Below, piece after piece: positions 1 to 64,000 of a stretch of DNA of 64,000 bases. The notes below the pieces were generated by a model. The model had not been told where the DNA came from and ran no database searches. It saw nothing but the letters and a program-made list of their open reading frames with translations. Origin of the DNA: Heterodontus francisci (taxonomy: Eukaryota); contig NC_090387.1 of the NCBI RefSeq assembly GCF_036365525.1, positions 18,197,766 through 18,261,765 of the forward strand. The letters are read 5' to 3'. How positions within the stretch are numbered: the first letter of the stretch is position 1; each line of letters begins with the position of its first letter. A program made the position numbers and the translations under genes.

Positions 1-365
1 TGCTCTTTGAGTCTGACCGCCATTCAATACAATCAAGGCTGAACTTCTACATCAACTCCACTTTCCCGTCCTATTCCTCAATTCCCTAAGTACCCAAAAG
101 TCTGTCACTCTCAGTCTTGAATATACTCAACTCTGGGGTAGAGAATTCCAAAGATTCACAACCCTCTGAGTGAATAAATTTCTCCTCATCTCATTCCGAT
201 ATGGCTGATCCCTTATCCTGAGACTATGCCTTCTTGTGCTAGACTCTCCAGCCAGGGAAGCAGCCTTTCAGAATCTACCCTGTCAAAAGAATGTTATATG
301 TTTCAATGAAATCACCTCTCATTCCTCTAAACTCCAGAGAATATAGGCCCATTCTACTCAATCGT
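1..365 (-). mobile_element. CR1-type LINE 3' fragment
   Basis: Reverse complement reads like the CR1 ORF2 C-terminus/3'UTR (GGAATTCTCTACCCCAGAG, ATTGAATGGCGG); similar to copies at 1935-3250 and 30840-31262. Confidence 0.75.
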
Positions 366-502
366 TTGTCTCCATTTAAAATATCCCATAAATAATTATA
401 AGCAAGTCATATAAAGGGAGGCCTTGTTCTTCACAATTTAAATGCAACCTGATGAGACAAATTTAACAGAGAATTCTGAGACGAGAAGGTTAAACGACTT
501 AC

Positions 503-763
503 TGCATCATCCCATCCACTACAAAGGATGAACTGATCCATTTGCTTTTGGTCTTCTTCATAGGTTTCCTCACTGAGTCTGATGAGAACATCTATGAGTT
601 TTCTTTCAGATTCCCAAGAATGTAGAAAATGGGTGGGACTCGTCACATTACTGTCACCTCCAAGAGGATTGGAAAACGTTATTTTTTCACAGTCAACCAT
701 GACTTCATTTTGGAATTCCATTTTCCAACTGACGTTTTCATCAAGCAAGCTCAGATTATTTAT
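503..763 (-). CDS. Coding exon of a C16orf46-like protein
   Basis: Minus strand: acceptor TTCACTTCATTTGACAG (AG at 765-764), 261-nt open phase-0 exon INNLSLLDENVSWKMEF...LIRLSEETYEEDQKQMDQFILCSGWDDA, then perfect donor GTAAGT (502-497). The motif resembles human C16orf46 LLDVSDITLEQDEKAKEFIIGTGWEEAV (from recall). Downstream exons probably lie outside the window. Confidence 0.6.
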
Positions 764-1384
764 CTGTCAAATGAAGTGAAGCATGCAGTTAATGCCTTAC
801 TACTTTCAAGTTAAAGCAAAATCATTAAATATTAAATAAGACATCCTATTTACAATTTAATGACGTCGCTTCACATACAGTTACTATCATTTGCTCCATG
901 TTTCAAGGAGGATGCCTTCTGAAAAAGTGGCAAATGTTTTTGTTTGCAATCGTACAAAATAGGATGATGTAAATCACAAAGATGCAAGACATGTTTCAAA
1001 GGTTCAAATGCTTCCAAAACCAAATATATACAGATACATTATTTATAAGTTTTGTCTTGGCCGATTAATACATTATGCATTACATATCATGCTGTCTGCA
1101 TATAACAATGTGTCATCTGACTTGCCATTAGTAATGCCACACGATATTTGCTAATACATTTGTATAGGAATTGCCAGGTGAAAAAAGACTGAGGTCCATC
1201 TAATTCACCTATATGGGGTGAGGAAAGGGGAGAGAGAGGGATCTATGTAAATGATTTTGTATATAGTGATCATGGACTACAAAAAGCCATGAGACACAAA
1301 TTTCCCAGAAACCAATCAAGAATTGGGGTGAGTGGTTAATTTTTGTTTGGGGGCGGTGGTTAATGGAATCTGGCAAGGTTCGGA

Positions 1385-1930
1385 GTTTGTGGTGGAGCCA
1401 AAGAGGAAAGCGTTGTTTTTCTGAATATTTAATTGGAGAAACTTGATGCTCATTCAAGAATGAATGTTGAATTACAATTCTAAAAACACAGAGGTAGCAG
1501 AGGGATTGAGAAAGGTAGAAGAGAAGAAAGGTAGAGCTGGCTGTCAGCATGCATGTAGAAGCTGACCCCATGTCTTCGGATGATGGTGCCAAGGTTCAGC
1601 ATGTAAATGAGGAAGAGAAAGGGGCAAATGTTTGATCCTTGGGGAATGCTAATGTTGTGAGAGCAGGAAGTGAAACCATTGCTGGAGATGCTATGGCTAC
1701 AATTAGATAACTAAGAGTGGAACTAAGGCAACTGAGTTGGAAAATGGAGGCGAGGCATTGAAGGAGAGGAGAGGCTGGTATGGTCGACAATGTCAAGAAC
1801 AGCAGAGGAGGACAAGAGATGGTACACCATGGTCACAGATAAAGACATCATTTGTGAAATGGATCAGGGCTGTTTGGTGGGGCAGAACCTGATTGGAGAG
1901 ATCAAACATGAAGCTGCAGGAAAGATGGGC
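1385..1930 (-). mobile_element. Degraded L2-clade LINE RT fragment
   Basis: Minus strand retains remnants of the PQGS and HADxxxLY RT motifs; similar to the better preserved L2 fragment at 22224-22625. Confidence 0.6.
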
Positions 1931-1934
1931 ACTG

Positions 1935-3690
1935 AACAGAACAAGAAGAAGCAGCAGGAGTAGGCCATCCAGCCCGTTGAGCCTGCTCTGCCATTCAATA
2001 AGATCATGGCTGATCTGATCTTGGCTGGAACTGCACCTTCCTGCTTGTTCCCCATAACCTTTGACTCCCCGATAGTTCAAGAAACTGTCTAACTCAGCCT
2101 AGAATACGTTCAATGACTCAGCCTCCACTGGTCTCTAGGGTGGAGAATTCCAAAGATTCACAACCCTCAGAGATGAAATTGCTCTTCATCCCTGTCTTAA
2201 ATGTGCGACCCCTTATTCTGAAACTCTGCCCCTAGTTCTAGATTCATGAGGGGAAACATCCTCTCAGCATCTACCCTGTCATGCCGCTCAGAATCTTATG
2301 TTTCAATAAGATCACCTCGCCTTCTCTAAACTCCAATGAGTACAGGCCTAACCTGTTCAACCTTTCCTCATAAGACAACCCCTTCATCCCAGAAATTAAC
2401 TTAGCAAACCTTCTCTGAACTGCCTCCAATGCAAGTATATCCCTCCTTAACTATGAAGACCGAAACTGTACGCAGTACTGTAGGTGAGTTCTCACCAATG
2501 CTCTGTATAGTTGTAGCAAGACTTACCTACTTTTATACTCCATCCCCCTTGCAATAAAGGTCAATGTTCCATTTTTTAAATGAATTTATGGGATGTGGGT
2601 GTCGTTGGCTAGGCCAGCATTTATTGTCCATCCCTAATTACTTGCTGTACCTGCATGCTAACTTTTGGTCATTTATGTACGAAGACACCAAGATCTCTCT
2701 GTAGTCCGTCTCGATTTAAATTATATTTTGCTTTTCTATTTTTCCTACCAAAGTGAAAATTTTCCCACATTATACTCCATCAGACAAATTTTTGCCCACT
2801 TGCTTAACCTATATATCTCTCTTTGCAGACAGTTTGTGTCCTCCTCACAACTTGCTTTCCCATGAATCCTTGTATCACCAGCAAATTTGGCTACAATACT
2901 CTCTATCCTTTCATCCAAGTCATTATATAGATTGTAAATTGTTGAGGCCCCAGCACTGATCCATGTTACAGTTTGCCAACCTGAAAATGACCCATTTATC
3001 CCAACTGTTTCCTGTTAGTTTGCCATTCTTCTATCCATGCTAATATATTACCCCCACCACCATGAGCTGTTATCTTGTAACCTTTTATGTGGCACCTTAT
3101 CGAATGCCTTTTGGAAATCCAAATACACTACATCTACTAGTTCCCCTTTATCCACCCTGCTTGCTACATCCTCAAAGAACCCTAATAAATTTGTCAAACA
3201 CAATTTCCCTTTCATAAAACCATGTTGACTCTGCTTGATTGTATTACGATTTTCACAGTGGCGCAGTGTTTAGCACCGCAGCCTCACAGCTCCAGTGACC
3301 CGGGTTCAGTTCTGGGTACTGCCTGTGCGGAGTTTGTACGTTCTCCCTGTGACTGTGTGGGTTTCCGCCGGGTGCTCCGGTTTCCTCCCACAGCCAAAGA
3401 CTTGCAGGTTGATAGGTAAATTGGCCATAGTGTAGGTAGGTGGTAGGCGAATGGTAGGGAATATGGGGTTAATGTAGGATTAGTATAAATGGGTGGTTGT
3501 TGGTCGGCACAGACTAGGTGGGCCGAAGGGCCTGTTTCAGTGCTGTATCTCTAAATAAAATAAATAAATGTTCTGCTACTACTTCCTTAAAAATGAATTG
3601 TAGCATTTTCCCAATGACAGATGTTTGGCTAACTGGCCTATAGTTTCCTGCTTTCTATTACTCTCCTTTCTAGAATAGGGGTGCTGGGAG
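1935..3690 (-). mobile_element. CR1 LINE 3' portion, interrupted by a V-SINE (3255-3568) and a short LINE tail (~2570-2640)
   Basis: Reverse complement gives CR1 RT motifs (HGFMKGK.CLTNL, DFQKAFDKVPH) and the CR1 3' tail; CR1 sequence resumes after the SINE. Confidence 0.8.
3255..3568 (+). mobile_element. V-SINE (HE1-like tRNA-derived SINE)
   Basis: tRNA-like head (GTGGCGCAGTG...GGGTTCAGTTC), V-domain core GTTCTCCCTGTGACTGTGTGGGTTTCCGCCGGGTGCTCCGGTTTCCTCCCACA, CR1-like tail GGGCCGAAGGGCCTGTTTCAGTGCTGTATCTC(TAAA)n. Confidence 0.9.
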
Positions 3691-4734
3691 GCAACAATAT
3701 GTTCAAGGATTTTGAAGAGGAAAAGAAACTTGTAGATGTCAGAGTAGTTTGCAAGGACAGCAAGGTTGAGCCAATCCTGGATATTGGCTCCATGAAATTC
3801 AGGGATTAGGGTCAGTGGTTCAGTTTAGGTTTGTGGTTAACAGTTTGGGTTCCAGGTCAGACGTTGGTGGTTAGCATTAGGTTCAGAGACCACTATTGAC
3901 AATGCCGGTATCACTAAACACATACTATTGAGAATGAGATCAAGGGAGCAAGAGGTGGGTCTCATGGACAAGCTGAGGTCCTATAGGGAATTGGGGAAGA
4001 GGACTATAGTCGAGGCAGCTGAATGGATGGTCTCAATGTTAGTGACAAAGAAGTCCACAAGCTCATTGCCCCAATTGTTGGTGAGGGTGGTTTACATTGG
4101 AAGTTTCCATGATAGAGGAATTTACGTGGAAAAAGGTGACATGGAAGTGTGAGGGAAAACTGTGACAACAGAGGAAAAAATTGTCTACCAAAAGTACAAG
4201 ACTTGAAATGTATTACTGATGGTATGACTATATTCTGTCCTCTATACGGTGAGGCTCCTGCCATTATAGCACATATTTGACTCACTGAGCAGTGTAGAGC
4301 AAAACACCCCATTCATGAATGAAATTCACATGAAGATTCTCATGTTAAAGCTATCATTCTCCTTCTGATGCTGAGACCAAATGCGCCATTTTCTATTATT
4401 TCAGGTCTTAAATATTGTTTTTCCTATTATCAGTCTCAAATTACTGCTGTTTACCAGTTACTGGAAATCCTACTGATAGGAAGTACGAATGCTGTCTCCT
4501 GTGGCTGGAATATTTCATCCACAATATTCATGGGTGACTTGGAGTTTTATAATGTTTGCTTATAAATATTAACATTTGGTGGGTGAGAAACATCCAGGCC
4601 TTAAGAATTCACATTTCGGCCCTGGGGCTGTTATACACCCTTATTTACTTTTATGATCACATACATAGTGAAGATGGCCACAGCACTGATCTCGATGCAG
4701 GAACCAATTCTCTCAGAGCAACAGTAAACCTTAC

Positions 4735-4950
4735 TTGCCTGTTCATTCATAGATTTGTTTTCCCACACTTGCCTCAATTATGAATGATTGTTCTCTTGGA
4801 AATAAAATGTAAATAATGGTGGTGAGGCAGAGAGCAAGGTCATTGTGTTTTGTCTCCAATGCAGCAACAGGGAGAGGATAGGCATCAGCTGCAACCCTGG
4901 AAACCAAGCAGAACCATTACCATGGCAACTACTGTGCTGCCTGCTGATGG
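4735..4950 (-). other. Probable first exon of the C16orf46-like gene
   Basis: Minus strand ATG AAC AGG CAA|GTAAGG (donor GT at 4734) is phase 0, matching the phase-0 acceptor at 763; lies at the edge of the CpG island beside an RFX X-box. The 5' boundary is a guess. Confidence 0.4.
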
Positions 4951-5340
4951 CGTCGGAAGTTCTCGCCAGACGCATGATTATTGTGACGACACGGTGTGCG
5001 TCTGTAGGGAAGAATCGGGAAAGATGTGACCGTGAGCGGAAATGACGGAGACAGGGATCTGGAAAAGGCTTCCGCTTGCTGAGCCGCGAGCGGAAATGAC
5101 GGAGACGGTAAGGGCTGGGATCATGCATACAGCCTCAGCTGGCGGGCGTTGACGCAGGAGCGGAAATGACGGACGCGGGGGGAAACCGGAAAAGGGGCGG
5201 GGGAGGGGGAAGGCATAACTGGTGGCGCAGGATTCGAGAAGCTTCGACGTGGTGGAGGAGGCCGCGAGGTTGCTGAGTGAAGGGTGGGACGGCGCTGGAC
5301 GCGGGGCCCGGACTCTGGATTTCTGACCGTTTCAGTGGAA
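4895..5340. promoter_or_regulatory. CpG-island bidirectional promoter (C16orf46-like / MPLKIP)
   Basis: Abrupt CpG enrichment; X-box-like ATTACCATGGCAAC 4916-4929; YY1+ETS ATGGCGTCGGAAGT 4947-4960; three exact copies of GAGCGGAAATGACGGA (5034, 5088, 5158); GC box GGGGCGGGG ~5193. Confidence 0.75.
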
Positions 5341-5346
5341 GTTTAA

Positions 5347-5928
5347 ATGTTCCGTCCCAATTTCCGGCCGTCGCCGTCCGGCGGAGGGAGCTCGCGGCCG
5401 GGGTTCCGGAGCCCGCCGCCAGGCCCGGGCTCAGGCCCATTTCCCGGGGCGGGGCAGCCCGGCAGCATGTACCCCTGGGGCAACTCTCCCACCCCGCCTT
5501 ACGGAGCCCGGCACCGGGGTTACAGCAAATCACCGCAGCAGCAACAACAAGGCCCGGGCCTGGGCTCGGGGCCCTTCCACCATCAGTACCGCTACAACAG
5601 CCCGTCTCCCGGGCAGCAGCAACCGCAGGGCTTCAGCCCCCGGCACCGGGGCCGATACTCCTCTCCCCCCTACCACCCGCTCTCCCCCGGCTCTCAGCAA
5701 CATTCCCCCAGCCCTGCCCATCGCAAATACCAGGGCTCGCCCAGAACATCCACTCCCTTCGGCGGCGGCGAGAGGAGATCCCCGGCGCCGGTGGAACATT
5801 ACTACAAACCCTCCATGCTGGAGGACCCGTGGGCTAACCTGGAGCCAGTCTGTGTCTCTGACATTAATCGACAATACAGCAAACTACAGACCCCCAGCGC
5901 TGGGAAAGGAGGGAGATATTTCAGTTAA
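5347..5928 (+). CDS. MPLKIP: M-phase-specific PLK1-interacting protein (TTDN1), 193 aa, single coding exon
   Basis: Starts MFRPNFRP (human MQRQNFRP), has a G/P/S-rich body and the conserved [32 protein letters not shown] and terminal GRYF motifs; ORF intact. Confidence 0.93.
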
Positions 5929-6800
5929 CAACCTTTGCAAAGACAAGAGAGCAGACTTGCACATTTCTTGTGTCTGCCAAAGGTATAATAACTGATCTTT
6001 GTTTCCCTCAACTGGCGAACATTTATCAAGAACTATCGCGGTATTGTGCTTTCCAGAGACTGTCTTTTTTTAAACACAATTTTGATTACAATTTTTTTGT
6101 AGGATCGACTTTTTAAAAATGAGACCTATTTTTTTACCCACACACCAGTTTTTTTTGCAACACATGGCTTGTTGGATGTTATCTAGGAGAGTACTAACTA
6201 CTACAGAATTGGGAAGTGCCTGCTCAGAAGAACTGTTAAAATGTTCTTTAAAATCACCAGCCAGTGAAAAGTGACTAATTATTTTACAGGTGTCCACCAC
6301 TCCTATGCATTAATGAACAGGTTAGACAGCACGCCATCTGATTTTTTTTTTACTGTAAACCATTGAAATGGTCATTTTTTTTAAATTTTTGTCAACCTTT
6401 TTAGATTGAAGATTAACAACTCCAGTGTTAATTTTGTATAATCCATATTTCTAGTGTGTGTGTGTGTGTTAGTATAAATGAAAGAAAATGATTCATGTCT
6501 GATTTAATGTTGAGATGGCATTTCTTGGGTTTGTACAGTAAAGGTATGAGATGTGCTGGTGTAGTTCCTGTTTTCAGTATTTTTGTTTTGAGCAAATGGT
6601 GAATTCAATTTGAAAACTTCTTGCGTTGTGGGGTGGGGAGTATAATGAATTGTCCTGGTACTGTAATTACTGCATAAAGTGGTATTTGGCATATAAACCA
6701 ACCAGTGTATTTGGGGGAGGATTTTATTATCGGGTAAGTGGAGAGAAATGTTTTTCTCAGTGACCGCTCTAATTGTCTCTTACCTTGGTATTTATCATAA

Positions 6801-6806
6801 AATAAA
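6801..6806 (+). terminator. Likely MPLKIP polyadenylation signal
   Basis: AATAAA ~870 nt after the stop, followed by U/GU-rich TTGATTTATTTTGT; the intervening sequence is AU-rich and 3'UTR-like. Confidence 0.5.
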
Positions 6807-7299
6807 GTTTGCTTGATTTATTTTGTATGGAGAAAGGCTACTTTTCGTTTTCTTTAACACTCAACTGTGGATGGATGTACATAATTCTAATTCTGTTTGG
6901 AAGCAGTCAGGGTTTTATCAGTTACCTTCCTGGGTCATGGCGAAATAGAAGTGCTAACTTTTGCTTTGATTCCTCTTGCTGTGGCACCATTCCATGGGTG
7001 CTGAAAGTCATTGTGTAAGCCTACATGGTGAGTGCATACGCCCTTTTTGATAGGGGCCATTATATGGTGCCGGTGATAATAGTAACCCCTTTCTTCCCCC
7101 GCCCTCCCCCCAACCCAGGACTAGGGCATTGAGGCAAATAGTAAAACCCAACTCATGCCACCTCAGATTTCGGGCATGGCTACAGACTAGAGCTCGAACT
7201 TTAGATTGTGGGGCTCGCTACCACACCAAGCAGGGGATCAATTCAGTTTAATAGTGAAAATGCTAGCCTATAGATTTCCCCCTCCATTGGGGGTTTTAG

Positions 7300-7640
7300 T
7301 AATAAAAACAAAAAGTGCTGAAAATATTCAGCAGGTCTGGCAGCACCTGTGGAGAGGGAAGCAGAGTTAACGTTTCAGGTCAGTGACCCTTCTTCAGAAC
7401 TAGCAAATATTAGAAATGTAAAAGGTTACAACTCTAGGAGTGATGCTGAGGATTAATGAGTAATGAAAGGAAAAAGTTTTTGTTTAGCCAACAGAATTTA
7501 AAGCAATTAACTGGTTACCTCATTTGAAAATCCAGTAATGTGGAGCGAGAAACAGAGAAACCTTTCATCAGAACTGAGAATTTCCAGCTCTTTTTGTTTT
7601 TATTTCAGATTTCCAGCATCTGCAGTATTTTGCTTTTATT
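7300..7640. mobile_element. Non-autonomous Penelope-derived element (pseudo-LTR pieces in both orientations)
   Basis: 7300-7425 is the reverse complement of the Penelope terminus at ~61835-61960; 7580-7640 carries terminus-like sequence in plus orientation. Confidence 0.7.
7365..7401 (-). ncRNA. Minimal type I hammerhead ribozyme (Penelope type)
   Basis: Minus strand AGTT-CTGAAGA-AGGGTCACTGACCT-GAAAC-GTT-AACT: intact CUGANGA and GAAA cores, stem I AGUU/AACU, stem II GGUC/GACC, palindromic AACGUU stem III. Confidence 0.75.
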
Positions 7641-9111
7641 TTGGGGCTTTTAGTAAATTTGGAAAAGGCTATTGTGATGCATATTGTATAAGCTATTGGA
7701 ACAAGAGAAGATGATAGGTTCAATATCTTGCAAACATTGGAATATGTAGACTTTATGTCTTACTACATTTCAGATGTTATATGCTGTCTGAAGAACATTT
7801 CTGTTATATCCTGTGAGGTGAGGGTGGAAGTATATAGAAATAAAAGCATATTTGAATTATGCAGGCACTCCAGCAACAGAACATACTGGAGCCGCAAAGT
7901 CTGCAACTTCTTGATTGGCATGTATGAACTGTGCTTTGTAACATTGTTTAAGCTTTAGCCTTACAAGTCCAAAATCTATGTTAGCACTTTCTACTATAAC
8001 AGTATTCCTATCCTAATCAAACAGTATATCCACTGACTTATTTGCTACAGGAATTCTGCAATAATGTAAATACAATGTCTACTGCATGTTTCCTGTCTTG
8101 TCGCACTCCTGTCACATTCAGATACTCTTATTTTTTAAGAGTGTGTAGGAACACTCCAGAAGCATCACTTGAATATCTACAGCTCTTTGGTCTTTGCCCA
8201 CTTTGTAGTTTTAATAAGTGACTTATCTACACTTTAACAGAACAATAATGTTTTAAATGGTATGTCTTATGAGGACAAGAACATGTCCTTTGGTCTGTCT
8301 TAAGTGGTACGGCAGGAAATTTGATTGTTTAATCAGAATATGAAATGTTGTTTGCATTTCCTGTCATGCTGTTCCAGTTTCTCTATATTGCTCTTTAAGT
8401 GAAATAGGCAGCCATTTGGAATGTACAGAGAAACTCGAGGAATAGAAAATTAATATGTGTGCAGACTTAATCTTACAAATCACATTTAAGACATCCATTC
8501 TGGTCTGGAGCCTGAATAGTAATTAAACTCTGAACCAATCTAGTGTTTGTAGAAAGCAATTAGAATTTGTGCCTTCCTGTAACAACAGAATAATGTATTG
8601 TGCATAACATGGTAAAATGCTTCTGTCTCTGTTTGATTGAAAGTAAGTCTTGCATCGTTTTAGTGCCTTATTGTTGACTCCCAACTAATTTTGTAAGAAG
8701 TATTTTTAAATTGCTCACTTTAAGTTCTCTGAAATTAAGTTTAGTCGAAGTAAATTCAAAATGACGACCTGTTGGTATTTAGCGAAGGTAGGGAACAGCC
8801 AGTGACTTAAGTGTTAGTGCTTGCAAGTACTTTGTTAGAATATAGATGGAAAATGCTGAAACAGTAGGTAGAGGTTGATTAGAAAATTTTTATGGTTATG
8901 GTGGAGTGCTGTAGCTGTTTTTGTCACCTAATTTTTTCACATTTCTCTTTCCATTAAAGGGTTTATACTAGAAAAAAGTAGAGAGCGAATCAGAGCAAAC
9001 TGGGGAAAAGTTAGTTCATATTTGAGCCATGTATTTTCATTCTCATCTGTGTTTGCATTTTCTTTTTGATTTCCAGCTTTTGTGGTTTATCTTTGTATGC
9101 TTTGTTATTTT

Positions 9112-9438
9112 TTTTTAGAGATACAGCACTGAAACAGGCCCTTCGGCCCACCGAGTCTGTGCCGACCAACAACCACCCATTTATACTAATCCTACATTAA
9201 TCCCATATTCCCTACTACGTCCCCACCATTCTCCTACCACCTACCTATATTTGGGGCAATTTACAATGGCCAATTTACCTATCAACCTGCAAGTCTTTGG
9301 CTGTGGGAGGAAACCGGAGCACCCGGCGGAAACCCAAGCGGTCACAGGGAGACCTTGCAAACTCCGCACAGGCAGTACCCAGAATTGAACCCGGGTCGCT
9401 GGAGCTGTGAGGCTGCGGTGCTAGCCACTGTGCCACCC
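9112..9438 (-). mobile_element. V-SINE (HE1-like)
   Basis: Full-length reverse-complement copy of the 3255-3568 SINE. Confidence 0.9.
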
Positions 9439-11899
9439 TTTGTTAGGATTTTCTAGTCTTCGTTCCATGTAATGCAAACAACTAAAACAGTAAGATATGA
9501 AAATTTTGTTCACAAATCCTCTGTTCCATTCTCCTTGTTTCACTGTTTCTCTCTGCTCTTTCCTCTTCTGTGTCCTGTACTGATACTAATCCTCTGGAAT
9601 GAGGGAAATGTGATAAAATCAAATGAAAAAGGCTATTTCAGTAGTCCCTCGTTACGACTATTGAAAATTTCCTTGCTCACCATCTGGTACAGTTGAGGAC
9701 AATATGGGGAGGAGCGTTTTGCTGGGCCTGTGTCGTCTTTGGTTTAGATCAAGTGGAATTTTTGCATGGCTCTGGTGTAGCTAGTAAATATGTAATGAAA
9801 ATGCCAAGTATGCTTATCATTGTGAAGTATGTGCTCCGAGGTGAGGGCTGGGAGGGAGAGGAGGAGGAATCATGATTTATGTATCTACTAGCTGACCAAA
9901 GTACACACCTGCACCGCAGTAAGAATTTTTCCCCAGGCTCAAACTGGGCTTGGCATCTGGTATGTGTGAAGTGATTATGTTTGCATCAAATCAGAGGCCT
10001 GTTGTGTGTCCTGTCAGAATAATTGGTCTTTTAATTATTGGTGGTTGGGTTTAAAAAAAGGGGCTCTGGTTAATGGTGTGTAGCAAATCATTATTGTGAT
10101 AATGACTTGGGATACATCAAACTGGAAGGAGCGCCAGAGATTGTATAATACCTGAAAACTGGAGATTATCCAGTAAATACCATTTCTCTAAATGAATGGA
10201 TAGCAAGAAGGTGGTTGAATTACTTAAATTAATGCTTTTCTATGAAATCATAACCCAGCAGCAGTGAAATTGTAAATTGAAAAGATCATCCTCAATCTGT
10301 AAAGTGAGTATTTCTATTGATGCCATATTTGTTTCCATTTAACTTGTTCAAGATAGAGGATTTTTTTGCCCCAATTGGTGAGACTTCACGGGACCCAATT
10401 GCTTGAAACACCTTGATTGTTTGCACATTCCTTCATCCAGATAGAGTGGTTAAATGCACTTTGGAGTCTGCTCCCATGGAGGTAAATGCTGACACAAACT
10501 GGCTGGGATGATTTCTGTATTTAAGTGCGTGCTGTGTTGGGAACCAATGCAAGATTTATCAACTTATATTTTTGGCTAAAGGAAGTCTCCCTGCTCGGTT
10601 CTTGATTTGAGATGATGTCTCTTTGAGACAATTAAAACTTGTGCTTGTTTTGAAAGGGTTCAAGGGAGGTGATGAGGCTTGTGGGAAATTACTTAAACTC
10701 TGTTTAGGTGTGTCATTTTTGAATGTTGAACTGTTGTAAAATGATCATGGCAATATTCTGGCCTAATCTGTCCTAATACAAGACTGAATAGGAAGATCGG
10801 GTCAAGTTTTTAAAATACGTTAATCTTTTGTGTAAGAAGTGGCTAAATTTCCCATTCATGTTTAATGTTGTCCCTAGTGCTTAGGTATTGAATATGTCTT
10901 GAGCACAAAGTGTCTAGAGGCTTCTTTATACTGGAGAGTATAACTTCCCTCTTCCTTGTAATCAAGATCCTTCCTCCTATATGTGGAACTGATTATCTTA
11001 ATTGAAGTACTTTGCCCATTAGCAAAACTTTTTTTTGCAGCTTGCCAAATACTGTGTATCCAAGTTCAAAATGAAACCATCGTGCCCACAATAGCAAGAA
11101 TCAAAATATGCCTGATAGCTTCCTTTACACAAACTATAAAATATTTGTTTTGAATCTGATTGGGGAATAGCAGAAAACTTCAAATAAACTAAAATCTGCA
11201 TAAGTAGTAATAGATTTCCTTACAGAGCATTTGGCTGGTACAGTAGAGGCAGTTCACAACATGTTTGTATATGCATGGATGAGGAAGATCATTTGGTTCA
11301 TTTGTTCTGGAAAACTATTGTTTTCGCCCTTGGAGACAGTTTGAGCCGACAGAAATTCATAGCAAGTGTGGTTTTGGGTAAAGAACTTACTGATGTCAGC
11401 CCTCCATTTCCGTTTTTGTTAGTTTTGTTGTTGTGGTTTCATGTATTCTGGACTTGTTTCTTTTTGAGATTCGTTTAGTCATCTTTCAAGTTTGAATTGC
11501 CAAATTATTTATTTATTTTCCCTCCACTTATTTCTCTGATGCTAGGGATCAGATCAATGGCTTCTCTTCACTGTCTTAGGGTTTGAAAACTTTTCTATGC
11601 TTCTGTGATCAACATGGTATATAGTATGCAAGCTCAGGTCTGAGCAGGGCTGTATCGTTTTAGCATAACATTCTCTAGCTTCTTTAGTGATTTAACAATA
11701 TAGCCAACATTTCATTTGTCACTGCTTATTAAAATAATTATATGTAAAGTGCTTTGAGCTAAATAAAACTTTTTTCTTATTTGCTTTTATTGGTGCCCCT
11801 ATGGTGACAATTTACTAATAACCAAGTTTATGAACATTCCATATAATTCAGTATACTATGAAAGATATCATTTGCATGTATGTCCACACTTTTTTCAAT

Positions 11900-12075
11900 G
11901 TGCAGTGTGGCATTGGTCTCTACTGGACTAACAACAGAGGTCATGAGTTCAATCTCAAGATGCCACATTGTGAAATTATGATAAATCTGGTCATTTCTGG
12001 GCAAGAACCAAACACACCCACAAAAACCACACGATGCTGTGGAAACACTCCTTTTCAGGGAAGGGAGCTTATTTC
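11900..12075 (+). mobile_element. Old tRNA-headed repeat related to the 5' end of the 23784 element
   Basis: GTGGCATTGG..CTGGACTAAC..GAGTTCAATCTC..AAATCTGG..AAAACC..CCTTTTCAGGGAAGG follows the same motif order as 23790-24000. Confidence 0.45.
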
Positions 12076-12884
12076 AAAGTCCAAGGGGATAATGTATTTA
12101 CAACAAGGGACAAAGCCCACCACAGTTGTTGGGCAGGTGTTCCATACTATCAATATGTGGACAGTTGGGGATCTCGGCTAGATAGACTGCCAAAATGACA
12201 AACCAGCATTGGTTTCCAAGGGATCAAACTTATTTTAAGACCATATGCTCTATAATGGCAGCATATTCTAGAATGTGATGGGTTAACTTTCAGTAATTTT
12301 AATATTTGTCTATTTATATTCTAATCTTGAATCAAATGTTTGTCTTTTAATATGCACTTCCTGCAAGTGTAATACATAATTCCTGTTGCGCTTGCCTCTT
12401 CATAGTTACATTGAATCTACAGCACAGAAACCAGCTATTTGATCCAACTGGTCTATGCTGGCAGTTAAATTCTACACCGCCTCCTTCCACTCCTCTTCAT
12501 CTAACTCTATCAGCATATTCCTCTATTCTTTTCTCCCTTGTGTTTATCTGACTTCCCCTTAAATGTATCTGCTATTTGTCTCAATTGTAGCACATTTGGC
12601 ATTCTTACCACCCTTTAGGGATGACATTGCTATCCTGCATACAATGTCATGGGAGATATGGTAAGTTCTGTGCATAGAATTTTTTATTACCCTCTGTTGC
12701 TTTCTGAGAATATATTCACATTTTATGACCGTATACATCAGTCTGCATTCACATTTCTAAAGCCTTGTATGATTATGGATGTTTTCAGAGATATTTTGAG
12801 ATCGTTGTATTAGATTTCTAATTGCACACATTTTACAAGATTGTATGTTTACACACAATTTATTACTTGTAAGTCAGAATATGA

Positions 12885-15090
12885 TTGACAAGAGTCAACA
12901 GTTTCATGGAAGAGAAGTCATGGTTGACAAATGTATAATTTTTTTGATACAGTAACTAGCGGGGTTTCTTTTCTTTCTTTCTTTCTTTCTTTTGGGCCTC
13001 CTTATCTCGAGAGACAATGGATACGCGCCTGGAGGTGGTCAGTGGTTTGTGAAGCAGCGCCTGGAGTGGCTATAAAGGCCAATTCTGGAGTGACAGGCTC
13101 TTCCACAGGTGCTGCAGAGAAATTTGTTTGTTGGGGCTGTTGCACAGTTGGCTCTCCCCTTGCGCCTCTGTCTTTTTTCCTGCCAACTACTAAGTCTCTT
13201 CGACTCGCCACAATTTAGCCCTGTCTTTATGGCTGCCCGCCAGCTCTGGCGAATGCTGGCAACTGATTCCCACGACTTGTGATCAATGTCACACGATTTC
13301 ATGTCGCGTTTGCAGACGTCTTTATAACGGAGACATGGACGGCCGGTGGGTCTGATACCAGTGGCGAGCTCGCTGTACAATGTGTCTTTGGGGATCCTGC
13401 CATCTTCCATGCGGCTCACATGGCCAAGCCATCTCAAGCGCCGCTGACTCAGTAGTGTGTATAAGCTGGGGGTGTTGGCCGCTTCAAGGACTTCTGTGTT
13501 GGAGATATAGTCCTGCCACCTGATGCCAAGTATTCTCCGAAGGCAGCGAAGCTGGAATGAATTGAGACGTCGCTCTTGGCTGGCATACGTTGTCCAGGCC
13601 TCGCTGCCGTAGAGCAAGGTACTGAGGACACAGGCCTGATACACTCGGACTTTTGTGTTCCGTGTCAGTGCGCCATTTTCCCACACTCTCTTGGCCAGTC
13701 TGGACATAGCAGTGGAAGCCTTACCCATGCGCTTGTTGATTTCTGCATCTAGAGACAGGTTACTGGTGATAGTTGAGCCTAGGTAGGTGAACTCTTGAAC
13801 CACTTCCAGAGCGTGGTCGCCAATATTGATGGAGCATTTCTGACATCCTGCCCCATGATGTTCGTTTTCTTGAGGCTGATGGTTAGGCCAAATTAATTGC
13901 AGGCAGACGCAAACCTGTCGATGAGACTCTGCAGGCATTCTTCAGTGTGAGATGTTAAAGCAGCATCGTCAGCAAAGAGGAGTTCTCTGATGAGGACTTT
14001 CCGTACTTTGGACTTCGCTCTTAGACGGGCAAGGTTGAACAACCTGCCCCCTGATCTTGTGTGGAGGAAAATTCCTTCTTCAGAGGATTTGAACGCATGT
14101 GAAAGCAGCAGGGAGAAGAAAATCCCAAAAAGTGTGGGTGCGAGAACACAGCCCTGTTTCACACTACTCAGGATAGGAAAGGGCTCTGATGAGGAGCCAC
14201 CATGTTGAATTGTGCCTTTCATATTGTCATGGAATGAGGTGATGATACTTAGTAGCTTTGGTGGACATCCGATCTTTTCTAGTAGTCTGAAGAGACCACG
14301 TCTGCTGACAAGGTCAAAGGCTTTGGTGAGATCAATGAAAGCAATGTAGAGGGGCATCTGTTGTTCACGGCATTTCTCCTGTATCTGACGAAGGGAGAAC
14401 AGCATGTCAATAGTCGATCTCTCTGCACGAAAGCCACACTGTGCCTCAGGGTAGACGCGCTCGGCCAGCTTCTGGAGCCTGTTCAGAGCGACTCGAGCAA
14501 AGACTTTCCCCACTATGCTGAGCAGGGAGATTCCACGGTAGTTGTTGCAGTCACCGCGGTCACCTTTGTTTTTATAGAGGGTGATGATGTTGGCATCGCG
14601 CATGTCCTGGGGTACTGCTCCCTCGTCCCAGCACAGGCATAGCAGTTCATGTAGTGCTGAGAGTATAGCAGGCTTGGCACTCTTGATTATTTCAGGGGTA
14701 ATGCTGTCCTTCCCAGGGGCTTTTCCGCTGGCTAGGGAATCAATGGCATCACTGAGTTCCGATTTGGTTGGCTGTATGTCCAGCTCATCCATGACTGGTA
14801 GAGGCTGGGCTGCATTGAGGGCAGTCTCAGTGACAGCATTCTCCCTGGAGTACAGTTCTAGGTAGTGCTCAACCCAGCGGTCCATCTGTTTGCGTTGGTC
14901 AGTGATTATGTCCCCCGATTTAGATTTGAGGGGGGTGATCTTCTTGATGGTTGGCCCAAGAGCTCTCTTCATGCCATCATACATTCCTCTGATGTTTCCG
15001 GTGTCTGAGCGGGGTAGATAAAGGGAAACCAATGGAAATAGTCTATTTAGATTTTAAGGAGGATTTCGATAAGGTGTGACACAAGAAGTG
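12885..15090 (+). mobile_element. Old CR1 RT fragment split by the RTE insertion
   Basis: Joining 12885-12965 to 15016-15090 restores a CR1-like KSxLTNxxxFFDTVTSGVDKGKPMEIVYLDF..FDKV stretch. Confidence 0.7.
12966..15007 (-). mobile_element. 5'-truncated RTE-clade LINE (RT + C-terminal C2H2-like zinc finger), young
   Basis: ORFs 13893-15032 and 13039-13938 encode NYRGISLL, FIDLTKAFD, KQGCVLAP, LLFADD and FLCSTCGRACHSRIGLYSH; (GAAA)n tail at 12966-12993; exact 8-bp TSD AGCGGGGT at 12958-12965 and 15008-15015. Only one in-frame stop (13893-13895) and one small frameshift (~13835) are visible. Confidence 0.93.
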
Positions 15091-15649
15091 GTTCATCATT
15101 TGTCTGACCCAAACTCTGCAAGAAGGCTGTTTTTATGCATAAAAAAGCATGTCCTTGAGTTTAATTCATTGACGATTTATTAAGATATTGCCAGAGTGAC
15201 CAGATTCTCTTCTTCCCCTCCCCCCATTTGAATTTCCTAAGGCTGCTTTAATTAATTGCTTCATCAGAAGTTTGTATTCATATTGAATTGTGTACCCACT
15301 CTGATTCTCTCTAAAGCACTTCTGCCAGAAGCGCATAGATATGTTTGTTTGTTGCCTTGCTGACCCCATCCTATTCTTGCGTTAAGACTGCTTTTATTTT
15401 AGTTCAGTTGCCAAGATTCTGATTTCATGTAATTGTTAACTATCCCTATTTCATGCTGCTGCTTTGTTCTATATATCAATTAATTAGATTCTTCTGTCAG
15501 CAGTAATTAATGTGTTTTTACATCTTAAATGTGTAGTTATTTCTTGCACATTTCTTTAACAAGTGCTTCATGCAGTTCATGAATTAATAGGAGCACTTAT
15601 TTGAATCTTAAAGATTAAAACTTGATTAGATTCATTAGGACTTGGCACC

Positions 15650-15985
15650 AATTTCGGCTGACACTGCAGTGCAGTACTGAGGGAGTGCTGCACTGTCAGA
15701 GCTGCAATCTTTCAGATCAGATCTGAAATGGAGACCCCATCTGCCCCCTCGGGTGAATGTAAAAGATCCCTGGCCCTGTTTTGAAGAGTAGGGGATTTTT
15801 CAATATATATCCCTCAACCAAAATCACTAAACAAATGATCTGGTCATTATCACATTGCTGTTTGGAAGAGTTTGCTATATTGCAACAGTGACTACACTTC
15901 TAAAAGTACTTAACTGGCTGTAAAGCACTTTGAGACATCTGGTGGACATGAAGGGGGCTTTATAAATGCAAGTCTTTTTTTTTTA
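15650..15985 (+). mobile_element. Deu-domain SINE (SacSINE1-like)
   Basis: CAGTGCAGTACTGAGGGAGTGCTGCACTGTC...GTAAAAGATCCC...ATCTGGTCATTATCACATTGCTGTTTG and an L2-like tail TATAAATGCAAGTC. Confidence 0.8.
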
Positions 15986-15994
15986 AAAGACATG

Positions 15995-16540
15995 AGTTGC
16001 TGGATGCTTTTGTTACCTCTAGACTTGATTATTCTAATGCACTTTACCCTCCATAAACTTGAGGTCATTCAAATCTCTGCTGCCTGTGTCTTAAGTTGCA
16101 CCAAATCCCATTTGCCCATCTTCCCTGTGCTCACTGATTTACATTGGCTCCTGGTCAAACAATGCCTTGCTTTTAAAATACTCATCCTTGTTTTCAACTC
16201 AGTCCGTGGCTTAGCCCCCTCCTTTATCTGTAATCTCCTGTTGGCCCTACAATTCCAATTACAAGGCTAATTCTGGCCTCCTGGAACATTCACAATTTTA
16301 ATCACTTCTCCATTGATTGCTGTACCTTCAACTGCCTAGGTCCTGAGGTCTGAAATTCCCTCCCTATATCTCACCCTCTTTCCCCTCTTTCCTCCTTTTA
16401 AGATTGTCCTTAAAACCTACCTCTGCCAAGCTTTTGGCATCTGGCCTAATATCTCCTTATGTCAAATTTTGTTCCATAACACACCTTTAAAGTGCCTTGG
16501 CACATTTTATGTTAAAAAGGTGCTACATGAATGTAAGTTG
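15995..16540 (+). mobile_element. L2 LINE 3' end
   Basis: LxxIQ.SAA.VL, PVLTDLHWLLVKQ..FKILILVF motifs and a typical L2 3'UTR ending GGTGCTACATGAATGTAAGTTG. Confidence 0.75.
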
Positions 16541-16550
16541 ATTTAGTTAG

Positions 16551-17184
16551 GTTTTTTTTGTTTCCAAAATATACTTTATTCATAAAAATCTGTAATAAAA
16601 AAAAACATGACAAAACCGTTCCAAACAGCACCAAGTCAAAAAAATACAGTGCAAAGGAGGTCAGTTTCCTTCAATACAGGAGTGAGTTGCCTCACAATCC
16701 TTCCATTTAATTTTTCATGCCATATACATTTTTACAGTAAACAAAAATTTTCCCGATACATTTCGAGGGGTTTCCCATGGATCCAGCCCCTCAGTTCAGC
16801 TTGGTGGGGGACCTTACACAGTGGTCTTTCCCCATTGAGCCTTTGCTGCGGCTGCCCCAAGCTTTAGTGCGTCCCTCAGCACATAGTCCTGGACCTTGGA
16901 ATGTGCCAGTCTGCAACATTAGGTCGTGGACAACTCTTTGTGCTGGAAGACCAGCAGGTTTTGGGCAGACCAAAGGGCGTCTTTCACCGAATTGATAGTC
17001 CTCCAACAGCAGTTGATGTTTATCTCTGTGTGCATCCCTGGGAACAGCCCATAGAGCACAGACTCCTGTATTACAGAGCTGCTTGGAATGAACCTCGACA
17101 AAAACCACTGCATCTCCACACCTGTTTTGCAAAGTCACATTCCAGAAGGAGGTGGGCAACTGTCTCTTCCCTACCACAGCCACA
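16551..17184 (-). mobile_element. 5'-truncated Tx1/L1-group LINE 3' end
   Basis: Minus strand CGREETVAHLLLECDFAKQVW (end of CCHC zinc knuckle), then VLYGLFPG...WRTINSVKDALW, AATAAA and A-tail; 11-bp TSD GATTTAGTTAG at 16540-16550 and 17185-17195. Confidence 0.8.
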
Positions 17185-19874
17185 GATTTAGTTAGTTCAG
17201 TTCTGAACCTGGGAATCAAAGTTGATGTCAATTTTATCCTGGACACAGGAATGCAGTGAGAAGGGTATTTTCATCCTCCTCTTCGGTGATGACCCAATTG
17301 GAGTTTAATCTTGAAGTGTACAAACACCTCGAGGCACTTGCTTTTTTTCTCTACTGGGGATCAACTCACCACTATTGCACAGCTGAGCCTGCTCAGTGGA
17401 GGATCATTGGAACATGACCCTGTTCGTTTGAATATATGGATAGAATAGAGCGTAGGAAACTGTGCCATGTGCCATAAGCCATACTGAATTCCATGACCAT
17501 TGTAGAGACTTCACCTTCCAAAAAAAGTTTTAACATTCTTTTGATGAATTCTTACACCCCTGAAAGTGAGCGATGTAAGGGATTGGGGCCTTTCCTAAAT
17601 CAGGTACCAAGTGCCAGCATCAAGCACTCTTGGGTAGAGCATATGCAGGCTAGTTTCCTCTATTGTGCTCCATTGATTCCATCTGAAGCCTTATTGGTGC
17701 TGAGATTCTGCCATAGGGTGGGCATCAGAGTCCCAGCTGAGCTCTGCCCATAGGCGTGGCAACAGCTATTTCTTTCCATCCTAAATAAACAAAGCTTAAT
17801 TTAAATATGGAAATGGGTGTGGAGATGTCAAAGTATGCACAGGATATTGTGTGGAATGTTCTGTATAAACTGAGCAGCTTATTCAAAGCCACAGTAATAC
17901 AAATAGAAGCGTTTTTAGACTACCTGGAATTTTTTTTCATAGGCACTTGGGGTGTCATGAACCAGTTGTTCTTAAACACTACTGTTACTCGCACCAATGG
18001 GGGGAAAAACCAATCTGAACTCTAAGAGGAAGGTCAATGAAGAAATGCCACTCAGGTAAAGGTGCATAAAAGGTGTTCTGTGCACACCCACTAGTACTCG
18101 CACATCAGACAGGTGAATATACCTCACTTTGTAAACAATTAGTGCTTCTGGAGGTTTCTACTAAAATGAGCTGAGATGTATACCCAGTGGCATCAGTAAG
18201 TTCTGGCTAACTAATGTTGGCTGTTTCCTCTGACACCATGTAACCTAATCACACTCATGTTTTCAATAGCACTGCAAAAAACAGCATGTTGGGGTGATCA
18301 TCTGCTTGTATAGCTTGGTCTGCTGTATCTGCCAAGATGCTGCCAACCATTCTGAAGACTCCAGCATGCTTGGCATTGCAGTGACTGGAGGAACTGTCTT
18401 CACAAGGTCTGGATCAACAGAGAGCCAGTTGCAAAACTGCCATGAAGCTGGCATGTCCAGTGACGCTTATTAGCTGTGGCCTAAAACTTAGCTTCATCTC
18501 CTTCCAGGCATGTTGCAGTATTATGGAGCTGGTGTCAACGTACAAAGGACCACTGTTCTTATCACCTCGTGCAATATCACCTTCATTACAGTAGCTGTGA
18601 AATGGGGTAGAATGTGGTCCTGTTCTGTAACTTGCTTACTGATTGATGCTGTATCTGAGGCTTCCTTTCCCTTCATTGTTGCCTGCCAATTCTTTTAGCC
18701 TTGGCAAAATATGTTAATGGGCTTATCAGCCTTTTAAAAAGATTTAAAACTATTCTGTCACTTTATTATGATCCGCATCTTCAATCTGCAGCCTTTTAAA
18801 TTTCCATGCAATTTGCCATCTACCAATCATGTGCTTCCTGCACGTGTCAGTCTGTTCCTGGGTACTGCAAATAATTATGAAATGAATTTACCCAGGAAAA
18901 TTGAGTGCTATTAGCACTTTGTCATTCTGGCGAGTTTTGTGCAATTTCTTCTCCATTTAGAGTGGACTGGCTCCAATACCTCAAAATTGTCCCAGTTGCT
19001 TCAATTTTTTTTACAGGAGCAATGTCTGTGTTCTTTCCAAATGAGAGTGGCAAATAGTACCAATTTGGAACCGTTTGGTGCTCTGGGGCCAGGCCACCAG
19101 AAACAGGATTAAAATTGCCAAGCAGCTACAACCAACCAGGCACGAAGACCTCCATTCTATTTCATCTGACCTGGATTCAAACCCAAGTCAAGTGTGAAAG
19201 GGACACTGGTAACTCGTAGCACTTAATTTACCTGTATGTCTATGAAGTTTTGCCTTCAAGGTGAAGGATGCCGGTGCTAGAGGATCGGGATACTTTTGCA
19301 TTAGTTATCCTGTGCCAATTTACAGCTCAACTATAAAGAGGTTAGAGGCAGAACAAAACTCCAGCTCCACTACTTTACGAACTAATCCATCCTGCACAAC
19401 TACATCACAATATATGTACCTCATCCAACCTGAAAACCATCGAGGAAAGATGGGAAACTAGATTAAAACATCGAGGCCAATTTTAGTTTTTTGGGAGAAG
19501 TGGGGGGCGAGGGAGGAGAAGAAATCTGGGAATTCTTCTGAGTTCTTTATGCAATTGAAACCAGTCCAGGAGATCACTCTGGCCCTGCTAATGTCATATA
19601 TTTACCTACTTTTTGTACAAGGTGATCTCTACTCTGATCAGAAACAGGTCCAGTTCTACTCTACTTTGCCAACCATTTCTATAGTTGAGAATGATTAGCG
19701 GTACATTGGGTGACTTGTGTAGTGGGCATATGCTCATTAGGACTAGGGTTGAATCAGTTCAAAATTGATCAAGTTACACCCTTCTAGTTAACAAAGGAGA
19801 TACTTTTGTGACAACTGATTGAGAAAGGCTCCTGTGATGGGACAGTGTAATTTATTGTGCATATTTCACAATAC

Positions 19875-20100
19875 AAGTGGAATGCTCTCCCTGAGAGTGT
19901 TGGTGGAGGCAGATTCAATCGAGGTCTTCAAAAGAGAATTGGATAATTGCCTGAAGAGAGAGAGAATTTGCAGGGCTACGGGGAAAAGGCAGGGGAATGG
20001 GACTAGGTGAGTTGCTCTTGCAGAGAGCCAGCATGGACGTGACGAACCAAATGGGGGTCGTCATCTGTGCTCCAACCATTCTATGATCCTATGATTCTAA
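19875..20100 (+). mobile_element. CR1 3' end
   Basis: VEADSIEVFKRELD and a (TTCTATGA)n-type tail. Confidence 0.75.
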
Positions 20101-20697
20101 GTACATTAAAAGCCATAAGGAAGTATGTAGATTGTGAACAAAAGCATTTTGTCAAATTATCACCTAGTCAAATTATGTATAAAATGGAACATGAAGTGAC
20201 ATCACAGTTGATATTCAAATAACTACCCAAACCATGTGAACAGAGCTGTTGCTACGGCAGAAAATCAAATTTGGGACAAACCTTTAATATTCAGACATAC
20301 AGTCCTACCAAATTTAGCATTTAAAAACCTGGTGTAACTTGGAATGTCATTGGAAAATTAATATTTGGTTTATTCCTATTTTGGAATGAAAATTTTTACA
20401 ATGCACTACTTTGTCTCTGGAAAGTTGCCATATAAATATGGAAATACAATCTGAGATTAGGACTGGGGACTCAGCTGTATTTTGTTGACGAGCTGACTCG
20501 TACTGGGGTACAGTTAGTTACACTGTCACTGATCACCTCTGGTACCTCACACAACCAATCACCTTTCCTGCATGGTCCTAGACAGCATCTACAAAGTGTA
20601 CAACTAGTGGGGGAGGGGTCAATATAGCAGAGTCCAAATCTGTACTTAGCCAGTGTTGAAACATGAGGCATTTGACAGCAATGTGGACAGAAATCCT

Positions 20698-21181
20698 GGC
20701 TGGAATTCAATGCAACCCCACCCCTTGCACCACCTGGGAATAAGCTAGAAGGTGGGTGTTTTGGGTGGAGGGTAAAATTGTGTGGAGACCGTTTAAGGGC
20801 CTCTTCCTGCCACCGCTGGTATTCTACCAGCAGTGGACGAGCACTTCACCTGAGGAGGCACCCCAGTAATACCTGGCTGTTGAGGGGAGGTGGTGGTGGG
20901 GACATCCTGATCAGGTATTGTCCCTGGCAAGACCTGACCCCCAGTTAACCTCAACATATCCATGTTCCTCTTGATGGATGTAGTCCTAGCATTGACCACC
21001 ACTCCCTGCAGCTCTTGGAGGTGGGACTTCCTGTCTCAAAGGGGCTGAGGTCCTGACTGAGGCCAATTAAAGGCCTGGGCCATGTAAAATAGCAGCAGGG
21101 CTTCCAGGCCCGGTGGAGGTGGGCTCGTCCCAACTTTTCAGCCAGTGTGCGGGGCCACTGCCTCACCGTTAAATTCCGGCC
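20698..21181. mobile_element. MITE-like non-autonomous DNA transposon (possibly PIF/Harbinger)
   Basis: Imperfect 15-bp terminal inverted repeats GGCTGGAATTCAATG / CGTTAAATTCCGGCC flanking a ~480-bp GC-richer noncoding block. Confidence 0.55.
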
Positions 21182-22223
21182 CTTATTTCTTCTTCCCCAC
21201 CCTCCGTCCATTTCCCAAGCTAGGGATATTAAAGCCAGATGCAGCACCCCTAATGTTACCCTGGATCAGATCGGTTAACAGCACAAATGGGAATCAAACC
21301 TGGGACCTTTTTGATGTGTATTGTTCAGCAACACAGTGACAATCGATTGAACGATCAGGCAAGCTTTTCTCTTCTTACTGAGTAAAAGAGCAATTTCTTT
21401 TCTTTCTTTCAGAATTATAAGCAGCATTTGACCTGTATGAGCTGCTGTGACTATCCTAAGTATGAGTTTTGTACAGTCAATTTCAATAATGTGCTCTTGC
21501 TGTATGCTGTCAAAGTTTTCATAGATGTGTATCATTATTGCAATTGTTTATCAATGCATGAAAAAAGCTGTAATGGCAAATTGTTTTCAGGCAAGGATCA
21601 TGGGAAGGCCTTTTGGTAGTTGGTATGATCGTTGGTGACTGAAGAAGCCAAGAAGTTTTCAGGAGGAAATCTTACAGCAGTGCAGGCCTGAAAGTACTTT
21701 TTCTTGAACAAGGATGAAATGTTGCAGGTTTCTTATGGTTAAGCCTCAATCCAAAGTCAATGGTGAAAATCCTGGTTCACTTTTGCAGGTGGGGGAGTTC
21801 CAAAGTCACTTTGTAATTTGTCTGCTGCAGTAGTTAAAAGGGTATTGTCAGCAGGGTTCCTGCCTAGCTGCAACTGTCTTACAGCCATTCTGGCTGGAAA
21901 ATACCTATTTTAGTCTCAGCTGCAGAGTCAGTCTGTCTACAACAGACTTTGTTAGTTCCATTCCTGAAGATAGGAGTTATTTGCATGAAGTGGGCTGTTT
22001 TAAATTTCAATGTGTTTTCCCCAAAGCTAATTCAGATGTGGATAATGGGTTTCATCTTCAATAAACAGACACCTGTTTATTGACAGTGGCCTGGAGAGGT
22101 CACCTGACCTCTACTCCATTTTGCCTGTGGCACAAATGTGTCCATTTTCTTGTGGTTCAGTTCAACAGTTAACTTTTATTTCATAATTCCTCCAGTTCAT
22201 TTCTTTCTGCACTGTTCCCTTCG

Positions 22224-22625
22224 TTAGTGTGGTACTGGTTTAGTCTCATTGTTGCTGGGGAGAGGGATGGAGTGTGTAGTTAGAGAATGGAGTTTGAAGC
22301 AAGGACTGAAAGTAATGGCTTCAGTCTTCCCAATAAATAATTGGAGGAAATTCCTGCTCATCCAGTACTGGATGTCAGATAAACAGACTGACAATTTAGC
22401 AGCAGTGGAGGAGTCAAAAGAGGTGGTGGTGGTAAAGTAGAGCCGGGTGTCATCAGCATACATGTGAAGACTGATGCTGTGCTTTCGGATGGTGTTGCCT
22501 AGGGGCAGCATGTAGATGAGAAATAGGAGGGGGCCAAGGATAGATCCTTCGGGGACGCCAGAGGTAACTGTACGGGAGTAGGTAGAGAAGCCATTGCAGG
22601 TGATGCTCTGGCTACGATTAACAAA
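22224..22625 (-). mobile_element. L2 LINE RT fragment
   Basis: ORF 22224-22637: VTSGVPEGSILGPLLFLIYMLPLG...HMYADDTRLY...WMSRNFLQL..GKTE. Confidence 0.85.
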
Positions 22626-22699
22626 TGAATTGAACATAGTCTGTAACTGAAAAAATTTTCATAACTGCAAAAGGAGCCAATATCATTTTTTTTTCTTTT

Positions 22700-23130
22700 T
22701 CCTCACCATCTCTCCTGTCTAGATTGGAGCAACTACCACCTTGTACCATCCGTAAACTCAAGCATGTCCAAAACTCTGCTGCCCATATCCTAACTTGTAG
22801 CAAATCCCGTTCACCCAGTCCTCAAGCCCTACAACTCTCAAATCTCTGCACTCTAATTTTGGTCTCTTGTGCATCCCTGATTTTATTCACTCCACAATTG
22901 GCAGCGTGCCTTCAGCTGCCCAGGCCCTAAGCTCTGGAATTTCTTCCCGAACCTCTCCACCTCCCTCTCCCTTTAAATTGCTCCTTAACACCCACCTCTT
23001 TGACCAAGCTTTTGGTCACGTTTCCTAATATCTCCTTATGTTCCGTTTCAAATTTTGTTTGATAATTGCTCCCATGCAGTGACTTGGGACATTTTACAAA
23101 GTTAAAGTGCTATATAAGAGCAAGTTATTG
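22700..23130 (+). mobile_element. L2 LINE 3' end
   Basis: KLKHVQNSAAHILT motif and an L2 3'UTR ending GTGCTATATAAGAGCAAGTTATTG. Confidence 0.7.
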
Positions 23131-23426
23131 AAGTAACTGACATTGGTTGGGACATTTCTCTGAGCATTAGTAGCACTTTAGTACCTCACCCAACAGCCCC
23201 TTCTTCAGCGGTCAGTCTTGTCTATTTGTTATTGGGCTCTGTGTATATCTTTCCAGCAGGAGTCACTGGACAGCAATCAAAATAGGAACTATGGCTGGTG
23301 TCTTTCCCACCCCCAACCCCTTATTTGACTTAATTGCTCCAAAGCCAGTTGTAATGTCCAACCATTAAACTTGACTCAAATTTAGCAAACTCAACATAGC
23401 CAGGTTATATAAATATTGAACTCTGG

Positions 23427-23750
23427 TAGATGCCAGTGTTGCAGCTGTACTGGAACAGCTTGGGTAGGGGTGCGACAAGTTCTGGAGCACAGGTCTTGTG
23501 TACTATTGCCAGAATGTTGTCAGGGCGCATTGCCTTTGCAGTATCCAGTGCCTTCAGTCGTTTCTTAATATCACATGGAGTGAATTGAATTGGCTGAAGA
23601 CTGGCATCTGTGATGCTGGGGACTTCAGGAGGAGGCTGAGATGGATCATCCATTTGACACTTCTGGCTGAAGATTGTTGCAAATGCTTCAGCCTTATCTT
23701 TTGCACTGATGTGCTGGGTTCCCCTATCCTTGAGAATGGGGATATTTGTG
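23427..23750 (-). mobile_element. Inverted internal fragment of the tRNA-headed LINE family
   Basis: Reverse complement aligns to ~25330-25655 (TNIPIL..G.QHISAKDKAEAFATIFSQKC...CAPEL.APL.KLFQYS) at roughly 90% by eye. Confidence 0.9.
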
Positions 23751-23783
23751 GCAATTAAGCAATTGAGCAATTAAGTCAAATAT

Positions 23784-26700
23784 GGGGAGGTGGTGGCATA
23801 GTGGTATTGTCACTGGACTAGTAACCTGGAGACCCAGGGTATTGCTTTGGGGACATGGGTTCAAATCCCACCACAGCAGAAGGTGGAATTTGAAATCAAT
23901 TAATAAATCTGGAATTAAAAGCAAGTCTAATGATGGCCATGAAACCATTGTCGATTGTTGTAAAAACCCATCTGGTTCACTAATGTCCTTTTAGGGAAGG
24001 ACATCTGCTGTCCTTACCTGGTCTGGCCTACATGTGACTCCAGACTCTCAGCAATGTGGTTGACTCTTAAATTTGACTCTTACATGCCCTCTGAAATGGC
24101 CTAGCAAGCCACTCAGTTGTATCTAACCGCAACAAAGTCAATAAAAAGGAATGAAACCAGACGGACCACCCGGCATTGACTTAGGCACCAGAAATGACAC
24201 CAGCAAACCCAGCCCTGTCGACCCTTCAAAGTCCTCCTTACTAACATCTGGGGTCTTGTGCCAGAGTTGGGAGAGCTGTCCCACAGACTAGTCAAGCAAC
24301 AGCCTGAAGTAGTCATACTCACGGAATCATACCTTACAGACAATGTCCCAGACACTGCCATCACCATCCCTGGGTATGTCTTGTCCCATGGGCAGGGCAG
24401 ACCCACTAGAGGTGGTGGCACAGTGGTATACAGTAGGGAGGGAGTTGCCCTGGGAGTCCTCAACATCGACTCTGGACCTCATGAAGTCTCATGGCATCAG
24501 ATCAAACATGGACAAGGAAACCTCCTGCTGATTACCACCTCCCACCCTCCCTCAGCTGATGAGTCAGTACTCCTCCATGTTGAAGAGCACTTGGAGGAAG
24601 CACTGAGGGTGGCGAGGGCACAAAGTGTTCTCTGGGTGGGGGACTTCAATGTGCATCACCAAGAGTGGCTCGGTAGCACCACTACTGACCGAGCTGGCCG
24701 AGTCCGAAAGGACATAGCTGCTAGACTGGGTAGGCAGCAGATGATGAGGGAACCAAAAAGAGGGGAAAACATACTTGACCTCGTCCTCACCAATCTGCCT
24801 GCCGCAGATGCATCTGTCCATGATAGTATTGGTAGGAGTGACCACCGCACAGTCCTTGTGGAGACGAAGTCCTGCCTTCACATTGAGGATACCCTCCATC
24901 GTGTTGTGTGGCACTACCACCGTGCTAAATGGGATAGATTTCAAATAGATCGAGCAATGCAAAACTGGGCATCCATGAGGCGCTGTGGGCCATCAGCAGC
25001 AGCAGAATTGTATTCAACCACAATCTGTAACCTCATAGCCCGGCATATCCCCCACTCTACCATTACCATCAAGCCAGGAGACCAACCCTGGTTCAATGAA
25101 GAGTGCAGGAGGGCATGCCAGGAGCAGCACCAGGCATACCTCAAAATGAGGTGTCAACCTGGTGAAGCTACAACACAGGACTATCTGCGTGCCAAACTGC
25201 GTAAGCAGCATGCGATAGACAGAGCTAAGTGATCTCATAACCTACGGATCAGATCTAAGATCTGCAGTCCTGCCACATCCAGCCGTGAATGGTGGTGGAC
25301 AATTAAACAACTGACTGGAGGAGGTGGCTCCACAAATATCCCCATCCTCAATGATGGGGGAGCCCAGCACATCAGTGCGAAAGATAAGGCTGAAGCATTT
25401 GCAACAATCTTCAGCCAGAAGTGCCGAGTTGATGATTTATCTCGGCCTCCTCCTGAAGTCCCCAGCATCACAAATGCCGGACTTCAGCCAATTCAATTCA
25501 TTCCGCGTGATATCAAGAAACGACTGAAGGCACTGGAAACTGCAAAAGCTATGAGCCCTGACAATATTCCGGCAATAGTACTGAAGACCTGTGCTCCAGA
25601 ACTTGCCGCGCCCCTAGCCAAGCTGTTCCAGTACAGCTACAACACTGGCATCTACACTGCAATGTGGAAAATTGCCCAGGTATGTCCTGTTCACAAAAAG
25701 CAGGACAAATCCAACCCGGCCAATTACCATCCCATCAGCCTACTCTCAATCATCAGTAAAGTGATGGAAGGTGTCATCAACAGTGCCATCAAGCGGCACT
25801 TGCTTAGTAATAACCTGCTCAGTGATGCTCCGTTTGGGTTCTGCCAGGGCCATTCAGCTCCTGATCTCATTACAGCCTTGGTTCAAACATGGACAAATGA
25901 GCTGAACTCAAGAGGTGAGGTAAGAGTGACTGCCATTGACATCAAGGCAGCATTTGACCGAGTACGGCATCAAGGAGCCCTAGCAAAACCGAGGTCAATG
26001 GGAATCAGGGGGAAAACCCTCCGCTGGCTGGAGTCATACCTAGCGCAAAGGAAGATGGTTGTGGTTGTTGGAGGTCAATCATCTGAGCTCCAGGACATCA
26101 CTGCAGGAGTTCCTCAGGGTAGTGTCCTGGGCCCAACCATCTTCAGCTGCTTCATCAATGACCTTCCTTCAATCATAAGGTCAGAAGTGGGGATGTTCGC
26201 TGATGATTGCACAATGTTCAGCACCATCCGTGTCTCCTCAGATACTGAAGCAGTCCGTGTAGAAATGCAGCAAGACTTGGACAATATCCAGGCTTGGGCT
26301 GAGAAGTGGCAAGTAACATTTGCGCCACACAAGTGCCAGGAAATGACTATCTCCAACAAGAGAGAATCTAACCATCTCCCCTTGACATTCAATGGCATTT
26401 CCATCACTGAATCCCCCACTATCAACATCCTAGGGGCTACCATTGACCAGAAACTGAACTGGAGTAGCCATATAAATACCGTGGCTACAAGAGCAGGTCA
26501 GAGGCGAGGAATCCTGAGGCGAGTAACTCACCTCCTGACTCCCCAAAGCCTGTCCACCATCTACAAGGCGCAAGTCAGGAGTGTGATGGAATACTCTCCA
26601 CTTGCCTGGATGGGTGCAGCTCCAACAACACTCAAGAAGCTCGACACAATCCAGGACAAAGCAGCCCGCTTGATTGGCACCCCATCCACGAATATTTATT

Positions 26701-27073
26701 CCCTCCCCCTCTAACGCACAGTGGCAGCAGTGTGTACCATCTACAAGATGCACTGCCACAATGCACCAAGGCTTTTTAGACAGCACCTTCCAAACCCACG
26801 ACCTCTACCAACTAGAAGGACAAGGGCAGCTGATGCATGGGAACACCACCACCTACAAGTTCCGCTCCAAGCCACACACCATCCTGACTTGGAACTGTAT
26901 CATTGTTCCTTCACTGTCGCTGGGTCAAAATCCTGAAATTCCCTTCCAGACAGCACTCTGGGTGCACCTACCTCACATGGACTGCAGTGGTTCAAGAAGG
27001 CCACCACCACCTTCTCAAGGGCAATTAGGGATGGACAATAAATGCTATTCTATCCAGTGATGAATTTTAAAAA
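23784..27073 (+). mobile_element. Apparently full-length tRNA-headed, ORF1-less non-LTR retrotransposon (CR1/L2-group APE-RT)
   Basis: A box TGGCATAGTGG 23794-23804 and B box GGTTCAAATCC 23858-23868. One frame runs from 24096 to ~27000 with APE (VILTESYL, RGGG, WVGDFNVHH, ILDLVLTN, SDH) and RT ([30 protein letters not shown]), broken only by point stops at 24102, 24177, 24195, 25230, 26712 and 26934. AATAAA and A-rich tail at the end. Confidence 0.9.
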
Positions 27074-27169
27074 AACTCTGGCGAGCACCACATAAGGTGA
27101 TGAATTTAGCCACTTAGTTATTGCAGCAGCTCCACAATGGTGCTTGAGAAATATTACAGTGGAGTTTGT

Positions 27170-27600
27170 ATTCTTAGAGTCAGAGAATGATACAACACAA
27201 AAAGACATCATTCAGCCTATTGTGCTTCAGTGAGTTCTTTGATCGAGCTATTCATTTAATTCCTGTTCTTTCTACATAGCCCTGTAATTCTTTTTATTCT
27301 TTCATGGAATGTCAGTGTCATGGCAAGGCCAGCATTTATTGCCCATTCCTAATTGCCCTAGAGAAAGTGGTTGTGAGCGACTTTCTTGAACTACTGCAGT
27401 CCATGTGGTGAAGGTGTTTCTTCCCTTCAAGTATTTGTGCAATTCCCTTTGAATGTTACTACTGAATCTACTTCCACCAGTCTTTCAGACAGTGCATTCC
27501 AGATCACTTTGTTTCCACATGTCACTTTTCTTTTTGCCAATCACCTTATATCTGTGTCTTCTGATTACTGCCCTCTACCTCTGGAAACAGTTTCTCATTT
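27170..27600 (-). mobile_element. CR1 3' end with an inserted 3' tail of the tRNA-headed LINE (~27290-27418)
   Basis: GGCCAGCATTTATTGCCCATTCCTAATTGCCC is the reverse complement of the family 3' end; the flanks resemble CR1 tails elsewhere in the window. Confidence 0.65.
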
Positions 27601-28529
27601 ATATAAATTTCTTTGAGTGCTGTGGCAAAGTCTTGGTGATATACTCTGCCACATTCTGTGCACACACACACAGTGCTCTACTGCGTAATGATGTGTGTCT
27701 TTTTCCTTTGTTAAATTCCATTCTACATACTTGATCGAAATGGCTGAACAAAATGATTTAAATCTTGTTTATAGTGTAGCAATCTTAATTTTAATACCAT
27801 GACTAGTGTTCTTTGAAAACTTATGTTCCTAAAGTCTTAAAAACAGAGCATCTCGCTGAGATTAGCAAATGCTGTACATAATGTGATGGCGGATATTTCA
27901 TCTCTTGAGGAGGGCTGCTTTCCCAGTAGCAACACGGCCACATTGTAAGCAGAAAGTTTTGGCTTTCTGCCTTGTGCCTTTTGAGAGGCTCCAAGATGCG
28001 GAATGATGTGGTCTTTTGTATTATTTAGCACAAGATTACTCCAAGAAATTTAAGAATGTACAGTGAAAAGTTGAAGTAAATTCATTCAGTGTTGAAGAGT
28101 CAATTAATTTGCAGTTTGTTAACTGAATCTAATTTTGAGTTGTGGTGATTGAATGCAACGTATACATTTTCTTAAACTAATAAAATCCTACATATCCAAC
28201 AGTAAAATACACTTTACGAATTTCACTGGGCTTCATAAATTCCCTTTCAATTGTTTAAAGAATCAGTCGTCTTGCTCTGTAAAGAACACACTCAAAGCAT
28301 CCAGAGATAAAAAGATATTGTTTAACAACATTTTTGGGTGGGGGAACTTTTATGGTGTCAATTATTCTTGTATGGTGTGGTGCAATGCACTGGTGCTTAA
28401 GCCATGCTGTGCCATAGAAATGTAGGTGATGAGTTCCCAAACCCAACTGGACTGCTGTTGGGACCCATTTCAAAATTGCACATCTCTTTTGGACAACATG
28501 TAGAATAGTAGCGGCAGGAAAAACAAAGA

Positions 28530-28980
28530 AAACCTTGCATTCATATAGTGCCTTTCACAATCAGAGGTTGTCCCAAAGTGCTTTACAGCCAACGAAGTAC
28601 TTTTGAAGTGTAGTCACTGTTGTAGTGTAGGAAACATACCAAACTTGCACACAGCAAGCTCCCACAAACAGCAATGTAATAATGACCAGATAATCTATTT
28701 TTGTGATGTTGGTTGAGGGATAAATCTTAGCCACACACCAGGGAGAACTCCCCTGCTTTCCTTTGAAATAGTGTCATGGGACCTTTTACATCCACCTGAG
28801 AGGGCCTCAGTTTAACATTTCATCTGAAAGAAGTAAGTACCGCCAACAGTGCAGCACTGCCTTAGTATTGCTCTGGAGTGTCAGCCTTGATTTTTTTGTG
28901 CTTAAGTCCTGGAGTGGGACTTGAACCTACAAACTTCTGTTTCAGAATTGACTGTGCTACCAACTGAACCATAGTTGACA
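28530..28980 (-). mobile_element. Deu-domain SINE (SacSINE1-like), full length
   Basis: Reverse complement of the 40035 and 41855 copies, including the tRNA head (GGTTCAGTTGGTAGCAC...GGTTCAAGTCCCACTCCAG). Confidence 0.85.
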
Positions 28981-29149
28981 CTGTCCAAATTGAAGCAGCT
29001 TCTCATTTATTGAATTAAATAATTTATTGTAGATTTTTCTTAAATGGCATCTATAGAACCTATAACCACACAGTTAAAAGCAAATTAACATTGTGTAAAC
29101 GACCTTCATATTTTGGGAGCATCGTACTTACTTTCCCACCTCCATCCTG

Positions 29150-29900
29150 ACTGTTGCACCATCTCAAACTCCCTGTTGGACATTAAGACTTGGATGAAGG
29201 AAATATCCCTTAATTTAATGTTGGTAAAACCAAAGCCATTCTCTCCATCTCCTAACAGTATCTCCATGTCAATGCCTTGAAACTCCACAAACATCTTTGG
29301 CTCCCATTTCAAACTTAGGCTCGAGGCATGAAAATTTGGCATTTCACTTGATCTTCAGTTGAGGTGCTTTCCCTATCCAAGACTGAGCTGCTTTCCCTAC
29401 CTGCATTATCTTATAAAAACCACTTGCCCCCACCCATCTCTGCTACATTGCCACCATTGGCGTTGCTTCTGCAGGGAGTTTAATTGAAGCCTTCATCACT
29501 TCAACGCTTGATTGTTGAAATGCTGTCCTCGTCAGCCTTCCTGTTTCCACAAACTACAACTAGTCCACAATGCTGTGGACTAGTGCTTGTATACCCTTCA
29601 GTCCACTGACTTACTGTAACTTAACTGATAAAATCCGTGTTCAAATTTCTCCCTGGCCTCTGTGATCTCCTGCTGTACACCCTGCATGTATTTTCCAATC
29701 CTGTGACATCATTCTACTCATTCCCTGCTCAATCACCAGTGGTTTTCCTTCAGCTGCTACATTTCTACCCTCTAGAATTTCCTCCCAAACTCTGTCTTTC
29801 CCTCACTGCTTTATCACCCTTCTCCTTAATTGTGTTTCAGTTTCTTTCTTCCCTAGGTGTTGATTTTTTCAAAAGCACACTGAGGTATCAGAAATGCATG
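29150..29900 (+). mobile_element. Highly degraded L2 fragment
   Basis: Remnants of DIKTWM..N.L.LN.GKT and KLQLVHNA motifs. Confidence 0.5.
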
Positions 29901-30834
29901 CTATACTGAAGTCTGTCTAACTTTAGTTTGAGGTTTTATTTCCCAAATTCTTTTTATTTTTAAAGTATGTGTTAAGCTGCCCAGCACTGCTTGTCTCCGT
30001 GCTAACTAGGTTGGTGCAGTCACTATATTCCGATTGTTGTAAATGGGATTCCCCACCACAACTGATATCTTCAAAATTAATTTTTAAAAATGATGTAGAA
30101 ATGCTGTGAGTGTCACCAGCAAGGTAAAATGGCCCTCAAATACTCATTTTGAATATTCTCTCTGTAATCCACTTTTGGATAATGGGGTAGAGGGGGCATG
30201 GTTCGTTAGATGCATAGTTCGTTCAAAGTTCGATTACTCAAATTTTTGCTTTGAATGTTGCAATGCCAGTTATCACTCCTACCAAGCTGTGTATTTTTAA
30301 TTCCTCTTTTAATACATTGTGCCCTTGTGTTCTATTGAAGCACATGATGTCAAAGGTTGGTAACAAACATATGCTTATGTTATTTCTCACTAATTAGAAA
30401 TGTGTTGCACTCAGTAAATTTAATGTTAAAGAAGCAGCAAACTGAAATAACTTGGCAGAATGTCACACCTCCTCTCACCTGGCCGGTCAGTCCCTGTCCA
30501 GGCCTACTCCGAGCCCAAGTTAATGAGTTGAGGGAGATGGAAAATATAGTAACTTGAATTGATTACATCCTACAGTATCACGTGAAAATGATGCTGTTCA
30601 TGATACTAGAATTGTTTTCTTTATTTTGTTTAATTTGAAGGCCTTGGAGTAGGCCCAGGATTATGTTGGTTACTGCTATTTGGTGATGCGCAGATGGAAT
30701 GTTAACTTGAAATCTGTAAAATATTTTCCAATATTAAATTGGTACCACCTGCCAATTATAGGCCCTGTGATTAAGTTTAGGGCAGATTTTCACTATTATT
30801 TTTAATGAACAGGTATAGGTAGGTTTCCTATTGG

Positions 30835-31262
30835 GATGGTCGGATTATCTTATGAGGAGAGATTTAAGGGAACTGAGCCTGTATTCTCTCAAGTTTCGAA
30901 GAATGAGAAGTGATCTCATTAAAGCTTACAAAATTCTTGCAGGGCATGACAGGTAAAATGTAGATAGGTTGTTTCCCCTGGCTGGTGAGTCTAGAACCAG
31001 GGGACATCGTCTCAGACTGAGGGTAGGCCATTTTGGACGGAGATGAGGAGGGTGGTGAATCTTTGGAATTCTCTACCTCAGAGGGCTCTGGAAGCTCAAT
31101 CATTGAGCATGTTCAAGACAGAAATGGATAGATACCTGGATACTAATGACATCAAGGGATATGAGAATAGTGCAGGAAAGTGGCATTGAGATCAGCCATG
31201 ATTTAATTGAATGGCAGAGCAGGGTTGACGGGCTGAATGGCCTAATCCTGCTCTGATGTTCC
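30835..31262 (+). mobile_element. CR1 3' end
   Basis: LSYEER..LYSL..RRMRSDLI remnants and tail GGCTGAATGGCCTAATCCTGCTCTGATGTTCC. Confidence 0.8.
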
Positions 31263-33679
31263 TAGGAACAGGCCATTTTAGTCCATGGCATTCAAAAGCA
31301 GAATACAGTTGATTTTCTTACCAAATTCCTGTCCAATTACCTCTTTAAAAGTATTAATGCAATTGGTCGGTGTCTTCCCTGAGCAGTCCGTTTCAAACAT
31401 TCAATAAGCTCTGTGGACATAGTTACATCTGATTTGTCCATTCTCCATCCATCTTCTGAGCTTTATCCTATGCCCTTTTGTTGTCATTCTCAGGAGTAAA
31501 TCATAGAATAGTGCAGCACAGAAGGAGGCCATTCAGCCAGTTGGGTGAAGAAAACCAACAGTGTATTAAAAATGGAATTAAAAATACACAGCTTTCTTTG
31601 AGTGATCAACAGCATTGCAACACTCAAAGCAAATTTGAGTAACTGAACTTCGAATTAACCATATACCCAATTTTCTAATACTGGAAAAGAACACTATGTC
31701 TTTATCACCCTGGTTATCTAAAGTGATTAGATTACAGCGAAAACATTTAAATTTAGTATTTCAGGGCAATTTACCTTGCTATTTAGTATCACATTCAGAG
31801 TCTTTCTTCCAACTTAATGTATGAAATGAAATTATGGGGGAGGGAAATCTACTTATTGGACATATCTGATGTCTTAATAGCCAATGAAGAAGAAATGATA
31901 CAATATTATCTGAATTAGGTCTTAGACTCACAAATGGAGTTAGCTTTCAATGGAAAAACTTTTAATTGCTGTCAGTGATACTGCTGGAATCAGAATTTTC
32001 TTATGTTGTTGGCTGTGCGATAAAGATAGTGAACTAATATTGTATTATTTCTGCACCTTTGCTTAAAAATACTTTGCTGTGAGTAAAGATGGTTATATAG
32101 TATATTGCATTGAAATTAAATGAGGTGGGGTGGTGATTTACAAAATTAACCTGAATATAGAAAATGACGACTTGTACATTAAAGGAAGAGGGAAATGCTA
32201 TTAGCATGAAATAATCAAGATAAGATGTAGGGTGAAATTGTTAGATGGTTTATATTGACATAACATTGTAAACTAAACTTGCAACGAATCTAATCAGAAT
32301 AGGTGTGACTATATTTGATATCAGTACTTTTTAAATCAAAGGGGAAACTGCTATAATTTTATTTCGCCTGCTGTACTTAAGCAGCTTATGCACTTTATAA
32401 AACAGGTTAAATTTGCCTCTTAATTTTTATCAATATCTGTTCTTTTAATTCTATAAATTGGCAGCTTTTTATTAAATGTATCAGGCTCCAATGAGTTTTA
32501 CTTTTACACTTGATATATTTAAACTGTGTGCAAGTTCTATGTAATTGAAAATTGAATATGCTTTGTAGATCATAATGAATAAATTTGTGCAGAAATTATA
32601 TAAATATTTATTTGTGCAAGTCCAACCAGAACGGCCAAAGCAAATCATAGAACCAAGAATAAAAAAATTTGGTTTCTCTAAGGACAGTTGACTCTCTCTA
32701 ATTTGAAAAAAAGACGTAAAACTGAATATTTGCTAAATGTTGTTAATGCCAACAGTGCACTGCGGTAAAATATGACTTGAATCATCAAAACGCGGTCGTG
32801 AATGATGCAGCAGAATTTGACAGTGGTGGAGGCAACATGAACACTTGTGACTGGATCTCAGTCAAGGCGACTTGCGTAAATTATATGAGCTTTGCAGCTG
32901 GAATTTACCGCCTTATCTGAAGCCCTTAATACCGTTTGTAGTTTGTATTTTGTAAAATTCGCCTAGCTGTCATTATTCTATATTTATTTTTGTGTCGGTT
33001 TCTAATCTAGCCAACTTGTGCTTACACAGTATCTTTAATGTAATAAAATGTCATGCTTCACAGGAACATTATAATGTAAAAATTGACACTGAGCCACATG
33101 AGATATTCAGGCAGATGGCCAAAGCTTTTGTCAGAGGCAGGTTTTAAGGAGTATCTTATCCTGATACCTTGATACATCACTGTCTAACTTGCATATTAAT
33201 GAGTATCATTTCTGAATAATTGAATAAAAGACATGCAAAGGAGATATGTTGGGAATTAGTGCTTTGTGGAAAATTGAAGTTTGTGACAACACAACTATTT
33301 TTTCCTACTTGCCCAGATCTGTTAACAAATTTGTATTACATTTTATACACACTAAATAAGTGGCACTACAAGCCCTTTCTCCTCCCAATACCATAATTGT
33401 GTGAAATCAACTGATGACATTGTCTCTTATATTAACACAGTCTTTCTCAAGACTTAACATTGTGGAACTCCTTACTTCCCTTACTCTCTCTCTTTCCCCT
33501 TACAGGTTACTAAAACTGCAGCTCGCTTTTACTTAACCATTACGTCCTAATTTAGATTGCCTTCTGTTCTCTTCTCCCAACCAGTTATCTACCTCTTCAA
33601 ACTAAAAGCCTCAGGACCACCAAATTCAGCTAGTCGTCAGCCAATCACCAAAACCCACAGCCTGTGTACCACTTTTTTC

Positions 33680-33875
33680 TATGGGAACGAGTAGGAACAG
33701 TTTTCCCCTATCCACTCTGTCCAGACCTCTTATGATCTCAAATCTCCTCTCAGTCTTTAAGGAAAACAGTCCCAACTTCTCCAATCTATCTTCATAACTA
33801 AAGTTCATCATTCCTGGAACCATTCTTGTGAATCTTTTCTGCACACTCCAATGCCTTCACATTCTTCCTAAAGTT
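33680..33875 (-). mobile_element. CR1 fragment
   Basis: ORF 33626-33844: QKRFTRMVPGMMNFSYEDRLEKLGLFSL. Confidence 0.8.
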
Positions 33876-33879
33876 CAAC

Positions 33880-34220
33880 AGTATTTGAAGGAGAGTGGAG
33901 GTCTTGCTGGTGTCCTGGCCAATATAACATAACTTAAAAACAGATTATCTGGTCATTATTACGTTGCTGTTTGTGGGAGCTTGCTGTGTACATATTGGCT
34001 GCTGCTTTTCCTACATTATAAGTGACTACATTTCAAAAGTACCTCATTTGGCTGTGAAGCGTTTTGAGATGTCCAGAGGTCGTGAAAGGCGCTATAGAAA
34101 GGGATTAGTGTAGGATTAGTATAAAATGGGTGGTCAATGGTCGGCACAGACTCGGCGGGCCGAAGGGCCTGTTTCAGTGCTGTATCTCTAAATCTAAATC
34201 TAAAAAAAATGCAAGTCTCT
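33880..34220 (+). mobile_element. Deu-SINE 3' part with a 5'-truncated V-SINE tail (~34100-34208) inserted near its end
   Basis: The SINE end AAGGCGCTATAG|AAATGCAAGTC is split by GGATTAGTGTAGG...GGGCCGAAGGGCCTGTTTCAGTGCTGTATCTC(TAAATC)n. Confidence 0.75.
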
Positions 34221-34499
34221 CTACAAAAAGAAAAAGAGCACAGGCTGGTTTTCATAATGTTACAAGTCCTATAATGTTGTTAAGTGCTTCTAAATTTACA
34301 AACAGGAACTGAAATCCTGCATAGGGGACGGGCTAAATTCCTCTAGGTGAAAAACGAAGGGTGCATCTGTATTCAACCCCCGCTCTCCCCCCCCCCCCCC
34401 CCTCCCCCCCTTTCAGGTTGACCTTCTATAGCCATTGCGATTTCAACATTCTGCAATTCCAACAGGTTGGTAGTTAATTATTTAGATAAATGTGTGTGT

Positions 34500-35700
34500 T
34501 TTTTTCTACCTGACTGTTGAACGCGTGTTTACATATTATACGTTGCGAGATATCAACGCAGCTTGCCTGCACGTACAAGTCGTACACTTGGCCCTGCAGT
34601 CTCTCGCTCATTGGTTCCTCTTTGAAACTGACAACGTGACGACCTGGAGTGAATAAGATGAGGAAAGATTGAGACATCTCTGTTTGTCTGTTTGTCTGTG
34701 TCTGCAGAGGTCGCTCGCCTCTCCTGCCTGGATCTGCAAACGTGATTGGCTGCACGACCCCAGCGGTGAACAGAAATGAAACATTGCCATGGCATTCAAC
34801 TGAATGCAAGTTGCCCCATTTTTAAAAAAAACCAGCCCTGGAAGACCAAACAATGCATAAAAAGCCACAGCCATTGCTACAAATGTGAAATGACAACAGA
34901 ATATTAAGCAGAAATGTACAGCAGGTCAAGTTAGGAAACCCTTCAGCGGGGCTCCCCACTCTGGGAGAAATTATCGTGATTGTGTCTAGATCTTAGAATT
35001 AAAGGAACAAACTTGAACTTGAAACTAATTCTATAATGCCCCATCGATTGCAGTACTCGTTGATTACAGTATTTCAGTGCTCGTGTGGGGTATAAACTCC
35101 GGCACAGACTACTTGTAAATTCTAAGTTTTCACAAATCTCCCTGGATTTCATGTGCAATTTTCCTGCAGTGACTCTCTGCATCAGAAGGTTTGGTGATTG
35201 AAGGAAACCCCATCAAACCTGAGGCTTTATAGCGTGGCTTTATTCCCACTATGGTTTTGTAATTATGATGTGACTGCATTAATCGTGATTACACTGAGAC
35301 CCCGGAGTAACGAACAGTCTTTACCTTTGATGATGGCTGCCCTCTCTCTATCTCCCCACCCTCCCAACTCACCCAAGATTCATTCCCCGCCCCCATTACC
35401 AAGAGCTCAGCAATTCAGTACGCTGAAACCAATCTGGAGGGATGCTGCTGTCGTCTGGTCTATGCTGTTTTGCCGGAATATTGCCGATTATTTGTGATTT
35501 GGAGGAGGGTTAATAGGCTATCTGGTGCTTTGCTTTGCTTTGCCTTTCGTTGAAAAAATAAACCCGCCCCTTTCTGTTGCCAGAAGTCCAGGATTCACCT
35601 TCCCTTCGGGTATTACGAAGGCTGGATTGTCATTGGCGTCGCTTTGATTCCGCAGACTGCCTTATATATATTTCCATATATATATAGGCCCGCAGTGTTA
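34500..35700 (+). promoter_or_regulatory. Probable promoter/enhancer region of the PPP1R3 gene
   Basis: Repeat-free and locally CpG-enriched; inverted CCAAT boxes (ATTGG ~34610, ~34745); several ACGTG cores; TATA-like TATATATA runs at ~35663-35687, ~140-160 nt before the ATG. Confidence 0.45.
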
Positions 35701-35822
35701 TTGCAGGAGCTCTTGCCAGATGCAAAGAAAATGTGGTGGTAGCTGCTTTTACAGTGTTTAGTGCAGTTTCTCCCCCCCAAAAAAACCCAGCCTTTACTGT
35801 CCTGGTGCCCAGTCTCTGGCTC

Positions 35823-36707
35823 ATGGAGAAGACAGCGGTGCAATCGGGCTTGTACATGCCGAGGAACTTCAGCTGCATCGCCGGCCTGTACGGTAGCTTG
35901 GCCGAGGGCTGTGCCTTGGCTGCGGACGGTGCAGGGGAGAGGGAAATGCAGGAGAGCTGTCCCCTCAAGAGCCAGTTGGAGAAGCAGCGCAGCCGAGAGC
36001 CAAGCAGCAGCAAAGCGCCGAGTCCCGGGCAGCGGAGGCGAGCCAAATCCCTGCCGGCTCCCGGGGACCGGGCGCTCACCGCTTTAACCCGGGCCAGGAG
36101 CAAAAAGGTTCGCTTCGCCGACTCGCTGGGCTTGGAGCTGACCACCATCAGGCACTTCTGCGATGCTGACATGCCGCAGATCCCGCACCGGGTGATGGCC
36201 AGGCTGCGGGAGGAGCGGCCCGAGCGCTTGCTGGACAGCACCATGATGGCCATGTTCCTGGACAATCCCACCCACTTCCTGGAGCCCCTGTTCACCAACC
36301 CCTGCGACTCGCCACACTTCCAGCAGCGAGTCTGGCTGGACCGAGTCTGCCTGGAGAGCATCGCCACCGACCAGTTCAGCATCCTGGGAGTCATCAGGGT
36401 CTTAAACATCGCCTACGAGAAGCAGGTGGTGGTCAGGTACACCCTCAACCAGTGGAACTCCTTCATCGACCTGGCTGCTTGCTACACTGCCCACTCTGAG
36501 GGCAGTCAGACAGACACTTTCAGCTTCAAGCTGATCGCTCCCGTCTTCCTGGACGCGGGAGGCACTCTCCAATTCGCCATCCGCTACTTGGTGGCAGGAC
36601 AGGAGTACTGGGACAATAATAAGGGCTCCGACTATCAGGTAAGAAGCCACAAGTTCAAAATCTCCCCACCCAAGGACTGCGAAAACGGCTGGATCCACTT
36701 CATTTGA
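35823..36707 (+). CDS. Protein phosphatase 1 regulatory (glycogen-targeting) subunit, PPP1R3E/PPP1R3D-like, 294 aa, single exon
   Basis: First ATG of ORF 35733-36707 is at 35823. Motifs: PRNFSCIA N-terminus, RAKSLP, PP1-binding KKVRFADSLGLEL (RVxF), CBM21 GVIRVLNIAYEKQV.VRYT...FAIRY..QEYWDNN, and C-terminal GWIHFI shared by PPP1R3D/3E. Confidence 0.92.
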   Translation: MEKTAVQSGLYMPRNFSCIAGLYGSLAEGCALAADGAGEREMQESCPLKSQLEKQRSREPSSSKAPSPGQRRRAKSLPAPGDRALTALTRARSKKVRFADSLGLELTTIRHFCDADMPQIPHRVMARLREERPERLLDSTMMAMFLDNPTHFLEPLFTNPCDSPHFQQRVWLDRVCLESIATDQFSILGVIRVLNIAYEKQVVVRYTLNQWNSFIDLAACYTAHSEGSQTDTFSFKLIAPVFLDAGGTLQFAIRYLVAGQEYWDNNKGSDYQVRSHKFKISPPKDCENGWIHFI

Positions 36708-39039
36708 AAGGGGGAAAGGCGACTATCTCCACCAGAATATGTGTCACACAGACCCAGCATGTCCTTCATGTCTACATTACAACAACAAATAAACAAAAAT
36801 GCGAGGTTCTATTTTTTTCCTGTTTGAAGCTATTAAACTGTGGTATCACTTTTAAGAAGGGACATTTTCGTTAATTCAAAAAAAATTCTATATTTGTGTT
36901 TTAAGGAATGTTGGTCACAGTTATTTTTAAGCCAGAAGTTGACTTGAGTTTTAGTTTTGAGAAGGGTTGCCTAATATTTATGTTTATATGTTTAAGCTTT
37001 GCATCGATACCAATGAGTTAAGAGAAACCTATGCAAACAGAGGAGTAATATCAGATCAGATCCAATACACAGCCATAGATTGGAGATAGAGGTAGCTTCT
37101 GTTTCAGAAGCCATCTTAGACTTGGGTAATTTTTAAAACCTTTTTAATGCACTTTGCGGTTCCATAGTGGCACTTTCTATTGACTGCATTATGCAGAGAC
37201 CAATGTAGCTCATTCTTAAGGCTTAATAAAGGAGTCATACTATCTTTAGAAAAAATGTGTCTTAGTAAACTGTTTCTTCACCTCTGCAAGCATGCTGTAT
37301 GTCACGACAAAGCATATCATGGTGCCACTTGTTTCTGCTGTCTTTGAGACAAATAATGCAGACTTCCTTTGACTCTTAGCCCTTCCCAAACAAGATTACA
37401 GTGGCAGGCAGTATTCAAGAGAGGTGACCTTTCAGTATTGAGAAGGGTGCTGACAATATAAATCAAGGCAAGTTGCTTATCGCGGCCTTTAGAATATTAA
37501 GAAAAAAGGAAGTGGAGTCAAACAGAGATGTATTTTTTAGATAGTGTTTCTAAAAATGTTATTATAAAGGATGTATCCGAACTAAATTAAACTGTCTAGG
37601 GAGAAGCTTTAAAGTATTGCAATGCTGTGGGGGAGGGGAAGAGGACAGAAAACATGATGCTGTGTGTATCTTTTGACTGAAAGATATTTACTCTATGACT
37701 ATGTTTAATTCATTCTCTACTGTAATGTATAAACTTTCCTTTCAAGCCCTTATTTAAATCATAAAGTAAGGGAAGACTTTAAAGAGGGTTTGTTGATATT
37801 TAACACCAGAAGTAACCTCTTATTGCAGCAGATGCTATATCTGTTATAAGTTTTTGGTTTTGAAACAGTTGTCCTGACTCTCAAAATTGTCTTTGCGTTA
37901 CAACTTCCATATGGTGTTAGGTCACTGTGATTCACACCAAGTTTATTGCCTGGGGTTTGATGAATCTTGTGAAAAATGCCCTACACATTTTAATTTTAGT
38001 CCGTATTTTGTGTATAAATGTACTCAGCATTGTTTATACTTTTTCCATAATTTGAATCAAACGTTTGTGTGAGGGAATGATATCACAGCAGAAATAACCA
38101 TTATATATACATATATAAAAATCCTGCAATAAGGCCTCCTGGATTTGTTCCATCTTGCTGAGTAATCTCTGACCTATATGCCAATCGTGAATATGGTGGT
38201 GTTTAGCAAGATGATAGTGTGGTGACAGAGCCCCTTTAAATGCCCTCTATTTTTTGTCAATGTAATATACCTTTTAAAATGAAAGCAATATTCATATGTG
38301 GTTGAGTGGCAAGACCAAGTAAATTTATTCTTAGTTTGCTTTCAGCGGTGTTCTTAGTTGGTTGCTCGGAGATATGGAAAAGATACTCAATGTCGACCCC
38401 AAGTTGGGTTAGTCTTACCCCATTTCCCCCTCTCCCACCTCCTTATCCACATGGCAAAGTTCCACTCAAAGTTTCCCACCTGGTTACATAAAGTTTATTT
38501 TTGTAAACAACATATAAATCACAAGGACTTTAAATGTGAAACGTCAGGCTCACAACCATGTTTAACACGGTGGTGAAAGTATTACCTAACTGGAGGAAGA
38601 TAACAAATTATTTTTAAAAGACAATGAATCTTGGAAATTTTGGAATAAATACACAGGTTGTAGGTCAGAAGCCTGAAATAAGAAGATGGTCAATGTTTTA
38701 GCTTCTGACTAAGCCCAGTCTAAAATATTGATATATAATTCTCTTTCAGATGCTGACTGGCTCCTAAGTATTGCTAGATCTTTACCTTTTTTTTTACATG
38801 TAATGTAACTTGTAATTGAAATAGATGTTGACTTACTTTAACTGCTACACAAAATAAATTTATAAGGATAAGACGTTTTTCGAATATGATAATTTACTTT
38901 TATACAATCTACAGTGACACAGGGAGAAAATCAGATTGAAATTTTCTTTTAAAAGAAAACGGAATCATTTCGTCCTCACTCCATACACAATTTCTTTTTT
39001 GATTGAACACTGTTGCATTAGTATCTCGAATGCAACTAA

Positions 39040-39470
39040 ACTGAGGCACTTCAGTTATGTGCAGAAGCTAGAGAAGCTGGGATTGTTCTCCTTGGAGCAG
39101 AGAGGGTTGAGGGGATGTAACAGAGGTGTTGGAAATTAGGGGTTTTGATAGAATAAATAGGGAGAAACTGTTTCCACTGACAGGGGGTTTGGTCATCAGA
39201 AGACATCAATTTAAGGTAATTGGCAAAAGCACCAAACTCAGCAAGATGAGAATTTTTTTATACAGCGAGTTATTATGATCTGGAATACACTGCCTGAAAG
39301 GGTGGCAGGAGCAGGTTCAATAGTAGCTTTCAAAAGTGAATTGGATATATACTTGAAGGGGAAAAAATTCAGGGCTATGGGGAAAGAATAGGGGTTTGGA
39401 CTAAGAGCCGGCACAGACATGATGGGCTGAATGGCCTCTTTCTGTGCTGTATAATCCCCTGATTCTATGT
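39040..39470 (+). mobile_element. CR1 3' end
   Basis: LRHFSYVQKLEKLGLFSLEQR and tail GGGCTGAATGGCCTCTTTCTGTGCTGTA. Confidence 0.8.
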
Positions 39471-40034
39471 TTTATATATATATATAAAAAAAATATTGAT
39501 TTTACAGTAACTGATTTCAAGGATATGACTTGAAATCTATAGATGGTGTCAGCAGTGAACAACTGGCCCATTTCATATGCTTCCAACAAAAAATGACAGT
39601 TGGCCTAAAACATATTTGGTTATACTGGAATACTCCTAACCCTGTACAGCTCCTGAAGCTGGTTTGTGAAAGGGTGTTAACTTGTGCTGTGAAAGTGATA
39701 TTCAAATTGCTTGTCTGAAGCCTGAACACAAATTAAGGTTAGAAGGGTTTTTCTTTTGCAGAGGATGAGCAAACTTAATTTACTGGTGTGCCACTTTGTG
39801 GTATTAACCTGCTGAGTAATGTTGCTAAAAATTATTTTGAAACCAGCTAGAGTTTTGGGAACTACCCCATCTGGTTCACAGTTTTTTGTTGCGAGAGGAA
39901 ATGTGCAAATGCATTGACACTGCCACCTTCATCACACCCCTAGGAAAAATGTCTACTATAGATTGCATCCAATCAAAAATTGTTTTTGTTTGTTTGAAGT
40001 GTGGCCTATGTTTGTGAATTTTGTACGTCAGTAG

Positions 40035-40468
40035 TGGTTAAGTTGGTAGTGTTCTTGCCTCTGAGTCATAAGATTGTGGGTTCAAGCCTTACTCCAGAAC
40101 TTGAGTGTTAAAGACAAGGCTCAGGCTCCAGTGCAGTACTGAGGGAGTGCTGCATTGTCGGAGGTCTTGTCTTTTGGATGAAACATTAAACCGAGGCCCT
40201 GACTGCCCTCTGAGGTGGATGTAAAAGATCCCATGGCACTAATTTGAAGGAGAGCAGCACACCCCTGGTGTCCTCACCAATGTTTATCCCTCAATCAATA
40301 TCACACAAATGCATTATCTGGTTATCATCACAGTGCTGTTTGTGGGAGCTTGCGGTGTGCAAATTGGCTACAGTGTTTCAAACATTACAACAGTACTTTA
40401 TTGGCTGTAAGGCACTTTGAGATGTCTGGTGGTTGTGATAAGCGCTATATAAATGCAAGTCTTTCTTT
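40035..40468 (+). mobile_element. Deu-domain SINE (SacSINE1-like), full length
   Basis: tRNA head with GGTTCAAGCC, Deu core CAGTGCAGTACTGAGGGAGTGCTGCATTGTCGGAGG...AAACCGAGGCCC, tail GCGCTATATAAATGCAAGTC. Confidence 0.88.
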
Positions 40469-41851
40469 TTGATATAGTGCTGTTGGATGTTCTGTAGAAA
40501 TCATTTTGACCTTAAGCTTTACATGAAAAATTATTTGCCTAAAGCACTGTATATGTTGTCAAACTTTCTGTCCACTGTTGCAATGTTTGAAGAAGAGAAG
40601 GGAGAGAAGGTGGTGAGTCCATAGCCTGTGCATTATCTAGCACTTGCTATGTTCAAATGATCAACACAGATATTTTCAATCCCATCATATCTTGGCTTTA
40701 GCTAGATAATAGTGCAACAGTGATGGCATGGAAATGTTGACCATTTCTGGACCTGGTGAATTTGGTTTCTACCTGGATTAAAGGCAACTGTGGGACAAAA
40801 CTCTCAGCTGTCAAAATCCAATTCTTCTTCGCCCCTTGTTGTTCTCTCCCCTCAACCACAGACTGTAGTTGGACATCAGTTAGCATAATGGAGAAATCTA
40901 TGTTGATCATCATAGCCTCATAAGTAACATTAGCAATTGTGATGTACCTACAGGGGCACACTATAGCACCAAATTTTAAATCTATAATTCCTATTCTTTA
41001 GAAAAGCACTATTTTAGTGCACCACTAACACCTCATCTAGTTTAACCAGTGAATAGCTAAGTCATACAGATCAGGAAAATCCCAGGCTTGATTTGCAGTC
41101 TGTACTAAATTATGTCAGTCAGGGAAATAGTACAAGTGATAAAATTGGCCTCAATGCCAGGGATAGGGAGGTTAAAATTACACTTGATGATTATAATGCT
41201 TTAAGTGGGCATGGATGTTTGAGGACAAAATCAAACTTGGTTTTGGCGCCATCCACAGTCAAATAGTCTTTTAGTGCACAGTGCCCTTGTACTTGAAAAA
41301 ACATTAGTTGAGGAAATACCCTCAGTGGATGGCATTTGCTATGGAAGTGTACCCCAGCTTTAATCAACACCTTTTGCAAGAGGAGAAATTGGAAGGACAA
41401 AGCAAATCTCCTAAGTTTTAAGTCAAAAATTCCATGCAGTATTGTAATACATTTGTAAACCTGTCATTCTGTTAGCTTTAGAACATAAGCTTTATACATA
41501 TTTTCTACTAATTTCAAGATCGCCTGCTTTGAGCAACTTATTCATTCTGAGTAACTGTGGCATACAGTGCCATTTTTACGAACGCTTTGGAATGAGGAAA
41601 GATGTTTCTAGGACTTTAATTCTCATTCACCTGGATAACAACCTCGACACACTTTGTAATTTTTCTGTGAGACATGCCAAGGTGCTATATAAATTAAAGT
41701 TCTTTATTCATAATTGGAATGTTGTGTGGTCAGGTTAGCGAAGCAATTGTTTTGATGGATAACTGATACAGCATTCCCTCACACAAAATAAGCTAGCAAC
41801 CAGTGTAATGTACAAAGATAGTCTGTTTTGAGATTGTTCCCCTTCCAAGTG

Positions 41852-42292
41852 TCAGTCATGGTTCAGTTGGTAGCATCTTTGCCTCTGAGTCACAAGTTTG
41901 TGGGTTCAAGTCCCACTCTAGAGACTTGAGCACAAAAATCTGGCACTCCGGTACCATAGCAAGTAAGTGCTGCACTGTTACAGGTGCCATTTTCTGGACA
42001 AGACACTAAACCAAGACTCTGTCTGCTTTAGAAATGGACTTGAGATCCCATGACACTGTTTTGAAGAAGAGCAGAGAGTTATCCCCTGTGTCTATCCATC
42101 AATCAACATAAGAAAAACAAAAAAGCAGATTATCTGCTCATTGTCACTTTGCTGTTTGTGGGATCTTGCTGTGTGCAGTTGGCTGCTGCATTTCCTACAT
42201 TGCAACAGTGACTACACTTCAAAACGTCTTTCATTGTCTTTTGGGACATCCTGAGGTTGTGAAAGGCGCTATGTAAATGCGAATCTTTTCAT
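41852..42292 (+). mobile_element. Deu-domain SINE (SacSINE1-like), full length
   Basis: Same head, core and tail order as the 40035 copy, more diverged. Confidence 0.85.
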
Positions 42293-43074
42293 TTTCTTTA
42301 GAGTTAACTGGGATTTCTTTGCTATTGTGCCATTGAAACATATAACTAATGCCCAACAACGTTTGAAATAGTTAATCAAAGTTTTTCTAGTAGATGGTTG
42401 TTAAATGCAGCACACACTTTCGAACCCAGGAAGGTCCATACTGAATCATGGTTCCATTTGGTGCAGTAGGAGGGATAATCCAAATGGCCTTTGGTCCCAT
42501 GAGCGAAGGAATGGGAAAAGAAATCAATCGAGGTTTTCAATTCTGATTATTTTTCAATTACTTCTGATGCAAAGTATGCTTTTGAGGGTCCGAATATGAG
42601 TTGGCACCTTCAGGGGAGAAGTGGAGAATGAATCGGTGTATGTATCGTGCTATTTCAGTACATAATCTGTGAGAATAGGAACTCATTGCTTTGACTGGTC
42701 TCAATAGGGTCATCTAGAATTTCTCCCCCACCACCTCCCCCTCACATTTCAAAATTATATGTTGCGGTATAAGTGGTGGAAAATAGGAAAATATACCCAA
42801 AAGTAATACGAAAAGAGAATGCTGGTTAGTATATAGTAATGATGAAGTCGTGTTGACATGCCCATCATTCCTATTTATGCTGGTACTGGAGGAAACTTTC
42901 CCTAATGTCACCTCAAGGTTGTTGTAGACAAGATGTCAGCTGCTCCAAAGCAGAAAACAAGATAACAAAAGGCAACAAGGTGACTAAATATAGTGATAGC
43001 TCTTATCCAAGATTATTTTGGGCCAGTGCAGGGGAATGTACTTGAGGATCACACCGCTTCCTACAACTTTTGCA

Positions 43075-43315
43075 GATTTTTTTATTCGTTCGGGGGATGT
43101 GGGTGTCGCTGGCTAGTCCAGCATTTATTACCCATCTCTAATTGCCTTTGAGAAGGTGGTGGTGAGCTGCCGTCTTGAACTGCTGCAGTCCTTGGGGTGT
43201 AGGTACACTCACAGCGCTGTTAGGAAGGGAGTTCCAGGATATTGACCCAGTGACAGTGAAGGAACAGCAATATAGTTCCAAGTCAGGATGGTGTGTGGCT
43301 TAGAAAGGAACTTGA
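43075..43315 (-). mobile_element. 3' end of the tRNA-headed LINE family
   Basis: Reverse complement of ~26880-27060 / 52915-53095, with A-tail. Confidence 0.85.
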
Positions 43316-45004
43316 AAGAGTGCATGACTGTCCAATATAAAAGAGACTGGAGATAAAAGTACAATTAGAAAATGTACATGATCTTATCCATTTCTGAAAT
43401 TTGCTTCTCTCCTTAACTTTAGGAATTTAAAATGTGACGTGTTGTGACTTAATGTGATACATGTCTGTATTTTTACATGTATGTAAAGAATTAAAAATTT
43501 TTATGAATGGATCGTGCTAAATCGACGTGTGCTATTTGACATTTATGTGTAGTATTGAATACAGAATATCTGTCTTTCTTGCCTTTGACATTCAGTATCC
43601 ATTATAAAGTCTGTCTAACAAAATCCATTATTTATTGTCTGTATGCTGCTTTAATTTCTGAATTGACTGTTCATCCAACATCAACCTTCAGTTTCTTCCC
43701 CACCGTTTCACTACAGAGTTGATATTTATGTGTTTGAATTTTGATGAAAGAAGGCATATGGATTTTTATTATTAATATAGAGTGAAATGAGGTGTCATAC
43801 TGCAATGGTAATACTGTGTAACCAGTAATCCTAACCTAGGCTTTTTTATGACTGGGGATGTCTACTTAATGTGGGGTATGCTGCTTGGTGAAAAAGTACT
43901 GAAGAATTATAAATGCCAAGAAAACTAAAAGTCAGTCATTCACAGACTCATTTATGTTTGATATCAAGTACTGGATCCTCAGGGAGACTTATCAGAAAAG
44001 CAACCTCCAGGAGGGTTTCCAGGAAAGGGCTCGGCCTGCACTGTTTTTCTTTTCTTGACCAATTTTCATAAGCAATTGTATTTTAAATGCACCAATATTA
44101 CAAATATTTTCATTGATATTGCTTATGGAATTTTACTCTCTCTCTATTGAAGATAATTTCCCTGGCAGTTTCTCTCTATCGTGCAATCTGATCTTAAGTT
44201 CGAAGATGTTTTTAAAGAATTCTTAGCTTTTGAGTTTCGAACTTGACCTTTATCTGTGCAACAGTACATTGGTGAACTATGCAATATTAAATATTAATAG
44301 CTGTCGGTTCTATCAAATCTGCCAAAATATTTTAAAGGAATATAGAAAAGCTCCCAGGGTCTCCATACAACCTCTTTTTAAGCTCACGTAGTACATGTTT
44401 GACCTGCGTCTGACCCAGGCAACAACTATTTTTGTGTCCATATGTCTGCATGCTGTTCCATTTCATGGAATGAAAACTCCTGACCTAAATGTGTTATAAA
44501 ATGCTACAAAATAATTGTTTGTCGTCTTGTGTCAATTTGAAGGGAATAGTTTCTGGAATTGCCATTTTTAAAGGTTTGTGCTACATTGTACTGCTGGGTG
44601 ACATTTATAATCATGGCAATGTTACAATGTTCAAACAGTTTTGTGGTCAAATGTTCTGTACTTATACAGTAAATCTTGGCTAACAATTAAATCTTATGTA
44701 ATGGTCACTTACCCATAAGTTCTATTGCTTTATTGGAGGGGGAGATTGCAGGAGCCAAACTTGTCCAGTGACCAATCAATTCTAAACCTGCTGTATACAG
44801 AATGGTACTACTGTATTTTCTATTTGTTAACCTTTCATTGTGAAAATATTGCTTTATATTTTTGTACTTGATGTCAATAAAATATACTGTACGACAATTC
44901 TAGCTGTGAGCATTTTCTTCGATAATGAATGTTTCCTTGATTGAACAATCATCTGACTTAAGGAACTGCAGACTATATGTTCTTAGTTTGCAGTCCTAGA
45001 AACT

Positions 45005-45325
45005 CATTTATTTATTTAGAGATACAGCACTGAAACAGGTCCTTCAGCCCACTGAGTCTGTACCAACCATCAACCACCCATTTATACTAATTCTACATTA
45101 ATCCCATATTCCTACCACATCCCCACCTTCCCCTACCACCTACCTATACTAGGGGCAATTTATAATGGCCAATTTACTGATCAACCTGCAGGTCTTTGGC
45201 TGTGGGAGGAAACCAGAGCACCCGGCGAAAACCCACACGGTCACAGGGAGAACTTGCAAACTCTGCACAGGCAGTACCCAGGTCGCTGGAGCTGTGATGC
45301 TAACCACTGCACCACTGTGCCACCC
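45005..45325 (-). mobile_element. V-SINE (HE1-like)
   Basis: Same family as 9112-9438, with a small deletion in the head. Confidence 0.9.
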
Positions 45326-45394
45326 TGTTCTGTTCTGTTAGTTCTGTTCCAGTTGGTACGCATCCAAAAGAAAATATTTACATTCTTCTCGGAA

Positions 45395-45722
45395 GGTTTG
45401 AGAAATCCCTGGTCTGTGTTGAGTTAGCTGATCTCATCCAAGGTGAGGGCAATACAATAGAAGGGAAATAGTTAGCTAGGTTCCTGTTGTCAGCAACTCC
45501 TGATGATGTAATTGAACATCTTGGCAGAATAGGATCAATCTTTGCTTTGATTCACCCCCACCAACTCCCACCGTCTTCCCTTTCGTGGCTCAATAACCTG
45601 TTGACTCACTATCTGGCCTTCTCTATGAAGAGCGGCCATTTGAGTGACTTGCTGGAGGCCAATGAACTGGACCCCCAACGAGACTTCTCACATTCAGGAA
45701 AGGAAAGGGGAAAATTGGGGTG
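45395..45722 (+). mobile_element. AmnSINE2/MamSINE1-like ancient SINE
   Basis: ATCCCTGGTCTGTGTTGAGTTAGCTGATCTCA...ATGAAGAGCGGCCATTTG...TTCAGGAAAGGAAAGGGGAAAATTGG matches the AmnSINE2 consensus as recalled; related pieces at ~7085-7240(-), 21250-21350(-), 23170-23405(-), 41055-41175(+) and 62040-62135(+). Confidence 0.55.
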
Positions 45723-47114
45723 GAAGAAACAAAACGTATTAGTTTAGTGGGAAATGTTGCTTGTATATGAAATGCATCTAACTATTCAGTACATTATATG
45801 AATTGTAAAATAGATGAACATTAAATCCCACACAATATGTAAGAAACATTGTCTTGGAAATTTTAATATGTTATCTACATTAACTAGAGTATCTGGTATT
45901 CTCACAATGGGCTAAATGGCCTCCTTCTGTGCTGTAAAACTTCCTATGTTTCTTAAAGTGCCCACTTTCCATCTAGCCTTGGCATACATCATTCATCAGT
46001 AAGATTGTATATACTGCCTAAATTGCTTAAAATGCTTTCCACTGCCCCCCTTAACCCAATCAGCAAGACATCAAAGACCGAAGTGGACACAAATATTTAA
46101 CGATGGTTGCAATGAATACAGTAAGTGCCAATGAAAGGTTGAATATTGGTGATTACGGAGTAGGTACGTTAACTCCTAACCATCCGCTGCATCTAAATCA
46201 TGAGCATAATAGTAACTTATTTATAAATATTGCAATATTTCCATATAAGTTGCCTTTCACTTAGAATAACAGAGTTATGTTCGACAGCCAAGCTTGTATC
46301 ACAGTCTTAGTTTGTTCCAAGTCTTTTTTCATGCATCATTGGCAGGCTTCCAGCATTCAGGCTGTGAATATATAAATCAAAAAACCTCTCCTTGAGTACC
46401 AGCTGTCTGTGGTGATGGACAATGCTGCTGTTAAGTGTGTTATGGTGAATCATCATTGTCTGTCTTCATCTTTCTTCCTAGTTTAGTTCGCTTGGCATGC
46501 CCTGTAAATTTGTCAACTGCCATGTTTTGTTTTAGTGCTTAGAGATTTCTGCTATTGAATTTCAAAGACGCTTCAGCTCCTTCAAAAACTTATTACATTT
46601 TCCAAAACTTCTGTTTAGGAGAACTGGGTCTGACTCTTAATACTTTAAACTACCAAAAGAGAAGCTCATCTCAAGTGATCTAAACAATCAAAGGGCAGTT
46701 TGGTTGCAGAGATCCCTGACTAAAGGTGACACTTAAGTGCTTAGACATATCTTAGAATGTTGTAACTGTTAGCACGTGTAAGCTTCCACAAGATAGCATG
46801 CTGTACTGATAAGAGTTGAGGTGTATTACACAATTCTTTCGGTCACAAGACTGCCTGGTTCCTGGTTCTTTGAGGCTGCTTGATCCAAGGAAGATAAACT
46901 CTTCCATTTTTGGTCAACAGCATCTGTGACTGTATTTAGTGAATTGCCATTTCGGCTGGACATTGAAATCATGTAAGGGAATTAATTCCTTCAGCTAGGC
47001 TACAACTCTCACGTGTATCTACACTCTGTGTCATACCAGTGGATCTTAATATTGAAGTTGGGTTTTATTCCCTCAGATCACAGTGCAGTGCTACAGAGTA
47101 CAAATCAGATTTCA

Positions 47115-47360
47115 TATCAAAACTTTTTACGTAGCGTCTGGTTATGATCTGGAATGCATTGCCTGAGAGTGTGTGGTGGAAGCAGATTCAATCGTGGCTT
47201 TCAAAAGAGATGTGGATAATTATCTGAAAAGAAAGAAAAATGCAGGGCTATGGGGAAAAGGCAGGGGAATGGGATGAGGTGAGTTGCTCTTACAGAGAGC
47301 TGGCATGGATTCGATGGGCCAAATGGCGTCGTGCTGTAACCATTCTGTGATTCTACGATT
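47115..47360 (+). mobile_element. CR1 3' end
   Basis: IWNALPE..VEADSIVAFKRD.DNYL remnants and CR1 tail. Confidence 0.8.
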
Positions 47361-47431
47361 TGATCATTTTTTAAAGTTATTTTAAGATGATTTTGTTTCT
47401 AATAGTCCTGTTAGTATATTTGGGTGCATTG

Positions 47432-47750
47432 TTTAGTTTAGAGATACAGCACTGAAACAGGCCCTTCGGCCCACTGAGTCTGTGCTGACCATCAACAACC
47501 CATTTATACTAGTCCTACACTTAATCCCATATCCCTGCCACATCCCCACCTGTCCCTATATTTCCCTACTACCTACCTATACTCGGGGCAATTGCTAATG
47601 GCCAATTTACCTATCAACCTGCAAGTCTTTGGCATGTGGGAGGAAACCGGAGCACCCGGAGGAAACCCGCGCAGACACAGGGAGAACTTGCAAACTCCAC
47701 ACAGGCAGTACCCAGGATTGAACCCGGGTCGCTGGGTCAATGTGCCGCCA
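47432..47750 (-). mobile_element. V-SINE (HE1-like)
   Basis: V-domain core and CR1-like tail; part of the head is deleted. Confidence 0.88.
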
Positions 47751-48789
47751 TTGCTAGATTTAAATTTTCTAAAGCATTATAAAGTGACCAAATATTGAAT
47801 GGAAAAATATGGGTTAAAAGATGTCGCAGTTCAGAATTAGGAAAGGGCATTCTGGATGATTATTATATAGAATGTACAGCACAGAAACGGGCCAGATGGT
47901 GCAACTGGTCTGTGCTGATGTTTGTGCTCCACAAGAGCCTGCTCCCACCCTATTTCATCTGACCCTTTAGGCATAATGTTCTATTCCTTTATCCCTCATG
48001 GACATATCTAGCTTCCCCTTAAATTCATCTGTGCTATTATCCTTGACTGCTTCTTGTAGCAGGTTCCACATTCTCACCACTCTTTCGGTAAAGAGGTTTA
48101 TCCCTAATTTCCTGTTGGATTTATTGATAACTTATTTTTCTGTTACCTAGCTATAGCTAATGATAGCCTATATGGTTTTTAGAATGGTGTAAGTGGACAG
48201 TGTAGGACTATACAACCTGATCACCCACTCTCCAATTGGATAAAACAGAGATATGTGCATGCACAGAGCTCTGCTTAATATTGTGGGTGAGATGTTCTGC
48301 GATCTTGTCAGCTCTTCCCTAACCTTTTAAGAAAATTTTAGGAATATACCAAAAAGCCTTTAACTTTGAGAACCACAGGGCTTAGCTTGCTGGATAGTTA
48401 CAGTTAGGCAGAAGCAGTAATAGAAACAATTTCTTCCAGGCAGTCTAGTTAGCAGAACACTAAATCAACAAACATTTGGCTAAGTTGTACAGCCCAACTT
48501 GTGTTGATAGGACACAAGATATGCAGTGTAATTGTCTCATAAGGAAAATCCAAAGGCTTGAATAAATTCTAACCAGCTGTAATTGAGATATTATGATGTA
48601 TTGTGATGAATTCAAAAATAAAATGAAAATATTTTTCTTCTGATTTCAATAAAGGCTTTATGGCTGTTTACAATGTCTTTTATTTGTTTATTCATTAAAA
48701 ATATTGTGTGTGATGCACACTTCTGTCCACAAACCTCACTTCCAGATATCATAATTTTTGGCCGTGTTTTTCTGTCAATATTTCCCATT

Positions 48790-49165
48790 ATTTTATTTAT
48801 TTAGAGATACAGCACTGAAACAGGCCCTTCGGCCCACCGAGTCTGTGCCGACCAAGAACCACCCACTTATACTCCATCTCCTTGGCCTCCTTATCTCGAG
48901 AGACAATGGGTAAGCGCCCCATTTATACTAACCCTACAGTAATCCCATATTCCCTACCACCTACCTACACTAGGGGCAATTTACAATGGCCATTTACCTA
49001 TTACCTGCAAGTCCTTGGCGGTGGGAGGGAACCAGAGCACCCGGCGAAAATCCACGCGGTCACAGGGAGAACTTGCAAACTCCACACAGGCAGTACCCAG
49101 AATTGAACCCGGGTCCCTGGAACTGTGAGGCTGCAGTGCTAACCACTGCGCCACTGTGCCGCCCT
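48790..49165 (-). mobile_element. V-SINE carrying a 44-bp RTE 3'-end insertion
   Basis: Standard V-SINE with extra 48874-48917 that matches the RTE terminus at ~12991-13030. Confidence 0.9.
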
Positions 49166-49971
49166 ACTACATAAACAGTGACAATGTAGTTATTGGCCAC
49201 TAAGTAGCACCATGGAATGAGTTTTTGAATTTCCTTCCCCAAATTTGTTGCCATCTTGTATATGTAGAAATAAACTTGGGTTCGTGAACTGATTTTGGGC
49301 AATTTATTTGTTTCATATAAATCCCCATGATTGAATGTCTTTGCTGATTCTGTTCGTTGCATTGTTTAAAATGGAAATCACCCCCTTCTAGAGTGTATTT
49401 GTACTGTATTACCCATCACATTATTAGCATCATTCGATGGTATCAAATCCAGACCCAGAAATTATCCAGCTACGATTTGTACTACACCTTTAGTTAATAT
49501 TATGCATAGCTTAATCACATCTTACTGGGTTACATGACAAATAGAGTGGAAGAAAGTCATCCTCGTTCCCAAGGGACTGCCTAAGAAGAAGATGTAGGGA
49601 GTTGGGTTTTCAGTCTTCTTCCCATTTGGAGATCACATGGCACAAACCCATTTTGTAGTCGGGTTAGACGATAGCTCAAAAGTGCAATTTGAACATCCTC
49701 ATTCTTCTTCAGCAATGAGTTTACCGTACGCACTCCTCTTTGAGCTTCACCATTGGCTTGAGGGATCTTGGTGAGCTAGTGGTATGAACAAATCCATATA
49801 ATTCTGTGAACTCTTTATGACGTCATAACTCAAGTTTTCATTAGCAAACTGTGGTCCATTGGTTGAAATTACAAGGTCTAGGATTCTATGAGTTACGAAT
49901 ATCTCCTTCAACGATGTAATCACTGCTTCAGAAGTTTGACCTTGCAGTTTCTTGACTTCTATCCATTCTTC

Positions 49972-50355
49972 TGTGTGGTGAGGTCGCCAGTGCCAGACGA
50001 CCAGTGGGACGCCCAAAGCTCCACTTCAAGGATCCTTGCAAGCATGACATGAAGACCCTAAATGTCGACTATTGCAACTGAGAGTCACTAACTGGCGAAA
50101 GAGGGAAATGGTGACACATCCTGTGGACTGGTGTGCACGACCACAATGACCAGTTGCTCCAGCAGCTTGGCAAAAGGCGCCAACATCAAAAACAATAATT
50201 CACTTCGTCACTTGGCAGCTTCATGTGCAGCACTAGTGGCAGAACCTGCCTCTCAAGGATTAGCTTTCAACAAAGGTGCGCCAAGAGAATTCACCCCACT
50301 TAAAAGGGTTGTTTGCTGCGTATCCATTATCTTTCGTAGATGGAAGGATGCCATT
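49972..50355 (+). mobile_element. Older RTE-clade LINE 3' end inserted in the Gypsy integrase
   Basis: GEVASARRPVGRPKLHFKDPCKHDMK...FMCSTSGRTCLSRIS parallels the C-terminus of the 12966 RTE; the 3' UTR CCATTATCTTTCGTAGATGGAAGGATGCC is RTE-like. Confidence 0.75.
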
Positions 50356-51145
50356 ACTCCTGAGTAATAGTCAACAATCAAGACATTTAACCTCTGTATT
50401 CAAAAAGATCCTATGGTTTGATGGAAAGAAAGATGACATCAGTGGTTCTCTTGACGATGAATAGCACATGTAATACATCTTGATATCATCTCTTCCAGTG
50501 ATTTTGAAAGAGCTGGCCACCAAACAGAATTTCTTGCTCTGTCTCGACATTTTGTGATGCCAAGTTTCCTTGGTGCAATCTTTGTAGTATGTCTAATCTG
50601 AGAACTCTCGGAATGACCAATCTCTTGTCCTAAATGAGTAAATCATCAACTACACTGAGGTAGCTTATCTGTTCGTAGTACTGTCTGAGAATAGGATTGT
50701 GTGGCATGTATGCTGGCCACCCTTTGACACAGTACTGTCTGACTTGAGCACATTCCTCAGGTTTCTGTGCATATCTGATTTCCTGCAGTCTCTGAGTTGT
50801 CACTGGTAGAATTGTGGTTGTTGTTGATACAAAGGTTTATACCTCTTCAATAAGGGGTACATCACCTTGTTCTGGTTTTGCAGCTGGGATACAAGACAAT
50901 GCATATCCTGTGATCTGCTGCTTTCCTGGAACATACTCTGTCTTTGCATCAAACCTCATCATCCTCAGTCTGAACCTTAGAGCTCGTGGACGCATCTTTG
51001 CGAACTCCTTTGCATTTAGGAGAGTTGTCAAAGGTTTGTGGTTTGTCTCTATCTTGAAGATAAGACCAATAACATAATCTGCAAACTTTTCATAAACCCA
51101 TGCAGCTGCTAATGCTTCTTTCTCTATCGCTGTATATCTCTGTTC

Positions 51146-53100
51146 AACCTGTTCACTCAGCTCCTGACCTCATTACAGCCTTGGTTCTGGGGTGAGGTGA
51201 GAGTAACTGCCCTTGACATCAAGGCAGTATTTGACTGAGTATGGCATCAAGGAGCCCTAGCAAAACTGGAGTTGTGGTTGTTGGAGGTCAATCATCTCAG
51301 TCCCAGGATATCACTGCAGGAGTTCCTCAGGGCAGTGTCCTAGGCCCAGCCATCTTCAGCTGCTTCATCAATGACCTTCCCTCCATCATAAGGTCAGAAG
51401 TGGGGATGTTCGCTAATGATTACACAATGTTCAGCACCATTCGCAACTCCTCAGATACTGAAGCAGTCTGGGTAGAAATGCAGCAAGACCTGGACAATAT
51501 CCAGGCTTGGGCTGATAAGTCACAAGTAACATTCATGCTACACGAGTTCCAGGCAGTGACCATCTCAAACAAGAGAGAATCTAACCATCTTCCAAGCAAG
51601 TGAAGTTCAATGCAGAGAAATGCGAAGTGATTCATTTTGGTAGTAAGAACATGGAGAGACAATATAAAATAAAAGGTATAATTCTAAACGGAGTGCAGGA
51701 GCAGAGGGACCTGGGTGTTTTTGTGCATAAGTCATTGAAGGTAGCAGGACAGGTTGAGAGAGCGGTTAATAAAGCATACAGTATCCTGGGCTTAATTAAT
51801 AGGGGCATAGAGTACAAGAGCAAGGAAGTTATTTTGAACTTGTGTAAGACACTAGTTCAGCCTCAGCTGGAGTACGGTGTCCAATTCTGGGCGCCGCACC
51901 TTAGGAAAGACGCGAGAGCATTGGAGAGAGTACAGAAAAGATTCACGAGAATGGTTCTGGGGTGAGGAATTTCAGTTATGAAGGTAGATTGGAGAAGTTA
52001 GGACTGTTTTCCTTGGAGAAGAGAAGGCTGAGAGGTGACTTGATAGTGGTATTCAAAATCATGAGGGGTCTGGACAGAGTAGATAGAGAAAGGCTGGTCC
52101 CATTCATGAAAAGATCGAGAACGAGAGGGCACAGATTTAAAGTATTTGGTAAGAGAAGCAAAAGTGACATGAGGAAAAACTTTTTCACGCAGCGATTGGT
52201 TAAGGTCTGGAATGCGCTGCCTGAGTGTGTGGTGGAGGCAGGTTCAACTGAAGCATTCAAAAGGGAATTAAATATATGAAAAGGAAGAATGTGCAGGGTT
52301 ATAGGGAGAAGGCGGGGGAATGGAACTGTGGGAGTTGCTCTTTCAGAGACCCAGTGCAGACACGATGGGCCGAATGGCAGCCTCCCATGCTATAATGATG
52401 CTGTGATCTCCCCTTGATGTTCAATGGCATTACCATCGCTGAATTCCCCCACTATTAACATTCTTCTAGTCAACATTGACAAAAAACTGAATTGGACCAG
52501 CCATATAAATGCTGTGGCTACAAGAGCAGGTCAGAGGCTGGGAATTCTGTGGCGAGTAATCCACCTCCTGACTCCCCAAAGCCTGTCCACCATCTACAAG
52601 GCACAAGTCAGGAGTGTAATGGAATACTCTCCACTTGCCTGGATGGGTGCAGCTCCAACAACACTCCAGAAGATTGACACCATCCAGGACAAAGTAGTCC
52701 ACTTGATTGCTACGCCATCCATCACCTTCAAGATTCATTCCCTCCACCACTGATGCACAGTGGCAGCAGTGTACCATAGACAAGATGCACTGCAGCAACT
52801 CATCAAGGCTCCTTCCACAGCACCTTCCCAACCTGCAACCTCTACCACCAAGAAGGACAAGGGCAGCAGATGCATGGGAACACCACCACCTGCAAATTCC
52901 CATCCTAGCCACACACCATCCTGACTTGGAACTATATCGCCATTCCTTCACTGTCGCTGGGTCAATATCCTGGAACTCCCTTCCTAACAGCACTTTGGGT
53001 ATACCTGCACCCCAAGGACGACAGCAGTTCACCACCTTCTCAAGGGCAAGTAGGAATCGTAGCCAGCGATGCCCACATCCTATGAACAAATTTTTTAAAA
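51146..53100 (+). mobile_element. 5'-truncated copy of the tRNA-headed LINE family, split by a CR1
   Basis: 51155-51593 and 52406-53100 are collinear with ~25855-27060. Confidence 0.9.
51594..52405 (+). mobile_element. CR1 3' portion
   Basis: ORFs 51600-51965 and 51962-52279: [44 protein letters not shown]. Confidence 0.9.
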
Positions 53101-54684
53101 AGTCTCTGTCAGTGAACGGGATGTGTAGTAAACTGGTCTGCATTTTCCATCTGTCTGTGTCTAAAACAGTATGGCTCCCTGTCGAGTAGAAGATGCATCT
53201 GCAGCAATGATGATGGGTAGCTCAGGGTCATAGTGAGCCAACACATCTGGTGATATTAGCATTTCTTCTTTTTTTTTCAAATGATCTCTGTTGTGCTTCC
53301 TACAAACACCATGTATTGTCCTGTCTTAACAATCGATGTAGTGGCTCATTGACTCCAGCTAGGTTCATTCCCATAAATCTCTGTAGCTCAGTTACATTCC
53401 TTGGAGCTGGAAACTCCTTGATTGCTCTTGTTTTAGTGTATCAACTCTTACACTAGATCCATCTACAATATGTCTGAGGAATTTGACAATTGGCTACGAG
53501 AAGTCACATTTTTTATTGAGTGTAAGACCTGCTTTCTCTAAACATTGAAACACTGCTCTCACGGTAGTGTCATGTTCTACCTGGGTGGATCCATGGATCA
53601 GGACATCATCCATATGACACACAACTCCATCGAACCCTTCTAGGATGCTTGACATTGTCCTTTGGAAAATTTCAGGCATGACATGATACCAAAGGGTGTT
53701 CTGTTGAAACAAATCCTTCCAAATGGGGTGAAGAAGGCTGTGAGCATCAACTGATTTGCATACTTAACCCAGTAACAATGCAATATCCAGTATACCGCAT
53801 TACATTACAAAAGGTGCTATATAATGCAAGTTGTTGTTATTGGATTCAGTATCACTCACCACTCTAAACTGGCCTAAACTGTAAGTAAACCAGATTGTGC
53901 CTTTACCTACCCATCTTTCCAATAGAACACCTTTGTCAAGGTACTTCAGCTTACTGAACCATGCTGTGATCATCTTATCTTCAGTAGGTGGAAGAATACA
54001 CACTCTTTCAGATCATGGCTGTAGATCGTTAACCCATGTAAGATATGACAGGTTAAAGAACAGTATTCCATACAAACAACATATTTATAATAATCACAAA
54101 CTTTACTCATTCCCCCCTTCCCCCACAATGTCTAAAAGCAACACAAATGTTTTTCCTGTGATAACCTTCAGCACTAATTTGACCCTTGGAACCTAGCTTC
54201 TTTAAATGTCACATAGTTAACTATTACCATGGACTTCTCTGATCCTGCTGACTGGTGAGATGAAAACAGGCAGCCAATAGAAGCCTGTAGTTGGAAGCTA
54301 CTGACTGCAGAGTTGGCTGCTTAAGGGACCAAGACAAATTATTCACCCATCTTCTTGACCAAGGTTTCAGTCATCCCCTCCTATATTCTGTGGTTTAGTG
54401 TCCATTCCCAGATCTATCTCTATATGATTTTTCTTCATCTCTGTGAATCATCTTGGGTTGATTTCTCAGCTAAAAGCTCAGTGTAAAGCAACTTGTTGTG
54501 GGCCCTCTCACAGACTTAGTTTGATGTTGTTGTGAAACCTCTTAGGATGTTTTGCTATGTTAAAGATGCTATAAATGCGAGTTGTTCTTGTCTAAACCTC
54601 AGACATAGCTGTCAATCGAGCTCATTACATAAAAAACTCCCTCAGATGTCAGTCCCTAGGACTTTATAATTTGAATGGATTGGC

Positions 54685-55058
54685 CCCGTCCTGTGAAACC
54701 TGTTGATCAGTGCCAGGCATTTCAGACACAAATAGAATATGTTGGAAGCGCTCAGCAGGTCAGTGACCATCTGTGGAAAAAAACTGACAAGATAACATTT
54801 CAGGTGCAACAGGTTCATCAGAAGTGGAAAAAAAATGACAGGAACAGAACAAAGGGAGGGACAGGAATGGAAGACATGCATATTCACAGTGAGATAGGTT
54901 AAAGCAAGCTGTGAAGTGATTAAATGGAACACATTGAATGACTGATATATTAACATGAGACCATAGGGAGAAGCAAACTAAAAGAAACTGAAATAAAAAC
55001 AGAAAGTGCTGGAAATACTCAGCAGGTTTGGCAGCATCTGTGGAGAGAGAAACAGAGT
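54685..55058 (-). mobile_element. Penelope pseudo-LTR fragments
   Basis: Two pieces of AAATACTCAGCAGGT..GCAGCATCTGTGGAGAGAGAAACAGAGT, the reverse complement of ~61895-61960. Confidence 0.6.
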
Positions 55059-55250
55059 GTGTGGTGGTGTGGGGGTGTGGGGAGTGTGGGGGGTGATGGT
55101 GGTGCTGGGGGGTGTGGTAGTATGTGGGCGGTGGTGCTGTGGGGAGTGTGGGTGGTGATGGTGGTGCTGGGGGGTGTGGTAGTATGTGGGGGGTGGTGAT
55201 GTGGGGGTGCTGTCGTGGTGATGGGTTATGGTGGTGGTAGCTGGTTGTAG
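55058..55250 (+). repeat. G/T-rich low-complexity repeat with an internal tandem duplication
   Basis: Two ~60-bp units GTGGGGAGTGTGGG..TGATGGTGGTGCTGGGGG.TGTGGTAGTATGTGGG. Confidence 0.8.
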
Positions 55251-55384
55251 GTGTATAAGAGGTATGAAATGGAAACAGGGAGATGCTGTCAAAGTGAAAC
55301 AGAATCTCAAAGCCTCAGGAAAAGAAAACGAGAGCAAGGATGGAGACTGTCCCACCAGCAAGATGTTCCAATGGGCAAACCTGT

Positions 55385-55742
55385 CTTAGTTTAGTTTAGT
55401 TTAGAGATACAGCACTGAAACAGGCCCTTCGGCCCACCGAGTCTGTGCCGACCATCATCCACCCATTTTATACTAATCCTACACTAATTCCACATTACTA
55501 CCACATCCCCACCTGTCCCTATATTTCCCTACCACCTACCTATACTAGGGGCAATTTATAATGGCCAGTTAACCTATCAACCAGCAAGTCTTTGGCATGT
55601 GGGAGGAAACCGGAGCACCCGGAGGAAACCCACGCAGACACAGGGAGAACTTGCAAACTCCACACAGGCAGTACCCAGAATTGAACCTGGGTCGCTGGAG
55701 CTGTGAGGCTGCAGTGCTAACCACTGTGCCACTGTGCCGCCC
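55385..55742 (-). mobile_element. V-SINE (HE1-like), full length
   Basis: (TTTAG)n tail on the plus strand, V core and tRNA head GGCGGCACAGTGGCACAGTGGTTAGCACTGC on the minus strand. Confidence 0.9.
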
Positions 55743-56117
55743 GTGCCACCACCACCCCCTGCCCCCACACAGAGAGATGGATGTACCCATCTTGCATTGC
55801 CAGCATCTCCTGGTGTAAAGAAGGTTGGAACTAAAGTTAAGGTCTAAGTCATTGTTTATGCTGGAGGGTTGCAAACCGTCCGAAAGAAAGATAAGGCACT
55901 GTTTGTCAAGCTTTATCGGAAGAGTGTAGCACGTCAAAGAAAGAGGGCTCAGAATGAGAGGGAATTGAGGTGGCAAGCAGTAGGAAACTTGAGTTGGCAC
56001 TTGCGGGCAGAACGGAAGTGTTCGTCAAGACACTCACTTAAATCTACATTAGGTCTCCCCAAAGCAAAGGAGAGCACATAATGAATATTGGATGCAGAAT
56101 ATACAGAATGCCGGTTT

Positions 56118-59100
56118 TGTGTTTAAACTAATTTGGCAGGGGGATGGGAACCAGAGCCACGGATCAGTGGATGGGGTAGCTGTTGAGCAGGCAGATACCG
56201 AGTGCAGAGAGTCTGCGAGGAAGGTTAGACAGTTGACAGGGCAAAGTTGCAGCCAGTATGATGGGTTGAAGTGTGTCTATTTTAACGCAAGAAGTGTCAG
56301 GAATAAGGGTGATGAACTGAGAGCATGGATCAGTACTTGGAGCTACGATGTTGTGGCCATTACGGAGACGTGGATATCACAGGGGCAGGAATGGATGTTG
56401 GATGTTCCGGGGTTTAGATGTTTCAAAAGGAATAGGGAGGGAGGTAAAAGAGGTGGGGGAGTGGCATTGCTAATCAGGGATAGTATCACAGCTGCAGAAA
56501 GGGAGGTCGTCGAGGAGTGTTTGTCTACTGAGTCATTATGGGTGGAAGTCAGAAACAGGAAAGGAGCAGTCACTTTGTTGGGAGTTTTCTATAGACCCCC
56601 CAATAGCAACAGAGACATGGAGGAACAGATTGGGAGGCAGATTTTGGAAAGGTGCAGAAGTAACAGTGTTGTTGTCATGGGTGACTTCAACTTCCCTAAT
56701 ATTGATTGGAACCTCCTTAGTGCAAACAGTTTGGATGGAGCAGTTTTTGTCAGGTGTGTCCAGGAAGGTTTCCTGACTCTATATGTAGATAGGCCGACTA
56801 GAGGGGAGACTATGTTGGACTTGGTGCTTGGCAACGAACGAGGCCAGGTGGCAGATCTCTCGGTGGGAGAGCATTTCGGTGATAGTGATCACAACTCCCT
56901 GACCTTCACTATAGTCATGGAGATGGACAGGAGCAGACGGGATGGGAAAATATTTAATTGGGGGAGGGGGAATTACAATGCTATTAGGCAGGAACTGGGG
57001 AGCATAAATTGGGAACAGATGTTCTCAGGGAAATGCACGACAGAAATGTGGAGGTTGTTTAGGGAGCACTTGCTGCGACTGCAGGATAGGTTTGCCCCGA
57101 TGAGGCAGGGAAGGGATGGTAGGATGAAGGAACCTTGGATGACAAGAGATGTGGAACAGCTAGTCAAGAGGAAGAAGGAGGCTTACTTAAGGTTGAGGAA
57201 GCAAGGATCAGACAGGGCTCTAGAGGGTTACAAGGTTGCCAGGAAGGAACTGAAGAATGGACTTAGGAGAGCTAGAAGGGGACATGAAAAAGTCTTGGCG
57301 GGTAGGATTAAGGAAAATCCCAATGCGTTCTGCACTTATGTGGGGAACAAGAGGATAGCCAGAGTGAGGATAGGGCCAATCAGAGATAGTGGAGGGAACT
57401 TGTGCCTGGAGTGGGAGGAGGTAGGGGAGGTCCTAAATGAATACTTTGCTTCAGTATTCACTAGTGAGAGGGACCTGGTCGTTTGTGAGGACAGCGTGGA
57501 ACAGGCTGATATGCTGGAACAGGTTGAGGTTAAGAGGGAGGATGTGCTGGAGAATTTGAATGATATGAGGACCGATAAGTCCCCGGGGCCAGACGGGATA
57601 TACCCAAGGATATTACGGGAAACGAGGGAAGAGATTGCTGCGCATTTGGCGATGATCTTTGCGTCTTCACTGTCCACTGGAGTAGTACCGGATGATTGGA
57701 GGGTGGCAAATGTTGTTCCCTTGTTCAAGAAAGGGAATAGGGATAACCCTGGGAATTATAGACCAGTCAGTCTTACGTCGGTAGTGGGCAAATTATTGGA
57801 GAGGATTCTGAGAGACAGGATTTATGATTATTTGGAAAAGCATGGTTTGATTAGAGACAGTCAGCATGGCTTTGTGAGGGGCAGGTCATGCCTCACAAGC
57901 CTCATTGAATTCTTTGAAGATGTGACAAAACACATTGATGAAGGAAGAGCAGTGGATGTGGTGTATATGGATTTAGCCAGGCGTTTGATAAGGTTCCCCA
58001 TGGTAAGCTCATTCAGAAAGTAAGGAGGCATGGGATTCAGGGAAAGTTGGCTGTCTGGATACAAAATTGGCTGGCCCATAGAAGTCAGAGGGTGGTAGTA
58101 GATGGAAAGTATTCAGCATGGAGCTCGGTGACCAGTGGTGTTCCACAAGGATCTGTTCTGGGACCTCTGCTCTTTGTGATTTTTATAAATGACTTGGATG
58201 AGGAAGTGGAAGGCTGGGTTAGCAAGTTTGCCGATGACACGAAGGTTGCTGGAGTTGTGGATAGTGTGGAAGGCTGTTGCAGGTTGCAACGGGACATTCA
58301 CAGGATGCAGAGCTGGGCTGAGAAGTGGCAGATGGAGTTCAACCTGGAAAAGTGTGAAGTGATTCATTTTGGAAGGTCGAATTTTGAATGCGGAATACAG
58401 GCTTAAAGACAGGATTCTTGGTAGTCTGGAGGAACAGAGGGATCTTGGGGTCCATGTCCACAGATCGCTCAAAGTTGCCACCCAAGTTGATAGGGTTGTT
58501 AACAAGGCGTATGGTGTGTTGGCTTTCATTAACAGGGGGATTGAGTTTAAGAGCCGCGAGGTTATGCTGCAGCTCTATAAGGCCCTGGTTCGACCACACT
58601 TGGAATATTGTGTTCAGTTCTGGTCGCCTCATTATAGGAAGGATGTGGAAGCTTTAGAGAGGGTGCAGAGGAGATTTACCAGGATGCTGCCTGGACTGGA
58701 GGGCATGTCCTATGAAGAAAGATTGAGGGAGCTAGGGCGTTTCTCATTGGATGAGAAGGTGTCTTGATAGAGGGGTACAAGATGATGAGAGGCATAGATA
58801 GAGTGGATAGCCAGAGACTTTTTCCCAGGGTGGAAAGGGCTATCACCAGGGGGCATAATTTTAAGGTGATTGGAGGAAGGTTTCGGGGAGATGTCAGAGT
58901 AGGTTCTTTACACAGAGAGTGGTGGGTGCGTGGAATGCGCTGCCAGCGGTGGTAGTAGAAGCAGATACATTCGGGACACTTAAGCGACTCTTGGATAGGT
59001 ACATGGATGATAGTAGAATGAAGGATAGGTAGTTAGTTTGATATTAGAGTAGGTTAAAGGTTCGGCACAACATCGTGGGCCGAAGGGCCTCTACTGTGCT

Positions 59101-59124
59101 GTACTGTTCTATGTTCTGTGTTCT
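56118..59124 (+). mobile_element. CR1 LINE with near-complete ORF2 (APE-RT), several frameshifts
   Basis: APE (YFNARS, AITETW, MGDFN, LDLVL, SDHN) and RT ([29 protein letters not shown]); frameshifts near 57975, 58380 and 58760; tail GGGCCGAAGGGCCTCTACTGTGCTGTACTGTTCTATGTTCT. Confidence 0.95.
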
Positions 59125-59699
59125 GCATCTCTGACAAAAATAAGTAACAACACACCACCTGTGGAAACAGGAAACATGAGATTGCATTGCACATCTATGA
59201 CTACACACGTGCCTCAAAACAATTAAAAGCTTTTACTTAAGTTTTCAAATGACAAACGTTCTGTGTATTGCATAAATATCAGTGAAAAGCTAGGCAGCAT
59301 AAACCCATTGTTGCCTCAGCTGATTTGAGTCTCTACTCTCTTGAGTCACACTCAGCCTTGTTCAGTGGTTGCTTCTATTACCCCATGTGCCTGTCCATTA
59401 TTTAATGTGTCCATATTTATAGCTAGCTCTCCAGAGGGTTTGTGATTAAGTCAGTGTCCATCTTCTTATTGCACAACCTCTGCTGATTTATTTCAGTATG
59501 TTCTGCTTCAAACGTAAGCACAGGCAAAAATGTAAATTAACAAAATGATGCTCGCACATGTATTAAATCATCATCATATTGAAAGAAAATCATTAAATTC
59601 TCCAAAAGTACAACAGGTCAGTTGGCATTTAAAAGGGAAAGATAGGATGGGACTCTTGATCAACCAACAGCTGGATGAGGAATCCTTGTTCCAACTTTC

Positions 59700-61985
59700 C
59701 AGGATTTCTTGCTCCTCAGGTCTAATCCTGACATTGTGATCAAATCTGCTGACAAGGGTGGTGCTGTTGTTGTCTGGCGTACCGACCTCTACCTTGCAGA
59801 GGTTGAGCGCCAACTCTCAGACACATCTTTCAACCTCCCCCTGGACCATGACCCCACCACCGAACATCAAGCTGCTGTCTACAACACTGTCACTGACCTC
59901 ATCTCCTCCGAAGATCTTCCCTTTACAGCTTCCAACCTCATAGTCCTGCAACTCTGGACAGCCCGTTTCTGCTTCCTTACCAAAGTCCACAAACAGGACT
60001 GTCCCGGTGGACCCATTGCTTCAGCCTGTTCCTGCCCCACTGAACTTATTTCTTCCTATCTTGACTCTATCATTTCTCCCTTGGTCCAGTCTCTTGCCAC
60101 CTACATCCGTGACTCTTCTGACGCCCTATGTCATTTTGACAATTTCCGGTTTCAGGCCCTAACTGCCTCCTCTTCACTATGGACATCTAATCTCTCTCCA
60201 CCTCCATCACCCATCAGGACGGTCTGAGGGCTCTCCGCTTCTTCCTTGAACAGAGGCCCAACCAGTCCCCATCCACCACCACCCTCCTCCACCTGGCTGA
60301 TCTTATTCTCACATTGAACAACTTCTCCTTCAAGTCCACTCACTTCCTTCAAATAAAAGGCGTTGCTATGGGTACCCGCATGGGTCCTATTTATGGCTGT
60401 CTTTTTTTTGAACATTTCTTGTTCCAATCCTACTCAGGCTCCCTCCCCCAACTCTTTTTCCGGTACATTGATGACTGTATCGGTGCCGTTTCCTGCTCTC
60501 GCCTTGAACTGGAAATCTTCATCAACTTTGCTTCCAATTTCCACCCTTCTCTCACCTTTACATGGTCCATCTCCGACACTTCCCTTCCCTTCCCTTCCTC
60601 GACTACCCTGTCTCCATCTCTGGGGATAGGCTGTTTACTAATATTCATTATAAGCCCACCGACTCTCACAGTGACGTCGAATACACTTCCTCACGCCCTG
60701 CTTTCTGTAAGGACTCCATTCCATTCTCCCAGTTTTTCCATCTCCGACGCGTCTGTTCTGATGATGCAACCTTCCATGACAGCACTTCTGATATGTCTTC
60801 CTTTTTCCTCAACCGAGGATGTCCCCCCACTGTGGTTGACAGGGCCCTCAACCGTGTCCGGCCCATTTCCCGCACCTCTATCCTCACCCCTTCCCCTCCC
60901 TCCCAGAACCGTGACAGGGTTCCCCTTTTCCTCACTTTCCACCCCACCAGCCTACACATCCAAAGGATCATCCTCTGCCATTTCTGCGACCTCCAGCGTG
61001 ATGCCACTACCAAACGCATCTTCCCCTCCCCTCCCGTCAGTATTCCAAAGGGATCGTTCCCTCCGCGACACCCTGGTCCACTCCTCCGTTACCCCCGACA
61101 TCTCGTCCCCTTCCCACGGCACCTTTCCATGCAGTCACAGGAGGTGTAATTCCTGCCCATTTACCTCCACTCTCCTCACCATCCAAGGCCCCAAACACTC
61201 CTTTCAGGTGAAGCAATGATTTGCTTGTACTTCTTTCAATTTAGTATACTGTATTCACTGCTCACATGGCACCGCTACACTGGGGAGACCAAACGCAGAT
61301 TGGATGACCGCTTTGTGGAGCACCTCCGCTCAGTCCGCGAGCATGACCCAAGCTTCCGGTTGCTTGCTATTTCAACACACTCCCTGGCTCCCATGCCCAT
61401 ATCTCTGTCTTTGGCCTCCGGCAGTGTTCCAGTGAACATCAATGCAAGCTCAAGGAACAGCACCTCAGTTTACAATTAGGCACTCTACAGCCTTCCAGAT
61501 GGAACATTGAATTCAGTAATTTCAGAGCATGACTGGCCCATTTTTTACTATTATTTTATTTTATTTTGTTTAATCTCCTTTTTTTTTTACCATGTGCCTG
61601 CCTTGAACTTGGTCTTTCATGTTTGTGCTTTTGGACAGAGCTGTTCATTATTCTGTCATTAACACTCCCTCTGCACTACTGCTTTGTCTTTCACCACACC
61701 ATTAGCACACTCCCTTTGCCTTTGCCCCATGACCTCTTGGTCAGTGAATCTCTCCTGTCCTCTGCCCAATCACACACCTCTGCTTTTGTTCTCTTCGCCA
61801 ACGCCCCCCCCCCCACCCCACTTCACTTGCTTAAAACCTATTACATTTCTAACCTTTGCCTGTTCTGATGAAAGGTCACTGACCTGAAATGTTAACTCTG
61901 CTTCTCTCTACACAGATGCTGCCAGACCTGCTGAATATTTCCAGCAATTTCTGTTTTTATTCTTTATTTCTTTATTTCAGATTCC
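59700..61985 (+). mobile_element. Penelope-like element (RT + GIY-YIG), frameshifted
   Basis: IVIKSADKGGAVVV, KVHK..CPG.PI, GVAMGTRMGP, FRYIDD, YKPTD, CxxxxCxxC linker, GIY-YIG remnant (YTGETKRRL..RF.EHLRSV), then a pyrimidine-rich UTR and pseudo-LTR. Confidence 0.92.
61861..61897 (+). ncRNA. Minimal hammerhead ribozyme in the Penelope pseudo-LTR
   Basis: TGTT-CTGATGA-AAGGTCACTGACCT-GAAAT-GTT-AACT; cores intact, one C>T change in stem III relative to the 7365 copy. Confidence 0.65.
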
Positions 61986-62149
61986 CACTTTGTCTTTAGC
62001 CCCTTCTTTGTAACTCAGCAATTCTTCAAACTCCCCTAATGGTCAGCTGATTAAGGTACTGTGTAACTGTGGCATATAGACTAGGAAGGTCCTAGGTTCT
62101 ACTGCAGTCTGTGCTCAGTTATGCTGATTTTAGCCAAAGCATGGGTAAA

Positions 62150-62608
62150 GGCAAATAAGGCTTAAAAGGGTAAAGTTGCATAAGCTTGGTTTGTATACCC
62201 TTGAGTTTAGACAATTAAGGGGTGATCTAATCAAGGTCTTCATAATCATAATTGGTGGATTCCATGGGTTATACACAGAAAAACAATTTGATTTGTGGGT
62301 GAATCCAGAGCAAGATATCATAATCCAATAATTGGAGCTAGGTCGGTTAGGAGTGAGTCCAGGAAGCATTTTTTTCACACAAAGTGTAGTGGAAATGTAG
62401 TATTCACACTCATGAAATGCTTTGGAAATTTTTTGGAGGGGTTGGGGAGTGTTGTCAATTGAAATTTTCAAGACTGAGAGTGATAGATTTTTGTTAAGTA
62501 AGGGTATCAAAAGCAGGTGGATTGAGTTCACGTACAGATTAACCACGATCTGATTGAATAGTGGAACAGGCTCGAGGGGCTGAATGGCCTACTCCTGTTC
62601 CTATGTTA
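62150..62608 (+). mobile_element. CR1 3' end
   Basis: LGLYTLEFRQLRGDLI remnant and tail GGCTCGAGGGGCTGAATGGCCTACTCCTGTTCCTATGTT. Confidence 0.75.
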
Positions 62609-63089
62609 CATACAAGAACGGAGAGGGTTTCTGGAATATAGACTCCAGAGGATGGACATCCCACCATTAGATAGGAAGAGTGAAACAAAGGAGGGAAAAT
62701 GGATAACTATCAATTTGAAAGAGAGAAAGACAGGAAGAACGGTTACAGTAGTCATGGGTGAATGCAATATTGTCTAATAGGTATATAACGTTGGATGCTT
62801 GTGATGTAGACAAGGACAGTGTCACAAAGTGGGGTAATCAGCAATACCCAAAGTTACCAAGGAACAAATGGTTAGTCATAGGAGAAAAAAATACAGTCAA
62901 GTAGCAGTAACAGTAAAGTCGTAGATGATTCTGTGACAAAATGAATCAACGGCCTTTTTTGTGCTACGACTGGGAATCCAGAGTGATCTGTTGTCTCCCA
63001 GTTCCTCAGGCAACAGACATAATGGAGGAGTGGAAAAGTTTTTGAGAACACCCAGCAGTCACAATTCATTTGGGAATCAATGAATAGGT

Positions 63090-63570
63090 TGTAGATCTTG
63101 CAATGGGATTGAGAATGTAGGTGTTAAAGAGCAGCATCTCAGAAGTAAATTAGCTGAGGATTACTCCTGATGTCGCATTAGACAGGAGCAGATTAGACAC
63201 GATGGCCACTAAGTTCCTCAAGTCTGCTCCCTCTCCGTCACTAACTGCACTGAAGGTGGTGCAGGAACTATCATTTACATGTATAAATGGGCTTGCCACT
63301 GACGAAGTTAGGGGGGCAGAGTGGGAGCAACTCCAAGGAAATTCCAGGCCATTGTGTGGCTTGAAAAATGGTATTGAAGGGAGGGATTTGGATGTTAGAA
63401 CATTAGAGTGAGTTCTGGGGGAAGGGTGGGGTGGGGATCGGGGTGGAGAGGGGTGGGGGGGGGGGAGCAATGAACCATGAGACAGGCTTCGCCTAAACCA
63501 AACTAGTATCAATGTTCTCACAGAGATTGTAAATGGAGCAGTGAGGGAGTATTTCAATTAGCAGGATATT
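63090..63570 (-). mobile_element. Old LINE endonuclease-region fragment
   Basis: Minus strand retains ILVWF, CSHSAPLTS and LRNLVAIVS stretches resembling a decayed APE-domain region; heavily decayed. Confidence 0.35.
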
Positions 63571-64000
63571 CCTAATGGGTATTGTGTGCTCTTGCCTTTA
63601 TATGTAACTTTGATTAATGATAGTATGCACATCTTGTATTAACTAGTCTTTCTGATAATTATATTTTTGATACACTGTTGCCGTCTTAAATTTATAAGAT
63701 TCACAGCACTTTGTTTCTTTGGGAAACTGCACAACACAACGGCCCTCCCTCAAATTATTTTGTCAGGATGATTTGCAACATGGCTGCTCACCACAAAGGG
63801 ATTGTTTCTTCCCAGCATTTGCAGTGCATGTTATTAGTTCTCTCGCACATACCGTTAGTTTCCTGTCAACCATTATGTGACCGAGAAGATTTGTTCGCCC
63901 ATTTTTCATGGCTTCATTTAAGGGAATTGGTTTTGGAAATAAAAAAAACTGAGGGGTTGGTTTAATCTTCCGCAGTTAACTGGCACAGTGAAGTATCAGT

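Follow-up and report, generated by a model that had tools for sequence, protein, structure and literature searches.

The 64,000-nucleotide stretch of Heterodontus francisci DNA analysed here (the window) contains a LINE whose tRNA-like head moved together with the rest of the element. Independent copies share one family architecture, consisting of this head, a leader, a single frame coding for an AP-endonuclease and a reverse transcriptase (APE-RT) and a 3' tail, and the family has SINE-sized derivatives. The coding, tRNA-headed LINE family is of high copy number, with thousands of members. Judged from their sequence, full-length members carry an A/B-box head of tRNA-Thr origin, are likely to be transcribed end to end by Pol III and have probably given rise to SINE-sized families by repeated internal deletion.

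The copy in the window (23784..27073, + strand) is full-length and decayed, as seen from its end-to-end colinearity with other genomic copies and a family length of ~3.3 kb, and departs by 4.9% from a column majority drawn from 21 copies. Its head (23787..23878, +), derived from tRNA-Thr(AGT) and enlarged by 20 nt inserted into the variable arm, contains an A box (23794..23804, +) whose motif is identical in the family majority and a B box (23857..23867, +) that is of the canonical GGTTCGAATCC type in family copies. A non-tRNA leader (23879..24120, +) follows; it is common to the derived SINE families, and deletion junctions cluster at its end. The APE-RT frame (24105..27028, +) is 975 codons from stop to stop in the family and holds both enzymatic domains, as had been proposed: an AP-endonuclease domain (24243..24845, +; Pfam PF03372, E 2.5e-11, and PF14529, E 3.5e-10) and a reverse transcriptase domain (25698..26441, +; PF00078, E 3.2e-33). 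The 3' tail (27015..27073, +), made up of AATAAA, a short ATGA-type repeat, a T-run and an A-run, is partly deleted in this copy and is retained by the derived SINEs. There is indeed no room for an ORF1, with only ~320 nt 5' of the frame, a longest ATG ORF of 19 codons in that interval and no alternative 5' end. In the window copy the frame carries five copy-specific stops and a 4-nt deletion. At three of the five (24177, 24195 and 25230) a TGA replaces the CGA of the family, in agreement with the CpG decay suggested by the earlier note, and the other two are TAA at a CGA codon (26712) and TGA at TGG (26934). That note had described a frame with only point stops; point stops are present, but the loss of 4 nt close to the frame's 3' end had been overlooked.

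To follow the head through the genome, an ORF-start query without the head was compared with the 6.0-Gb assembly, giving 40 scored matches of 5,635 candidates, the window copy included. Twenty-seven of the 40 copies begin at or before element nt 10, 21 of them exactly at nt 1, and the remaining 13 are 5'-truncated, beginning at nt 31-296. The 400-nt flanks upstream of these 40 copies yielded two pairwise matches and no common extension. A second set was obtained by searching with a foreign 956-aa relative; among the 30 of 48 matches examined, one of which overlaps the first set, 21 begin at or before nt 7 and nine at nt 104-520. Of five older copies that were picked through their internal or 3' sequence and extended upstream, four likewise start with the head. 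Neither an ORF1 nor an alternative 5' end was present among the independent copies examined. The check set beforehand, that independent full-length copies with distinct flanks start at the tRNA head and lack an ORF1, was thus passed. Because independent copies with unrelated flanks share the head, a SINE that merely happens to adjoin a truncated LINE at this locus is refuted as an explanation, and its probability is negligible. A 21-base motif taken from the leader's end occurs without mismatch 12,252 times in the genome (control, 0), and contigs of four organisms bridge the leader and the ORF start and also show the SINE joint. The family behaves as LINEs do, with dispersed copies, a common 3' end, variable 5' truncation and unrelated flanks; long target-site duplications (TSDs) were absent from 20 full-length copies, in which the best matches were 1-6 nt. 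A search of the genome for a strongly diverged subfamily returned mostly copies of 86-97%.

The family fragments that had been listed at 2570, 23427, 27290, 43075 and 51146 were borne out. These are a 3' tail fragment (2570..2639, −), an internal fragment matching element nt 1547-1872 (23426..23751, −), two 3' fragments (27291..27416, −, and 43079..43314, −, the latter at 82%) and an RT-region fragment (51154..51593, +; 76-90%). A sixth, older 3' fragment (52406..53057, +; 83%) was missing from that list. A gap of 32 nt lies between the internal fragment and the 5' end of the element; the fragment is a separate insertion, since its identity to the element is 90.5%. Elsewhere in the genome, family copies are often nested within or adjoin one another, and several follow immediately on a 3' tail (loci L041, L045, L079, L281, L282, L285, L293, L294, L331 and L342), a pattern that may reflect abundance or target preference. 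Other repeats in the window include a young CR1-type LINE at 56347-58689 (+), which served as a control; its copies are 95-97% alike and their frames are open for 650-730 codons in several. A SINE-like repeat of ~320 nt has at least seven copies in the window (3254-3567, 9088-9439, 34101-34211, 45007-45326, 47415-47735, 48788-49165 and 55386-55742), and an older dispersed repeat of ~450 nt, ~70% between copies, occurs at 15656-15984, 28519-28982, 40027-40470 and 41848-42299. Distant LINE RT fragments at 14067-14801 (−) and 22305-22646 (−) match the focal protein at 28-30%.

The identity of the head was analysed by tRNA prediction and by alignment. The A box (23794), the anticodon-like loop (23818-23824), the extra hairpin and the B box (23858) are all where the earlier note had placed them, and its tRNA-Thr-like (AGT) assignment is matched by ARAGORN, which calls tRNA-Thr(agt) at 23787-23878 as its sole call in the window. 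The tRNA check is thus positive with ARAGORN but not with Rfam, which returned no tRNA-family row; for the head and leader Rfam gave nothing near the gathering score, the best hit being weak and to the tmRNA clan (E 0.35; two overlapping hits from that clan were omitted). A pattern search of the genome gave nine matches, including two identical intact tRNA-Thr(AGT) genes (L308:1492-1565, −, and L311:1469-1542, +); the seven others resemble heads without the insert. When aligned to the L311 gene, the family head is identical at 49 of 63 paired positions and has a 20-nt insert before the T arm, with a score of 54.4 against 22.1 ± 5.2 (maximum 43.7) for 1000 shuffles. On this alignment we consider the family head to be tRNA-Thr(AGT)-derived with a 20-nt insert; the source from which the first LINE acquired it could be a tRNA or an older SINE. 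The first base of the element lies 3 nt upstream of tRNA position 1 and 10 nt upstream of the A box, and pairing in the acceptor stem, read from the sequence, is poor across the family. Both LINE subfamilies have A and B boxes that fit the canonical consensus. The boxes are not measurably more conserved than their surroundings, since 4 of 22 box columns vary (three of them CpG-type) against 51 of 330 leader columns overall. A tRNA-derived head with A and B boxes is what marks a SINE2 element; at 3.3 kb and with a 975-codon frame, the element itself is neither short nor non-coding, as SINE2 elements are and as its ~400-nt derivatives are.

Coding capacity was assessed from a column majority of 21 near-full-length copies, which gave 3,298 nt and the 975-codon stop-to-stop frame, the copies differing by 1.8-5.3%. 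An older group of 27 copies differs from the younger majority at 75 synonymous and 36 replacement codons, and the APE-RT frame has therefore been under purifying selection between the subfamilies. The earlier suggestion of an autonomous element is upheld as far as the selected frame goes, but its start codon was wrong. The ATG at 24096, where the long frame had been thought to begin, has a single codon after it and then TAG (24102), opening a 2-codon upstream ORF (24096..24104, +); 57 of the copies counted read so, and the stop is a family-wide state rather than decay. The first in-frame Met is codon 285, past the endonuclease; the older group has Thr at this position. A low-depth majority of older copies showed an in-frame ATG at codon 13, which was rejected as an averaging artefact, being present in one of 86 copies; codon 13 is AUA in 78 of the 86. 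Overlapping the start of the long frame is an out-of-frame upstream ORF of 46 codons (24151..24291, +), whose ATG is kept in 80 of 86 copies. As to which frame is constrained 5' of the endonuclease, synonymous/replacement differences of 10/8 versus 6/12 give a weak signal, which is uninformative upstream of the domain. The leader showed no folding excess indicative of an IRES-like structure (z −1.2 to +0.2 over seven windows); leader folding of the element itself (23879..24120) is not unusual either (z −0.5 to +0.2). Among the 30 copies selected with the foreign protein, the longest open frame is 942 codons and none is fully open at 975.

The nearest proteins share 42-45% identity with the element across the RT half and are mostly of 920-1000 aa on 3.2-3.9-kb contigs; most matching proteins have a Met start close to the endonuclease. 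In a quick ML tree of 117 RT rows, the element fell among 36 rows with invertebrate proteins of 930-1075 aa, including named lepidopteran ones (SH-aLRT 84, which is not strong), and apart from the CR1-type control of the window (deep supports 84-86). This neighbourhood may be Zenon-like. Lacking an ORF1, and with an RT that does not group with vertebrate-type CR1, as represented by the CR1-type control, the element does not belong with canonical two-ORF CR1/L2 LINEs. It resembles the single-ORF LINEs of the CR1 group, the Zenon-like lineages of insects and marine invertebrates, in having APE and RT in one ORF, no ORF1 and no long TSD, and differs from them by its tRNA head, its lack of an AUG start and a best identity of only 45%. 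The earlier note regarded the lack of ORF1 as atypical; the ORF1 is absent, but single-ORF CR1 and L2 subgroups are described in part of PMC4120745, and Zenon-1_Hm and Zenon-2_Hm have one ORF each according to a portion of PMC4016481.

Internally deleted SINEs had been anticipated as possible offspring, and SINE-sized families joining the same leader to the same tail do exist. One junction pattern has 1,216 exact matches in the genome (control, 0). In 30 loci of this pattern the leader runs to nt 323 and the tail begins at nt 3219, with a 4-nt overlap; many are 5'-truncated, and they are ~70-93% similar to the young LINE. The first 100 of the 12,252 leader-end matches were classified by eye: 49 run into the ORF, 50 jump to the tail and one was unclassified, the jumps comprising 23 of junction A, 14 of B, five of D, three of C-type and five others. 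Seventeen loci were checked for the exact joins, which were 321|3222 (7/7), 324|3194 (5/5), 335|3155 (two), 345|3157, 324|3201 and 324|3208. In small samples, the SINE-B leader differs from the older LINE at 13 of 320 positions and from SINE-A at 25 of 321. At least four different internal-deletion junctions thus gave amplified SINE-sized families, and since the several junctions each have their own variants, repeated deletion from LINE to SINE is favoured.

Pol III terminators on the sense strand were counted as TTTT and TVTTT (as given in part of PMC8466645), TVTTT having been added after the TTTT result was seen. The family majority contains neither and has seven TTT; in lacking any internal Pol III terminator on that strand, it resembles a SINE2 element. 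In individual copies, TTTT is missing from 11 of 21, occurs once in eight and twice in two, and terminators number 0-3 per copy among 30 copies. Synonymous-codon shuffles predicted 4.0 TTTT plus TVTTT where 0 were observed (P = 0.005) and 12.7 TTT where 4 were observed (P = 0.0002), and base shuffles of the whole element predicted 7.8 terminators where 0 were observed (P = 0.0003). For TTTT alone, P was 0.012 with base shuffles and 0.003 with base-frequency codons, and under the strictest nulls the result was not significant, at 0.08 (synonymous shuffle) and 0.21 (first-order Markov); the Markov value for TTT, 0.13, was not significant either. TT is under-represented overall in the family (observed/expected 0.69), and the old and young majorities are non-independent tests. 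By comparison, in each of 10 copies of the CR1-type control from this genome TTTT occurs 4-7 times per 1.95 kb, and four young copies have 13-17 terminators per ~2 kb, near expectation. All 54 of 80 metagenome loci with an ORF of at least 450 codons contain TTTT; after three were dropped because their longest ORF was not the RT frame, the 51 LINE ORFs kept have at least 2.8 terminators per kb (observed/expected median 1.02, minimum 0.61). A nearer relative, L140 (37%), the sole one compared as DNA, has 20 TTTT and no head. No credible tRNA head was found on distant relatives at the 80 metagenome loci, where an A/B scan gave none and relaxed ARAGORN 21 scattered calls, one of them (L143) adjoining an ORF with 30 TTTT runs. 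The controls are richer in T (0.22-0.36, against 0.20 in the element), so that the lack of terminators is support for Pol III read-through and falls short of proof; the lineage may instead have a low-T habit. At the 3' ends of 20 full-length copies, eight have T4-T6 just before the A-run, and these could be a terminal Pol III terminator or a post-insertion change; the latter may apply because most copies carry a single T.

Transcription of the coding RNA by Pol III is, on these sequence features, the likely reading. TFIIIC would bind the A and B boxes, and Pol III would start 10 nt upstream of the A box; terminators would have been purged from the sense strand, since transcription of the 3.3-kb RNA would end early at any one of them. 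Against this stands the general character of Pol III transcripts, which are short, carry no cap and are translated poorly. An uncapped coding RNA of this kind would be translated by a non-canonical route, for example by starting at a near-cognate codon, of which AUA codon 13 is a candidate, or alternatively by re-initiation or frameshifting from the overlapping 46-codon upstream ORF. The protein would then copy the RNA by target-primed reverse transcription, recognizing the 3' tail. Because promoter and tail would both be internal, a deletion keeping the first ~320 nt and the last ~80 nt would yield a ready-made SINE. The full form of this proposal, a LINE lineage of true Pol III genes with a terminator-purged 3.3-kb coding RNA, cap- and AUG-free translation and a role as a SINE factory, is held more tentatively, at slightly less than an even chance.

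The same architecture would also result if Pol II made the coding RNA, the head having been captured as a 5' UTR, with head or leader acting as an internal Pol II promoter, Pol III serving only the short derivatives and the low T-run content being a compositional habit. We consider this rather unlikely. It agrees with the view, in the portion of PMC5786205 available, that LINEs and bipartite derivatives are Pol II transcripts, with the AATAAA near the 3' end and with the easier translation of a capped RNA, and the overall shortage of TT together with the Markov null accounts for the lack of T-runs. Yet both LINE subfamilies have kept canonical A and B boxes, the deficit against synonymous shuffles occurs in no control, TT depletion is itself expected from terminator avoidance, and even a capped RNA would be without a usable AUG.

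Two further readings keep the head and give it another role or another driver. It is very unlikely that the RNA comes from read-through of host promoters and that the tRNA-like head is a processing signal, an RNase P-like cut setting the 5' end as ribozymes do in some LINE clades: copies retain the 3 nt upstream of tRNA +1, the acceptor stem pairs poorly, and terminator avoidance is not predicted. Marginally less probable still is that the tRNA-headed form is a non-autonomous passenger, a long SINE-LINE chimera that was never translated and was mobilized in trans by a partner lacking the head and perhaps carrying an ORF1. The lack of an in-frame AUG before the end of the endonuclease and of any fully open frame in the 30 copies inspected would fit such a passenger, but purifying selection acted between two subfamilies that both bear the head, the copies with the best ORFs found with the foreign protein are head-bearing, and no alternative 5' end was found.

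A tRNA head on the coding LINE itself sets the family apart from the systems described in the parts of the literature available. In Bov-B/Bov-A/Bov-tA, Vingi-2_ACar/SINE2-1_ACar, RIME and hagfish SINE2-9/10_EBu, short elements are formed from LINE 5' and 3' ends (portions of PMC5786205, PMC4494074 and PMC7245038); there, a tRNA head was added after the deletion, whereas here the coding LINE carries it. The sources of such bipartite derivatives are given, in part of PMC5786205, as only RTE, Ingi, Vingi and R2. The cartilaginous fish SINEs HE1/HER1, SacSINE1 and SINE2-1_CM likewise have an A/B-box tRNA head and a LINE-shared tail, but by description, on which this comparison is based, they share only the tail with their LINE; SINE2-1_CM combines an Ala-tRNA head, a CORE body and an L2 tail (parts of PMC3747384 and PMC5499810). 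Human tRNA/LINE-1 chimeric insertions also have tRNA sequence 5' of a LINE, but are 21 one-off loci with mostly antisense half tRNAs (from a portion of PMC13174262), whereas here a whole sense head is found family-wide. T+ SINEs (B2, Dip and Ves) have the same order of AATAAA, T-run and A-tail, and their T-runs grow in copies with short tails (part of PMC8466645); these are mammalian, non-coding and L1-driven, whereas our element is coding. In the portions of the literature searched, and likewise in the available parts of PMC10294476 and PMC11481361, we found no coding LINE described as headed by a tRNA; the supplements of PMC5786205 and PMC7245038 contain consensus sequences that possibly bear on novelty.

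The usual line between SINEs and LINEs sets non-coding Pol III elements against coding Pol II elements, in the words of a passage of PMC5786205, 'SINEs cannot encode a protein'. If our reading is true, a coding retrotransposon on a tRNA promoter would break this division, and the family would provide, in nature, a long Pol III RNA, probably without a cap, whose translation has to do without an AUG. It would also offer a one-step route to SINEs, by deletion of the middle of the element, in place of the two-step template-switch model, with at least four junctions in one genome.
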